DNA of 64,000 nucleotides, from positions 437,895-501,894 of the forward strand of contig MU004244.1 in the NCBI GenBank assembly GCA_010405405.1, given 5' to 3'. The notes under the pieces were generated by a model. The model had not been told where the DNA came from. It ran no database searches and worked only from the letters and a program-made list of their open reading frames with translations. This document shows positions 1 to 64,000 of the stretch, piece by piece. Each line of letters begins with the position of its first letter. Position 1 is the stretch's first letter. Origin of the DNA: Microthyrium microscopicum (Eukaryota). The translations under genes and the position numbers were made by a program.

Positions 1-1175
1 AGGAGTAATGATTCTAGAAAGGAAGGAGACAAGAGCACATCTCCGACTGCCAGGTACGAACTTGTTGGGCCGGTGAAAGAAGCAGAAATTCAATCAAATT
101 TAATATTACAGGAGCGGGTAGAGGGATCAAGGAAGAGTGAGAGGCGGACGTGGCAGTAAATGGGGTCGGAATTACCCAAGGATTCTTTCTTAGCAATGTC
201 AAATTCTACAGGTAAATTTCCATTATTTCAATCTCCGCTACTGTTAAAACACGAGTCTTGCGGAGACCACGACAAGACATATTTGGCAGACAAATCTCCG
301 TATGGACCACTAAGCAACGTGGAGTGTGGAGGGACAAGCTTTTGGAAATTAACACCGTCCCAACGCTAAAGACGGCCGCCAATTCAGCCCTTTCTAATCC
401 AATCGAGCTTAGCTGACAAGTTGGATGGAGTAGCAAATTTCGCTTGGACCGACTTGACAGCCCATCAAACCTAACAAGTCCCAGATGCAGCGCCGTAGAA
501 ACAATTCTTCAAAACCTCTAAACTTGAGCCGCCAGGTCATGCTGTAGCCGCGTTTGTTCTCAAGAAGCCAAGCATCAAGCAATGATACCTGATCTCCAAT
601 ACCTATCCGAAATACGTCAAATACCAACAGGTACCCAGGTAATACTAGGAAAGAACCCAGGTTGAAAATCTTGATAAACAATCTTATCCCGACTCCTGAG
701 TCGCGTACGAATGCAGTGATGCAGTGAATGAACAGCTGTCATGGACTCATGGAAATTCCCACGCTGTTTGGACCTGAAATGTGCCGCCGATCCATCTTGA
801 AACATGCGCTAACCAATGTCAACTGTCTGCAACGGCGCCTTCAGCCTTGCAAACCAAGCGTGGAAAAGCCACAACTTTTAGGAACGTCCCCTCCACTACG
901 GGAACGGCGCGCTGAGCACGTCCTGGACTCCTGAAGGTCTTGTCAAATGCTTCCCCATCTTTTTCATCTTTTTGGAACTGGCAAAATGACTACCATCTGG
1001 CATCTAGTATACCAAGGATACACGCTGGACGATGACGGTCCTGACGGTGCGCACGAGATTTGTGTGTCGTGTTCATTCATTCTCAAGCATCGAGGAAAAA
1101 TATTCTAGAGCTACTTCAAACGCACCAGAAGCCTGGGCATGCCTCCTGCAGACAAGTATCATGTCTATGTAGACT

Positions 1176-3664
1176 TTACATGCCATTGCCCAATTCATGT
1201 TCCTAAAAAACAAAACAAGTTAGCCACTGATCAAGCACGACACAACAGACCAGAGTACGCCAACAGTGGAATCGTTGGTTTGCGCTTATTAACATACCTT
1301 GATATACTCCGCACCCTTTTCAAGAAACTCCGCTCTCGAAACAAAATACTTTGTATTGCCAGCCTCCCCTGCCCACCGGGCGGCTCCTCGCCACGCATCT
1401 AGCGATGCATCCTGTGCACGCCGGACCCGCAGCGGAGAGCCCGCTTCCAGCACAGCCTGAAGTTCTCGGGCCAGACGCTCTTCGAATCCCTGAAAGGTGG
1501 TGTTGCCGCCGGTTAAGAAGACGTCCTTGAGGAGATCTGCGCGGCTGGCATGGTCGGCGAGCCGCTCGTTGAGAATGCCGCTAGCGATTTCGACTATGCC
1601 GGCTTGATCAACGCCTGCGATGGCTGGTTGGAAGACTACTTCTGGAACACGGATGCGCTCAACGTTCAAATGGAGTTGGTTGGCTTCGCGTTGGCTTTCG
1701 GGGTCAAAGGGCCAGGGACCGCGTAGGAAGGCGTGCATGAGGCTCTTTGTCCAGTCGGTTTCTGCATCGCGGGTGTTTTCTTCTGTAAAGTTGGGGTCAA
1801 ACTTTAGTAGTTGGGACTCCACCTCCTTGAGAGCAGCATCGAGATCTTCTTCCTCTTCGTCGTCGCTAACATCATCCTTTTGGATGGTACGATAGATGCC
1901 CCAATCATTGTCATCTGCTCCAAAGTTATCATCGTCCCCTCCACGGCGGCGTTTCTTGGTAGGTGTATCAGATGCTAGATTTGCAATGTTTTTCATTCGC
2001 ATTTGGTTAGCAAGCGACTTTCGATTACCAAGATCGGCCTTGAGGCGATCTCGTTCCTTGATACGTTGTAGCAATAACTGAAACATGTTAGCTTGGTCCA
2101 ATCATCCAGAGAAGTAAATCATACGTTTCTCGAAGCTTGGCGTTCCTCAATCCATTGATCAGGATGGTTCTCTCGATGTTCATCATCCAATCTTTGCTCC
2201 TCTTCGAGCCTAGCCTTTTCTGCAGCCTTTTCGGCTTTGGCTCGCTGTCTCGCATCATATCCAGACTTTTGTAGACGCTGTTGTCGTTTTTGCTTGATTC
2301 CATCCTCATCTAGCTCCGCATCTGGAACCTCCAATAATGGGAACACTGGCACTTCTGCCTCTTCCGGCTCTTCACCAACATCCTTGTTTCGTGCCTTTTT
2401 GATCGACTTTTCCATCTCTTTGATTTTCTTGTCCAGTTTTTCTTCATTACTGAACTCATCACCGTCGAGTAGTCGCTTTGTCTCTTTCTTTGTGGTGGCT
2501 TCTTGGACCTTTTGTTGTAATTGCTTATAATAAGCAAGCTCCTCTTCTTTTCGGATGAGCTTTTCAAGGCGCATCTTTGCCGCTTGCTCCTGGAGACGAC
2601 GTCCACTTTCCTTTCGTTTCTCAGCAGCTCGCGCAAGCTCTTCCTCCGTTTTTTGAATAATGACTTGTTCAGTAAAAGGATGTTGTATTATCCGATCTCG
2701 ATCTTCGAGACCAGTCCAATCCAAATAGCTGCTTATTTCGTTTTCGTAATCTTGCGATATGTAGCAGTGATCTCTGACTAGGTCTTCCGCTTGAGGATCA
2801 CTGATTTTGCCAGGAAAGGAAGGATATTTGAGTTTGAGGAGTTTGAGTAGGTATTCAGCGCTTTGATATCGGCCCCAGTTTAGTCTGGCTGATTGTGAGA
2901 GTAGAGCTTTTGAGTTGACAACAGGTATGACGTGTGTGGAGGTATATGAGGAGGAGACGACGAGGCCGGTTCGACCTCCATTGTATCGGTAGGAGAATAA
3001 GGAATCGATGCCGTAAGCTACCGATGGAGCGCCGTAGCATTCGAATAATATTTCGGACATGGCTGTTCAATTAGCATGGTAATCGAAGGGTGTGGACGCA
3101 TGCTTACTCTTGCGCGCATAGCCTAGATTTGCAACTGGTTCTGTCATGACCAAAGGTCTCTCAATTGTCCCACTTTCACCAGCTATGCCCAATTTGACAA
3201 AGACATAGTCTAGTACACCTTCTGCCACGCTCCAATTATTGACGATATTGCTTCCTGGCTCGTAAATGTTCTTTGATTGGCCGCGGGCAGTACCGTCAGA
3301 GAAGACGTCTGACCCAACAAATGTGAAGCTTCGATTTATGCGCCGATCGCGATATGATGCCATGAGAGGTGGAAGGGTAATGCGCGGTCGCTTGTCGAAA
3401 GACCATCCTGCGCGGACAGTGGAAGAGCCTACGAAGAAGAGCCATTAGCTGTTGCGCATTGAGGCATCTCAGGAACGTACCAAAATCGATGACAATGGCA
3501 GTTTTCTCAGTGCTCTTTGCCCAGCCTTGAGTATCGATGGGTTTGACACCCTCAAAGGGCGGCTCATTCAAGGTCCATATTTTTGACGGAGCTGGCTTCG
3601 GCGAATTTCGACCGCTGTTAACTGTGGAATCTATCGCCATTGGTGTTGGAACAGCGGCAGGCAT
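1176..3664 (-). CDS. ARP5: INO80 complex actin-related protein Arp5
   Basis: Spliced exons 3664-3481, 3428-3108, 3062-2125, 2077-1298, 1202-1176, all GT..AG. Actin-fold motifs IVIDFGSSTVRAGW, LFECYGAPSVAYGIDSLFS, LNVERIRVPEVVFQP, VFLTGG and C-terminal KEHELGN; long charged coiled-coil insertion typical of Arp5. Confidence 0.95.
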
Positions 3665-4795
3665 TGTGGGAGATGAAATCCGATGGAATCAATTCATTAT
3701 GGTACGTCAAGGATAAGGTAAAGATGATGGTGGAGGGATGGCGCGTTGGCCGCTCTGTACCTTGAAGGTTGAAGCTTCCGACGTCAAAGATCCAGCCTCT
3801 TTGCTCTTTTGAGATCCAAAGCACGGACTCCAGAGGAACCAGGTGTTGAAGTATCACGGATTATGAAATTTGGTAGCAGCGAAAATAGTCATTTAATTTA
3901 CAAATGTACATCAATCATTAATTCATTCTTTCCCCAATCGACTTCTATAATGGATCCTTCAAGCTGTCCGTCGCTAAGATAAACGTTAGCAAGGCCAAAG
4001 CGTGAGATATATCATCGCGAACCTTCAAGGTGGAATAGCACGTTTGACTGATAATTCTTGAACATCTGAGCTACCAGTTCCACGTTCATATTCTGAATAT
4101 TGATCTCCTACTCAGGGCTTCAGTAAGACAATTAGCGCGTTCTCATGTTCCAGTCGTACCTGGAGGCTTTTGTTGAGAACCATGATGGACTCATTGAGTT
4201 TCTCCTGGACGTGCCGGTTAATCAAACGCGTCAAATTCACGCGCCATGGAATATTCATACCACATTCGTGATGATTCGAGATAGTAGGAGAGTTTGTTGC
4301 TGCTCATGGGGGCTTTCCTATCTTTCAGTGAGCCAAAGTTTGGAAGCGGGTACAGAATCAGCGGACCATTCTGGCAGCAATGAAGTAGATTCTCTTGCTT
4401 CTTGAAGGCCTAGACTTGCTTAGAGCTTGAGATATGAGTCTGGGCGCCAAAAATTGGATTGGATGCGATTGTCCACGATTTTTTCAACCCGAAGCTGCGA
4501 TTTTTCGGTCAACAACCACTCTCTCCAAAAGCCCAATGCGGTTAGTGCTCTTGGCACCACCAACGACTCCGCAGTTAGGTATTGGGATACATTCCAGCAT
4601 TCTCAAGCTTTCATCATCGAATCCCACAAGCTGAGGCTATGGATACGATGAACCGAATCCTTGTGGAACGTATGCTGCTTGGCCTGGTCTCCAAATCCTG
4701 GTAGACGAATAGTATAGGTGGACGGGAACCAGTCCCATTGCTCTCTCAAAGATGTCGCTCTCCATTGCAGCGTATCACAAGTCTTCATTTTATTC

Positions 4796-5359
4796 ATGGG
4801 CACCAGAAGAAAAGCCGCCGCGCTGGCTCTTCGAGTACTTATTCTGATCGTGTCAATGGCTTCCCTAGGCGTTGCCATCGCCTCGACTAAGCTCGCTCAT
4901 GACTACAAACCGTCCAACTCTGACTATGGCGGGTATACAGGCCCGTCAATCATCTACGTGTTTGTAAGTTCTAGCAACCTGAACGTTCTTATAGGTCAAC
5001 CATTTCTCAAAGATAATTTTGTCAATCTTGTTCAGCGCTGAATAGCTGTTGAGTATAAAAACGACACGATGGAACCTTCATTCCGCGGCACTGGCTGTGA
5101 TCGACTTTACAATCTGCCTTGGGACTACTCTTTCTTCAAATATTATGCTTGCTGTCCTTGGCTCCGATGGAGGATTGCCAATACTCACAGCGTTATTGGC
5201 ACTGTGTAATGGTTCAGGGTACCTAGGTGTGGCTAACCAATGCTTGTAACACACTGTTTATATTTGTATAGAGCTCTTCATTACGTCTCGTCGATACTGG
5301 CTTGCGTTCGTGTTTATGAAAGGCGAAGACAGGTCATTATAGATTCATCACAGCCTTAA
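4796..5359 (+). CDS. small multi-pass (about 4 TM, MARVEL-like) membrane protein; exon boundaries partly uncertain
   Basis: ATG at 4796 followed by hydrophobic ALALRVLILIVSMASLGVAIA; GTAAGT donor at about 4963; further hydrophobic segments in ORF 5049-5249; last exon ALHYVSSILACVRVYERRR ends at TAA 5357-5359. Confidence 0.5.
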
Positions 5360-5722
5360 ACTTGTACAGCATGAATATGATCTCTAGCTGACAAGCCAAC
5401 ATCAGTAGCGTTTGGGAGGGGATTTGTAGATAGTCATTGATTGGATATTCGAATGTGCCAATACGAATCTGAATCGCCTTGAATATAGTCCAACCAGTCT
5501 CTTCATCCAGGGTTTCTGCCATTTTGATTTTGATATAAAATGCTTAGTGCACAGACCACGCGATCACCATCAAGCTTGCATGTGAGGTCTCAATTCAAGC
5601 TCAACTGCTGAACCGCTTACACTCCATCTTCAAACCCAATAATACGAGCACGACATCAAAGAAGACAACCCTATTCTTCATCGAAATCACTGTGTCGGCG
5701 TCTTATCTGGCACCCTTTTACA

Positions 5723-6328
5723 ATGGCGCCCATCACCCAAGCCTCCGATGAGACCAACCACCAAGCCCTTCTAGACAAACTCGACCTCTTCGGCATCCCC
5801 AAACCCTTCCGCAATCCAAACTGGAAGCCTCCACAACGACGCAACAAAAACGTCAAGCAAATCATCTCCGACGCCTCGCGCAAAGAAGCCTCCCTCCAGG
5901 TCACAGGCACCAATAACAGCGGTTCCTCCACCCCTCTCGTACCCACCACCGATGGCGCCCTCACTCCCGCTGTCGCCGGTGCCTCTTCGAACGGCAGCAG
6001 TGGTCTGAATATGGCACACGCGACGCAGCGACTAGATCGGCTGGTGCTAGAACGCAATCAACAGGCAGCGTCGTTGGCGGTGCCGGGCGCTGCGGCGCTT
6101 CCGCAGAGCATGACGGTCACGTACACGAATATTGAGAGTGCGCCTTCGATGCATCCATCAAGTCAGCGGCGGTATTGTGATGTCACGGGGCTGTCGGCGC
6201 CATACACGGATCCAAAGACAAGATTGCGGTATCACAATATGGAGATCTTTGCGCTCATACGGCAAATGGGGCAATCAAGTACGGAGCAGTATCTGGCAGC
6301 GAGAGGAGCACACACAGTTCTGAAATGA
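5723..6328 (+). CDS. IES6: INO80 complex subunit Ies6 (YL1-C domain)
   Basis: KPFRNPNWK..RRNKNVKQI near the N-terminus and C-terminal TYTNIESAPS..RYCDVTGLSAPYTDPKTRLRYHN..YLAARGA, characteristic of Ies6/INO80C. Confidence 0.92.
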   Translation: MAPITQASDETNHQALLDKLDLFGIPKPFRNPNWKPPQRRNKNVKQIISDASRKEASLQVTGTNNSGSSTPLVPTTDGALTPAVAGASSNGSSGLNMAHATQRLDRLVLERNQQAASLAVPGAAALPQSMTVTYTNIESAPSMHPSSQRRYCDVTGLSAPYTDPKTRLRYHNMEIFALIRQMGQSSTEQYLAARGAHTVLK

Positions 6329-7107
6329 ACGATAATCATGAGATGGTTTTCGATGAAATGATGGAAAGAATCATATGTCTCTATTGCTTAACGGCCGTCG
6401 AAGCCAGACTCGCTATGGGGTATAATGTACGAACAACAAAGTCAAACCTCCTCTATGAACCACGAACCTTTCGGGACATGAATCGAGTGGACGCTCCGGC
6501 TTAATCGTGCTCACGGCCTTGGCCTAGGATTGTTCTGGGCTGTAGCGTATACCAATCAATATAGGGAATGGATCAGTTACAAGATGGAAACCATCATTGT
6601 TGCAGTAGCCGGTAGTCAAAAGCTCAATAGTATCAATTCAAGCATTTGCTGTTTAGACAAAAATATATCCGCGTGTAGTTCTTTGATATGCTCCAGCGAA
6701 CATGGCTCGGAAGCGGGCTGGGTTTGCGCTGCCCTTGTGAAATATTACGATGACATCGCAGTTTGCCAGAGTCGCTTGTCATCATGCCATGTCCGTAGAT
6801 GAAGTAGTATCGGCAGTAATACCAGTCAAAGAGGAAAGTTTGGATGATTTGTTTGCATGGCGGCATAAAGATGGGTAGGTAGTTTGTAGAAATTCACAGA
6901 AAGCCAAAAAGATTGAACCCATGTTGAAGCACGGGCCTCGGCCGTCGTAACTCCCGACGGCCAACGGATGATGTATCACCAAAACCTTGGAAGGGCAAAC
7001 AAGGCATAGCTCCAACACCACTTACTCTCTGGCCTCTTCTCATCATTATGGAGCATTCCTGCTGACCGTATACATCACAGGATTGAGGACTATCGGATCC
7101 ACAAGCC

Positions 7108-8670
7108 ATGGCATCTCTGCCGCAACCACAACGGTCTTCCGCCTCATCACGATCATCGCAAACATCCTCAGCCTTAAACTCTCCAAACTCTACAAGTCAT
7201 GAACAGGAAGACACCTTAGTCAACTCCTCTACGGAACCCGTCCTTCTAAATCCAGAACCTGCCTCCGAGAAAGCACAAGAATCAGACGCGTCTGCCATAG
7301 GACCTTCGATTCGACCAGATGCACAAAGACAAGATTCTGTAGATGTGAGAAGATGTTGGATTTGCTTTTCAGACGAAACAGATGATACTCCATTATCTTC
7401 TTCTTGGAGAAGTCCATGCCCATGCGCTCTAACCGCTCACGAGAGTTGCATCCTTGACTGGGTAGCCGATCTTGAAGGCTCGAATAATGGTCGATCCAAG
7501 AAGATTCAATGCCCACAATGCAAATCGGACATTCTCATTGCGCGACCGCGAAACCTCATCGTGGATGCCGTCAGAGGACTAGAGCTAGCTGCGAGTAAGG
7601 CCGTATTGCCTGGAATCCTTCTCCTTGGAAGCAGCACTATCCTATATCTCTCCCTTTCGTACGGAGTCATCGCCGTCCATACAGTTTTAGGCCCTTACGA
7701 CTTCAACCAAATTTTTGACTTGGCAGACTTGACACCAGCGCAGAGTGTTCGAAGACTCACAGGATTCTCTATATTACCATGGACGTTGATACTATCACGA
7801 ACATCCATCGCCGATAGCATTCTTCCCATCATCCCCATGTTCTTCTTCGTCACACAACCGCACGAAGATCCTCTCGTCGACATCTCATCATGGCCACCAA
7901 GCGCAGGCCTATCCTTTGCTCTTCTCCCCTATGCTCGAGCAGCATACAACGCCTACTACGACTACTTCTGGGCCGACAAAGTTAAGCGCTGGATCGAAGA
8001 AGTCAAGCCCCGCGCAACAACATCCACCGCCCAAAGCGGCGATCTCGAGCTCGAAATCGGCGTTGACGAAGATGATGATGACGACGATTTCAACAACAAC
8101 TTCAACGACAATGAAAACGAAAATGACGCCAATATCCAAAATCCTCTTGAGCGCTTCGATATTCCTGCCGACGACCCTATACCACCACCTCCTGCAGGTG
8201 ACATCGCGCACCCTCTCCACGAACCTCCATTAGACGCTCAACAACCCAACAACGGCCAACTTAACGCCCATCTTGACATAGCCGCCAATCCCGCCGCGCC
8301 CAACGGCATCCGCCACCGACGCGACTACAGCATCTCCGTCTCGCGCGTCATGCAATCCGTTCTCGGCGCGCTCGTCTTCCCCGGTGTTTCCGCAGCCATG
8401 GGCCATCTCCTGACGATCGTGTTACCGCGCAGCTGGACATTTTTGCCCATAACCAGCCGTAGCATTCTCGGACGGACGATTGAGACACGTGCAAAGCCAT
8501 GGCGGTTCTTGCAGACGCAGTGGGGACGGAGTATCGTGGGTGGATGTTTGTTTGTGGTGCTGAGGGATGCGGTGACGTTATATGTTAGGTGGAAGATGGC
8601 GCAGAGTCATCGACAGAGAAAGGTTGTGGATTATGATAAGAGCAAGGCGAAGAGAAAGGCCAAGTCATAG
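7108..8670 (+). CDS. RING-CH (C4HC3, MARCH-like) membrane E3 ubiquitin ligase
   Basis: CWICFSDE..WRSPCPCALTAHESCILDW..CPQCK RING-variant finger followed by several TM segments and an acidic linker; uninterrupted 520-aa ORF. Confidence 0.85.
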   Translation: MASLPQPQRSSASSRSSQTSSALNSPNSTSHEQEDTLVNSSTEPVLLNPEPASEKAQESDASAIGPSIRPDAQRQDSVDVRRCWICFSDETDDTPLSSSWRSPCPCALTAHESCILDWVADLEGSNNGRSKKIQCPQCKSDILIARPRNLIVDAVRGLELAASKAVLPGILLLGSSTILYLSLSYGVIAVHTVLGPYDFNQIFDLADLTPAQSVRRLTGFSILPWTLILSRTSIADSILPIIPMFFFVTQPHEDPLVDISSWPPSAGLSFALLPYARAAYNAYYDYFWADKVKRWIEEVKPRATTSTAQSGDLELEIGVDEDDDDDDFNNNFNDNENENDANIQNPLERFDIPADDPIPPPPAGDIAHPLHEPPLDAQQPNNGQLNAHLDIAANPAAPNGIRHRRDYSISVSRVMQSVLGALVFPGVSAAMGHLLTIVLPRSWTFLPITSRSILGRTIETRAKPWRFLQTQWGRSIVGGCLFVVLRDAVTLYVRWKMAQSHRQRKVVDYDKSKAKRKAKS

Positions 8671-9404
8671 AGCCATGCTTTGTAATGAATCATATGTCCT
8701 CTCATTCTTATGTTTTCTTTCGTGTTGCTGTTTTTCCCATGTATACATTGGTATTGCCTTTACATCATTATGTCTTACCTGCGCTACTTACCTGGTGATA
8801 GATGTACCATAGAGATGGCCACTGCGGCACCGGGGTTGACTTCAATAGTCTTGATACCATTGGCACCGAGCCAGAATAGAAACACAACGATAAGTTACTC
8901 CAAAGAGTTAGCACAATTTTGTAAGATTCGCTTGTCACTTGAAAGAGCAGCTGAAGAACGGTATTGGCACCAATAAAATATCCTTGAATTAATGTACAGC
9001 ACGAACTACTATGCTGGAGTGTCACTTTTGGACAAACTACGGATATTGTGCCCTCTCCACCCTTTCCTCGGCGTCGAACTCACTGGACAGGATGCGACTC
9101 GACTTACCTGGATCGAAATGAAACGCGGAAGCCAAACATCAGGTACTGAAGCAAGAGCTCAGCCACAAGTATGGAAACCCTCAACCGCCGCGAGGCAGGA
9201 GGAGAAACCAACTGTATGACCGGTCTCATCCCAGCAGTACCATCTGAACAACGTAAGCGCAACACCCTCACCAAGCAAGAAGGTTCATCAACCATCCAGT
9301 TGTTGAGCAGGTCTGTACAACCAACAATGGGACTACATCCACCCTAAGGCAGGAGTCGAGACCAAAGCGGGACACCACATACACTCAACGCGAGACTCTA
9401 AGCC

Positions 9405-10258
9405 TCATCCTTCCCACTTTACCCGACACTCCTCCTCAATCTCCCTCATCCGAGCCGCCGCCTGCGAACGACGATGGCGAACCACCGCGCGCATTTGGCT
9501 CTCAGCCTCTTGGAAAGCCACCGCTTCGCTCTCGCCCTTTGCCATCAGGGCAATCGTCACCGCCTGACGAAAGAGCTGTTGCTGGTGTCGGAGGAGTTTT
9601 TGCTGACACGATCTGCTCGACATCTTGAACTGAGTTGGGTGACCAGTCCAACCCAGCTCGCGAAGCAAGAGCATTTCGTGGGCCAAGCGGGCGAATTCCT
9701 TCTTCCCATTCATGACCTTCACCCAGTTAAACTTGGTGAATTTGTAGGTGGTGGTAGCTGGGGTGGCGGCAGCTACCTTGTTGGTGATGGCGGATGTGAT
9801 GATGGCGTAGAAGTTGACGGAGGGAAAGAAGGCGAGACGCCCCGTGTCGAAAAGGGCGACGACGAGGCCGAAGAAGACGATGGCGACTATGAACTTGGTC
9901 ACCGGGATTGACCAGAGGTCCAGCCAGAAATCGAGCCAGGCGAGGACCCACGCCAACCACGCTGGAAACACCGAGGGCATCACTTCCTCAATGCTCGCCA
10001 CTCCAGTCTCTACAGTGGCCAAGACCGTCTTGGTCGCAATGACCTTGACAGTCTCCGGCAAGACCGCTGAGAGTGTTCTCGTGGGAGATACGAGAACGCC
10101 TGGAGTAGGCGGGAAAGGCTCGGACTTTCCTCCGAACGTGGCCAGCATGGCCGAGAAAAGAAGGTTTTGTGCCCGCTGGGCTGTATCCAAAGTTAGCGAT
10201 TGTTTATTTAGCAATTGGATGGCTTATACGTACCGAAAGCAGCAACAGCAGCAGCCAT
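9405..10258 (-). CDS. orphan membrane protein (about 266 aa)
   Basis: Exon 1 10258-10234 (MAAAVAAF), intron 10233-10181 (GTACGT..GCTAAC..CAG), then the long ORF to 9405. Trp-rich hydrophobic stretch PAWLAWVLAWLDFWLDLWSIPVTKFIVAIVFFGLVVALF. Confidence 0.65.
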
Positions 10259-11661
10259 TGGCGCAGGAGGAGGAGGTGGTGGTTGGTGGTGGTTGTGGTG
10301 GTGTCTGGTTTTTCACTGTGTGAAGAAGTGAAGTGTGAGAGATACGGAGCAAAGATGAAAATTCGAGGGGAAGAAAGGCTTAAAAGCACCTCTAGGTGGC
10401 AAAGGAGTAAACAGAATGGAAAGTACGACATGCAGTCAAGTTTCAAAAAGGAAAGAGCAAGGCCCGTTGAAGATTCGATTTGGCAGGAACGAGGGTTATT
10501 GAGGATGGATCCAAAAGATTTATGGAAAGTCACGATGACTTGGAAGGCAAGAGCACCCCCTGAGATTATACTGTCTGAATTGAGTACAATCCGATTTGGT
10601 GAGGTTTCCCAAGAGAGTGAGCTGTCATTGAAAGATGTGAATAGACTGACAGAAATAGAAGCAATCGCAACAATACAACCAACACCAATGCGCGTATATC
10701 CATTACAACCAGAGGCAACACTGGCGTTCTGGACATCTCAAAGCGAATATCTTGCACCAATGATGTAATTCGCACTGTAATTCGCACGTTTTGCTCCTTC
10801 TCGCTTTGGTCAAACACCCACGCGATTTGTTCTTTCCCTCTCTGGCCATGCGCCCACGCTTTCATTCCTTCCACGTTCGCTGCTCAGACTCGGGTTTCAA
10901 CGTAGCATGGCAACCGGGCTTTTCTCGTGTGCATTGCTGGGGTCACGCACTCTGGCTTTGGCGTCGTCAAAATCTTCTCCCTCTCTCTTCAAACACACAA
11001 CAACTTTTGGATCACAGCGATCCATCATTCCCACCAGCGTTTACTGCCCATTCTTTATTTCTCTTCCTCTCCAGAGTCCCGCCTTTACTTGTTTCTTTCC
11101 TTTGGCCTCCGGCGGTTTGCTTGTCTTCTGACTCGCGCCGGGGTCTGGGATGCGGAATAGGATTGGTGAGCTACAAGAAGTTGATATAGAAACTGCGTAG
11201 CATAGCAGTACTTCACTAGTGCGTAGATATCAGTGGCCCAATATTCAACAATATACTGTCTTGTGCTCCCGTGACGTTTTCGTTTGTTCAATAATCTTCT
11301 GCCTTGGCCTGGTAAGGGTTGAATTTTGGGTAGGCCTTGCTTGATGGAATCGTGACTGCGACAACGTGGGTCATGCCTTGTCTTATATACCGACGACTAC
11401 AATGACAAAGGTAAGTTGAGTCCCTGTAGAGCGATTTGAAACCACTGCGAGTTCTTTTTTTCGAGTAATGACACTGTTTATTTAGAAGTTACGACTACCT
11501 CTCTTGCTTCACCAGTAATACATTAATTCCATCCCCACTGATAATTCGCGAGTGGTATCCCAATCACAAACACACTCTACCACCCATCTGACAGCTATGA
11601 ATCCCCGAAGGCCCAAGGTCCTATAAAGAGAAGGGCTGCGCTAACACACCGTGAGCCACAC

Positions 11662-11814
11662 TATTAGAAGATTACCAAAAGGGACAAAGGTTTGGTAGTA
11701 GAATATGAGATGGAATTTCACTAAGTCCTTAATTTAAAGATCTAGGGGCTGTCTACTACTTATATAATTTGTGCTAAGTTAGTATATCTTAATATTGAAT
11801 AATATCTTTAAATA
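11662..11814 (-). repeat. copia 3' LTR (153 bp)
   Basis: Direct repeat of 18260-18412, differing by transitions; TG..CA termini mutated to TA..TA. Confidence 0.93.
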
Positions 11815-14800
11815 CTCCCCTTTAATAGTAGCGCAAATTATAATTTCTTTTTTATATTTAATAATACTAGTATATAATATAAGTTAATATTAGCTAAATA
11901 AGGCGCTACTAGTATATAACAAAAGTTAGTACTAGCTATAAATAAAACGTAGAGGTAAGCTATTAATATTTAGGCGTAGTTTTTAAGATCTATAAGTCTA
12001 AGGTCTCTTATAAAGTTATTATATTTAATTATAACTAGTGGCTTAGTAAGACTATTAGTAGTATTAGCTACTATTAGTACTTAGTTTATAATAATCTTAT
12101 CTTTAGCGACTTAATTATGAACGAAGTAGTATTAAATATTAATATGTTTTAATCTCTTGTAGAATTAAGGGTTCTTAGCTAAAGCTAATGCTCTATAGTT
12201 ATTACTATTAATAGTTATAGCTAATAGGCCCTTATAGCTAAAGGCCTTAAGCAAGCTTCGTAACTAGACGGCCTCTTTTATAGCTTTAGATTTAGTAATA
12301 TATTTAGCCTCGTAACTAGATAAAGCTACTATTGCTTAACGCTTTAAGCTCTAGCTAATAGCTATACCTCTAATTTTAAAGATATACCTACCTATTAATC
12401 TTTGCTTCTCTTTATTACTACCCTAGTTAGAGTTAGTCTAGCTAATAAGGTTTACCTCTTTACTACTATTCTTAATAACTAGTCTATAGTTTATAGTTCT
12501 TAAGAAGTATTTAAGGAGATATTTACTAGTAGCAATATAATGCTTATTAGGATTAGTAGAGAAGTAACTTAGAACTAATATAGTATAGTAAAGATTAGGC
12601 CTAGTATAGAGTATAAGATATATTATAGAGCCTATTAGTAATTAGTACTATTTAAGGTCCTTATTAGAGGCTTTATATCCTTTTAGAGCTAAGACTAGCT
12701 TATAGTTTTTAAGTATAGAAGTTTTAACTTCTTTATTAATACTATTAAAGTAGAAGTCTTTAATAATCTTCTTATAATAAGTACCTTAAGATATTATAAG
12801 CTATATACTATAAGTAAGGTTCTCTTTATAAATTTTGATGCTAAGATAGTAAGAAGCTTCTCTAAGGTTTATTATCTTAAACTTGGCTATAAGCTTTAAC
12901 TTAAGTATTTTAATAGCTTTAATGTATTCTTTAAAGATAAGGAAATTATTAATATAAATAGTAATAATAATGTTTATCTTATAATTAATAAATATATTTT
13001 CGTTATATTAATAGGAGATAAAGCTAAGTATAGCTAGAGCTTTTAATAAAGTAATTTACTAAATCTAGGGTACTTACTTAAGTCTATAAATAGCCTTATG
13101 AAGCTTAGCTACTATGCTAAGTTATTATTTATTAGGAGGAAGCTCTATATAGATATCTAGATAGTTACCTTTAGTATTAATATCTCTATAGAGAAATATA
13201 GTCTTTACGTCTATCTAGTAAATATGCTATCCTTAAAGTATTATTAAAGTAAAGAGTAGTCTCTAGCTTATTAATTTAATAATGAAAGTAAAGGTTTTAA
13301 AGTAATTAACTCTATAAGCTTATTTAAAGCTATAAGCAACCTAGCGTGCTTTTTAACGAATAATTTCCCTATTAGCGTTATACTTATATTTAAGAATATA
13401 ATAACTAGAAATAATATAGGTACTCTCTAGCTAAGGTACAACTTTCTATATACTATTCTTTTTAAGGAATAGGCATTTATTATTAATAACGCTTATCTAC
13501 TTATTAATATCTAGAGATTAGAGTATATAGTTATAGCTTTTTAGCTTAAGATAGTTGTAATCTTTTCTAAGTAAATAGAAGTTAGCTTGCTTAGTAATAA
13601 AGGCATTAGTAATTATTTAATATTTTTTAGCTATAGTAAGTATTATAATTTACTAAGTAATATCCTTAAATATAGTCTTAGACTAAGCTAGTTAAGGTTC
13701 CTAACTAAAGAGGGTAAGATAAGTATCTTCTTTATTATCTTAAATATAATAAATAAGTTCTCTATTATAGGTAACTATATTATTATAAAGAGGAGACTAA
13801 TTTATAATATTATTTTCTTCCTTAAAGTAGTCTATAGCTTTACGTTTTAAAGAATGCTTCTCCTTAAGAAAAGAAGAGAGTAACTTATTATAAAAATAAA
13901 GCTTATATAGGTTAGTAATAAGTATAGTATAGTCTATTTAGAGGATATTAAATATATACTAAGGGAAGTCTAATGTCTTTAGGAAGATATCTTCTTTAAA
14001 GTGTAAGTCTTAAATAATTTCTATAATCTTCTTATAGGTATTTTAGATATAGTATTAATTTAAGGAGATTTAAACTCTAAAACTAGCTCTATTATAGCTA
14101 AGTAGAAAGTATTTCTTAGACCTTAAGTTAGTCTTTATAAGTTATTTATAAGGAACTATCTTTTAGTATTAATAGCTAATAACTTTAAGGTTTCTTATAT
14201 TAGGCTTTTTACTAAAGAATTTAAAGTAAAAGGATTTGCTATTATTTAAACTTATTATAGTAATATTACTAAGGATAGTAGTGATGCTAATTATCTTTAT
14301 AAAGAGTATTAGTAGAAGATTTGTATAGTATAGCAAAGCTCTAGCAATATTACTAAGAGTCTATATACTTCTTTTAGAGACTCTATTTTGCTTAAGATTA
14401 TATAAAGCTATTAGTTTAGGGCAAATTCTATATTTACGCTATATAACGTCTATATTAACGTTATAAAACTCTAAACTATTATTATATTATATAATCTTTA
14501 CTTTAGTATTATATTCTTTCTTAACCTATATCTTCTATTCTTTAATAAAGAAAGGAATATTAGCTTTACTAGTAGTAAATTATACCTAGCGATAGTAAAA
14601 GTAGTTATTAGTAATAATAAGCTAGTAAAGTTTCTAGCCTTTACTACTAGTAGTAAAGTTAGTAAATAGACTACTAAGATCTAAGTAAACTCTTTTAAGT
14701 TTTCTTATAGCTCTATCTTTAGCTAGTAAAGAAATATTATTTCTTTATTAGCTAGCCTTTTAATAAGCCTAATATTCCCTAATATAGGTCTAAGTAAGTT

Positions 14801-17800
14801 TAATTTAACCCTTAAGGGTCTTACAAATATAGTTTTTACTAATATAGCTAAGTCGTTAATACTATAGCTAGGTAGGCACTGCCTATTCCTTAAGTATAAG
14901 AATAGTGTCTAGTAGTAGCTAATAAAGAGTATATAGCTATTAGGTAAGATAGCTAGTAATAGTAATAAGGGAGCTATTATCGTAAAGGATTTAAGCTATA
15001 GAGCCTTTAAACTATATACTAATAAAGGTCTCTAGGCTATTACGTATAAAAAGGAGAGTTCTTAAGGAGATAATATTAAATAAGAGTCTAGGGACGTAAG
15101 TAACGTTATTAAGAATGAATTACTTATTAATATAAACCTTATTTTTATTGTTAACTTAGGTAGAAATATAGGTAGTTCTAATGCCTATAATATTAACGCT
15201 ACTACTAAGTCTAGTTAGTTAACTATTTCTAGGTCCTTTAGAGGTAAAACTATTTTTAAACTATAAAAAATTATTAGTAATATAATAGGATAAGCTAAAG
15301 TTAAGTACCTAGCTTTTTTTTACCTTTATAGCATAGACTATTTAAATATCTTTATTAGTATTTATAGTAGAGAGAGTAATAGAGTTAATATATTTAGTAA
15401 CTTAGTTAATTATAATATAGTATAAATTTATCTTAAAGTTATTACCTTTATTATTAAAGGCTTTATTAGTAATATAGTTAACTTAACCTTATTAATTATT
15501 AAAGTTTTGCTTATTAATTTACTATTAATTGCGTTAAGCTTAATAAGGTAGGCTAAAAGAGTAATGTTACTAAGGACGACCCTATTTTAATTAATTTAAC
15601 TAAGAGTAGCCTTACTAAGGATAATTCTATAAGGATAAGGCTTCTTTAACGTTAAAGTTATTAGGCTTATTTATAAGTTTATAAGTATATTTCTTAATAA
15701 GCTTATTTATTTATTATCTCTTATTAAAGTAAGCTTTCTTAAGCTTAGTATTAGTAAGTTAATTAAAGTAACTATCTAGACTATTAAAGTTACTATAGGA
15801 TAACTACTTAAAATATTTTAAATATAACCTATTTTGTAACTTATTATAAGTAGTAAGGGTAATATTCGTTTCTTACTTTAAGTCTTCCTTAGTAACTACT
15901 ATATTAGTAATCTTATTAAAGTTAATAAGGAGTTTTTTAGCTATAGGATCTTAGTACTTCTTATTTTAATAGAGAGAGGTAACTATATTATTTAAAACTA
16001 TAAAAACGTTCTTTAGGAATAAGACGTTTTAGAAGTAGTTTAGTATCTCCTAACTTTTACTAAGGATATAAAAGTTATTCTTAAGTTTAAGGATACTATT
16101 ATAAAGAATAATTGCTAAACTATTTAGCTATTAGGTATAGTCTTAAAGCTTATTAAAGATTCTTTTAACGTAGGTAAAGCTAGATAGTTAGTAGTATATA
16201 GTAAGGAGTTTAAGGGCTTTTTAAGCGTTATTAAAGTTAATAATCTTTAACTTAACTTTATTATTAATAGCTTCTTAAAGAATTATATAGGCTTAGTAAT
16301 TAAAATAATGCTAGTAGTTCTTATTCCTTTTACTACTATTAAGGAGATAGGCCTCTAAGCTATTAAACTAGCCCTAGAGATTACTTTCCTTTATAATATT
16401 GTAGAAATAAGTTCTTTAAAGCTTCTAGTTTAGTAAGCTAATAAGGCGTTTATACTTTATTAATTAAATTGCCTTTTTAATAGACTTAGGAGTTAGCTTA
16501 GTCTTATTAATAGAGAGAACTTTAGAGGCGTTAGTTCTAGTTAGAGTAAATATACTAGTTAGAGTAGGTATGCTAAGATTAATAGCTATAAAGTAGCTAG
16601 TCTTAGGGCTTATTAAGCTAGTAGCCTTTAAGGTAAAGAGTTTAGTAGTAAGTTCCTTATAGATCTTCTTAGTTTAAGAGGTGAAGGCTTAATTAATAAG
16701 TTACTATATTAGTTCTAGATTTATTATAAACTTAGAATTAGGCTTAGCTTTGTTTGCTTTACTCTTCTATTTATTAGTATTAATTAGCTTAATATTATTT
16801 ATAGGGGCCTTTCTTTTATTATAAGTATTAGGAGCTATTAAGTTAGTAATAAGTTTTTCTAGTTAATTAATCTTGCTAGAGTTAGATATAGAAGATAAGG
16901 TATAGGATAATAATTTATTAACTTATAAATTTAAGAAGTTTAAGGAGTCTAAGGAATCTAAATTTAATAATAAGTCTATTAGATCCTCTATAGGAGTAGT
17001 AGCTTTTATACCCTTTACTAGAGGTGTTTTCCTCCTAAAGAGTTTGTCGTCTAACTTTTATAGAGATTAAGAGTCTTACTTTTTTCTTCTATTGTTTGCT
17101 CTAGGCTATTTATTGTTAGTATTATTATTATTATTAGTAAAGTATTTATCTAGTAGTTTTAATATTAATATATTATTAATAATAGTACTTCTAACTAAGG
17201 TGCTATTTAAGGGTTAATTAGATATAAGCTTAAGTTAGTTATACTTATTTGCGTCTTAAATTATTTCTACCTTAGATTTAGCTTACTCCTTTTCTTTATT
17301 AGTTTAATGGTAAGCCTTAGCTTTATAACGCTCGCTCTTAATATAGAGATTAGTAAAGTAGTTATTAGTAGTATTCTTAACCTTCTATTAAACTACGTTA
17401 TTATGTGTCTTCTTAATAGTGAGCTATGCTTTTATAGCTACTTTTGTAGCTTTCTTAGTAGCCTTTTAAGCCTTTTTAGTATCTTTGGTAAATTTATTAT
17501 TATTAAGGCGTTTTATTATCTTAATAGCTATATCTAGACGAAGGGATCTTACTAAAGAGTAACTTAATAATTAAAAGCAAAGAAAGAATAATAAAGTAAA
17601 GTCTATTTAATTTATAAAAAGTAGTATAGATAGGAATACTATCTACTAGCTCTCTATTTTACTTTGCTAAATAGTTTTTATACTTAAACTTTATAAGATT
17701 TTTTATCTTATCTTTAAGGACAAATTAATTTAGTAGAGTTTTTATCTTATAGGCTAATCTAGTAGAGTTTTTATCTTGCTAGTTAATTTAGTAAAGTTTT

Positions 17801-18259
17801 CCTCTTACTTTAGTTACATAGTAGTATTTAACTTACTAAGTTACTACAATGTAATACTTAGTATTTAGAGTTTTTCTCTTTTAATTAAATTTTTATTTAG
17901 AGTTTTCTTCTTATTAAGAGATAAAGCTTATTACTTAGTAATAATAGTAGTATTCTATACGTAGTTAGTAGGAACTAGCTTATAATAGGACTAAGAACTT
18001 AGTGGTTATATAAGGAGTATCCTATTTATATAGATAAAGAATTTTTTTTAGTATTCTATCTACCTTAGTAAGTAGTAAAACTTCTACTTTAATAGTAGAT
18101 ATTATAGCTAGCTAAGGTAAATTAATGCTTACTATTATAAGAGAAAGGATAGTAATTAAGGCTACTACTAGTTAGTAGTATTATTATAAAGGTATATTTA
18201 AATAATATAGCTTATAAAGAGAGTAGTAGTAGTAAACTACGTACTCTAGGCTTATAACC

Positions 18260-18412
18260 TATTAGAAGATTACTAAAAGGGATAAAGGTTTAGTAGTAGA
18301 ATATAAGATGAAATTTCACTAAGTCCTCAATTTAAAGATCTAGGGGCTGTCTACTACTTATACAATTTGTGCTGAGTTAGCATATCTTGATGTTGAACAA
18401 CATCTTCAAACA
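18260..18412 (-). repeat. copia 5' LTR (153 bp)
   Basis: Direct repeat of 11662-11814; retains terminal ..CAAACA followed by TSD CACAC. Confidence 0.93.
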
Positions 18413-20324
18413 CACACTTGAGCAGTCATTATTCTTAAAGTGGCGGAAACCAGCCGCAAGATACTACTCTGTGATACATTCTGCTCGAATCAACAGGCCC
18501 ACAGCTCCTCCTATTCATGGCATCCCCTGATGACTGCCCCAAGCATCTGCGATCTCACAGACAATCTCTCTTGTCAGCTGCTCCGTCGCTGTCATCTGCA
18601 CTCGCACTCTGGGCGATAGTGGTATTCTTTATAAGTTTGAAAGCGTCAAGTCTAGCCAGCCCGCCGAGCCATTTCTCGATTAGTCTCATTCGTTGATGAT
18701 GGCGATAACATGCTTCTGATGAAGTTGCATATGGCCTGGCGCCAATGTTACGGTCATCCTTGAGAAGATTGATAGTCTTCAAGGTAACCTTCATGCAAAA
18801 TATTACTTAATGTCTCAGTGACTGTGCAGTGTGCTGCTGCTTTCCATAAATTTAAGCCATTGTTGTACTCATGGCACTGCTGTGGCGAGGTACCAAACTG
18901 GTCCTATAGAACGCCAGTGACTTCAATATATCTCCTCTCTAAACCATAACACTGGACTTGAATTGTTAGGAAGGTGAAAGTCCCCCGTCTATTGCCCAGA
19001 TAAACCGAGTAAATAAACGGGAGACTGACAAGCTTCGAAGAAACAGAAGCAATGCTCCGGCTGATCAAGTTATCAAGAGACGCAATGCGCACTTGTCTAC
19101 GTAGACACTCCAGGTGGCCCTGAACTGAAGATGTCTATTGCTCAAGAGAATTGATCAGCCTTGCCACATCCACCTCCCAACTGCCCTCAAGGATGTGATT
19201 CTGTGTATCCGGAACCCCGGCATACCACTGGCCTCCTGACCAACGATATGAAGCGCTGCCTCTCACGCAGGATGTGGCGCCTCGAGGACCACTTTGAGGC
19301 GCGAAGAGAAAGAAGAAGAGATTGGATAGCTGGGGGGAAAACTGTTGAAGACTGTCGTGCCAACCGAATTAACCATTTCCCTCCATCGGTATTCCGGAGA
19401 CTTTGTTCGCCGTTCCTTTCATTGTTGAACAAGCAACAGGCAGCCCGTCAATAGGCGTCAACGCGGCAATTGGCATATCGCGTGTAGTGCGCCGGAGCTG
19501 GGCAAAGCTCAGAAATTCAGACCTCCTTGTTCTTCAGATTATACTTTGTCTCTACTACCTACCCCCGGGCAGCAGCAGTCGCTCAATCCGAATCGCTTCG
19601 CGAACACACAGTAACATGATACCTGGTTGAGCTGGCATCAGACCACGAATGCCTGGCGCGGCTTTCAATTTTTCGAATCACTGGGATATTGTGGACCACC
19701 TTGGCTGCAAGGAGGGCTGGAGTCTTGAACATACGACTCAGTAAACAGAGATATGCCCTCGATATCATGGCTGAGCGCGGGCGGTAGGAATTGTAGTAGG
19801 AAACCGGATGAATGGGCCAGATCTTAAATACCAAATTCCAGACACTGCGTAGCATCGCAGCACTTGACTAGGACGTCTATACCAATGGCTCAATCTTTAG
19901 AATCATGTCATTTTATGCTTTCGTGACGTATTGCTTATGCCTTGATTACTATAGAGTAGTCATCAGTCACTGGAGGCGAACCAGCGATGTACAATGGCAG
20001 CTTCAGTAGCGCCGGTATAGGTATCATCTGTAGCACGATGGAGGTCACTGAAGTTGTAAGAGAGCGAATTAAAATCATTTGGGTATCTTCATTGAGCAAT
20101 AACAATATTTGTACAAGACCCTCAACTGCCATTTCAACAAGACCTTTTTGATAATACAGTAAAACTCACCGTCCTCCTGATCACCTTATTCAAACAAGCC
20201 TCGCCCACTTATTCAACTAGGAAGAGAGTCCAAAGACGCCCAGCCTCTGTAGAATAAGTCCTGCGTCATCGCAGCTTCCGCACTGCAAAGCGCCCAAGAC
20301 ACACCAAACAGAAGGAAGCCACTC

Positions 20325-20575
20325 TGCAATAGACGACGCCTTGAGCTAAGGGAAAGTGCTTCACAGCGCAAACCCTCTGCAACGAGACATCTCCAGACAA
20401 GGCCCAAGAAAACACAGGCAACCGGGCAGGAAGGCAATACATGACACAAACATGTGCAATGGACGATGCCTTGAGCCAGGGAAAGTGCTTCATAGCGCAA
20501 ACCTTCTGGCAACAAGACATCTCCAGACAAGGCCCAAAACAAAAGACAACCCAGCAGAGAGGCAATACATGATAA
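20325..20575. repeat. 130-bp tandem duplication (about 2 copies) just downstream of the 1395-aa gene
   Basis: TGCAAT(A/G)GACGA(C/T)GCCTTGAGC..GGAAAGTGCTTCA..AGACATCTCCAGACAAGGCCCAA..AGGCAATACATGA begins at both 20325 and 20455. Confidence 0.85.
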
Positions 20576-20636
20576 AAACAGCAGCAACAAGCCAATGAAA
20601 ATCCTTTCTCCGACAACAATCCACCCCGATCTCTTT

Positions 20637-23600
20637 TCACAAGTCTAGTTGCGAGAACTCCTTCGTTTTTCGATACCAAGTGTGCTTTTTGATGAGCATC
20701 TTCTTTTTTTCCAAGCAATACAAATCGCGCCGCCGCTGTGCTTCTATCTCCGCCGTCGCAATAGTGTACAAGTCGCCAACTGAGACACCTATGTTGATAG
20801 CGGCCAAGGCTGTTTTGACTTCATCAGTGATGGTAGCACCGTTCTCGACCAGAAGTTTTGCGAATTTGGCTGTGAGCTCTTTCAGTTGTTTGCTTCGGTT
20901 CTGAGCAGCTTTTACTTTGAAATTGGCTTCGTTGAATGGGACAACAATGTCCCCGTGGCGAAAACCTACGCGAGCAAGCGCTATATCCCAGCGAATGGCA
21001 ACTTCAACCTCATCAGCATTTGCGTCGCCAGTTGGGATCAAGTTTGCGACACCCAGTTCTCCATTACCGAACACAGGACTCATGGCGTGCATTTTCTTGT
21101 CGTATATTAGCTTTTGCTTGGCCTTCTCAGCCTTCTCCTGCGCAGCCTTCTCACCCTCGGTTTCTTCTGAGACTCGAAGCTCTTTTACAAAACCAAAGGC
21201 GAAATTTTTGTTCGCAAATGTGTCATGATCCAATGGTTTGCTGAATTGATTGACTGGGCCGGTGAAGACTGAGGCCTCATTTTGAAAGCCGCCAAAGTCA
21301 AAAGCTTTGTTTGAAGATAGACCTTGATTAACCGGCTTGCTGGATAGATTGGCTGGGCCAGCGAAGACTGAAGCCTCCTTTTGAAAGCCGCCAAAGTCGA
21401 AGGTTTTGTTCAAAAATAGACCTTGATTAGCCGGCTCGCTGGATAGATTGACTTGGCCAGTAAACATTGGGCCCTCCTCTTGAAAGCCGCCAAAGCCAAA
21501 AGCTTTGTTCGCAGTGCTGTTGGAATCAACCGGTCCACTGGATTGATTGATTGAACCAGTAAAAGCCGAGCCTTGAAGCTCTTGAGCGCCACCAAATTTG
21601 AAAGCTCCATCTGAGAATAGAGCTGACTTAGCCGGTTTGTTGATTTGATTCATCGGGCTAGAGGCCGAGGCAGGATGATCTGGAAGACTTGACTCCGCTT
21701 GCTCTTGGTGTTGAGGCAATGGAGGCGCCGCTTCGGTTTCAACTTGAGTTTGTGCTTGATTGGCATTCTCCACAGTAACAGCTTCGTTTGAAGTTATAGG
21801 CGCAGTCTCTTGTGTTGCAATAGCTGCCTGGTCCTTCACTGATGTCTTCAAGACATTGTCCAGAGGTTGGAAATGACCATCGCGATCAATGTTCTCATGG
21901 GTTGAGACGTCTTGCTTCTTGTCTTCTTGAATCGGAAGATTCTGAGAATGAGCAGACGTGGGCTCAGAGGAGATAGCTGGCCCTGCCGCTGTTGCAGCTT
22001 GGCTTGCGATGACTCCTTCCACCGCATAATTGCGCATAATTGATCGATTGCCGTTTGATGTGCTTGCTGGGATGGACGAGTTGGAGGCAGCACGGATGTC
22101 AGGAACAGAGCCAGGAGTTTGGGTGGCAGCTAGTGGATGCCACTCAGAGTCTCCTTCCTTCTTAACTTTGAGCAATTCCAGTCGAAATGTGGTGATACCA
22201 GGGTGGTTTTCTAGCTCGAGATACGCCTCTGTACTGGTAACCTGCTTGAATTTACCTTGTGCGCCCTTATAAGGACCTTTGGCAAGCACTCGACACTTCA
22301 GTTTAGTAATGTCACCATGGAGGGCCAACTGCTCAGCAGCGAGTTGACTTGGAGATTTCTTAGGCTCATTTTGCTGTGCGTATCGTTGCTGGGAGAATGC
22401 CCGATGTTGTTGTTCTGCAGTTTGTTGATCTTCCAAGGACTTATTGTGACGAGTAATCTGTTCTTCCTGGGCTGTGGCTACTCCTTTTAAAAGAATCGCT
22501 TTGAGAAGACTCGGTTCTGCAGCCGAGAAGCGTCGATTTGGTAACTGCACTTGAGCTGTTTGACGTGCTCTCAACGGCTCAATGACTGGTGTCTCTGATT
22601 GAACAGCTGGCAAAGGAGAGGCTGCTGGTATAATTGAAGATGCTTCTTCATGATTGAAAGAGCTTGCTGAAGAAATTGGCGGGGCCTGTGAAGAAACCGG
22701 CAAGACGAGTGAAGGGACTGGTGAGCCTGATGCTGGTACAGAGCGCACGGAAGCTTCGTCATTTTTGTTGTTGACTTTCCGAGGGAGCACTGAGCCTTTG
22801 CCAGGTCGCTTACGCTGTGGTGAGACTTGCTGTAGTTTCTGTGAGGTGTCTGTGGTCTTTGGCACAGTAATCAAGGCATCAGTTTCCAGGGGTCGCTTAC
22901 GCTGAACTGGCTCTGAGTCACTAGGGCCAAGAGAAAGAGCGCTAAGCGAGCTTTCAAGAGATTGCAGGCTTTTGTGTAGCATTGTATCTTGATCAGTTGT
23001 TGAGGATTGGGACAAGTCATTGCGAGATGAAGATGACTTTGCAGCCAACTCAGCCTGAGAGTCATTTGTCATGGAGAGTACTTTAGAATCATCAAAAGTA
23101 TGTGAGGCGTCTTTGGGTTGAGAGTGTACTGCGGAGATGAGCGGGCCCGAGGCAGAGATTGATTTCTTCGTCTTTTGCTTAGAGACTGGCATGAAAACAT
23201 TCGAACCCTGCTTGGTTTTGTTTTGACCGCTTCGCTTGCTTTGTGGTGAGGCATGCTGTGCATTCTGTGCGGCGCTTGGAGTCTCTGACACTACTTTTGC
23301 AGCCGACAGAGCTTGGTCAAAGCCAGGCTTTGAGACGGAGGGTGGTGAAGACGAGGCTCCAGAAAGCGATGGTGTAGAGGGAGGCTCAGCTTTCGCGTCT
23401 TGGGAGGATGTGACCGGTGATTCTGAAGGGGAATTTCCGGCTCGAGTGCTAATATCAGATGTAGCCTTGCGTGATTTCTCTGACAGCAGTTTTCGATTGT
23501 CTGCTTCCAATCGAGTGATCGCAACTACCTGTTCGGCATTCTTGCTATTCATTTGATCATTCTTGCTTTTCAGTTCAGTGATCTCAGTTTCCTGATGGGC

Positions 23601-24883
23601 AGTGGTGCTGTTCAGCTGACCATTCTCGCATTTCAGTTCAGTGATCGTAATCTTCTGCTCAGCAATCTTGCTATTCAGTTGGCGATTATCGCTTTTCAGT
23701 TGAGTGATCACAAAATCCTGGTGGGCATCCGTGCTATTCAGCTGAGCATTCTTGCTGGCCAGTTGAGTGATTTCTTCTTCCTGACGGGCATTCGTGCTCT
23801 TCAATTGACGGTTATCGTTGTTCAGTTCAGCATTCGTGCCAGCCAGTTGAGTAATCTCTTCTTCCTGACAAGCATTCTTGCTATCCAGGTCACGATTCTC
23901 GCGTTCCAGCTGAGCATTCGTGCTATTCAGTTGAGAAATCTCTGCTTTTCTCCGGAAGTTCGCCATTTTTTGCATGGAGGTCAGGGCTGCTAGTTTGGCC
24001 CGCTCTGTATTTGATTTCGAAATTCTCTCTTCCAGTCGCTTGACATTCTTGTTCAGTTGCTTGACATCGTTTTCTTGTTCCTGGCGATCTTCTTTCCATT
24101 GCTTGCGTTCATCTTCCCATTGCTTGCGTTCATCTTCCCATTGCTTGCGTTCATTTTCCCATTTCTTGCAATCAACTTCGAGTTGTTTGCACTTCTCTTT
24201 CCAATGATCTTGTACTGGCTTGTGACTTCCCAGCTTGACATTCTCAAGGAAATCGGGCAAGGACTCTTCCTCAATCTCATCGCCACCATTTGAATATGGC
24301 AGGTGGTCTGGACGAAGATTGTTACGATAATGAGCCCCCAACGCCTTCAAACCGTACTTGGCGCAGAAGGAAAAGAAAATTGTGACAGCAAGTACAACCG
24401 CAATAGGCATAGCTTCCGTCTCCAACCACTGAAACAGTGACCATGGCTCTGGGCCAGGCTCTGACTCCAGGTCAGGCTTTGGCTCTGACTCGAGGTCAGG
24501 CTTCGGCTCTGACCAGCCTGGTTGCCATTTGTAGTCAGTCTCACCAGACCGACTGAATGGCACGGCCGTATTAGGCCAAGCCTGTGGAGATGCCAGCTCC
24601 ACCAGGCATATAGTCCAGTTGGAAGGAAGGACTGGGAGCGATGTTTCTGTCGCGTTGTTGGGAGGGAGGGAGGAGTTGGGAGGAATGGTGGGATAGAGAG
24701 GCGGGAATGGTTGGTACTTCTTGCAGTACGAAGTATGTTGCTCCGCAGAGCGCTGACAAATGGGAAAGCTGGCGACCCACAAGGCGGTCACGGCAGCGGC
24801 GGTTTGGACTGTGATATAAGTTAGCAACGCGCACATTGGGGGATATATTCTGACCAAATTAACTTACTGATGAGGTCGTGCAT
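20637..24883 (-). CDS. giant orphan single-pass membrane protein (about 1395 aa): Cys-pair N-terminus, TM, coiled coil, KOW-like motif, FxFG repeats
   Basis: Exon 1 24883-24868 (MHDLI), 59-nt intron 24867-24809 (GTAAGT..GCTAAC..CAG), then a 4.2-kb open frame. TM AMPIAVVLAVTIFFSFCA; heptad repeats; GPYKG KOW-like segment; five FxFG units. Confidence 0.8.
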
Positions 24884-25200
24884 GTCTCTCAGCTCTGCCT
24901 TTATAGGGCGAGAGCGCGATGACAATGCAGACGGAGATGACGATGGTTGTAGAGAGAAGAAAGTTGATGAAAAAATTCAAGTTGGAGGATTTGGAAGGGT
25001 GGTGGGGAAACTGAGGGAAGCTGAGGGAAGAAGATTAAGCTCCAGAAGAAGTGGGCTGAAGGCTAACTAGTAGGAATTGCCAATATGGGCAAGTGACTTG
25101 GGCGTCACTGCAACTGCCCAGAATAAGTGAACATTGAAGTGAGTTTTCAGGTTGTTGAGGCAGGAGTCCTGTACTTGGGAAGGCAGGAGTGACTTGAAGA

Positions 25201-25260
25201 GGGGAGGTGCATTGGGGAGGTGCATTGGGGAGGTGCAATGGGGAGGTGCGAGCCATGGGG
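25201..25260 (+). repeat. 13-bp G-rich tandem repeat (GGGGAGGTGCAWT) x about 4
   Basis: Directly visible; GGGG tracts at 25201, 25214, 25227, 25240 and 25257. Confidence 0.9.
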
Positions 25261-25889
25261 ATTACCTCCCACAAATGCATCTCGAACATAGTCACTGAGC
25301 CAAACCTCCATCACGTCACTACGGCGCCCATAATAGTAACTCTTTTCCTTGATAGCCGCTCCTTGAATATCAATTGCGAGCTTCATATTCACTTGCTTGA
25401 TAGGATGATTCTTTTGGGAAGGCCTTTTTCGAATGGACGTATATAGTCAGTGGCACATCTCAACGGGGAACCCTATTTATCGTGACTACATAATGTCCTG
25501 TTCTGTGCTCGTACTTTCTACTAAAGAAAGCTAAAATAAAGTCCAGTAGATTGTGGTTAGCAAAATTGGCAAGTAATCTCATGGTTGGGTGAAGTTAGAG
25601 TATAAGGCTGACGACAAGGCTGAAAAGGATCGTCAATTTCAGGGTAGCGAATAAGAGGGTCAACCATGAACGAAACACAACCATGACGACTCTTCAGCTT
25701 TTACTTATGAAAATAAATGATGTTAACATGCGATCCAATTTTTTGATAGTTCCGCCTCGACTGTAAGTACAAAAAACATTACTCAGGTACATAATTTACA
25801 AATTACATTACATAAAACAGAGCTCCAAGTGTTCTTAGACCCAAATTCCCGGGAGCGAGTAATCAACAGTCCAATTGCTTAGCATCCTA

Positions 25890-28800
25890 TCAACGCCCTT
25901 GCTGCTCGTGCCATTCTTCCAAATCATCGAGCATGCGTATCTCGCAAACATTATACCTCTCCTCGTCGTCGTGCCTCCTGCCATTCAATTCTCTTCCTCG
26001 GTTTATTGAGTCTTCAATTGCGATTTGATCGGCCGTGTGATCTTCACTTGTAATTACGCCGGCTACAAACAGTTCTGGGTCGCCAGGAATCAGGTAGGGA
26101 GTGATCTGATGTTCTCTGGCCATGCGAGCTTCTTCAGCCTCTTGTTTTGCCTTTCCAGCCTCTTGTTTAGCCTTTGCCACCTCTTTTGCCTTCTCTTCTG
26201 TCGCCGCTCCTTGTGGCTGCTTTTTCAATGCTCGTTTGGGGAGGGCGCGAACCTTTCGTTCTGCTAGTGGCGTTCCAGGTGCTGAGAAATGGCTTGTGCC
26301 AGAATCATTGTTCACCAAGGGCTGTTGTGGCACTGTCAAGGGAGGTAGTTGTGGGCGCGCGGTGGTTGAAGGATCATTAGGTCCACCTACTTCGTAGTAG
26401 TCCTCCTGTGAGTCCTCTGAAGTGTCTCCCTCAGCTATTGGCATTGGATGACTTTTGGGAGGACTTCCAGAGCTCTGCGGGCGTGTTGTCGGAACATAAA
26501 TCGGTCCCGTGGGTCGAGGAGGAACCGGGTTTGAAGCACGCCGCACGTCTGTCACAGGTCTCGCCCCATTATTACTAGAGGCTGGGGGGCCTTGGTACAT
26601 CGGGTTTCCTGTGGGTTGTTGATAGGTAGGCGGTTGGTAGGTAGGCTGCTGCGAGGATCCTCCAGCGGCCCAGCCAGAGCCCCTCGGGGTCAATGGATTT
26701 GGAAACAACCGGCTTCCTACATTTGGTTGATGACTAGATGGTTGTGCATATCCTCCAGGGTTCCAGCCAGAGGTCCTCGCGGGCAATGAGCCCAAAGCTG
26801 GTCGTCCGTATATGAAAGAGGTATCGGCAGCACGTCCGGGATTTGATAGTCCTGGAATTGAGTTTGATATATTGTTTCTGGTAGTTGATGGCGCTGCGAA
26901 TGGAGAGTTCACAGTTGGCGGTAGATTCCAGACTATTTCGATGTCGTCGATATCATCACTCGCGTTATGTGCCGGTTCCGGGCTGGGCATGAAGCGATCT
27001 TTATCCTTATCCTCATCATCAGAATATACTGCCGAGCCTGCAGTAGGTGAAAGGGGAGGACTCGGTTGGTAGGGTCTATTAGAGTCGTCATCCTCGTCTC
27101 TAGGAGGGAACACATCCTCGAACGTACCTTCAGAAGACTCGCTGTCTTCACCGCGAGTGATAGGCGGCTTTTCTTCTTGATCAGACTTAGCATCGTTTGA
27201 ATCAGATTCCTCCCATGGTGGTAGATCGTCAAATGCCTTTTTCTCATCAGAGTTATGAACGTCTTGGAGGAGGTCATCGTAAAACTGGTTTTGCTCTTCT
27301 GTCAAGGGTGGTGGTGATCGTTTGATATCTGCCGGGTTTTCTGCAGTTATATCATCTTCGAATTGAGCCCCTTGATATGTTTGCCCAGTCATTTCCGCGT
27401 CTTCAATACTACTTTTGCCCGTGTCAGGCCTAATGGAAGGCGCATTGGTCGTCGGCGGAGCAGTCATTTCCGTGTCTTCAATACTACTTTTGCCTGTGTC
27501 AGGCCTATTGGAAGGCGCATTGGTCGTCGGCGGAGCAGTCATTTCCGTGTCTTCAATACTACTTTTGCCTGTGTCAGGCCTATTGGAAGGCACATTGGTC
27601 GTCGGCGGGGCAGTCATTTCCGTGTCTTTAATACTGATGCCTGTGTTAGGCCTATTGGAAGGCACATTCTCTGTCCACGGGCTAGTCATGTCCGTGTCTA
27701 CGATACTTGTGCTTGAGCCAGGCCTATTAGAAGGCACATTGGTCGTCGGCGGAGCAGTCATTTCCGTGTCTTCAATCCTACTTTTGCTTGAGCCAGGCCT
27801 ATTGGAAGGCACATTGTTAGTCAACGGCCCAGTCATGTCCGTGTCTACAATACTTGTGCTTGAACCGGGCCTATTGGAAGGCACATTGTTAGTCAACGGG
27901 CCAGTCATGTCCGTGTCTACAATACTCGTACTCGAGCCAGGCCTTTTAGAAGACACATTGGTCGCCAACGGGGAAAGGGCGTCCATATCAACGTCTCCAT
28001 CGGAATCCCTGGCCAAGCGTGAATCTTCTTGGGTTCCAGGCACATTGGTATGTTCAGTGACATCTGCATCTCCATCGTCGTCTAATCCAGCACCAACATC
28101 CGTCATATCAATCTCCTTAATAGGCACGGAGCTTGTGAGACCACCTTTGACCATACCTGGACCAGCATCTGGCATATCAATCTCTCCAGGAAGCCTAGAG
28201 CTTGTGGCAGGCTTGATTTGTAGAGCCTTTTTCGTTGCTGTCGCAAATATGGCCCCAATTCCACTCAATGGTGGTGCACTGAGGATGGGACGAGTAGAGG
28301 TGTGAGGCGGCTCTGTATTTACAGGAAGCACAGGCCCAGTAGCTTCCGCACCTGGTCCGGGGCTGTCAGAGCCAGAATCAGAGCCAGAGTCAGATCCTCC
28401 ATCCTCGAAGTTGTCTTCATTATCATTGTTTGGATTTGACTGATGACTTTCAGAGCCGAATTTAGATCCTCCATCTTTGGAGGTGCCTTCATCATCATCC
28501 TGCGGACCATAGCCAGAACTAGATCCTTCATCCTCGGGGTTGTCAGAATCATGGCTTCCAGAGCCCGGCGGATTGAAGATCAAGGTCGGCTGTGCAGCAG
28601 GGGTTTGATGCGCAGTATCCAAATTCAGCTGAGTGAATCCGGTGAAATCAAATCCTTTGTTTTTGAAGATGCTTATACCAGCAATGCTGGTTGTTTCTGG
28701 ACCAGAAGCAGTGGAGGGGATTGTCGGTTGCGGCTCCTTCGGAGACTTGGGCACAGATTCTGGGCCTATAGAAGTGATTCCAGTAGGCTCAGGGATGGGT

Positions 28801-31220
28801 GAAGGTACAAGGTCGGTTATTTTTGTACCAGGAGCAGTAGAGGAGACTGTCGGTTGCGGCTCCCTCAGAGACTTGGGCACAAATTCTGGGCCTGGAGCAA
28901 TGATGCCGGTAGGCTCAGGGGTGGATGTCGGTACAATGGTTGTTTTTGTACTAAGAGCAGTGGGGTGATCAATCCCTTGCGGCTCCTTCGGAGACTCGGG
29001 CACATGTTCTGGGAATAGACAAGTGATACTGATAGGCTCATTGGCGGGTGCTACAATGTTGGGCGGATGTGGTTGCTGTCCATTCTCCCGAGGCATTCCT
29101 TCTTGTTCAGGCAGTGTTGGACCAGAAACTTCACCAGGCTCTGAAGATGCATTTTCAGGTTTTGTTTCCACAGTTAACCCTTGTTTGATCTGCTCATCAG
29201 AAGCTGCCTTGGTGGGTGATCTTGGTTGCGAAGTACGATTGGTATAAGATCGGCTCGTGCCTGAGCTCTCCCCTTGTACGTTTTTGGGGCGTCTATTTTC
29301 CTTCACGGAAAGTGCGGTTGCCTTTTTTAGAGCTGCCTGTTCTTCTGGACTTAAGACCTCTTTAATAGCTGCTTTATCGTCACTTTCGACTTCAGATTCC
29401 TCTTCAATCCCCTCCTCGGCTTTCTTGATTAGCTTAGATAGTTTCTGACCTTGTGGAGGATCAGCCCGCATTCGTCGGACATAACGTCTTTGTTCCAGCT
29501 CCCTCAGTTCGTTGGGAGAGAGTGGTTCGGCCCATTCCTCCGATGGTGGCCGAGTATCTGGTACCGGACGTTTTTCTTCGCTGGTGGTTTTGTATGCTTT
29601 AATGGTTTTATAGTATTCCACGAAGCGTGCTATTTCATCAAAGTCTACAGCCTCCCGGCGAGGTTTGTGGACTGGCTTTGGCTTACGCTTACGCACTTCG
29701 ACCTGGGTGGGCTCTTCGGCTTTCAAAGGTTTGGGCTCATACCTTTCAACTGGCATAGGCTTTTTGCCCTTGTCAAGTACAACCCTTCGGTCTCTGTTCT
29801 TGACAGTTCTGGTCCACCTACCGTGGCTCTCCTCAGCAGGGCGCAATTTTCTTCGAGAAGTCTTCTCACCCTCGGTATCTGGCTTGTTTGGGTTAACTGG
29901 AGATGGAGGAAGCGGAATACTAGCTGGATCTACCTCGGTATCTGGCTTGTTTGGGTTAACTGGAGATGGAGGAAGCGGAATGCTAGCTGGATCTACCTCG
30001 GATTCGTTTCTTGAGTCTGACGGCTGTGGTCGAGCGACTCGAAGAAATGCCCAACGGCACCATAGTGCGATGTACTGGAATGCTGCGATGAAATAGTGGA
30101 TGAGGGCATTGAATGAGGAAGCAGCGTATGAAGGTAATGATTTGAGACTGATTTTTGTCGAAATTGAATCTGGTTTGCCGCCATCCGAGTCCGAATCGGA
30201 GTCGCTACTACCCGCATCTGATTTTGGTGCACGACTATCACCATTCGAGTCCGAACTTGAGTTGCCATCTCCAGACATCGGCCTCAGCCTATCGAACTCG
30301 TTTCTAAGGCGAGGGTCTATAGTAGAGGTTCCATCCGGTGATGTGGGAGGAGTACGCGTATATCGAAAATCTCTATAATACAGATAGCCGGCTCTGAAGA
30401 TGGCAAATGGAACCGCGTATACAAGAAACAAGAATGCGCTCGCCAGACTTGCGACAAAATCTTCTACCCAGAAAGCTGCGATACCCGAGGCAGCCACGAG
30501 GCTTTCTACACGGTCGTATATCCACTCGTGTACCTGCCGATACAAGAGTCCTGGCATGCGGAATGCCCTCTTGCCATACTTGGGGGCAGTAGTAACAACT
30601 GGAATTGCGAAGCGGTAAACGATTCCTGGAATAAGTAATGCGCTCTTGAGATATTGTCCTAATGCGATGACCTTGCAGAGAAGGAACCACACAAAGTCGA
30701 AAAAAGCAATTAGGAAAGCTAATAGAAGTATAGTTGAAATGATGTTTCCAACAACTTGTTTTTTAGCTTTCAGAGATTTGCTGAACCATTCCGAAGATGA
30801 GCGATACAACCGCTCTATGTGACCAGGAGGCGAGGAGAACACAGCCACATCTGTGGTTTCGGTCCCACTGGGACTGGAAGGTTCTTTTGATGTGAAGTTC
30901 GTTTCAGTTCCAGTAGAGATTCCAGACTCCGTCTTATTGGAAGGTTCTTTTGATGTGTTATTCGTTCCAGCTCCAACAAAGATTCCAGACTCCGGCTCAT
31001 TGGAAGGTTTTATTGATGTGCTGTTCCTTCCAGTTCCAGTGGGGATTGAAGATTCAATGACTGGCTTTGGGGTGTACGCAATCGTCGTATGCAGAGCGAT
31101 TTGGATAGGAAGATGGACAAAATTTGTACAGTAAGGGGTCTCCTTTAGGACCTCAAGTTGACAAATTGGGAGGCTAATAAGCCATGCGGCCGCCAGTTGC
31201 CAAGCAGCGTAATGAATCAT
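25890..31220 (-). CDS. giant orphan membrane protein (1776 aa), repeat-rich and largely disordered; probable distant paralog of 20637-24883
   Basis: Uninterrupted 5.3-kb ORF from ATG 31220; signal-like N-terminus with SLPICQ..YC; N-glycosylation sequons before the first TM; 2-4 hydrophobic segments; several internal tandem repeats. Confidence 0.82.
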   Translation of the reverse strand: MIHYAAWQLAAAWLISLPICQLEVLKETPYCTNFVHLPIQIALHTTIAYTPKPVIESSIPTGTGRNSTSIKPSNEPESGIFVGAGTNNTSKEPSNKTESGISTGTETNFTSKEPSSPSGTETTDVAVFSSPPGHIERLYRSSSEWFSKSLKAKKQVVGNIISTILLLAFLIAFFDFVWFLLCKVIALGQYLKSALLIPGIVYRFAIPVVTTAPKYGKRAFRMPGLLYRQVHEWIYDRVESLVAASGIAAFWVEDFVASLASAFLFLVYAVPFAIFRAGYLYYRDFRYTRTPPTSPDGTSTIDPRLRNEFDRLRPMSGDGNSSSDSNGDSRAPKSDAGSSDSDSDSDGGKPDSISTKISLKSLPSYAASSFNALIHYFIAAFQYIALWCRWAFLRVARPQPSDSRNESEVDPASIPLPPSPVNPNKPDTEVDPASIPLPPSPVNPNKPDTEGEKTSRRKLRPAEESHGRWTRTVKNRDRRVVLDKGKKPMPVERYEPKPLKAEEPTQVEVRKRKPKPVHKPRREAVDFDEIARFVEYYKTIKAYKTTSEEKRPVPDTRPPSEEWAEPLSPNELRELEQRRYVRRMRADPPQGQKLSKLIKKAEEGIEEESEVESDDKAAIKEVLSPEEQAALKKATALSVKENRRPKNVQGESSGTSRSYTNRTSQPRSPTKAASDEQIKQGLTVETKPENASSEPGEVSGPTLPEQEGMPRENGQQPHPPNIVAPANEPISITCLFPEHVPESPKEPQGIDHPTALSTKTTIVPTSTPEPTGIIAPGPEFVPKSLREPQPTVSSTAPGTKITDLVPSPIPEPTGITSIGPESVPKSPKEPQPTIPSTASGPETTSIAGISIFKNKGFDFTGFTQLNLDTAHQTPAAQPTLIFNPPGSGSHDSDNPEDEGSSSGYGPQDDDEGTSKDGGSKFGSESHQSNPNNDNEDNFEDGGSDSGSDSGSDSPGPGAEATGPVLPVNTEPPHTSTRPILSAPPLSGIGAIFATATKKALQIKPATSSRLPGEIDMPDAGPGMVKGGLTSSVPIKEIDMTDVGAGLDDDGDADVTEHTNVPGTQEDSRLARDSDGDVDMDALSPLATNVSSKRPGSSTSIVDTDMTGPLTNNVPSNRPGSSTSIVDTDMTGPLTNNVPSNRPGSSKSRIEDTEMTAPPTTNVPSNRPGSSTSIVDTDMTSPWTENVPSNRPNTGISIKDTEMTAPPTTNVPSNRPDTGKSSIEDTEMTAPPTTNAPSNRPDTGKSSIEDTEMTAPPTTNAPSIRPDTGKSSIEDAEMTGQTYQGAQFEDDITAENPADIKRSPPPLTEEQNQFYDDLLQDVHNSDEKKAFDDLPPWEESDSNDAKSDQEEKPPITRGEDSESSEGTFEDVFPPRDEDDDSNRPYQPSPPLSPTAGSAVYSDDEDKDKDRFMPSPEPAHNASDDIDDIEIVWNLPPTVNSPFAAPSTTRNNISNSIPGLSNPGRAADTSFIYGRPALGSLPARTSGWNPGGYAQPSSHQPNVGSRLFPNPLTPRGSGWAAGGSSQQPTYQPPTYQQPTGNPMYQGPPASSNNGARPVTDVRRASNPVPPRPTGPIYVPTTRPQSSGSPPKSHPMPIAEGDTSEDSQEDYYEVGGPNDPSTTARPQLPPLTVPQQPLVNNDSGTSHFSAPGTPLAERKVRALPKRALKKQPQGAATEEKAKEVAKAKQEAGKAKQEAEEARMAREHQITPYLIPGDPELFVAGVITSEDHTADQIAIEDSINRGRELNGRRHDDEERYNVCEIRMLDDLEEWHEQQGR

Positions 31221-32255
31221 GACTGATGAATGATAACCAGAGCAGATTGAGAGGATAGCAGTGCTGTTGGATTATCAAATCAGAAGATGGTCGCAATGCT
31301 CGATGGGGGACAGGATGATGGCTTGAAGAGATGATTGTGGGAAGTGGTGTAGGCGAGTATGGGGAGTTGTGTAAATGAAACTGCTCCGGGCAGTAAGTGA
31401 GAGGGGTATCGAGACAATAGGCAAGAGCGAATGAATAGAATTTCAGGTGGTGTTTCCGCGACTGCTGTACTTGGACAGCTTCAAATTGGGCAAGAGGTCC
31501 AGCTTGCCACTAACTAATTAGACGTTTGATATCCGGCAACTTGCAAAGCCATACCTTTGTGTCTATAATATTGACAAAATAAATCATATGAAGAAACACG
31601 TTGTTCGGGAAATTTCATGGTATAAAGCTGAAAAGGTGAGAGAAAGTTATTGTATTCTTTTGTCTATAGAATCATAATGAAAAAAGAAGGACAGACAAGG
31701 CGCAGATAATTATTTTCGCTTAAGTTCAAGACAATGGTTATATAATTCCATGACATTTGGACTTTGTCTATCGGCTTCTCGCAGATACAAAGACATGAAG
31801 TTGGGCGATAAGGCTGAATGCAAGGCTGGGTCGATCGCCGAAACATGCTAGCGTCGAAGCGTGCCAGCAAGGATTGGGCCCTTGTCATCTAGATCAACCA
31901 ATCAAAATGCAGAACCTGGTCTAATTTTGGCCGTTCTTGGACCATATCGTTAAATGCATTAGATGAAATCCATGGGAAAGTATGAAGCGAAAGATGAGAT
32001 ATATACAAGATTCTCTCTGAAAGGAAATTATGCAAACATGAGTTCCTGCAGCTGTTTGCTCTGACGAACGACCAACGTGGGGGTGAACGTAATGCAGATT
32101 CCTCGGGTAGCAACGGAGCATTATTGCACCACCAGCCCACCATGTGCGACAAAGACTTTTGCCATCCTATTGATACAACCACTCCATACCCATTCGACTC
32201 TCTACAAACTTTACGAATCCTCTCATATTTCACGGAATCCGTCTGCGCCCTCATA

Positions 32256-33898
32256 ATGTCTGTCGAAACGAAGCCTGCGATACCACCGGTGGTGATGGAC
32301 TCCATCACACAACAAATTGGCAACACGCCCATGGTCCGCCTGAATAAGATCCCACAAAGCCTAGGCATCGAAGCGACAGTATACGCCAAACTCGAATACT
32401 TCAACGCTGGCGGCAGTGTCAAAGATCGAATCGCACTCCGCATGATCGAGCAAGCTGAACGAGAAGGACGCATAAAACCTGGCGATACCTTGATCGAACC
32501 AACGAGCGGAAATACTGGTATTGGTCTTGCCCTCGTCGCTGCAGTCAAAGGATACAAGACGATTATCACACTACCTGAGAAAATGTCGCCAGAGAAAGTT
32601 GCTGTTCTACGAGCACTGAATGCCGAAATTATTCGAACTCCGACAGCAGCTGCTTATGATTCGCCTGAGTCACATATTGGTGTCGCCAAACGCCTGCTTA
32701 AAGAGATTCCAAATTCACATATCCTCGATCAATATGGAAACCCGAACAATCCTCTTGCGCACGAGTACGGAACTGGAGAGGAGATCTGGGAACAAACGAA
32801 AGGCAAGGTTACGATGTTGGTGGCGGGCGCTGGTACTGGTGGAACAATCACTGGAATCGCGCGTGGACTGCGGAAACACAATAAAGAAGTCAAGATTATT
32901 GCTGCAGATCCACAGGGCAGCATACTTGCGCTGCCAGCCAGCCTGAATGACGAGCATGCCAATGAAGGATACCAAGTAGAGGGCATTGGTTATGATTTCA
33001 TTCCTGATGTGCTTGATCAGAAGCTTGTGGACAAGTGGTACAAGACCGGCGATCGAGAGTCATTTATGTATGCTCGACGATTGATTTCCGAGGAAGGTCT
33101 ACTGGTTGGAGGCAGTAGTGGAAGTGCAATGGCTGCAGCAGTGAGTGCCATCAAAGAAATGGGCATGAAAAAGGGCGATGTTGTGGTAGTGGTGCTTCCA
33201 GACAGCATACGAAGCTATCTAAGCAAGGTGAGCATCCTCTTGATCAAAAGTGACTTCAATTAACCAAATTGCAGTATATTGATGATGACTGGCTTGCAGC
33301 CAACGATCTTCTCCCTCCAACTCCAGCTGATACACCCACCGAGCCAATATCACCGACTCTCAAGGCCAAGGATCCCTTTGCTGGCGCCACAATCGCATCT
33401 CTTCGACTAAAGCCACTCACCAGCATATCAAGAGACTCGCCGTGCTCAGAAGCCATTGAGACAATGCGGGACAAAGGGTTTGACCAGCTTCCCGTTGCTG
33501 ACACAAAGCATCACCTGGTGGGGCTCGTTACACTGGGAAATCTGCTCAGTTACATAGGCTCTGGTCGAGCTGACCCAACGGATCCTGTCAACAAAGTCAT
33601 GTTCGATTTCAGACACATACCCGAAGTCGTCACAGATCCTCAAGAGATTAGCAATCTCTCGCTCCAAGTTACAGATGAAAACATCACATCGAAGATAAAG
33701 ACAGACTCAAAGGCGAAGCGGCGCAAGTTTGTGCAGATCACTCGAGACACGCCCTTGAGTGCTCTGAGTCGGTTCTTTGAGTGGAACAGCGCTGCTGTTG
33801 TGACAGAAGGGAATGGCAAGGAATTGAAAGCGATTGCGGTTGTTACGAAAGTGGACTTGCTCAGTTGGATGGTAAGAACAAAGAAGCAGCAATCATAG
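32256..33898 (+). CDS. CYS4: cystathionine beta-synthase
   Basis: [17 protein letters not shown] (PLP lysine), [22 protein letters not shown]; intron 33228-33274; C-terminal CBS domains ([19 protein letters not shown]). Confidence 0.95.
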
Positions 33899-34195
33899 AA
33901 ACCTTGATATTTGCTTGATGTTGGATGACGGATCTTTTTGGACTTCAACCCTTTTGTTATGAATAGACTTTTGCCATGCAGAATATGAAAGCTCGCTAGA
34001 TAGAGTAGAACGGCAACCCGAAATTAATCAAACAACTTCAACGCTCAAGAATTTTTGTACGGTATGATGTTCTAAACTTTGGCTACGCCCCAAGTAAACA
34101 GCTTGACAGCTCCATGAATCAACACCAACCCCATCCCCAACTCCCCTCTCACCACCCACCATCTGCAACTTCCCCCAAAAACAACAAACACAAAA

Positions 34196-34915
34196 ATGAC
34201 AACCCCATCCTCAATCCTCTCCACCCTCGACACATCCCCCATCCCCCTATCCCCCAAACAAACACACATACTGCAGCTCCTCGCCACCATCGACGAAACG
34301 CGTCTCCAATCCGCCCTCCTACGCGCCCACTCCTCAGCATCCCCTTCTACCACCAACGCCACCACACCGGTATCGCCAGAAACCCTCAAGGCCGCTGAAC
34401 GCTCCGCCCTAGAAGCCCGCGCCCTCTACACACTAACCCGCCAAATCACCACCCACACCATCACCGCCGGTCCCATCTTGAACGCCACACACGCGTCTCC
34501 TAAATCCAGTCTGGACAAGGAGCTGGCGCGCGCGGTACATGCGAGGGATGTGTTGAATTTGCTTACTAGTGCGATTGCTAGCCAAGTACGGGAGGTAGAT
34601 GCGCGGGTGCGCAGTGCGGAGCGGGATGTTAAGGCTGGGAATGAGAATAATGTGTCTCTAGCGTCACAAGTAGTGTCTAGCGCACAGGGATTGAGGAGGG
34701 TGGGTACAGAGGATGTGGAAGCTGGGCCAGTACGGAAGAGACTCGAGGAAGTTGATAAAGAGATTGCGGAGAAGAGGAGGGAATGGCGCGTACGGAAGAG
34801 TTTGGTGGCGGGGGTTGTTGTCGGTAGTGGAGTTAAGTGGGCGGAGAATGAGGCATTGGTTGAGTTGGTGTTGGACGATGAGGATGAGTTGAGGGAAGTT
34901 AGAGCGGGAGATTGA
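34196..34915 (+). CDS. centromere protein H-like (CENP-H/Fta3/Mcm16) kinetochore protein
   Basis: Coiled coil with PILNATH and C-terminal WRVRKSLVAGVVVGSGVKWAENEALVELVL, matching the CENP-H W..K...SGV.WA..L motif. Confidence 0.8.
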   Translation: MTTPSSILSTLDTSPIPLSPKQTHILQLLATIDETRLQSALLRAHSSASPSTTNATTPVSPETLKAAERSALEARALYTLTRQITTHTITAGPILNATHASPKSSLDKELARAVHARDVLNLLTSAIASQVREVDARVRSAERDVKAGNENNVSLASQVVSSAQGLRRVGTEDVEAGPVRKRLEEVDKEIAEKRREWRVRKSLVAGVVVGSGVKWAENEALVELVLDDEDELREVRAGD

Positions 34916-35075
34916 AGAGACCAAATATGAAGGATATATGTGTTCGCATTCTATGGTAGGGAAAGAAGACCTGCGCCTAAAGCTAAGGATACATGAAGGA
35001 GGAGGAAACATTCATCTTCATCATTTGACGATGCATTCGACGATACTCGATGGCAGCGCCGACACCACGAACTAT

Positions 35076-37470
35076 CTACTGCTCCTTCTTGGTCTCGTTG
35101 GCCGGATAGTACCGCTCAATCAAATTACTGCCCACCTGCGCCGTCTCGCGCCATCCACGCTGTCGAGCCCAAAATCGATCAGAGCTATTCGACTTGTGCA
35201 GAGTACCCTCACGAGCAATATTTTCAAGCGACTCACGATCGAGCTTGGCTGGACCTACATCCAGCACTGGAGTAATCTTATTCGACTCCGCGACACTTTC
35301 ATCAATATATCTCTTCCTCACCATAAACTTCTGCGCCCTCTCCTTTTGTCGGCCGGAGCTATCAATCTTGGAAATGCTCGTGCGGACTGCCCATCTGACT
35401 ACCAGGAATGTCTGCTCAGCAGTGAAGATAGTCAATAGGATAGCCCAGCCTTTGATCGCATGAGGCGTGCCGTCACGCCCAACACCATCGTTGCTGAACA
35501 TGTAGACGAGGGCGGCGGTCGTGAGACTGCCGAGCCAGGTGAGGAATGAGAGGGAGTCGAGCCAGGGACCGATGGTGTCGGTGCGCGTGGGGATGGGCCG
35601 TTGATATTCGACGCAGATTTTCACGGCGTCAGCGCGGAGTTCGATCCAGTCGTTTATTACGAAGGAGCAGGCGGTTAGAGGCCAGACGACGCTCCAGAGG
35701 GCGAGGTAGCCGAACTGTTGTGATTAGTGAGAGCATATAGAAAACTGGAATGAAACATACCTGAATGACCATTTCTCGGATATCGGTACCAACATCGTAG
35801 GCCGGAAGCTCGGCTTGTTTGCGAACCGAAGCAAGGAACTCGGCCTCCTCTGCTGAATCATTATCTGATGCCTGTGGTGCAGCTCCGCCATGCTTCATAG
35901 CGTATTCGCTCTTCATTTGCTTGTACTTGGCCGTTCCTCGTCGTTTGACGATGGGCACAATGAGTTCCAGCAAGAAATTGACAATTTGTGCAGTGACCGT
36001 GAAGTAGATGACCTGTTTCCGTAGTCTGTCGGGGTTGATATTGAAGCGCTCAGGAATCTGCATTTGCTTGTCATGCTCAGCAAATGGTTGAACGGTGAGT
36101 GCGAAAACATCAAGATATGGGACGATGACATTGCCAAATGGAACATAGACGAAAGCTGTGAGGAATATGGCCCAATATGAGGTGACCAGGTCCATAACAA
36201 ACAGTTTCTGTGTCAGAGCAGTGGCATAGGCTCCTTCAGTTTCGTAGTTCTCAAAATCAGTCAGTTTCCGAGCAAGGACCTGTAATACGCCTGTTAGAAT
36301 TGGCATGGTGGTTGTAAGAATACCAGTTGGTATGAAGACCTGGTGCAATCAGCAATTGAATCTTTGTTTTAGCTGAATATCTTACCAGTATGCTTTTCAA
36401 AGGCCCATTGTATACTTCGGAGATGAAAACCTCAATACCAAAGCACATTGCAATGAGACACCCAAAGAGTGTCACCACCACCAATGCGAACGGAATCTGA
36501 AGAAGCTGTCTCTGGAGTCGAGCGAAAGGTGAAAAGTATCTCATCTTCTCGCCAGTCACTGGATCCGTAGTTTCCTTGGTATATGTGAATGTCTGTCTTT
36601 GCGACTCGATCTTAGAGACGTTTCGTACACCCCATCGGATTGCTAGGTCGACTTCCTGATGCTTCCAGTACTCGGTCCAGGCAATGCATCCTAAGCCATT
36701 GATAATGGCATAGATGGGAGAGAAATGTCCAAGGATCGCCCATGCTGAGGCTCCTATTGCCGCGATGTAGAGAAGGAACTGGAAGTATGATTGGATGAAT
36801 GCAAAGTAAAATGCAACCTGCGAAACGAGTTAGTCTCATTCATAGCACAAAACAAGCATGAGCTTGTACCTTTTCTCCAAATCGATTCCGTATCTCGTCC
36901 AACTGGTGGATATTTAATAGATACGAGCTGCTAAGCTGCTTAATCCACTTCCTATTGAAATCGCGATCATGCAACGCAAAAATCGCCTCGACATCCTTCC
37001 ACTCTCCTGATTTTGGTGTGACTCCAGCACCACCGTCCGACTTTGAATTCGTGATCAATTGGTATATGATACGTAGTCGTTCTGCTTCGTATAGTGGTTC
37101 CGCTTCAAGTGCCTTCTTAGTCTCCTTTTCTGGCGCTTCAGATCGCACATTGTGGATCCAGTCTTTGACTCGCGATCGGTAAACTTCGCCGTGTAGGTGC
37201 TCTTCGGAGGCTTCTTTGACGAAAACGAGGAGGGAGAGGTCTTCACCGGGACGGACTTCGGTGGCTAAGCCGACACTTCCAAGTGCTTCGACCAGTTTTT
37301 CGAATTGCTTCATGGAAGCTTCTTTGTCTACAAGCAAAGGGCGTTAGCTATGGACTGGGGCGAATAGTTATTTGCCTACCTGCTGTGCCATATCTGTAAG
37401 TGATAACATAGTCGACATCTACCGGGTTGGCGGGTGAGGTCTGGTCCAAGGCCGATGCTATCCTGGCCAT
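35076..37470 (-). CDS. anoctamin/TMEM16 (Ist2-like) calcium-activated channel/scramblase, multi-exon
   Basis: ATG 37470, first intron 37379-37328. Motifs DYVI.Y, LYEAERLRIIY, IFALHD, IRNRFGEK, EVFISEVYNGP, LTDFENYET, DIREMVIQ and RPIPTRTDTIGPWLDSL are spread over the minus-strand ORFs. Confidence 0.9.
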
Positions 37471-37660
37471 GGTGAGTAGAACGCAGCCTGACGCTGCTAG
37501 TTCAATTGGGGTTTACTAGGTTCGTGATAGGGACAAGAACAATGAGTACTGTTCTCAGAAATCTGGAAATAGGCTGTGAAAAGGGAGATATCGCGAAAGT
37601 AGTGGAGGAGAAGTTGGCGATGGTGATCCAGCCAGCCAACAACCTGGAAATCGAGCGAGC

Positions 37661-40600
37661 TAGTGATGCAGCCCTCAATTAAGTCGAACACCGTTAATCC
37701 GCCAAGACCTAATTAGCTAATTAGAGGGGTAGAATGCTGCTCACCAAAAACATTAATATTTTGTAAATATTATAACTTTATAATTACTCAACTAAATAAA
37801 CTATTTTTAGTATTCTAATAGTTATTAAGATCTATATTAGACTCTTCTATATCTGCTTAAGACTCTTAAATATAATTTATAGCGTTATCTATAGCCTACT
37901 AAGTTAATTCCTATACTCTATAGGTTTTACTTATATCCTCTTTAATATTTAATAAATCTTTTTTACTACTATCTATTTTTATTAAATTTAATTGCTAGTA
38001 GTTATAAAATAGCTTATTAAGAGTATCTTCTTTAGTAGTACTAAATATATACTAATAGACTAGTTTAAATAAATTACTACCTATATAATATAGCCCTTAC
38101 TATATTACTAACTAATTAAGCTTTTTACTATTTATATAACTAAAAATAAATATATTTACTTACTCTATAGTTAGTTAAGTTTAATAAGGATTCTAGACCT
38201 AATTAATTACTAAAAATAATCTTTCTAAGGGTATAGAATTAGCTATAGTTTTAAATAGCTTAATAGTAATAAGAGATAACTTTAGACTAGCTATTTAAAG
38301 ACATTCCTAAAAATATAGTAGTATTTAATAATTCTATGCTTTAGCCTAATCGCTAAATATTACAAAATAGCCTAATTATCTTCTAAAGGCTTAAAATTCT
38401 ATAGAGATCTTGTTAACCTCTTTTTAAGCTTTCTTTTAATTATCTTTAGACGTAGAATTATAAGCTTTAAAGCGTTAAGTAAAAGCTTAAAGAATAGTAA
38501 AGTATACTTTTATTAATAATAGTTTAGTAATATTAATAGTACCTAGATTAAGAATAAAGGCTAAGTAATTATTGTTAGTAATTTACTTATCTTATTATTT
38601 ATCTAGAAGTTAAAGTAGTTCCTATTAAATACTATAAATTTTGCTCTTCTCTAAATATTCTTATTATGGACCCCTGTAGACTTGCCATAGAGGCGTAGGT
38701 ATCCTGCTACCTCTTTACTCTCTCTACTCTTATAGTACGCTATAAGAAAGCTCTTTACTAACGAACTACTAAGTTAACGTAGATAATACCTACTCTTTAT
38801 TATAATAGGATAAAGCTAAATAAAGCTAAGGATAAAAAGGAGAAGTAGCCTTACTAAAGAAAAGATAGAAAAGAGCATAAATAAAAGAGTAGACTTAATC
38901 TCTAGAGAGATTAAGTATTAGTCTTATCTTAATACTAATTCTTAGAATCTATTTCTCTTACTTTAAACTATTCTTTATAATTCTAATACTTCTTAATATA
39001 CTATATAGCTATAAGCCTAATAAATTCTTATAATAATAAGAAGCATAAGGAACTCTAATAAAGGCTAAGACTAAGATAATAAAGATAAAGACCTAAATAA
39101 TAATAATAATAATAACTTAAGTTAATATAATAGCCTACTACTACTAATAGACCTAGAAGCCGCTTTAGCTACTCTTTATATAGTAATAACTTAAATTAAT
39201 AAATAAAAATAGATACGCGTAGCTAAAACGTAATAGCTTTATAATAAAATTATAGCCTTATTATAAGCCTTATAATAAAATTCTCTTTCTTCTTTTTAAC
39301 TAAGAAAACTAAAACCTACTAACCTTATAGTCCTTTAATATAAAACCTAATAAAAACTTATTAACTAGACTATAGATATAGAAAACGCTTTCTACTTAAT
39401 ACTTTCTTAATTTACTACGTAAGAAAGCTATATTTAATAAATTAGTTAATTTATAAGCTCTAACTTATAAATATAATAGAACCTAAAAAAGAAAAAGATT
39501 AAGCTATTAACTTAGACTTAAGAGAAGTTTACAAAATAGCTCTAATATTAATATACTTATTTTACTATAGTAAAACTTTTAGTTACTAAGAAACTTAAAG
39601 AAGCTAAATAGCGTTTTACTTAGACTCTTATAGAGTTTAATGCTTACTTAGACTTACTAAAGACTTAACTTAATATTAATATAACTTATAAAGAAGATAA
39701 ATAGTACTTAAAATTCTTTACTAAGCTAATCCTAGAACTATAGAAATAGATTAAATTAATAGAGCATATCCTAACTACTAAACCTAATATAGTTAATATT
39801 ACTAAATACTTTTAGTAAATTACTTATAAGTACTTATAAGAAAACTTAGTAAATAATAGTAATACTTAACTTCTATAATTAAATTATAATCTATAAAGTA
39901 ACTAAGATAAATAATAAGGTTATAAAGGTTATATAGAATAAGTACTATTAACTTACCTACTAATAAGTATAAAGCTTAGAAAAGATAGCAAAATATATAA
40001 AGGAATTACCTATTATAATTATAATCTATTTAAATATTATATAAATAAGTATAATAAGCCTCTAAAAAGCCCTTAGGCTACCTAAGAATAAGGAAGCTTC
40101 TTAAGATAAAGAAGTTACTTAGAATATAGAGGCTAAAAAGGAAACCTAAATACTATTTCCTTCTTATTAAGATCTAGAATTAACCTAAGAAAAGAGTAAG
40201 TATTATGAAGATTAAGAATTCTATCTTTATAATACTAGATTAAACTATAGAAGTATAGATTTAGATAATAGCTAACCTCTTTCTTACTATAGGTAACTAA
40301 TCTATAAATATTTTCTTAGATACTAGTAGTTAAATTAATATTATTAATAAATAACTTACGTAATGCTATAGACTTAAGAAAGTAACTATAAAAAGTATTT
40401 AAGCTATAGATTTTACTAATAATATAATAAAAAGTAAATATTATAATATATATTAGCTACGTTTTTATTATAAAGACTCCTTTAGTATTTATAAGGACGT
40501 TAAATACTATTTCTTTTTTTTTAATTAAACTAAATATACTTACTTTATAGTATAGAGAACCTTCCTATAAGAAAAATATAATATCTTTATCTACTTAAAA

Positions 40601-43600
40601 TAGAAGAAGTAGCTATTTAGAAAAAAAAAGCTAAAATATAAGATTATAGATTAAAGTATATTTAAGGAAGGGCTATAAGAATATAGTAAAGTATTTAAAC
40701 TAATTATAAAATTTAATAAGTACTTATACTTAAATAATAAGAAGGTAGAGATCTCTAATATTAGCTTTAAACTAAGTTTATAAATAAATATTAACCTAAA
40801 AAATAAGCTACTATAAAAGCTATAGGATTTAGCTTCTTAAGTTAAGACTAGAGATAAGAATAAACCTATTTCTAAAGATATTAAATATACTATTAAGATA
40901 ACTAAGAACTCTTTTTTTAGACTTATTTATAACTTATTAATAATAAAACTTAAGGTACTATAGAAATACCTTAAGTTAGCCCTTATAAAAGGCTAGATTT
41001 AGGAATTAACTAACCTAGCTAGAGTACCTATACTTTTTATACCTAAAAAAGATAAAGAATTATAACTCTATATAGATTACTACCTACTTAATATAGTTAT
41101 TATTAAGAACTATTACCTATTCTTCTTAATTAGTAAGATATTAGATTAACTTAGTAGAGTAGTATACTATATTAAGATAGACCTTAAGAATGCCTATATC
41201 TAAATACTTATTAGAGAATAAGATTAATAGAAAATAGTATTCTATACCTAATATAGATATTATAAATACTAAGTTATATCTTTTAAACTTACTAATACTC
41301 TAGCTACTTTTTAAGCTTATATCTATAAAGTATTAATAAGACTCTTAGATATTATCTATATTGTCTACCTTAATAATATCCTTATCTTCTTAAAAACGTA
41401 TAAGAATTATATTTATAACGTATATACTATATTAAAATATCTATTAGCTACTAAGCTTTATACTAATCCTAAAAAGTACTAATTCTTTACTAATAAAGTA
41501 GAATTCCTTAAGTTTATAGTCTCTATAAAAGGAGTAAAAATAGATCTTAGCTAAGTTAAGTCTATTATAAAGTAACTAAAGCTTAAGAGCTATAATAATA
41601 TATAAGTATTTATTAACTTTATAAATTTTTACTATAAGTTTATTAAAGCCTACTTAAAAATAGTAAAACTTTTAACTAACTTACTTAAGAGTATATAACT
41701 TAAAAAGAAATATAGACCTTTTATATAGATAAAAAAAGTAATATAAGTATTTTATATACTTTATATAGCCTTTAATAAAGCCTCTATTTTTATATATTTT
41801 AACCTAAAAAAAAGGATCTACTTTAAAATAAATATATCTTAGTATACTATTATAAGTATCTTTTTCTAGCTATAAAAAGATAGCTAATAGTACTTTATTA
41901 CCTTTTAATTAAGGAAATTAATAAAAGCTAAGATTAACTACTAAACCTATAACTAAGAGCTTCTTACTATTATTAAAGCTATAGAATATTAGTAATATTA
42001 CCTTAAAGATAGTTACTACTCTATTAAAATCCTAACTAACTATAATAACTTAATAAGATTTATAAAGTAAAAGAACTTAAATAAATACTAAGCGTGCTAG
42101 GTAATTATATTAATAAAGTATAACTTCTATATTAAGTATTAAAGTAGAAAGATAAATTCTATAAATATATTATTAAGATAACTTAACTATACTACTATAG
42201 AGTAAATTATAAATAACTTACTATCTATTCTTTAAAAAAAGTTAGGACTCTTCTTAGAGAAGAAATAGAAATAGCTAGTCTTTATAAATAGCTTTAAGTT
42301 AATAAAATAACTTATTAATAAGACGCTACTAATAAATAAATATAATCTTATAAATAAGATATCTAATATTAAGTACTACTTAATACTAATAGTATTAGAG
42401 ATAAGTAAGATACTTTATAAGTAAATTAGTAGCTAAGAAGCTATAAGTAAGAAGAGTAAAGACTTTCTTAGCTCTTAGAAAGTAGTTACTATACTAGACT
42501 ATATCTATATCCTAAAAGCTATAGTAAAAGAAGTTATAAAAGATTTATATATTATAAATAGAAAAGCCCTAAATACGCTAATTACTTTAGTCTAAGTTAC
42601 TTAAGATAGTAATAAAAAGCTTAGGCGTATTTAAAAAGTACTTAATACGTAACTAAAGTCTAAAAAGACCTAATAGCTAAAAAATACTTAGTTAGTCTAA
42701 AAAAACTACCTTTGCTATAAAGGCTAACTATATATACCTTATAAGCCTATCTTAAGAAATAAACTCTTAGTAATATACTATAATAACCTACTAGTAAGAT
42801 ACTTAAGGGTCTAAAGTACTATAAAGCTACTTTATAAGTAGTTTTACTAGCTAAAGATAAAAAAGAATATATAAATATATATAAAGACTTACCTAGTCTA
42901 CTAAAGAATAAAAGCAAAATAGTATTAACTCTATAGTAAGTTAAAATCTCTACCTTAATTAACTTAACTATAATAAGAAATTACTATAAACTTTATTATA
43001 AGCTTACTACTTTATAAACGTAAACTTATAATATTTAATACTATACTAGTAATTATAAATTAATATACTAAATAAATAAAGTATATTAAAACTATAAAAG
43101 ATATAACTACTAAAGAGTTAATAAAACTTATAGAAAGAAAAGTCTTTTTAAAAAAGAGCCTATTAGTAAGTATTATATTAAATAAAGGATCTATCTTTAT
43201 AAGTAAATTTTAGACTAAGCTATACTAAGTAAGAAAAGTAAAATATAAACTATCTATAGCCTAATATTTATAAACTAATAGTTAGACTAAATAATAAAAC
43301 TTAGTACTAAGACATTACTTATAAGCCTTTATAACTAAAAACTAAATAAACTAGTTAAGCCTTCTATCTATAATATAATAGATAATAAATACGTCCTATA
43401 ATAAGATACTTAACTATACTCTAAATATAGCTAAAATAAAATATAAACTAACCTTCTTAGTAGACCTCCTTATAAACTCTAAAAATAAGCTTAAAAAAGA
43501 AGAAAATAAGGTAGTAATAATAAAGTAAAGAATAATAAGAATAAAATAAGACTAAGAAAAGATAGCAAAATACTAAGGAAAAATAATAGAATACTAAACT

Positions 43601-46600
43601 AAGTTCTATAATAAAAAGTATACCTTAATATTATTCTATATAAAAGATAAGATCTTATTATTAATAAAGAATATTAAACTTAAACTACTAAGTAAGAAAC
43701 TAGCTCCTTACTATATAAAACTATTTAGTATTTAAGATATAGTTAAAGAATAAGCCTACTAACTAAACCTCCTAATAGGCTACTAAATCTATAACGTTTT
43801 CTATATATTTAAACTTAAGCCTTATTATTAAAGAGAAGATTAAAAAGAATTAAAGTTCTTTATAGCTATTAAGCTAAAAAATAAAGAGAAATAAGAGGTA
43901 AGAGCTATTTTAGATAAGAAAAAATAGAAAGGAAAAGTTAAATACTTTATTTATTAGTAAAGCTACTCCTTAACTTATAACTCTTAAGAATAAGAAGAAG
44001 ACTATAAGAACGTATAAGACTTAATTAAAATTTTTAAAGAAGCTAGTAAGCCTAAGTTTACTATTATAAAGAAAAGAAAAAAAGAAGAATAAAACTATAA
44101 AGAAAGATATTATAAGAAAGAGAAAATTTTTATATACTTTTTATTTACTATAGAAAAGTAACTAACTAATAGGACTAAAACTAGAAAACTAAAAATAGAA
44201 ATAGTAAAAATTATAGCTAGGTAAACTACTAATAAGATATAAATAAAATTTAAATAAAATTAAGAAATTTTATAAGAGACTAGTAAGCTAGTACTATAAA
44301 AAAAAGACCCTTCTCTATAGAGATAAAAAGAGTAGACTATTAATAAATATAATAAAAAATAAGAATTTTTCCTAAATACTATAACTATAAATAATAAGTT
44401 AATAAAAAGGCTAGTCCTAAAAAATATTAAGACTAGTAACTTATGCCTAAAGAAATAAATAAACGTAGTATTTATATAACTAAAATATAATCTAATTACT
44501 AGACTCTAACTCTATATATTAAGACGCTATAATTTTAAAAGTAAGTATTAAATACTATTAGTTACTCTAAGACTATTAAGAAAGAAGTACGTAATAGATA
44601 TAGCTAAGATAATTAATACGCTATTAGTAAATAAGTAAGTAGGTAAAGGAATATTATAAGTTATAAGTACTATAGATATAGAAAAAGGATAAAGATAGCT
44701 AGGATTAGTACTAATAGAATTAATACTACTATCTAAATTATAATAAGTAGTTACTCTACTAGTAGTATAATATTACTAAAATTAGTAAAGAGAATAAGCT
44801 ACCTTATTAAGATATTAAGCTTAAGCCTAGATAACTAGTAATAAGCTATAAAATAGTAGTACTATCTTCTTATTAAACTACTTAGTCTATATACTATCTA
44901 CTTCTTTATTCTTAACTTCCTCTATAGTAAGTAAATATACTATAAAGCGTAAAGTACTAACGTCTAAAATAAATTTAAGAAATATATAAGCTCTAAATAT
45001 AGTAATGTCTTCTCTATTTTAGACTAAGAGAAATAAAAAGTAAATATAAAAATAATTACCTTACGTAAGTAAACTACTAATAAGTAGAGATAATAAAGAG
45101 TTATTAATAGTAAGACCTAGCTCTTAGTAAGGATTAAGTAGTTTAAAGCCTTCTAGGTAGATTCCTATAGGCTAAATAGATACTTAAACTTATAACTAAG
45201 TATAAAATATAAATAGAAGATAATTCTAAGAATAATAATTAGTAAAAGTATAACTTATAAATAAAATATAAAAAAACCTATATTAAGATACTAAATATTA
45301 TTAGCTTACTCTAACGTATTTCTAATATAACTAAATATAGTATAAATATAGAATACTATATTTAAGGCTATAGAATAGCTATAGCCTCCTAAGTAATCCT
45401 CTATATAATACTAAGCTATAATAAAAATATTATATACTTATTAATAACGTATTAACTCTTTATTATAAATATAATATATATTACTATACTAATAAAACTT
45501 AATAAAGAAACTTAAAAGCGTAATAACTATAATAAAACTTATAAAATTAAGAGATATAAAATAAATACGTAAGTAAATTAAGTTATTTATAACCTTATTA
45601 AAGACTATATATACCTAAATAGAGGTTAGCACGTAAACTATATCTAAGTTGCTAATAAAATACTTATAATATTATAATAATACTTATAGTAGATATAGTA
45701 ATAGTACTTAGTAAAGTTATTTTTATAACTATATATAATACTCTATAAGATATAGCTACTATTAAGATAATAATAAACTATATTATTAATAATATTCTAT
45801 AAATATTAAAGGTAATATAGAAAAAGAAATAAAGTAGATATAGCTTAAGAGCAAGATATAATTTAAGTAATATTCTATAAAGGTATAAATTAGTAAAAGA
45901 ATTAGGTAAGTTGCTTATAATATATTTACTATAAAGACCTACTACTAAGCAGTCTAAGCTATAGAACCTAGATTTATATCTCTTAATTTACTAAGTAAGT
46001 TATCTAACTTAAACTCTTTACTCTCTAAAGATAATATATAAAATAGTATAAGAGTATCTTAGTAAGTAGTCTACTTCTTAATTATAAAATAAGTAGTAAA
46101 TAGCTATAAAGACTCTAATAATAGAGTATCCTTATAATGACGTTTTTTATTAACCTAAGAAGTATAGGCTAGCTATAAAGTAAGTTTAGTAATTAAGTTA
46201 ACTATTATAATACTAAAAGGTACTAAAATAAGGTAAATAAAGCTATTAATACTACGTTAGGCTAAACAAAAAACGAATAGTAGATTAGTACTAATAATAA
46301 TATAGCCTAAGAGTAATAAGACATAAGGAGTTAATAAGCCTCCTTAAAACTCTAAAAAGGCTACCTAATTAGTAAGTTAGACTAAGTTATAATTACGTAA
46401 CTTAAGCCCTTTAAGAGTATGCTAAGGACTCTATAGAGTATAAGGAGTATAAAGAGTAGTAAAACGCTAGTAAATTATATACTTAAAAAGCTAGCTACTC
46501 TACTACTAAGACTATTAGAACTCCTAAAAAGTATAATATATTTCTAAGAAATAATTACTTAAATTAAAATTAATTAACTACTTACTCTCTTATGAATTAT

Positions 46601-49107
46601 TATTATTAATAAAGTTATTATTACTAAAGGAATTAATATTAATAGAGTCCTAATAAGATAAACTACTACTATGTAAACTACTAAAATAATAATAGAAAGA
46701 TATTATAAAAAAATAATTAAAATGCTATTAAAACGTATATTAAAAAGCTAAAAGTATTAAAAATAAGCAAAAAGAGTATAAATAGAATATAAAAAGAGTA
46801 TAAGTTAAATTAAAAACTCTAAAAAGATATAGTTTTTAAAACTTTTAAGATTTTAGATAGGTAATATACTTATAAATTACTTATAAGAAGAAAAGGTTAT
46901 AGTATTAAAGAGATAGAGTATTATAGTCTTAAAATATTTTAGTATTATATATATATATAATATCCTTATAATAAATAGAGTTATTATTACTTATATAATA
47001 AGTATTATAGTAACTCTAAAGACAAAAATACTATAAATTAAAACTATACCTACTAAAAGAGAAAAGCATAATAGCTAAGTTATTAAAAGTAACTTCCTTT
47101 AAGGAAAAAGACTTTATTATAAATCCTTATAGACTTGCTATAGAAATATAGATATCTTACTATCTCCTTACTCTCTCTACTCTTATAATACGCTATAAAA
47201 AGGCTCTTTGCTAATAAACTACTAAGTTAATATAAATAGTATCTATCTTCTACTATAATAAGATAAAGCTAAATAGAGCTAAGAATAAGAAAAAAAGGTA
47301 GCCTTACTAAAGAGAAGATAAAGAAGAGCATAAATAAAGGAGTAGACTTAATCTCTAAAGAGATTAAGTATTAGTCTTATCTTAATACTAGTTCTTAGAA
47401 TCTATTTCCCTTACTTTAAACTATCCTTTATAATTCTATAGCAAGTATTAACTAGCTTAATCTAATCTTTATTTAGCTTTTTATTACTTTACCTAAATAG
47501 TATTTTAAGCCTTTAGATTTCTTTTATATAATATAAAGAGGCTCTAAGATTCTATATAAGAATCTAATATTATTCTAAAACTAAGGGTTCTTTATTAGCC
47601 TAAAAATAGACTTATTTTTAGCCTACGTAGCTATAGAATCTCCTAGTACTATTATATAATAAGTAAAAGTATTAAATACTAGTTTGCTTTATTAAAGGGA
47701 CTAAATAATACTAAATTAAAACCTCTAGTAGGTAATAATTAATAATCTAATACTATAAATTCTATCTATAAGCTTCTAGCGTTAAAACTTATAAAGTTAT
47801 CTAAAATATAGCTTCCTAACTTTAAACTAGATAGTAAGCTTAGTAACTTTTAATAAAATAGCTTCTAGAATAAGAATATCTTCTAAAATATCTTTTATAA
47901 GAAGCTAAAGACTATAAGAGTTATAGAGTATAAAAGAATACTTCTTAAAAGCTTCTTAAGAGTGTTTTTAAAGTATATATATTACTAATTATATAGTAGA
48001 ATATATATTAGAGCTAATTAAATTAATACGTATAAGATCTCTTTTTATTTACTTCTTTAAGGCGTATAATAAATATATTATTAATATAGCTATAGTAGCG
48101 TATTCTCTACCTAAATTAATAACTTTAAGATAAAAAGAACTTAGTAATAATACTATAATATAGAAATTAGCTATTTATTAACCTACGCGATTAGAACTCT
48201 TATCTAGAAAGAAGTTTAAGAAAGGTTAGTTCTTTAGAATCGCTTAAAGCTTTAGAAGATCCTTATTATAGACGTCCTTAATAAGAGCTAGTATTTAGCC
48301 TCTTTATAAAGATATATAAGTAAGAATATCTACTAATTACGTACTTTTAACTTTATACGTATAGGTTATAGAATAGTATATTTTGTTATAGCTATTTAAA
48401 GAAAGTACTTTATAAACTATCCTTCTAGTATAATATTTATCTTATTAAATTTACTTTTAAGTACGTAAAACTACTATAATACCCTAAATTATTATAGATA
48501 TAGGTTAAGCTACTAGAAAATAGCCCTCTAAGTAAGAATATACTTTAAAACGACCTAGATCTTAATTAAGATTAAGAGAATAGTAAAGATAGCAATAATA
48601 ATTAATTTTAGTAAGATTATCTTTTAGAAATAATATTTAATATTATAGAATATCTACCTTCTCTTATAGAGTTTAATTTAGCCTTTTATAGCGTAATATA
48701 ATAAAAATAGATAAAAAAATTATTAAAAAATTATAATGTTTCTAAAGGTAGATTAGACTTATAATTATGCTTTAAATTATAAAAAGATTAGTACTATTAT
48801 ATAAAGCTTAATAAGAAGAATACGTAGATATTAAAAAAACTTTATTTTAGGACCTAAATACTATTATAATTATTTAGTAATATTAATATTAATCTCTTTA
48901 AAGTTATTATAGTATAAAAAAAGAAAGGAAGATTAGGACTAGAATAGCGCTAGCACTAATAAAGCTATGAAGATCTAATAATCGTTACGTATCCTCTTAT
49001 TATACTAATTAGATATCTTACTCTACGCGGATTTAGAGTTCCTATATTATATATAGAAACTCTGTCGATTAAGGAACTCCGCGTAAGTGCCTTAATCTGC
49101 ATCACTA
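37661..49107 (-). mobile_element. RIP-mutated hAT DNA transposon (about 2.67 kb) split by a nested gypsy
   Basis: Perfect 11-bp TIRs TAGTGATGCAG (37661-37671) / CTGCATCACTA (49097-49107); 8-bp TSD GAGCGAGC (37653-37660, 49108-49115). De-RIPed minus-strand transposase motifs: FFLDES, SSD.CSTM, CDSHGLQLLIKDIL (about 47890-47925), TRW, and dimerisation motif ANSVPSERSFS (about 38210-38245). Confidence 0.93.
38662..47432 (+). mobile_element. full-length RIP-mutated Ty3/gypsy chromovirus LTR retrotransposon
   Basis: 318-bp LTRs 38662-38979 and 47115-47432; TSD ATTCT (38657-38661, 47433-47437); PPT at about 47101-47111. De-RIPed motifs in gypsy order: CCHC knuckle about 40010, protease LDTG about 40316, RT VYLDDILI 41363-41386, RNase H, integrase, chromodomain WEV.AILD..YFIHW.GY..SWE about 43890-43990. 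Confidence 0.94.
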
Positions 49108-49411
49108 GAGCGAGCTTGGTCCCCTGCCTCTTTCTGGTCACAAAATCCACATTACGTCAGTCCGTCAACAAACGCCTCGCCTGTCATTGAACTTTATACT
49201 CCATTGACTTTCATAATTATAGATACTGAAAATATAGAGACAAAGCTATGAAGAGAAATGTTTGAGATCTCGGGCACTTATAGCCGCGAGTCTATGCTAT
49301 GAACAGTAGTACCATAAACCATAATGCTAGTAGTATCCTCCAACTCCATGTCCTAATATTGAACGTTGACACCTATCCAAATATGAACGGATCCGAAATG
49401 TATCTACATGA

Positions 49412-50539
49412 TCATGCCAATAGTCGCTTCATCTCCCTACAAGCTTTGGAATAATGGTCTTTGATCTCTTTCGGTTGCCGTATTGGATTAGGAGCCTTGT
49501 CAAACCCATGCGCTGCACCCTCCACCAAGAAATAATGAACCGTTTTATTGACCTCCTCGCGAAGTCTTTTTGTGAACTTAATAGCCTCATCGAGCAACAT
49601 ATCATATTCGCATGCGAAAATCATGATTTCTTGAGGCAGCCCAGCAAGTAAATGCCGTGGTGCGACTCCGGGACTCAAATATGGCTGCGACATGTCCATC
49701 GTTGGCGGCGACAAGTAAGAATCGTCAAATAGATCTGTAAACATTGCCGGCAATTGATGGATTTTCGGTGTTATCGATCGCTTTTCCTCTCGCGTGCGCG
49801 TATAATCGACAGGTGGATACCAGGCCACGACCACTTTGATGGAGATGCCTTTATTACTCTTTGTCAGGAACCGTCCTTCACTGATCGCTTTTTTCAATGG
49901 TGGTCGAAGTGCGCCAACAACGCTGTTTCGCCGATCTTCGCCAAAGGCACATTCGTCGTTGAGTTCTTCTTCGAGGCGTAGTGGTACTGTGAAGCACATG
50001 TTTGCGCCTGCTGAAAAGCCAGATACTGCGATACGATCTACATCGATGCCTAGCTCTGCTGCGTGTGCGACCAGATATAAAATCGAGTCTGCGCCGTCCT
50101 CTACGGCTGTCGGGAAAGCGTGTTCGGGAGCGAGCCGGTAATCGACAGAGACACAAATTGCATCGACTTCGCGCACGACAGTCTCACACCAGCGGGCATC
50201 GTCAGTTGCCTTGCCGAGCGTGAAGCCGCCTCCATGAAAGTTTACGACAACAGGCCAGGTGCGGCCGTCGAATCCTCCAGCGAAGCCTTTGATCTCCTTA
50301 TGCCAGTCTGCGGGGACGTAGAAGTGTAGTTTTATCTCGCCCTTTTTCTCAGCGACGGTTGTCTTGAAGGTCCGCACAAAATCTGGCTTTGCAGGTCGAG
50401 GAGAGGCGAACTTATGGAGGAACATGCCGATTTGCATGAGAAAACGCCAGATAACAGCCTGTGCGACGAGGACCCATCGTGGGCGTGGTTTGCGGGCAGC
50501 TTTTTGTTCGGGTTTATAGCTGTGGCGTCGGTCAACCAT
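49412..50539 (-). CDS. alpha/beta hydrolase (HSL/Abhydrolase_3 esterase-lipase)
   Basis: VVVNFHGGGF, VDYRLAPEHAFPTAVED, nucleophile motif GFSAG, CEYDML acid, HGFD histidine. Confidence 0.9.
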   Translation of the reverse strand: MVDRRHSYKPEQKAARKPRPRWVLVAQAVIWRFLMQIGMFLHKFASPRPAKPDFVRTFKTTVAEKKGEIKLHFYVPADWHKEIKGFAGGFDGRTWPVVVNFHGGGFTLGKATDDARWCETVVREVDAICVSVDYRLAPEHAFPTAVEDGADSILYLVAHAAELGIDVDRIAVSGFSAGANMCFTVPLRLEEELNDECAFGEDRRNSVVGALRPPLKKAISEGRFLTKSNKGISIKVVVAWYPPVDYTRTREEKRSITPKIHQLPAMFTDLFDDSYLSPPTMDMSQPYLSPGVAPRHLLAGLPQEIMIFACEYDMLLDEAIKFTKRLREEVNKTVHYFLVEGAAHGFDKAPNPIRQPKEIKDHYSKACREMKRLLA

Positions 50540-51348
50540 GATGGACTAGGAGGAAGGGGGTCGAATGTTGGAAGAGAGAAATGTATGATAGGTCTGAGGA
50601 AGTGGATTGTTGGGTTGGTGTGCAAGCTGGCTGGAGAAGAAGATCGGAAGCGGTCCTTGTCGCAGATTTTCCATGATGTCACCGAGGCCTCTTTCGGCCA
50701 ATCTATCCATCCTTATGCCTCACTTTTACTGTACCAAAACATGCAAAGTCACTAATAAAAGTATACTACATTATTGTAAAATTGCCCAGGTATAAAATCA
50801 GCATTATTACCTACTAGCTTACGCGGTGCGTAATGCTGCAAGTACTGGATGGCTGGAGTCTAGACAGCATAATCTCCGATGTAATCACCACCGCTAAAAT
50901 GGCTTCCGAAGCTCATCGTGACTTTGGGACCTAAGAACTGCACCTGATAAGTCCCTATGGCCACTCGTCTCATCATTCTTGGCCCCTCGTCTATCAACAA
51001 CCAGAGTGGCGATGGCATGATGCTCTAGCATCAAGCCAAGAGCCAGATAAGAGATAGATGAAGCACAGGAAAGGCATATTATATTGAAACCACCGCATAA
51101 GCGATAGGATCTGTAATTGAAAGTATTGAATAGTACGGAGTAAGAGGTAAACTCCTAGTCAAGCCAAGTAATTAGCTAAATGGGTATAAAGGCAGAGTCA
51201 ACGCCAGCTATCCCAGCCATGCCCTCTGTAATGCGGTTTCCGATAGTGACTATCCGCGCCGAAAGATATCAATGTTGACGAACAAACGCCAATGCCAGCT
51301 GCTAAAGTTGTATACACATGAAGAAACACAAAAAATAATGCAGTGTCC

Positions 51349-51918
51349 TCAGACAAATTCGTACTCTTCCTCTTCAGCGGTGGCAAACTTGCCCTTCTTG
51401 CCAGCATTGGTCATCATGGCCTCGCCTTCAGAGTCGAGAACTTCGTACTCATCGCGGACAAGCTTATCGGTTTCCTTACTCTCGAATCGATCGACCGCGG
51501 CTTCAAGTGCTGCCGAGAGCACTTGACTTCCGTGACTTGGTCCTCGTTTGGCATCGAAGGAGTAGTGTACATCGGCATCTGGTGCAACGGCTGGGGTAGT
51601 TTGCTCTTCGACCTCGTCAGAAGACGAATCCGTAAGGGCCTCTTGACGGTCGGCTACGATGGCTGGCCGAACTAGGCCTTTGGCAGACTGGCCCTTTGCG
51701 TTCTTGCGGTTGAGTGGTCTAAGAGGCCGTGTTAGGCTAGGCTTCTTTACAAGATGTTTGGAATCATACTTTGGTTCAGGCTTACGAGGGACAGATCGCC
51801 CCTTGGACATGATTTCACCATGCTCCCATTTGTGTTGGCGATCAGCCGCTCGCTTGTAATCTTTGGAGTTGGAGCGAATGTCCTGGGTAAGAACAACGGA
51901 GCTGACGGGAGTAGACAT
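51349..51918 (-). CDS. hypothetical protein (189 aa), probably a conserved fungal family
   Basis: Single ORF with coding-like composition; basic N-half, then YSFDAKRGP..SQVLSAALEAAVDRFESKETDKLVRDEYEVLD and an acidic C-terminus. Confidence 0.7.
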   Translation of the reverse strand: MSTPVSSVVLTQDIRSNSKDYKRAADRQHKWEHGEIMSKGRSVPRKPEPKYDSKHLVKKPSLTRPLRPLNRKNAKGQSAKGLVRPAIVADRQEALTDSSSDEVEEQTTPAVAPDADVHYSFDAKRGPSHGSQVLSAALEAAVDRFESKETDKLVRDEYEVLDSEGEAMMTNAGKKGKFATAEEEEYEFV

Positions 51919-53494
51919 GAGGATAGAGTTCTTGGAGTCGGGGAGATGTGCTGTAGCCGAGAGTATCTCGGAAGAGGATTGGTTGGATATGAGGAGTAGA
52001 GAGACACAAAGGAGCCTGTCCGTTATCTTTATACTCGGCGAATATGGGTCCTATGACTAAGGATTGTTTCTTGAGGGTATATCAGAGGAGGATCAAAGAG
52101 CAGGTGAATGGAATAGGTTGGAAGGTGAGCTGAGGCGATGCAATAGGTACTGAGTCACTGTGGTCAGTGATGAAGGAAGCGAGTCCTGACTGGGGCGTCA
52201 AAGCGGTCTTTAAGGTTGGCTGGAGAAAACAAAGCCGATGAGATAGGCTGCACACCTGATGCAATCAAAGGATCCTATTAGGTGAAGCGTTGGGGCACGG
52301 GGAAAGATAGACCGCGTGGAGGATAAGAACACGCTATTTGAAGCTCCAAACATAGGACAAGGTCGGAGCTTCAACCCTGCCCCCCAGTCAAACCTTACGG
52401 CGGCCTGCAGGTATCATTGACAAAGTGGGGATAGCACTCAGCAGGAACCAAGAAAGATGCATATAGTTGCTGAACAACAAAGGCGCAATGCCGTCAGCCT
52501 TGGTCCACGTCTTGCCATCGCAATAGCTAGCCGCCAGCGCGGTGTCCCAGAGCGGTAGCCATCTAAGCGTCACAACCTCGACATGCGGGGTTTCTAGAAG
52601 CTGCTAGAGAATAGAGATGTGCCAAATGAGCCGTGTTGCAGATTGGTTCCAAAGCAAAGACACGGCGAGGCATATCACAGTCATCAGACGGTGACTTGCG
52701 GTAGATGACGGAATGATTCAGATGGCTCAGCCTTTTGATGATTTGAGCAGGTGTGACACAACCTTGGAATTGCAAGTCCGCATCAGACACGAGCCAAGCC
52801 TCGGCTTATCCATGTATGGAATCATTCATGGACCTGGGGGCCTTCCAATTGGTTCAGGCGGATGTGGCGCAGTATCGTAATCAGCCACATCTCTTTGGTG
52901 TGACTCCGTTATCTTCCCCTCTTTTGCTCAGTCCGGAGACTTTGTTTGAATGCGTTTTCATTGAAAGAGTCTGAAGAGACTCTATTGAGAGTCGAGAACA
53001 GACTCATGGTTCCATTGTTCTTTCAAGCTGGCTTCTCTCCATTCTTGGTCTTGGAGGTGAGTTTGTCCCAAGTGCTTAGTGGAGCAATCCGCATCATTGC
53101 CAGCATCCGATTTGTTCCGTTGCTTTTGTCCTTGGATGCAGTGACGCGCGCAGAATAACGCTGTGTGACTTGTTCTCATATCGGCCCCGCTCGTGTATGC
53201 TTGCCATGCCGTAATTCTTGATCGAGATTGGTCCATCATCAAACATCTGTAATGACGAGGGTATTTGGTACCCATTATCTTCAAACAGCCAGACAGCCCA
53301 CAAGCCCTTCGGCCGAGCACGTCGCGCTGCCTGTTGGTGCCCATCGTGGATAGTCTTATTGTTGGCTGATTGATGCAGATGTCTTGAACGATACACCATA
53401 TAATGGTAATCCTAGCTTTTTAACACCCTTGATTGATTCCATGGTCCAGCGATGGGTTGCGATAGCGATAATTCCTGGGTTCCCTGTTTGAACT

Positions 53495-54089
53495 TCATGA
53501 TTCCTGCTCTTGTGCCATCTCGGCTTCTTCGCTTGGGAGGAGTTCCGGAAACCAGCCATATTCACCAAAGTTGACACTGTATTCACCCATAGCATCTTGA
53601 CTGACTTCTACTCCTTCTTGTCCAAGAGCATCAGCCTGCCGCCGTTGGCTTCCTGGCCCGCTGTATTCGATGAGCATGCGAATTAAAGTGCTTAGGGGAG
53701 AACAAACCGCGGGCTGATGCTTCCTTTCGCATTAACAACACGTTGCCATGGTACTGAGCTCTCGTTGAATCGAAGATTTGCGTCCGATGGTAGATTCTTG
53801 AGAGCGGTTCCGACGCCTCTGTTGTTGATTGTTTAGTTTGGGTTTCCAAATTTGGCCAAAGGTGCTGATTTACCTTGGATATTCAGCTGTCGAGGTTAGA
53901 AACATCATTACTCAACAGAAAAGGATGGCATACGACGTCCAATTAGTCTAGCAATGTGTCCATAGGTTGTAACCTGCTCCAAGTCAGGCATTTAGCCTAT
54001 CGAGGTTGGGTTGCTCAAATAATAACCTTTCCATAAGGAACTTCCTGAATAGCCTCATACACCGAAGCATAGAATCGATCCTTCTCCAT
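53495..54089 (-). CDS. ATL1: alkyltransferase-like protein (MGMT/Ogt DNA-binding family, Trp in place of the catalytic Cys)
   Basis: Five exons 54089-54027, 53973-53934, 53886-53874, 53818-53708, 53660-53495 splice in frame to MEKDRFYASVYEAIQEVPYGKVTTYGHIARLIGRPEYPRGVGTALKNLP..VPWQRVVNAKGSISPR..QADALGQEGVEV..GEY.V....YGWFP, closely resembling S. pombe Atl1. Confidence 0.9.
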
Positions 54090-54672
54090 AGTCTTGGGAT
54101 CGTCGTCCGGGAGCTGGACCTCAATCAGATATCGACCAATTTCGTAGGTAAAGTCCAAGGATCCTAAATCATGGTGATGGGGTTGAAAGTTGAGGGAAAA
54201 GAAGCAAAAAGTTCTGATGAAAAATTAAGTGGGTGCATCGTGAGGCTTATTAAGCCATGTCATCCTAGATCGACTTCTACCTTCAAATCTCTCTGAGTGT
54301 CGCCGTTGCTATGTACTGTATATATCTTACAATAATGAGCTAATCATATGCAAGTTTCTCTCTGAGCATCAGATCTAAATCTATCAGGCAAATAAAATAT
54401 TAAACATAGGCTGCTGCGCTGCACGAAAAGCGAGAACTCAAGATTGGTGAGAGTACAACTCCCAGGTAAAGGTGCAAGGCTCAAGCTGTTGACCAGAGCT
54501 TGACAACCACCACGCGGCGCGTTCCACTTGAACACTCTTCCATCACCCCACCAAAACCTTCAATTCCTCCAGCTACTCTATTGCATTCTTCGATCGAACC
54601 TTCATCACGTTAATTGAATCCATCACACTCATCGTTCGCATACCTGGTTCATCATCAATCCTCACCGCCAAC

Positions 54673-56960
54673 ATGGCCGGGAAGCCCAAGGGGAAGTCTG
54701 GCAAAGCTCAGCAACGAGAGGAAGGACTAGAGAAAACAGACAACAATTTGCCACTAACATCATGGCCTCAAGTGCCTATGATCAATCAAAAGAACTACTA
54801 CACCGAATACCTCAAACGCGAAGACCAATACCTAGCCTACCGAACCCTACAAGAAGAGAACACAAATCGCATGGTCCGAGAAGCACGAGATAAAGATCGC
54901 GCATTAGCTCAAGGCAATGGAGTGCCCATGGCGAACGGCAATGGTGCCGCAGACAATGATGAGGACATGATGGACGTAGATGATTCTTCGGAAATTCATG
55001 GCTCCAAGATCATTGTCATTCACCCTGGTAGTCAAAATCTTCGCATAGGTTTCGCCAACGATGCCATACCAAAGACGGTACCTATGGTTGTTGCTCGGAG
55101 ATGGAAGGAGAACGAGTCTGAAGAGAATGGTGGTGAGCCTTTACCCAAGCGAGTCAAGATAGATGGCGAAGTTCCTGAGGAACCGGAGAAGCAGTTTGGC
55201 GAAGAAGTAAGACAGCTCCTTTAATTCTTAAATCCATACTGACCCATTCCAGTTTGCTTCAATGTGCAATACTCTCTCCGCGGACCTCAAAGCTCGATTA
55301 CGATACAAGAAGATCCGATTGATGCCAAACTCAAAGGAATTGGTGGTCAATTACAACCGAAGATCAACACCAGAGATGATCACAGAGCACAACGACCCAC
55401 ATAGGATCGAATGGACCGAGATTCCAGCCCGTAATCCCCCAGACTGTATCACCGGTGCAGCTGCTCTCCGAATACCTGAAAACTCAAAACCACGATACAA
55501 GCTTTTCTGGCCCATAAAAAACGGATGGCTAAACGAGAAGGATTATAAGCAAAAGAACATGGTCTTGAATGATTACTTCCTAGTCATTGAAGACGCTATG
55601 AAAAAAGAGCTCGGAGTGACCCGCAAGAAGGATTTGCAGCAATATAGCTGTGTCTTTGTCATACCAGATCTCTACGAAAAAGTACTTGTCCAAACCGCCC
55701 TAGAGGAGTTCATGCGAGACTTTGGCTTCAGGCGCATCTGCTTTATGCAAGAGTCTTTAGCTGCCAGCTTCGGCGCAAGCTACACCATGACGTGTATTGT
55801 CGATGTTGGCGCAGAAAAGACTTCAATATGCTGTGTTGAGGACGGCATGTGTATTGAGGATTCTCGTATCAACATGAAGTATGGCGGCCGAGATGTCACA
55901 GAATTCTACATCAAAAAGCTCATCCACTCACATTTTCCTTACTCCGATATCAACCTCAAGAGAAGATATGATTTTCTCCTGGCAGAGGAATTGAAGCAAA
56001 AGTTCCTCAGCATGAACGAAACCGATGTTGTTGGTAACACCTACGAATTCCATCTAAGAGCAGCTGGACAAGACACCCGCAAATACAGCTTCCGTGTCTA
56101 CGATGAAATCATACTTCCGGGAATAGTACGTATATTCAATTCGCATTTTTGACAGTCAACTAATAACTATCAAGGGGTATTTCGATCCAAGCAGATTCAA
56201 TTTTGAAGGCAAACTCGACGGCCGACGCTCCATAGTCGACCGCTCCTACGACCTCTACGATAACTCTCCCAACGACCCAACCTCCGCTGCGCAAGCTATG
56301 GTCCTCCAATGGGCCACCCAAAACATCCCCTCTGCCACCATCCAGGTCGCCGAATCCTCCACAAAGCCCACTGCTACTCCAGCCATTACCGCCACTCCCC
56401 AACGCGACCGGCCACTCAACCTCCTCAGCCGCCTGCAGGAAATGGATGGCACTCCACGATCTTCGGCAGCTAACTCGCCTGCCCCGGAAGGCACACCTCA
56501 ACCCCGGCAAGGCTCTCCCTCTGGTGATGCCACAGGCGCAAATGGTACACGCCCAGAACCCATCGACGACCGTCTGCGCATCGCGGAAGAAAGCGATCGC
56601 ATTTTGCCAATCATGCCCCTTGACGAAGCAATCATCGTGTCAATTCGGCAAGCGGCGCGCTCTGACGACCGCAAGATGCGTGACTTTCTCGGCGGTGTCA
56701 TGCTCGTTGGCGGTGGATGCAAGATGCCAGGCTTTAATACATTCTTGGAGGACAGACTACGCACGATATTGCCAGGAATGGCGAAGGAGATCATGGTGGG
56801 ATTGCCACCGCGGGAGCTGGATCAGCAATTGGTGGCATGGAAGGGAGGCAGTGTGTTTGGCCGACTGTCATCCAGTGGAAATGATAGTTGGGTTTATCAG
56901 AAGGAGTATGATATTTTGGGTAGTAAGTTGTTGGTGCAGAAACTCATGTTTGCGTATTAG
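54673..56960 (+). CDS. ARP8: INO80 complex actin-related protein Arp8
   Basis: INQKNYYTEYLKREDQ, KIIVIHPGSQNLRIG, VFVIPDLY, CIVDVGAEKTSICCVEDG, PPRELD..AWKGGSV; introns 55207-55252 and 56126-56174. Confidence 0.95.
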
Positions 56961-56985
56961 AGACTAGGTTTTGATAGTCGAAAAA

Positions 56986-58519
56986 TCACTCGGCAGGCAA
57001 GGGATTGTCGAATATCGAGTGGACTAGTTCGCCGCCTCGGACTGCTAGGCCGCTTAGAAGTGTGTCGGAGAGCTGGTTGTTTGTCAATTGTTAATCGAAT
57101 CATGAAGTTAACGATTCTACTTACCCCGTGAGTTGCTTCGTTGCATCCTTGGAGCCATATTCCAGCATCTCTGCTGATCGACTGATTGTTCAGAACTAGT
57201 CGATAATCTTTGCCTACTGTCCATGGCTGGCCACTACGTGCCTCTAAAGACTCAAGATTCTTCAAAATGTCTTCGTGGCCATTGTGTCCATAACCTGTTG
57301 CAAGCACGACTAAGTCATATTCCACTGCTTCAAGGACACATTTCGAGAGCTCTCCTGGAGACTTCCAATTAAACTCCAGTCTTACCCGATCTGCTTCCCC
57401 TTGACGTACTTGAACTATACTCGCATTAGGCATTATTCGATGGGGCCATTCTTCCTCGCGGTCATATGCTAATCTCTGCATATACAACGTCTCATATACT
57501 TTCTCCAGTAGTTGAAGCCTCACCACGCCATAATTAGTGTTCTGGTGTGATCCATTAGTCGCATGTCGGATTTCCGGGTCAGCCTCATAAAAGGGACGTA
57601 TTCTTTCAGGATCGAATATCTCATTGACAAATGGTGAATCATCGCTAGGTCGCAAAGTGGAACCTCGTAAGAGAAGATGAGTCTTGGACTTTGGATATCT
57701 TGAATGTAAGTTGTCAAAGACTTCTGCGGCAGATTGACCACCGCCTACCACAGCGATTTTGTAGCTGCCGTTTGTGTCCTGCAACTGTCTGGAGACTTCC
57801 TGAGCATAGCGCGAGGAATGGATGATTCGAGCATTGTTATTGATTTGAAAAAGCTTGGGTATGGAGGGCTGGCCACCTATCGCGATCACTACATGTCTAG
57901 CTCGAAAAGTGGTTTCCTCGGCCATCTTAGTACTTCGAGCTGCTATTCGAAATCGCTCGATTGCGCCATCACTGCCATAAGAATCTGGGAAGACTTTGAG
58001 CACTTCCTGCCCGTACCGGACGTCATCCTCGAAATACTGAGCGCACCACTTTAGATAGTCCTGGAATTCCAGTCGTGCGGGAAGAAACGTATCCAGATTC
58101 GAAAACTGGATGATCCGCTTCTTTGTATGCAAATAATTCAGAAAAGTGAATCGAGACCTGGGGTTTCTCAGAGTTGCTAGATCTTTGATGAATGAGATTT
58201 GCATCCTGGTGCCTTCTAGTAACATTCCAGGATGCCAGGCAAAATGTTCTTGTTTCTCTAGAAATAGGATTCGTGGCTTTCTTGAGAGACCATGCAGTGC
58301 TTGACCATTTGTTTCTTCGAGAGCATCCTCGATCGCAATGGCAATTGACAGTGCGGCTGGGCCGAATCCGGCGACAATGAGGTCATAATCCTCTTGCTCG
58401 AGAGAATTTGAGGGCTGAGATGTTCCATTTGCTGTTTGTATACCATCAATGTTCGACCGGTCGTTTGATGGCATGTGCATGTCGACATTTCTTGTTGCAG
58501 CATGGCTATTGAGCACCAT
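56986..58519 (-). CDS. sidA: L-ornithine N5-monooxygenase (siderophore biosynthesis)
   Basis: FAD motif GFGPA, WHPGMLL..MQISFIKDLATLRNPRS, NADPH motif VGGGQSAAE, PSDDSPFVNEIF, LATGY; intron 57124-57073; last exon LSDTLLSGLAVRGGE, stop at 56986. Confidence 0.95.
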
Positions 58520-59205
58520 TGTGACACAGCTCGCAGCACTGAGCTCTAGACTTGATCAAGTTCCTGAATTTGGCGCAGAGGTAGATTATATCGTTATCGT
58601 CCTCCAAAGGCAAGTTATATGTATGTCAGGGTGATACAATATGGACTCTCGTCCGGTGTCGCAATATTCCCAACCAAGCTGGAAGAGGTATGTCAACCAA
58701 ACGGAGTCGATGAGACAGCTCTAGCTGATACAGAATAGGTGAAATTAGCAGGAAGAGTCAAGTTATATCACAGAAAAATAGCAGTGAGGTAGGTGAATGG
58801 AAGAATTTATTCTGCCATACTGTTGACAGCGCCAAACCCTGCTAGTCAGTTTGCGGCAGGCAAATACCAAGTTCGTAGTCCAGGGCGGTTGGTAAACAGA
58901 TGGAAAGAAGCAAAAACAGCCGATTCAGATGGCCAGAATCACTCATTCGCCCTGAGCAGTCGTTGACGCATGAAGCTAGGATGGCGCAATGCTCTTCTGA
59001 TGAAAGTGTGAGAGAAAACGTCACAACAGAGCCACAACTTGGCTCACTCTTCCCCTGTGCTTCAACGCAGATTCCCGTTAGCAGCTGCAAGGGCCATCAG
59101 GAAATCCCATCCTCTCGAGGATGGGCAAAATAAAATAAGAAAAGATCTCGATGTCGGTCAAGCAAGAGATCGTACGACGAAAATCTGGATGGTTAGTAGT
59201 TGGAC

Positions 59206-59248
59206 TAATCTTATCCATCCATCTTATCTGATCGATTTCGCTCTATCA
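59206..59248 (-). promoter_or_regulatory. GATA cluster including an SreA/Sre1-type ATCWGATAA site upstream of sidA
   Basis: TTATCTGAT at 59224-59232 (reverse complement ATCAGATAA), ATCTTATC twice (59208, 59221) and CTATC at about 59243, about 700 bp upstream of the sidA ATG. Confidence 0.7.
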
Positions 59249-59575
59249 AATTCTTTCAATGCTTCATTGTCTGAAGTTTCATTGTTCATGCACTTCTCAC
59301 TCCTTGATTTCGCTCAAATTCCTGCGCTGAACTGCGCTTCCAACAAAAGCTAGACCTGCTGGACCAGGGAAGCCTATGCGAGTTAGATGCTGGGCTCATC
59401 GAGGTGCACATAGGGAAAGCTCGGGCATTCCTCTAAGCTTACCATGAACCGTGGTCACTGAATTGAACAGTCTACCGCTTTTTGATTGCCTGACTCCGTC
59501 GAATATCCTGAGCTTCAAAACCACTCAAGACCCCAAGAATAATTTTTCTGTTTTTCTGGTCAAAATACAAGTATC

Positions 59576-61825
59576 ATGGAGACCCCCGCCCGCCCCGTTC
59601 GTCGTTCAGGTCGTGCGTCAACTGCAAATAAGAAGTATTCGATAGATGCCTTCGAACAGTACAAAGATGCGCTTTACGCATCCGATGACTCTGGTTCCTC
59701 TGCCTCTGCGCCTATACACGTGTCTGACCACGATGAAGAAGCGGTCATCGAAGACATCGACCCTCTCGATGATGATTCTGATGAATTTGTCAATGAAGCT
59801 ATCGATGAAGTTGTCGATGGTTCTGTCGATGGAGAAGCCGACTTACGCGATCACACACCAACTGGAGAGCAATATCGCGGCATAGAAGTTGACTATGAAG
59901 GAAGTGATTCTGGCTCTGAAGAGCTGGGATTTGCCGCTCCATCACAACGAAAAGATCTGGTTGAGTACCTCAAAGACCGCGCCGAGGACATTGAAGAGAC
60001 CTCCCGTGGCCTACTGGACCTAGCTCAAAATTATAATCGAGACGATCGCGCCGTTACTATCGTCGGCAATTCAGAGGAAGACATCGTCCCTTTCATCAAA
60101 GCTCGGGATCGCTTCATGAATGCGTGGCATATCCCATCCGTTTTTGGTAAACCTCCTCGTGGAGGATCAGTAATGATATCTCCATACCACACAAAGGAGA
60201 AACGCGATTACGAGCTGAAGGAAGGCTGGGCCTGGTACTACGATCTTGGTGGTCGCAAAAAAATGCGCTCACTACAAACTGAAACAACCACAATCCGGAT
60301 CGCATCGAAAAGTCCTAGAGACTGGCCGGAGAACCAAAGTCCGTCGAGATTTCTTACTGGACCAGAGGGTGCTGAGAAGCTGAACGATCTTGCTCCAGGT
60401 GCTTGGATGCCGGTATCTCAAGCTCCAGATGAAAACGGTAAAAAGAGGAATGGATGGATTTTCAATTTCGGCGCGCAAGTTCAACTTCTGAGATGGGTCC
60501 CCAACAACGGTAGAACAGATCAGCTTCTTGCAGTGTCATCGAGACTGGAACTCGAGCAGCTCCGAGAGATATCAACAGCTGAAGAAGAAGCGCTGCCTTT
60601 GAACCTACATCGGCCTATGCCACGTGAAAATTCGTGGATCTACATTTATCAGATCAATGCTCGTGAAGAGAAGAAATTGGAAAGATTTATCAATCAGGAG
60701 GCTGAGCCGCATCTCCGCGCTGTTCTTCAGTTTGAATGGAATGAGCTGCGAAGTTTCGAATGGTGTCCTGCACCAGTACGCACTGATGAACCAGATGACG
60801 ATGAAATTTGCCATCTGGGATTGGCTGTGACTACTTGGTTGGACGGATATGTGCGAGTCCTTGATTTATCCATCCCGACGGATGAAGAAGAAACTCCTTT
60901 TATCCATATCAAAAAGGCTGCATTTGAAGTTCGCCCCCCAAACGCAGTCTGCACATGCGCCACCTGGCTCTCTCCTGATCAGATCGCAGTCGGTCTTTCG
61001 AATGGCAGCGTAGCAATCTGGAACATACCCAAAGGAATTGGAAAAGGTAATCAACGACCTTGGTGGTGCCATTCCATGGGGCCTTCGTATATTATGAGTA
61101 TAACGTCGGGCTACCCATCCCGTCCGAATATCCTCTTTACCACCGGAGCAGATGGAATCCAAAGAATGTCGGATATTCGAAACCCTCAAGCCGAGACGGT
61201 TACAACGGCACGACATCGCATTCCTCAATCGGTCATAGCATGGTCTGATATTGCGCAAGCGCTCATCGCCACCGACGATAACTATCTACTCGAAGCTCAT
61301 TACTTACGCTACTTTCACGCAGTTATTGGCTTCCAACGGTATCCAGCTGTCATGCTGGACATTGCAACAAGTCCTATTCATCCATACACTCTTTCGGCCT
61401 GTGCGGATGGCATGGTAGGCTGTTCCAACATCATGGCTATCATGCGCAACAAGAGGAATGCACATACCAGACATCTCTGGTTTAGATGGGATTGGCGACG
61501 TCCTATTCCGGAGACCTTGATGACAGTCGATGATGTCAAAAAGGATGCGAAAGTCACGAAATCTGGAGTTCTTTCACAGCCTCTAGGTCGAATGCAGGAC
61601 GGCTTCGAACCTCAACTTACCTCACTAGACGATATGGACAGACCAAATGGTGGCACAAAGCACAAGGTATGGTCCACTATTCATGAGGCCAACAGCGCTG
61701 TTCAACGCGTGTGCTGGAACCCAAACGTTCGAGCTGGAACTTGGGCTGCTGCTGCTACTGCCACTGGTCTAATAAGGATTGAGAACATTGGAGTCAATGA
61801 AAAGGAAAATAGTGGTATTGATTGA
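59576..61825 (+). CDS. TFIIIC subunit Tfc6/tau91-like WD40 protein
   Basis: N-terminal RRSGR..KYSIDAF plus acidic tract; WD-type blades (EWCP, DGYVRVLD, CATWLSPDQIAVGLSNGSVAIW, TGADG..MSDIRNP); C-terminal VCWNPN..GTWAAAA.ATGLIRIE. Confidence 0.75.
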   Translation: METPARPVRRSGRASTANKKYSIDAFEQYKDALYASDDSGSSASAPIHVSDHDEEAVIEDIDPLDDDSDEFVNEAIDEVVDGSVDGEADLRDHTPTGEQYRGIEVDYEGSDSGSEELGFAAPSQRKDLVEYLKDRAEDIEETSRGLLDLAQNYNRDDRAVTIVGNSEEDIVPFIKARDRFMNAWHIPSVFGKPPRGGSVMISPYHTKEKRDYELKEGWAWYYDLGGRKKMRSLQTETTTIRIASKSPRDWPENQSPSRFLTGPEGAEKLNDLAPGAWMPVSQAPDENGKKRNGWIFNFGAQVQLLRWVPNNGRTDQLLAVSSRLELEQLREISTAEEEALPLNLHRPMPRENSWIYIYQINAREEKKLERFINQEAEPHLRAVLQFEWNELRSFEWCPAPVRTDEPDDDEICHLGLAVTTWLDGYVRVLDLSIPTDEEETPFIHIKKAAFEVRPPNAVCTCATWLSPDQIAVGLSNGSVAIWNIPKGIGKGNQRPWWCHSMGPSYIMSITSGYPSRPNILFTTGADGIQRMSDIRNPQAETVTTARHRIPQSVIAWSDIAQALIATDDNYLLEAHYLRYFHAVIGFQRYPAVMLDIATSPIHPYTLSACADGMVGCSNIMAIMRNKRNAHTRHLWFRWDWRRPIPETLMTVDDVKKDAKVTKSGVLSQPLGRMQDGFEPQLTSLDDMDRPNGGTKHKVWSTIHEANSAVQRVCWNPNVRAGTWAAAATATGLIRIENIGVNEKENSGID

Positions 61826-61956
61826 AGAGCTTCCCAGCTTCTTCTTCACGACATAATGAGAAGTGTCTCTGCTCAGTTTCACCTAGAACCTATCATACAA
61901 GGTATGCCAATAGCATTTCGATATCCCTCACGGCTTCAGAATTTCCAAGGACTTTC

Positions 61957-62689
61957 TCATCGAAACATTCCCGTGAGGTCCCTAGAATGTCGTCGAGCAA
62001 ATCCGGTGATGCTTCCAATTCTGGATCTACGCCTCCCTGTGCCAGCAGACGTGTCCTCCATCTGTTCCTCTACGATCTCCTCAGCTGGCTCCGGAATCCG
62101 AGCAACCGACACTGAAGCCTTCTTCCTTTTCTTCTTGCCGCTGTAGGCCACCTCCGGCGTGCTTGGCAATCCTTCCATGTACCCCGACACGCGCGCATTC
62201 ATCTGCTGATTTCGCTCAATCGCCGCAGACACCGGTCCTCCATCGTACGGCGGCGTGCTGATTTCTGATCCAGTGGAACTTGCGCGGCTCATCCGCCTAG
62301 CACCCGAGACACTGGTCGATAGGCTTGGTCGTCTGCTGAGTGGAACACCGATTGGAACGCCACGAAATCTGGCAAAATCGCCATGACCGTCACTGCTTGT
62401 GCTGGCTGCGCTGCTAACGCTGCCATGGCGATCAGAAGAGCCGCCGATTATCATGAACTCATGGTTGCTGAGGTCCCATCCGGCGCAGAATGGACAAAAG
62501 TCACAGCGAATCTCCTGCATGGCATTAGTATGCGACCCAGGCTCGACAAGGGAGTCAACTCACCCATCCTTCCAATGCCAGTTTACCGGGACAAGTGGTT
62601 AATGTTATGCCAGAAGCGCATGGTTGGATCATATGATACCATCTGTGCTTGCAGGGAGTGGTCGCGTGGTTCAGGTCGACAAGACACAT
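61957..62689 (-). CDS. small protein with N-terminal Cys/His-rich putative metal-binding domain and Ser/Arg-rich tail
   Basis: Exon 1 62689-62564 MCLVDLNHATTPCKHRWYHMIQPCASGITLTTCPGKLALEGW; intron 62563-62515 (GTGAGT..CTAAT..CAG); exon 2 EIRCDFCPFC.. to stop at 61957. Confidence 0.72.
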
Positions 62690-64000
62690 TTTCAGTGTTG
62701 TATTCGAGGTTCCAAGATGGTGACGATGTAATGGCGGAGAATTACTGGTGGCAGTTATTCTTTGTTTTGAGCCTCATGGGATGTTGTTTGTGGGGTAAGC
62801 GATAAGGCGTGGGTTCTTTGTGCTGTTACTTGATCTGCCTTCCCTGTTTCAAAGAAGTCGTACAAACGGCAGTCTGGACCAACAGAGGATTGACGTAGTC
62901 CAATGACAAACGACTTTGGAGCACGTTTTGATAACGATCGATTGGTTGTTGCCTATCTTGGTATAGGTGTGACCTGAAGGGAGATTGAGATAAGTCGAAT
63001 GGGCAAGTGCGATCTATTATCGAGATCGGATGCTGCGAGATATAAGATATCAGAATCAAAACAGCAAGTAGACTCGAGCAGTGGGATCTATAATGCAAGT
63101 GTGCGGTAAGCAGAACGCCTCATGCAATGCAGTAACTTTCAGCTTCCAAGGCAATGGTAATTCACAATCTGGAAGTATGACTGAACTAGAACTGCAAGGC
63201 GTCGGGAGTCTGCATACCTTTATCAATTCCTGGTCAACTTGATGTTGGGAACAACTGCTAGTTATGTTAGATCATGGTCTAAAACAATCATATCACTTTC
63301 TCCTTGGCTTAGCCAAGATCTTATCCGCCACGTCTCTTGGGCCGTTGATCGTCTCACAGTTCCAAGCTCTATTAGGCAAACAACCGTTTGTGATGAGATT
63401 ATTAGCCGCGAGCCGCCCGACTGCCTAGAACTTCCAAGTCAATAGTAAAGCGATCAAAGTACAATACTCAATATCAATCGTCCCAGCCAATTCTTATGGC
63501 TTGGAAAGTACAATTATTGATAGTGATCGTAAGTATCATCCATCTAGGCATGCAGAACGAATCCTAGAAGAACGCCATTGGACACGATATAATGTTACCA
63601 TTCAGCCGGGCTAGAGCTACTCCTGTGACCTAATCAACTTGGGTCCAAGATATCTTCAAAACCTAAATCGAGACTCTGTCGAATTGGCAGTGTTGCTCAA
63701 AAACAGGGGTTCACTTGGCCGCCAAGTCCCACAAAACCTTGATCTTCCATCAAAATTTCTCCCTTTCGAAGCGAAGCCGAACCAGAAGATCTCGACAGAA
63801 CTACATTTTTCTCTGAAATGGTTCCACAAGCACGAGGGTCGTCGCGAGCAATGAGGGGCAGAACGTGCAAGTCTGGTTGGTAAAATACCCCTTTCCGTCA
63901 TCACGGTGAGCATGCAAGCAGCTGGCAAGAAAAAAATCTCTGCCCTCTGCCAGCAGCATCATTGTCAGTATTATGATTCCGATCGCGCCGGCGGCTCAAA

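Follow-up and report, generated by a model that had tools for sequence, protein, structure and literature searches.

POM121 is localised to the NPC, where it binds Nup155 and Nup160. The protein is described as consisting of a small lumenal domain, one transmembrane (TM) segment, an NLS region and a C-terminal FG domain, the importin-alpha-binding NLS region comprising four or five basic boxes with at least two bipartite NLSs (PMC4569319, PMC11289042). It contains 24 FG dipeptides, 14 per 200 aa (PMC8311347), and is reported to be restricted to vertebrates, the Poms that anchor the NPC being lineage-restricted (PMC2951903). According to the account in PMC3082195, FGs can also speed the passage of membrane proteins via the periphery of the pore, a route cited there as limited to about 60 kDa. 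An unrelated module considered below, the KOW5 domain of Spt5, is described as belonging to the clamp that holds the RNA where it leaves the exit tunnel of Pol II (PMC9467590).

The gene analyzed here, which encodes five FxFG motifs, lies in a window of 64,000 nucleotides of Microthyrium microscopicum (GenBank assembly GCA_010405405.1, 37 Mb in total; contig MU004244.1, forward-strand positions 437,895 to 501,894). Its features are listed in Table 1. The window is fungal DNA with a RIP signature in two AT-rich blocks, at 12-18 kb and 38-49 kb. About 2.3 kb separate the FxFG gene from the edge of one such block, the RIP index within this gene is negative, and neither it nor the next gene upstream carries a RIP signature. 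The open frame on the minus strand (20637-24836) has 1399 aa when counted from an ATG that falls inside a predicted intron; from the splice signals, translation probably begins at the ATG at 24883 instead, which would also give the protein a signal-peptide-like N-terminus. Rfam had no matches over window positions 18000-32200. In a run guessed to be RNA, six of the contigs listed (eight of nine) lie within the FxFG gene or in its 3' flank, among them 21203-21375 (repeats 4-5) and 21864-22100 (one end of the Spt5-derived piece), one falls in the neighbor gene, and one at 18314-18412. None of the contigs of this run has a splice joint, and it carries no weight as evidence of expression.

Table 1. 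Features of the FxFG gene and its surroundings, in window coordinates
Feature	Coordinates	Strand	Basis or remark
RIP-mutated AT-rich block	12001..18300	none	flanks the gene pair; RIP index
FxFG gene, orphan type-I-like membrane protein, about 1395 aa (predicted)	20637..24883	minus	ORF and splice signals
C-terminal domain, probably helical	20652..21119	minus	common to P0004 and, in part, to the neighbor
Five-unit 99-102-bp tandem array, FxFG core in each unit	21186..21620	minus	
Copy of own-genome Spt5 KOW5 and the linker after it	22041..22352	minus	aa 829-932 (Spt5 aa 722-823)
Two QRKRP clusters, aa 645 and aa 674	22803..22904	minus	without consensus NLS match
Basic cluster KQKTKK, aa 553	23163..23180	minus	without consensus NLS match
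Predicted coiled coil from 21/42/63-bp tandem duplications	23472..24233	minus	Pfam coiled-coil matches sub-threshold only
Transmembrane segment, aa 141-159, N-out, C-in predicted	24360..24416	minus	hydropathy, flanking charge
Pro/Ser/Thr-rich acidic stalk, probably lumenal	24417..24722	minus	three N-glycosylation sequons, 24-bp tandem repeat
Signal-peptide-like hydrophobic segment, then two-Cys PICQ-x(8)-YC motif	24723..24808	minus	motif common with the neighbor
Predicted first intron, 59 nt, GTAAGT...GCTAAC...CAG	24809..24867	minus	sequence signals only; no read across
Highly diverged tandem paralog, 1776 aa	25890..31220	minus	next gene upstream
Sole motif copy of the paralog, NKGFDFTGF	28635..28661	minus	without FG dipeptide

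The preliminary description reported a single N-proximal TM. The segment was recovered, together with a second hydrophobic stretch at the extreme N-terminus that resembles a signal peptide. The 15 aa before the TM segment include three acidic and no basic residues, and the 20 aa after it four basic and one acidic. The N-terminal loop has a higher density of sequons than the tail, both in the FxFG protein (3 in 112 aa versus 14 in 1239 aa) and in the neighboring protein (5 in 130 aa versus 7 in 1376 aa). From the charge flanking the TM and the distribution of sequons, the repeats are predicted to face the cytosol or nucleoplasm; the single-TM, lumenal-head topology takes the first hydrophobic segment as a signal peptide. 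The original proposal had been made to depend on repeats outside the lumen, and the flanking charge predicts just this. The tail beyond the TM amounts to 135 kDa, and a predicted coiled coil of about 250 aa starts soon after the membrane. The basic clusters described earlier as NLS-like are present, but none of six NLS consensus patterns fits them, and four K/R occur in no 5-residue window.

The part of this gene likely to surprise a specialist is a captured KOW5 domain, a feature that the preliminary description missed. Comparison of aa 773-1399 with 1.84 billion representative proteins gave three matches at E<=0.001. The best is the own Spt5 of M. microscopicum (E 1.6e-10), followed by a related Spt5 that is present as a fragment, these two aligning over aa 829-945; the third, P0003 (E 7.8e-4), was rejected as low complexity. 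Against its own genome the segment finds Spt5 with E 1e-16 (pairwise E 5e-18; 39% identity over 104 aa). It spans KOW5 and the linker ahead of the Spt5 CTR, a piece that contains no Spt5 introns, which suits retro-mediated and DNA-mediated capture alike. The same codon is used at 25 of the 40 identical residues, while 13.7 are expected (p 1.5e-4). The corresponding region of Spt5 is itself lineage-diverged (2 of 856 candidates found; E about 0.1 against solved Spt5 structures), and hence the copy derives from this lineage. We conclude from these protein and codon matches that aa 829-932 are a copy captured from the genome's own Spt5. For the timing of the capture, the informative sites relative to two outgroup Spt5s number 8 versus 8. 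The neighboring protein somewhat resembles the CTR of Spt5, a likeness that was dismissed (E 0.24; one shared 5-mer versus 1.6 expected).

The copy has changed far more than its source. It differs from Spt5 by a dS of about 0.99, which is shared between the branches, and a dN of 0.55, mostly on the branch of the copy; with two outgroup Spt5s, the branch lengths are 0.97 for the copy and 0.18 for Spt5. By this estimate, the protein evolved about five times faster in the copy than in Spt5, yet conservatively. Mismatches are milder than in neutral simulations (mean BLOSUM -0.21 versus about -0.88; P<=0.005 in all eight settings), this conservatism being due in part to the Spt5 branch and the aligner, and a neutral copy stayed free of stops in 0-5% of simulations across settings. 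These data suggest weak constraint at most. The KOW5 fold appears to be kept: a four-row model is confident over the barrel only (pLDDT 76-85, five strands), and among PDB structures it comes closest to Spt5 (rmsd 1.6 A to 7okx_Z and 5xog_W). Since the model leaned on three Spt5 rows, its KOW fold is not independent evidence. The copy is thus a homologous, derived form of the Spt5 domain (Pfam PF23290) with the same modeled fold, but it is below the Pfam cut-off (E 0.00085; 19.2 bits versus 27), is fused into a membrane protein, and, unlike Spt5, is accompanied by no NGN, other KOWs or CTR. A literature search found no membrane-anchored Spt5 KOW domain, which is weak evidence of novelty.

Downstream of this piece are the FxFG repeats. 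All five regularly spaced motifs noted before were found in the minus-strand frame, with the first Phe at aa 1079, 1113, 1146, 1179 and 1212 (window positions 21602, 21500, 21401, 21302 and 21203), that is, with spacings of 34, 33, 33 and 33 aa. Three or more FxFG within 140 aa occurred in none of 20,000 shuffles of the whole protein; shuffling of the repeat region gave five motifs in none and four in 9 of 20,000 cases. The regular spacing results from tandem duplication of the DNA with a 99-bp period (2.8 copies and 83% matches in the tandem repeat call). Units 2-4, reading NKxF[DG]FGGFQ followed by a second F-x-G, are 72-79% identical in DNA, versus 31-44% for pairs with units 1 or 5 (ungapped, 99 bp); by these identities, the three central units are younger and the two outer ones older. 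When isolated, the repeat region scored 28 bits with Pfam SPAR (cut-off 27), and the whole protein 18.7; this match was rejected as a repeat artefact.

All seven FG dipeptides of the protein are inside its best 200 aa, and the charged fraction of the repeat region is 0.15. It therefore has the at least five FG per 200 aa and the polar, low-charge spacers by which FG domains are operationally recognized; the same count is reached by 2,863 of 563,552 Swiss-Prot proteins, about 0.5% (PMC8311347). A genome-wide search with a triple-FxFG pattern gave four matches, three in the FxFG gene and a fourth out of frame. The six-codon pattern F-[DEG]-F-x-G-F, designed to admit the variant of the neighbor, had 15 matches (control 19), only four of them in an open frame of more than 104 aa, three in the FxFG gene and one in the neighbor; short frames with matches could be exons. 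The repeats might in principle derive from a nucleoporin of the same genome, but a search with the repeat region, in which a single candidate was scored, matched only itself, and the triple-FxFG pattern gave no other in-frame cluster.

The array could be devoid of any function of its own, an aromatic patch caught in the internal duplication of a fast-evolving orphan, with FxFG as a look-alike. We consider this rather unlikely, though several observations agree with it. About ten internal tandem arrays, unrelated to each other, are present across the gene pair: four in the FxFG gene (periods of 24, 21, 42/63 and 99 bp) and at least five in the neighbor (63, 63, 126, 72-75, 93 bp and others). 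The many Swiss-Prot proteins that reach the same FG count (PMC8311347) point in this direction, as do the repeat-rich chimeric lineage-specific genes of Neurospora, for which no obvious knockout phenotype is described in PMC11628664. Within units 2-4, the 26 spacer columns are near neutral (pN 0.26, pS 0.31). On the other hand, the remaining seven columns, taken up by the four core Phe and three Gly, are invariant in these units (pN 0, pS 0.31), and their neutral simulation probability is 0.0002-0.007 for columns picked after the fact. Less biased column rules yield p 0.017 for majority F/G (7/9 versus 7/24), and the looser ones are not significant, with p 0.15 for any F/G (7/12 versus 7/21) and 0.19 for any F. 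This test compares three units only, and its outcome varies with the choice of columns. Combined with the survival of the motif in the paralog, it is suggestive, not conclusive, of selection on the motif.

The comparison with the neighboring gene also argues against a functionless array, as only three stretches, the motif among them, can still be recognized between two otherwise unalignable proteins (whole-protein BLASTP, best E 0.051). These stretches are colinear and comprise the PICQ..YC motif, the repeat motif and part of the C-terminal domain; in windows picked by eye, they were equalled by 0 of 1000, 0 of 500 and 0 of 1000 shuffles, respectively. For the PICQ..YC motif, the score between the two proteins is 65 versus 23.7+-4.6 when shuffled. 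The neighbor contains, in addition to its N-terminal PICQ..YC, hydrophobic segments, one copy of the motif, a partial C-terminal motif and several internal arrays, and its assignment as a tandem paralog, likewise missed in the preliminary description, is well supported by these resemblances. The motif common to both reads N-K-x-F-D-F-x-G-F and does not preserve the FG dipeptide. A 190-aa protein encoded on the same contig at a distance of about 225 kb, P0004, is a further relative of the C-terminal domain (E 6e-7). The model of this domain in the FxFG protein has a pLDDT of 50, and the best structural match (Z 6.9) is to generic helical hairpins, which says little about the fold.

The form of the motif in individual units raises a non-nuclear alternative, that DFGGF is a clathrin-adaptor ear ligand for GGA or the AP-1 gamma-ear (GAE) and the protein a cargo or tether of the TGN or endosomes. 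GAE ligands carry a DFGx-hydrophobic motif in a cytosolic disordered region and usually have acidic residues ahead of the motif; the residues here are N-K-x-F, which are not acidic. Exact DFGGF, the p56 motif listed as binding the GGA GAE (PMC13581114), occurs in units 3 and 4, that is, in two of the five. Units 2-4 and the paralog all retain the third Phe of F-x-F-x-G-F, which FxFG does not need, and the type-I topology and coiled-coil stalk fit the secretory pathway. With p56/CCDC91 and other GAE-binding accessory proteins (DFGGF motif, PMC13581114), the FxFG protein would have in common exact DFGGF in two units and a coiled coil; it lacks an acidic lead-in and is an integral membrane protein. 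Moreover, the paralog has DFTGF and no DFGGF, units 1 and 5 are without the motif, and the captured nuclear KOW5 would be left unexplained. We regard this alternative as improbable.

The preliminary description compared the protein with POM121. Under the predicted topology, the likeness consists of a small lumenal head, a single TM, a large extralumenal tail and a distal FG cluster, as in the layout given for POM121 (PMC4569319, PMC11289042). There are 7 FG here versus 24 in POM121, and 7 versus 14 per 200 aa, the lower density being within the range of the FG domains of yeast Nup1 and human Nup62 (PMC8311347). One may imagine a convergent POM121-like or inner-nuclear-membrane FG protein, in which the repeats engage transport receptors or FG-Nups and KOW5 reaches Pol II or nascent RNA. 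Four added FGs have been reported to speed the movement of a membrane protein in a Nup35-dependent manner (PMC3082195), KOW5 belongs to the RNA clamp of Pol II (PMC9467590), the lineage restriction of NPC anchoring Poms (PMC2951903) leaves room for such a protein, and in-frame triple-FxFG clusters were found by pattern in no other gene of the genome. Nevertheless, this reading is quite improbable. The protein has no consensus NLS, and the TM is followed by a coiled coil where Heh2/Pom121-type import needs a disordered linker. The tail is 135 kDa, the single motif of the paralog has FT where FG is expected, and the gene is known from one genome only. No similarity to nucleoporins was found in Pfam, in PDB sequences or, for aa 773-1399, among the 1.84 billion representatives; conversely, POM121 has no captured KOW5. 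Of the proposed likeness, the coarse layout and the minimal FG content stand, while homology, FG number, consensus NLS, the linker after the TM and the FG of the paralog do not. Judging from these comparisons, the FxFG protein is POM121-like in outline only and not a member of the POM121 family, and the case for the POM121 reading is weak.

FG-bearing nuclear-envelope proteins of the LBR type, as presented in PMC3082195, are similar in having several extralumenal FGs and no strong NLS. They differ in that the tail here is more than twice the cited channel limit of about 60 kDa and the FGs form a regular tandem array. Since the tail is far above this peripheral-channel limit (PMC3082195) and a consensus NLS is lacking, import to the inner membrane is disfavored. 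A convergent POM121-like gene-gating adaptor of the nuclear envelope, built de novo in a fungal lineage, with its own FG array and the Spt5 clamp domain tethering transcribing polymerase or nascent RNA to the envelope or the pores, seems very improbable to us.

The lineage-specific character suggested for the protein was upheld: in the searches run, the FxFG gene is an orphan with no homolog outside the M. microscopicum genome. No Pfam or NCBIfam family was above cut-off for the whole protein, and the neighbor was likewise searched there. Homologs were confirmed among none of 159 candidates for the C-terminal domain (lengths 97-310 only) and none of 566 for aa 1-230 (lengths 769-2449 only); for aa 231-772, the search covered the own genome only. 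Two metagenome scans confirmed 0 of 597 and 0 of 129 pattern matches, the second being of low sensitivity, as it recovered no Spt5 either. For the C-terminal domain, the ESM Atlas had nothing at or above 0.9, and for P0004 nothing usable. The ORF, three truncated forms of it and the neighbor gave no match when looked up as exact sequences. Searches of the own genome for further captured pieces with aa 146-829 found only the protein itself (16 candidates), and those with aa 1-607 and the last 470 aa of the neighbor found only the neighbor. Among publications naming Microthyrium microscopicum, no title mentions the gene.

The FxFG gene has the look of a patchwork assembled not long ago, and not that of a fungal POM121. 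Its sequence shows growth through repeated duplications within the gene and through the capture of part of another gene. With no outside homolog and a segment from an unrelated gene of its own genome, it has the marks of a lineage-specific chimeric gene and fits the repeat-rich chimeric lineage-specific genes of RIP-active fungi described in PMC11628664. The Neurospora genes NCU01135 and NCU04998 (PMC11628664) have in common with it the orphan status, long internal repeats, chimeric origin and a RIP-active genome. Unlike the Neurospora cases as presented there, the FxFG gene took its segment from an essential transcription factor, and the recipient is a large membrane protein in which an aromatic motif was amplified.

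We tentatively favor, at a little under an even chance, a chimeric, lineage-specific membrane scaffold that resides on the ER or the outer nuclear membrane and whose aromatic motif is functional. According to the predicted topology, a short lumenal head would be followed by a 135-kDa tail directed toward the cytosol or nucleoplasm and composed of a coiled-coil stalk, a long disordered region, the captured KOW5, the fivefold aromatic motif and a small C-terminal domain. A soluble partner may offer a pocket in which the Phe residues of the ancestral NKxFDFxGF dock; amplification of the motif would add avidity, and KOW5 could add an RNA- or Pol II-type binding surface. The docking role, the partner and the compartment are inferred. 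The identity of the partner is a guess, the likeliest single class being karyopherins, as docked visitors. The protein itself would be neither a structural component of the pore nor a contributor to its permeability barrier.

Only one genome is known to carry the gene, and its function is predicted only, which limits the significance of these observations. If the modules work, it would represent a traceable new membrane scaffold in which a domain of a transcription factor was combined with an amplified linear motif, in the setting of a RIP-active genome, where duplications usually get destroyed. With one motif copy in the paralog and five in the FxFG gene, the two make a natural pair for studying the de novo origin of an FG array and the gain of transport-receptor binding.

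The orphan gene and its tandem paralog (hereafter, the neighbour) are surrounded by ordinary conserved genes, namely two of the actin family (see the table below) and further genes of the window with Pfam matches, RING-v, YL1_C, PALP-family, CENP-H, anoctamin, esterase, and Lys/Orn monooxygenase.

Several repeats were identified in and around the gene pair. The antisense ORF overlapping the neighbour's array is probably a shadow frame. The two copies of the direct repeat are in parts 75-91% alike, and the 13-bp repeat precedes the orphan gene's predicted start by some 320-370 bp.

Coordinates of features in the window and near P0004
Feature	Position	Strand	Remarks
Actin-family gene	1289-3060	-	Pfam
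Actin-family gene	54673-56152	+	Pfam
Direct repeat	20330-20590		two copies, about 129 bp, just 3' of the orphan gene's stop codon
13-bp tandem repeat	25201-25249		3.8 copies, between the paralogs; + strand G-rich
72/75-bp array of the neighbour	27383-27973	-	7-8 copies; unit rich in Thr/Asp/Pro
Antisense ORF over this array	27433-28305		290 aa
P0004 / BRR6/BRL1-family pair	L030:8689-9990 and L031:612-1208	- and +	G000:C15 about 681700-684200

A 124-nt contig from run X1, presumably RNA, maps to the border of the RIP-mutated block (18314-18412), where it reaches a depth of about 17,000 and differs from the window at 7 of 99 nt; an Rfam search of 18000-32200 found no match there. This contig is an abundant repeat-related sequence.

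The Spt5 KOW5 region of this lineage (L007:1462-1830) is unusually diverged from that of other fungi. Only 2 of 856 candidates matched it, and solved Spt5 structures reached no better than E about 0.1.

P0004, a relative of the orphan protein's C-terminal domain that stands alone, is divergently oriented, at ~0.8 kb, with a nuclear-envelope gene of the BRR6/BRL1 family (PF10104, E 3.9e-24). This proximity may be a coincidence.
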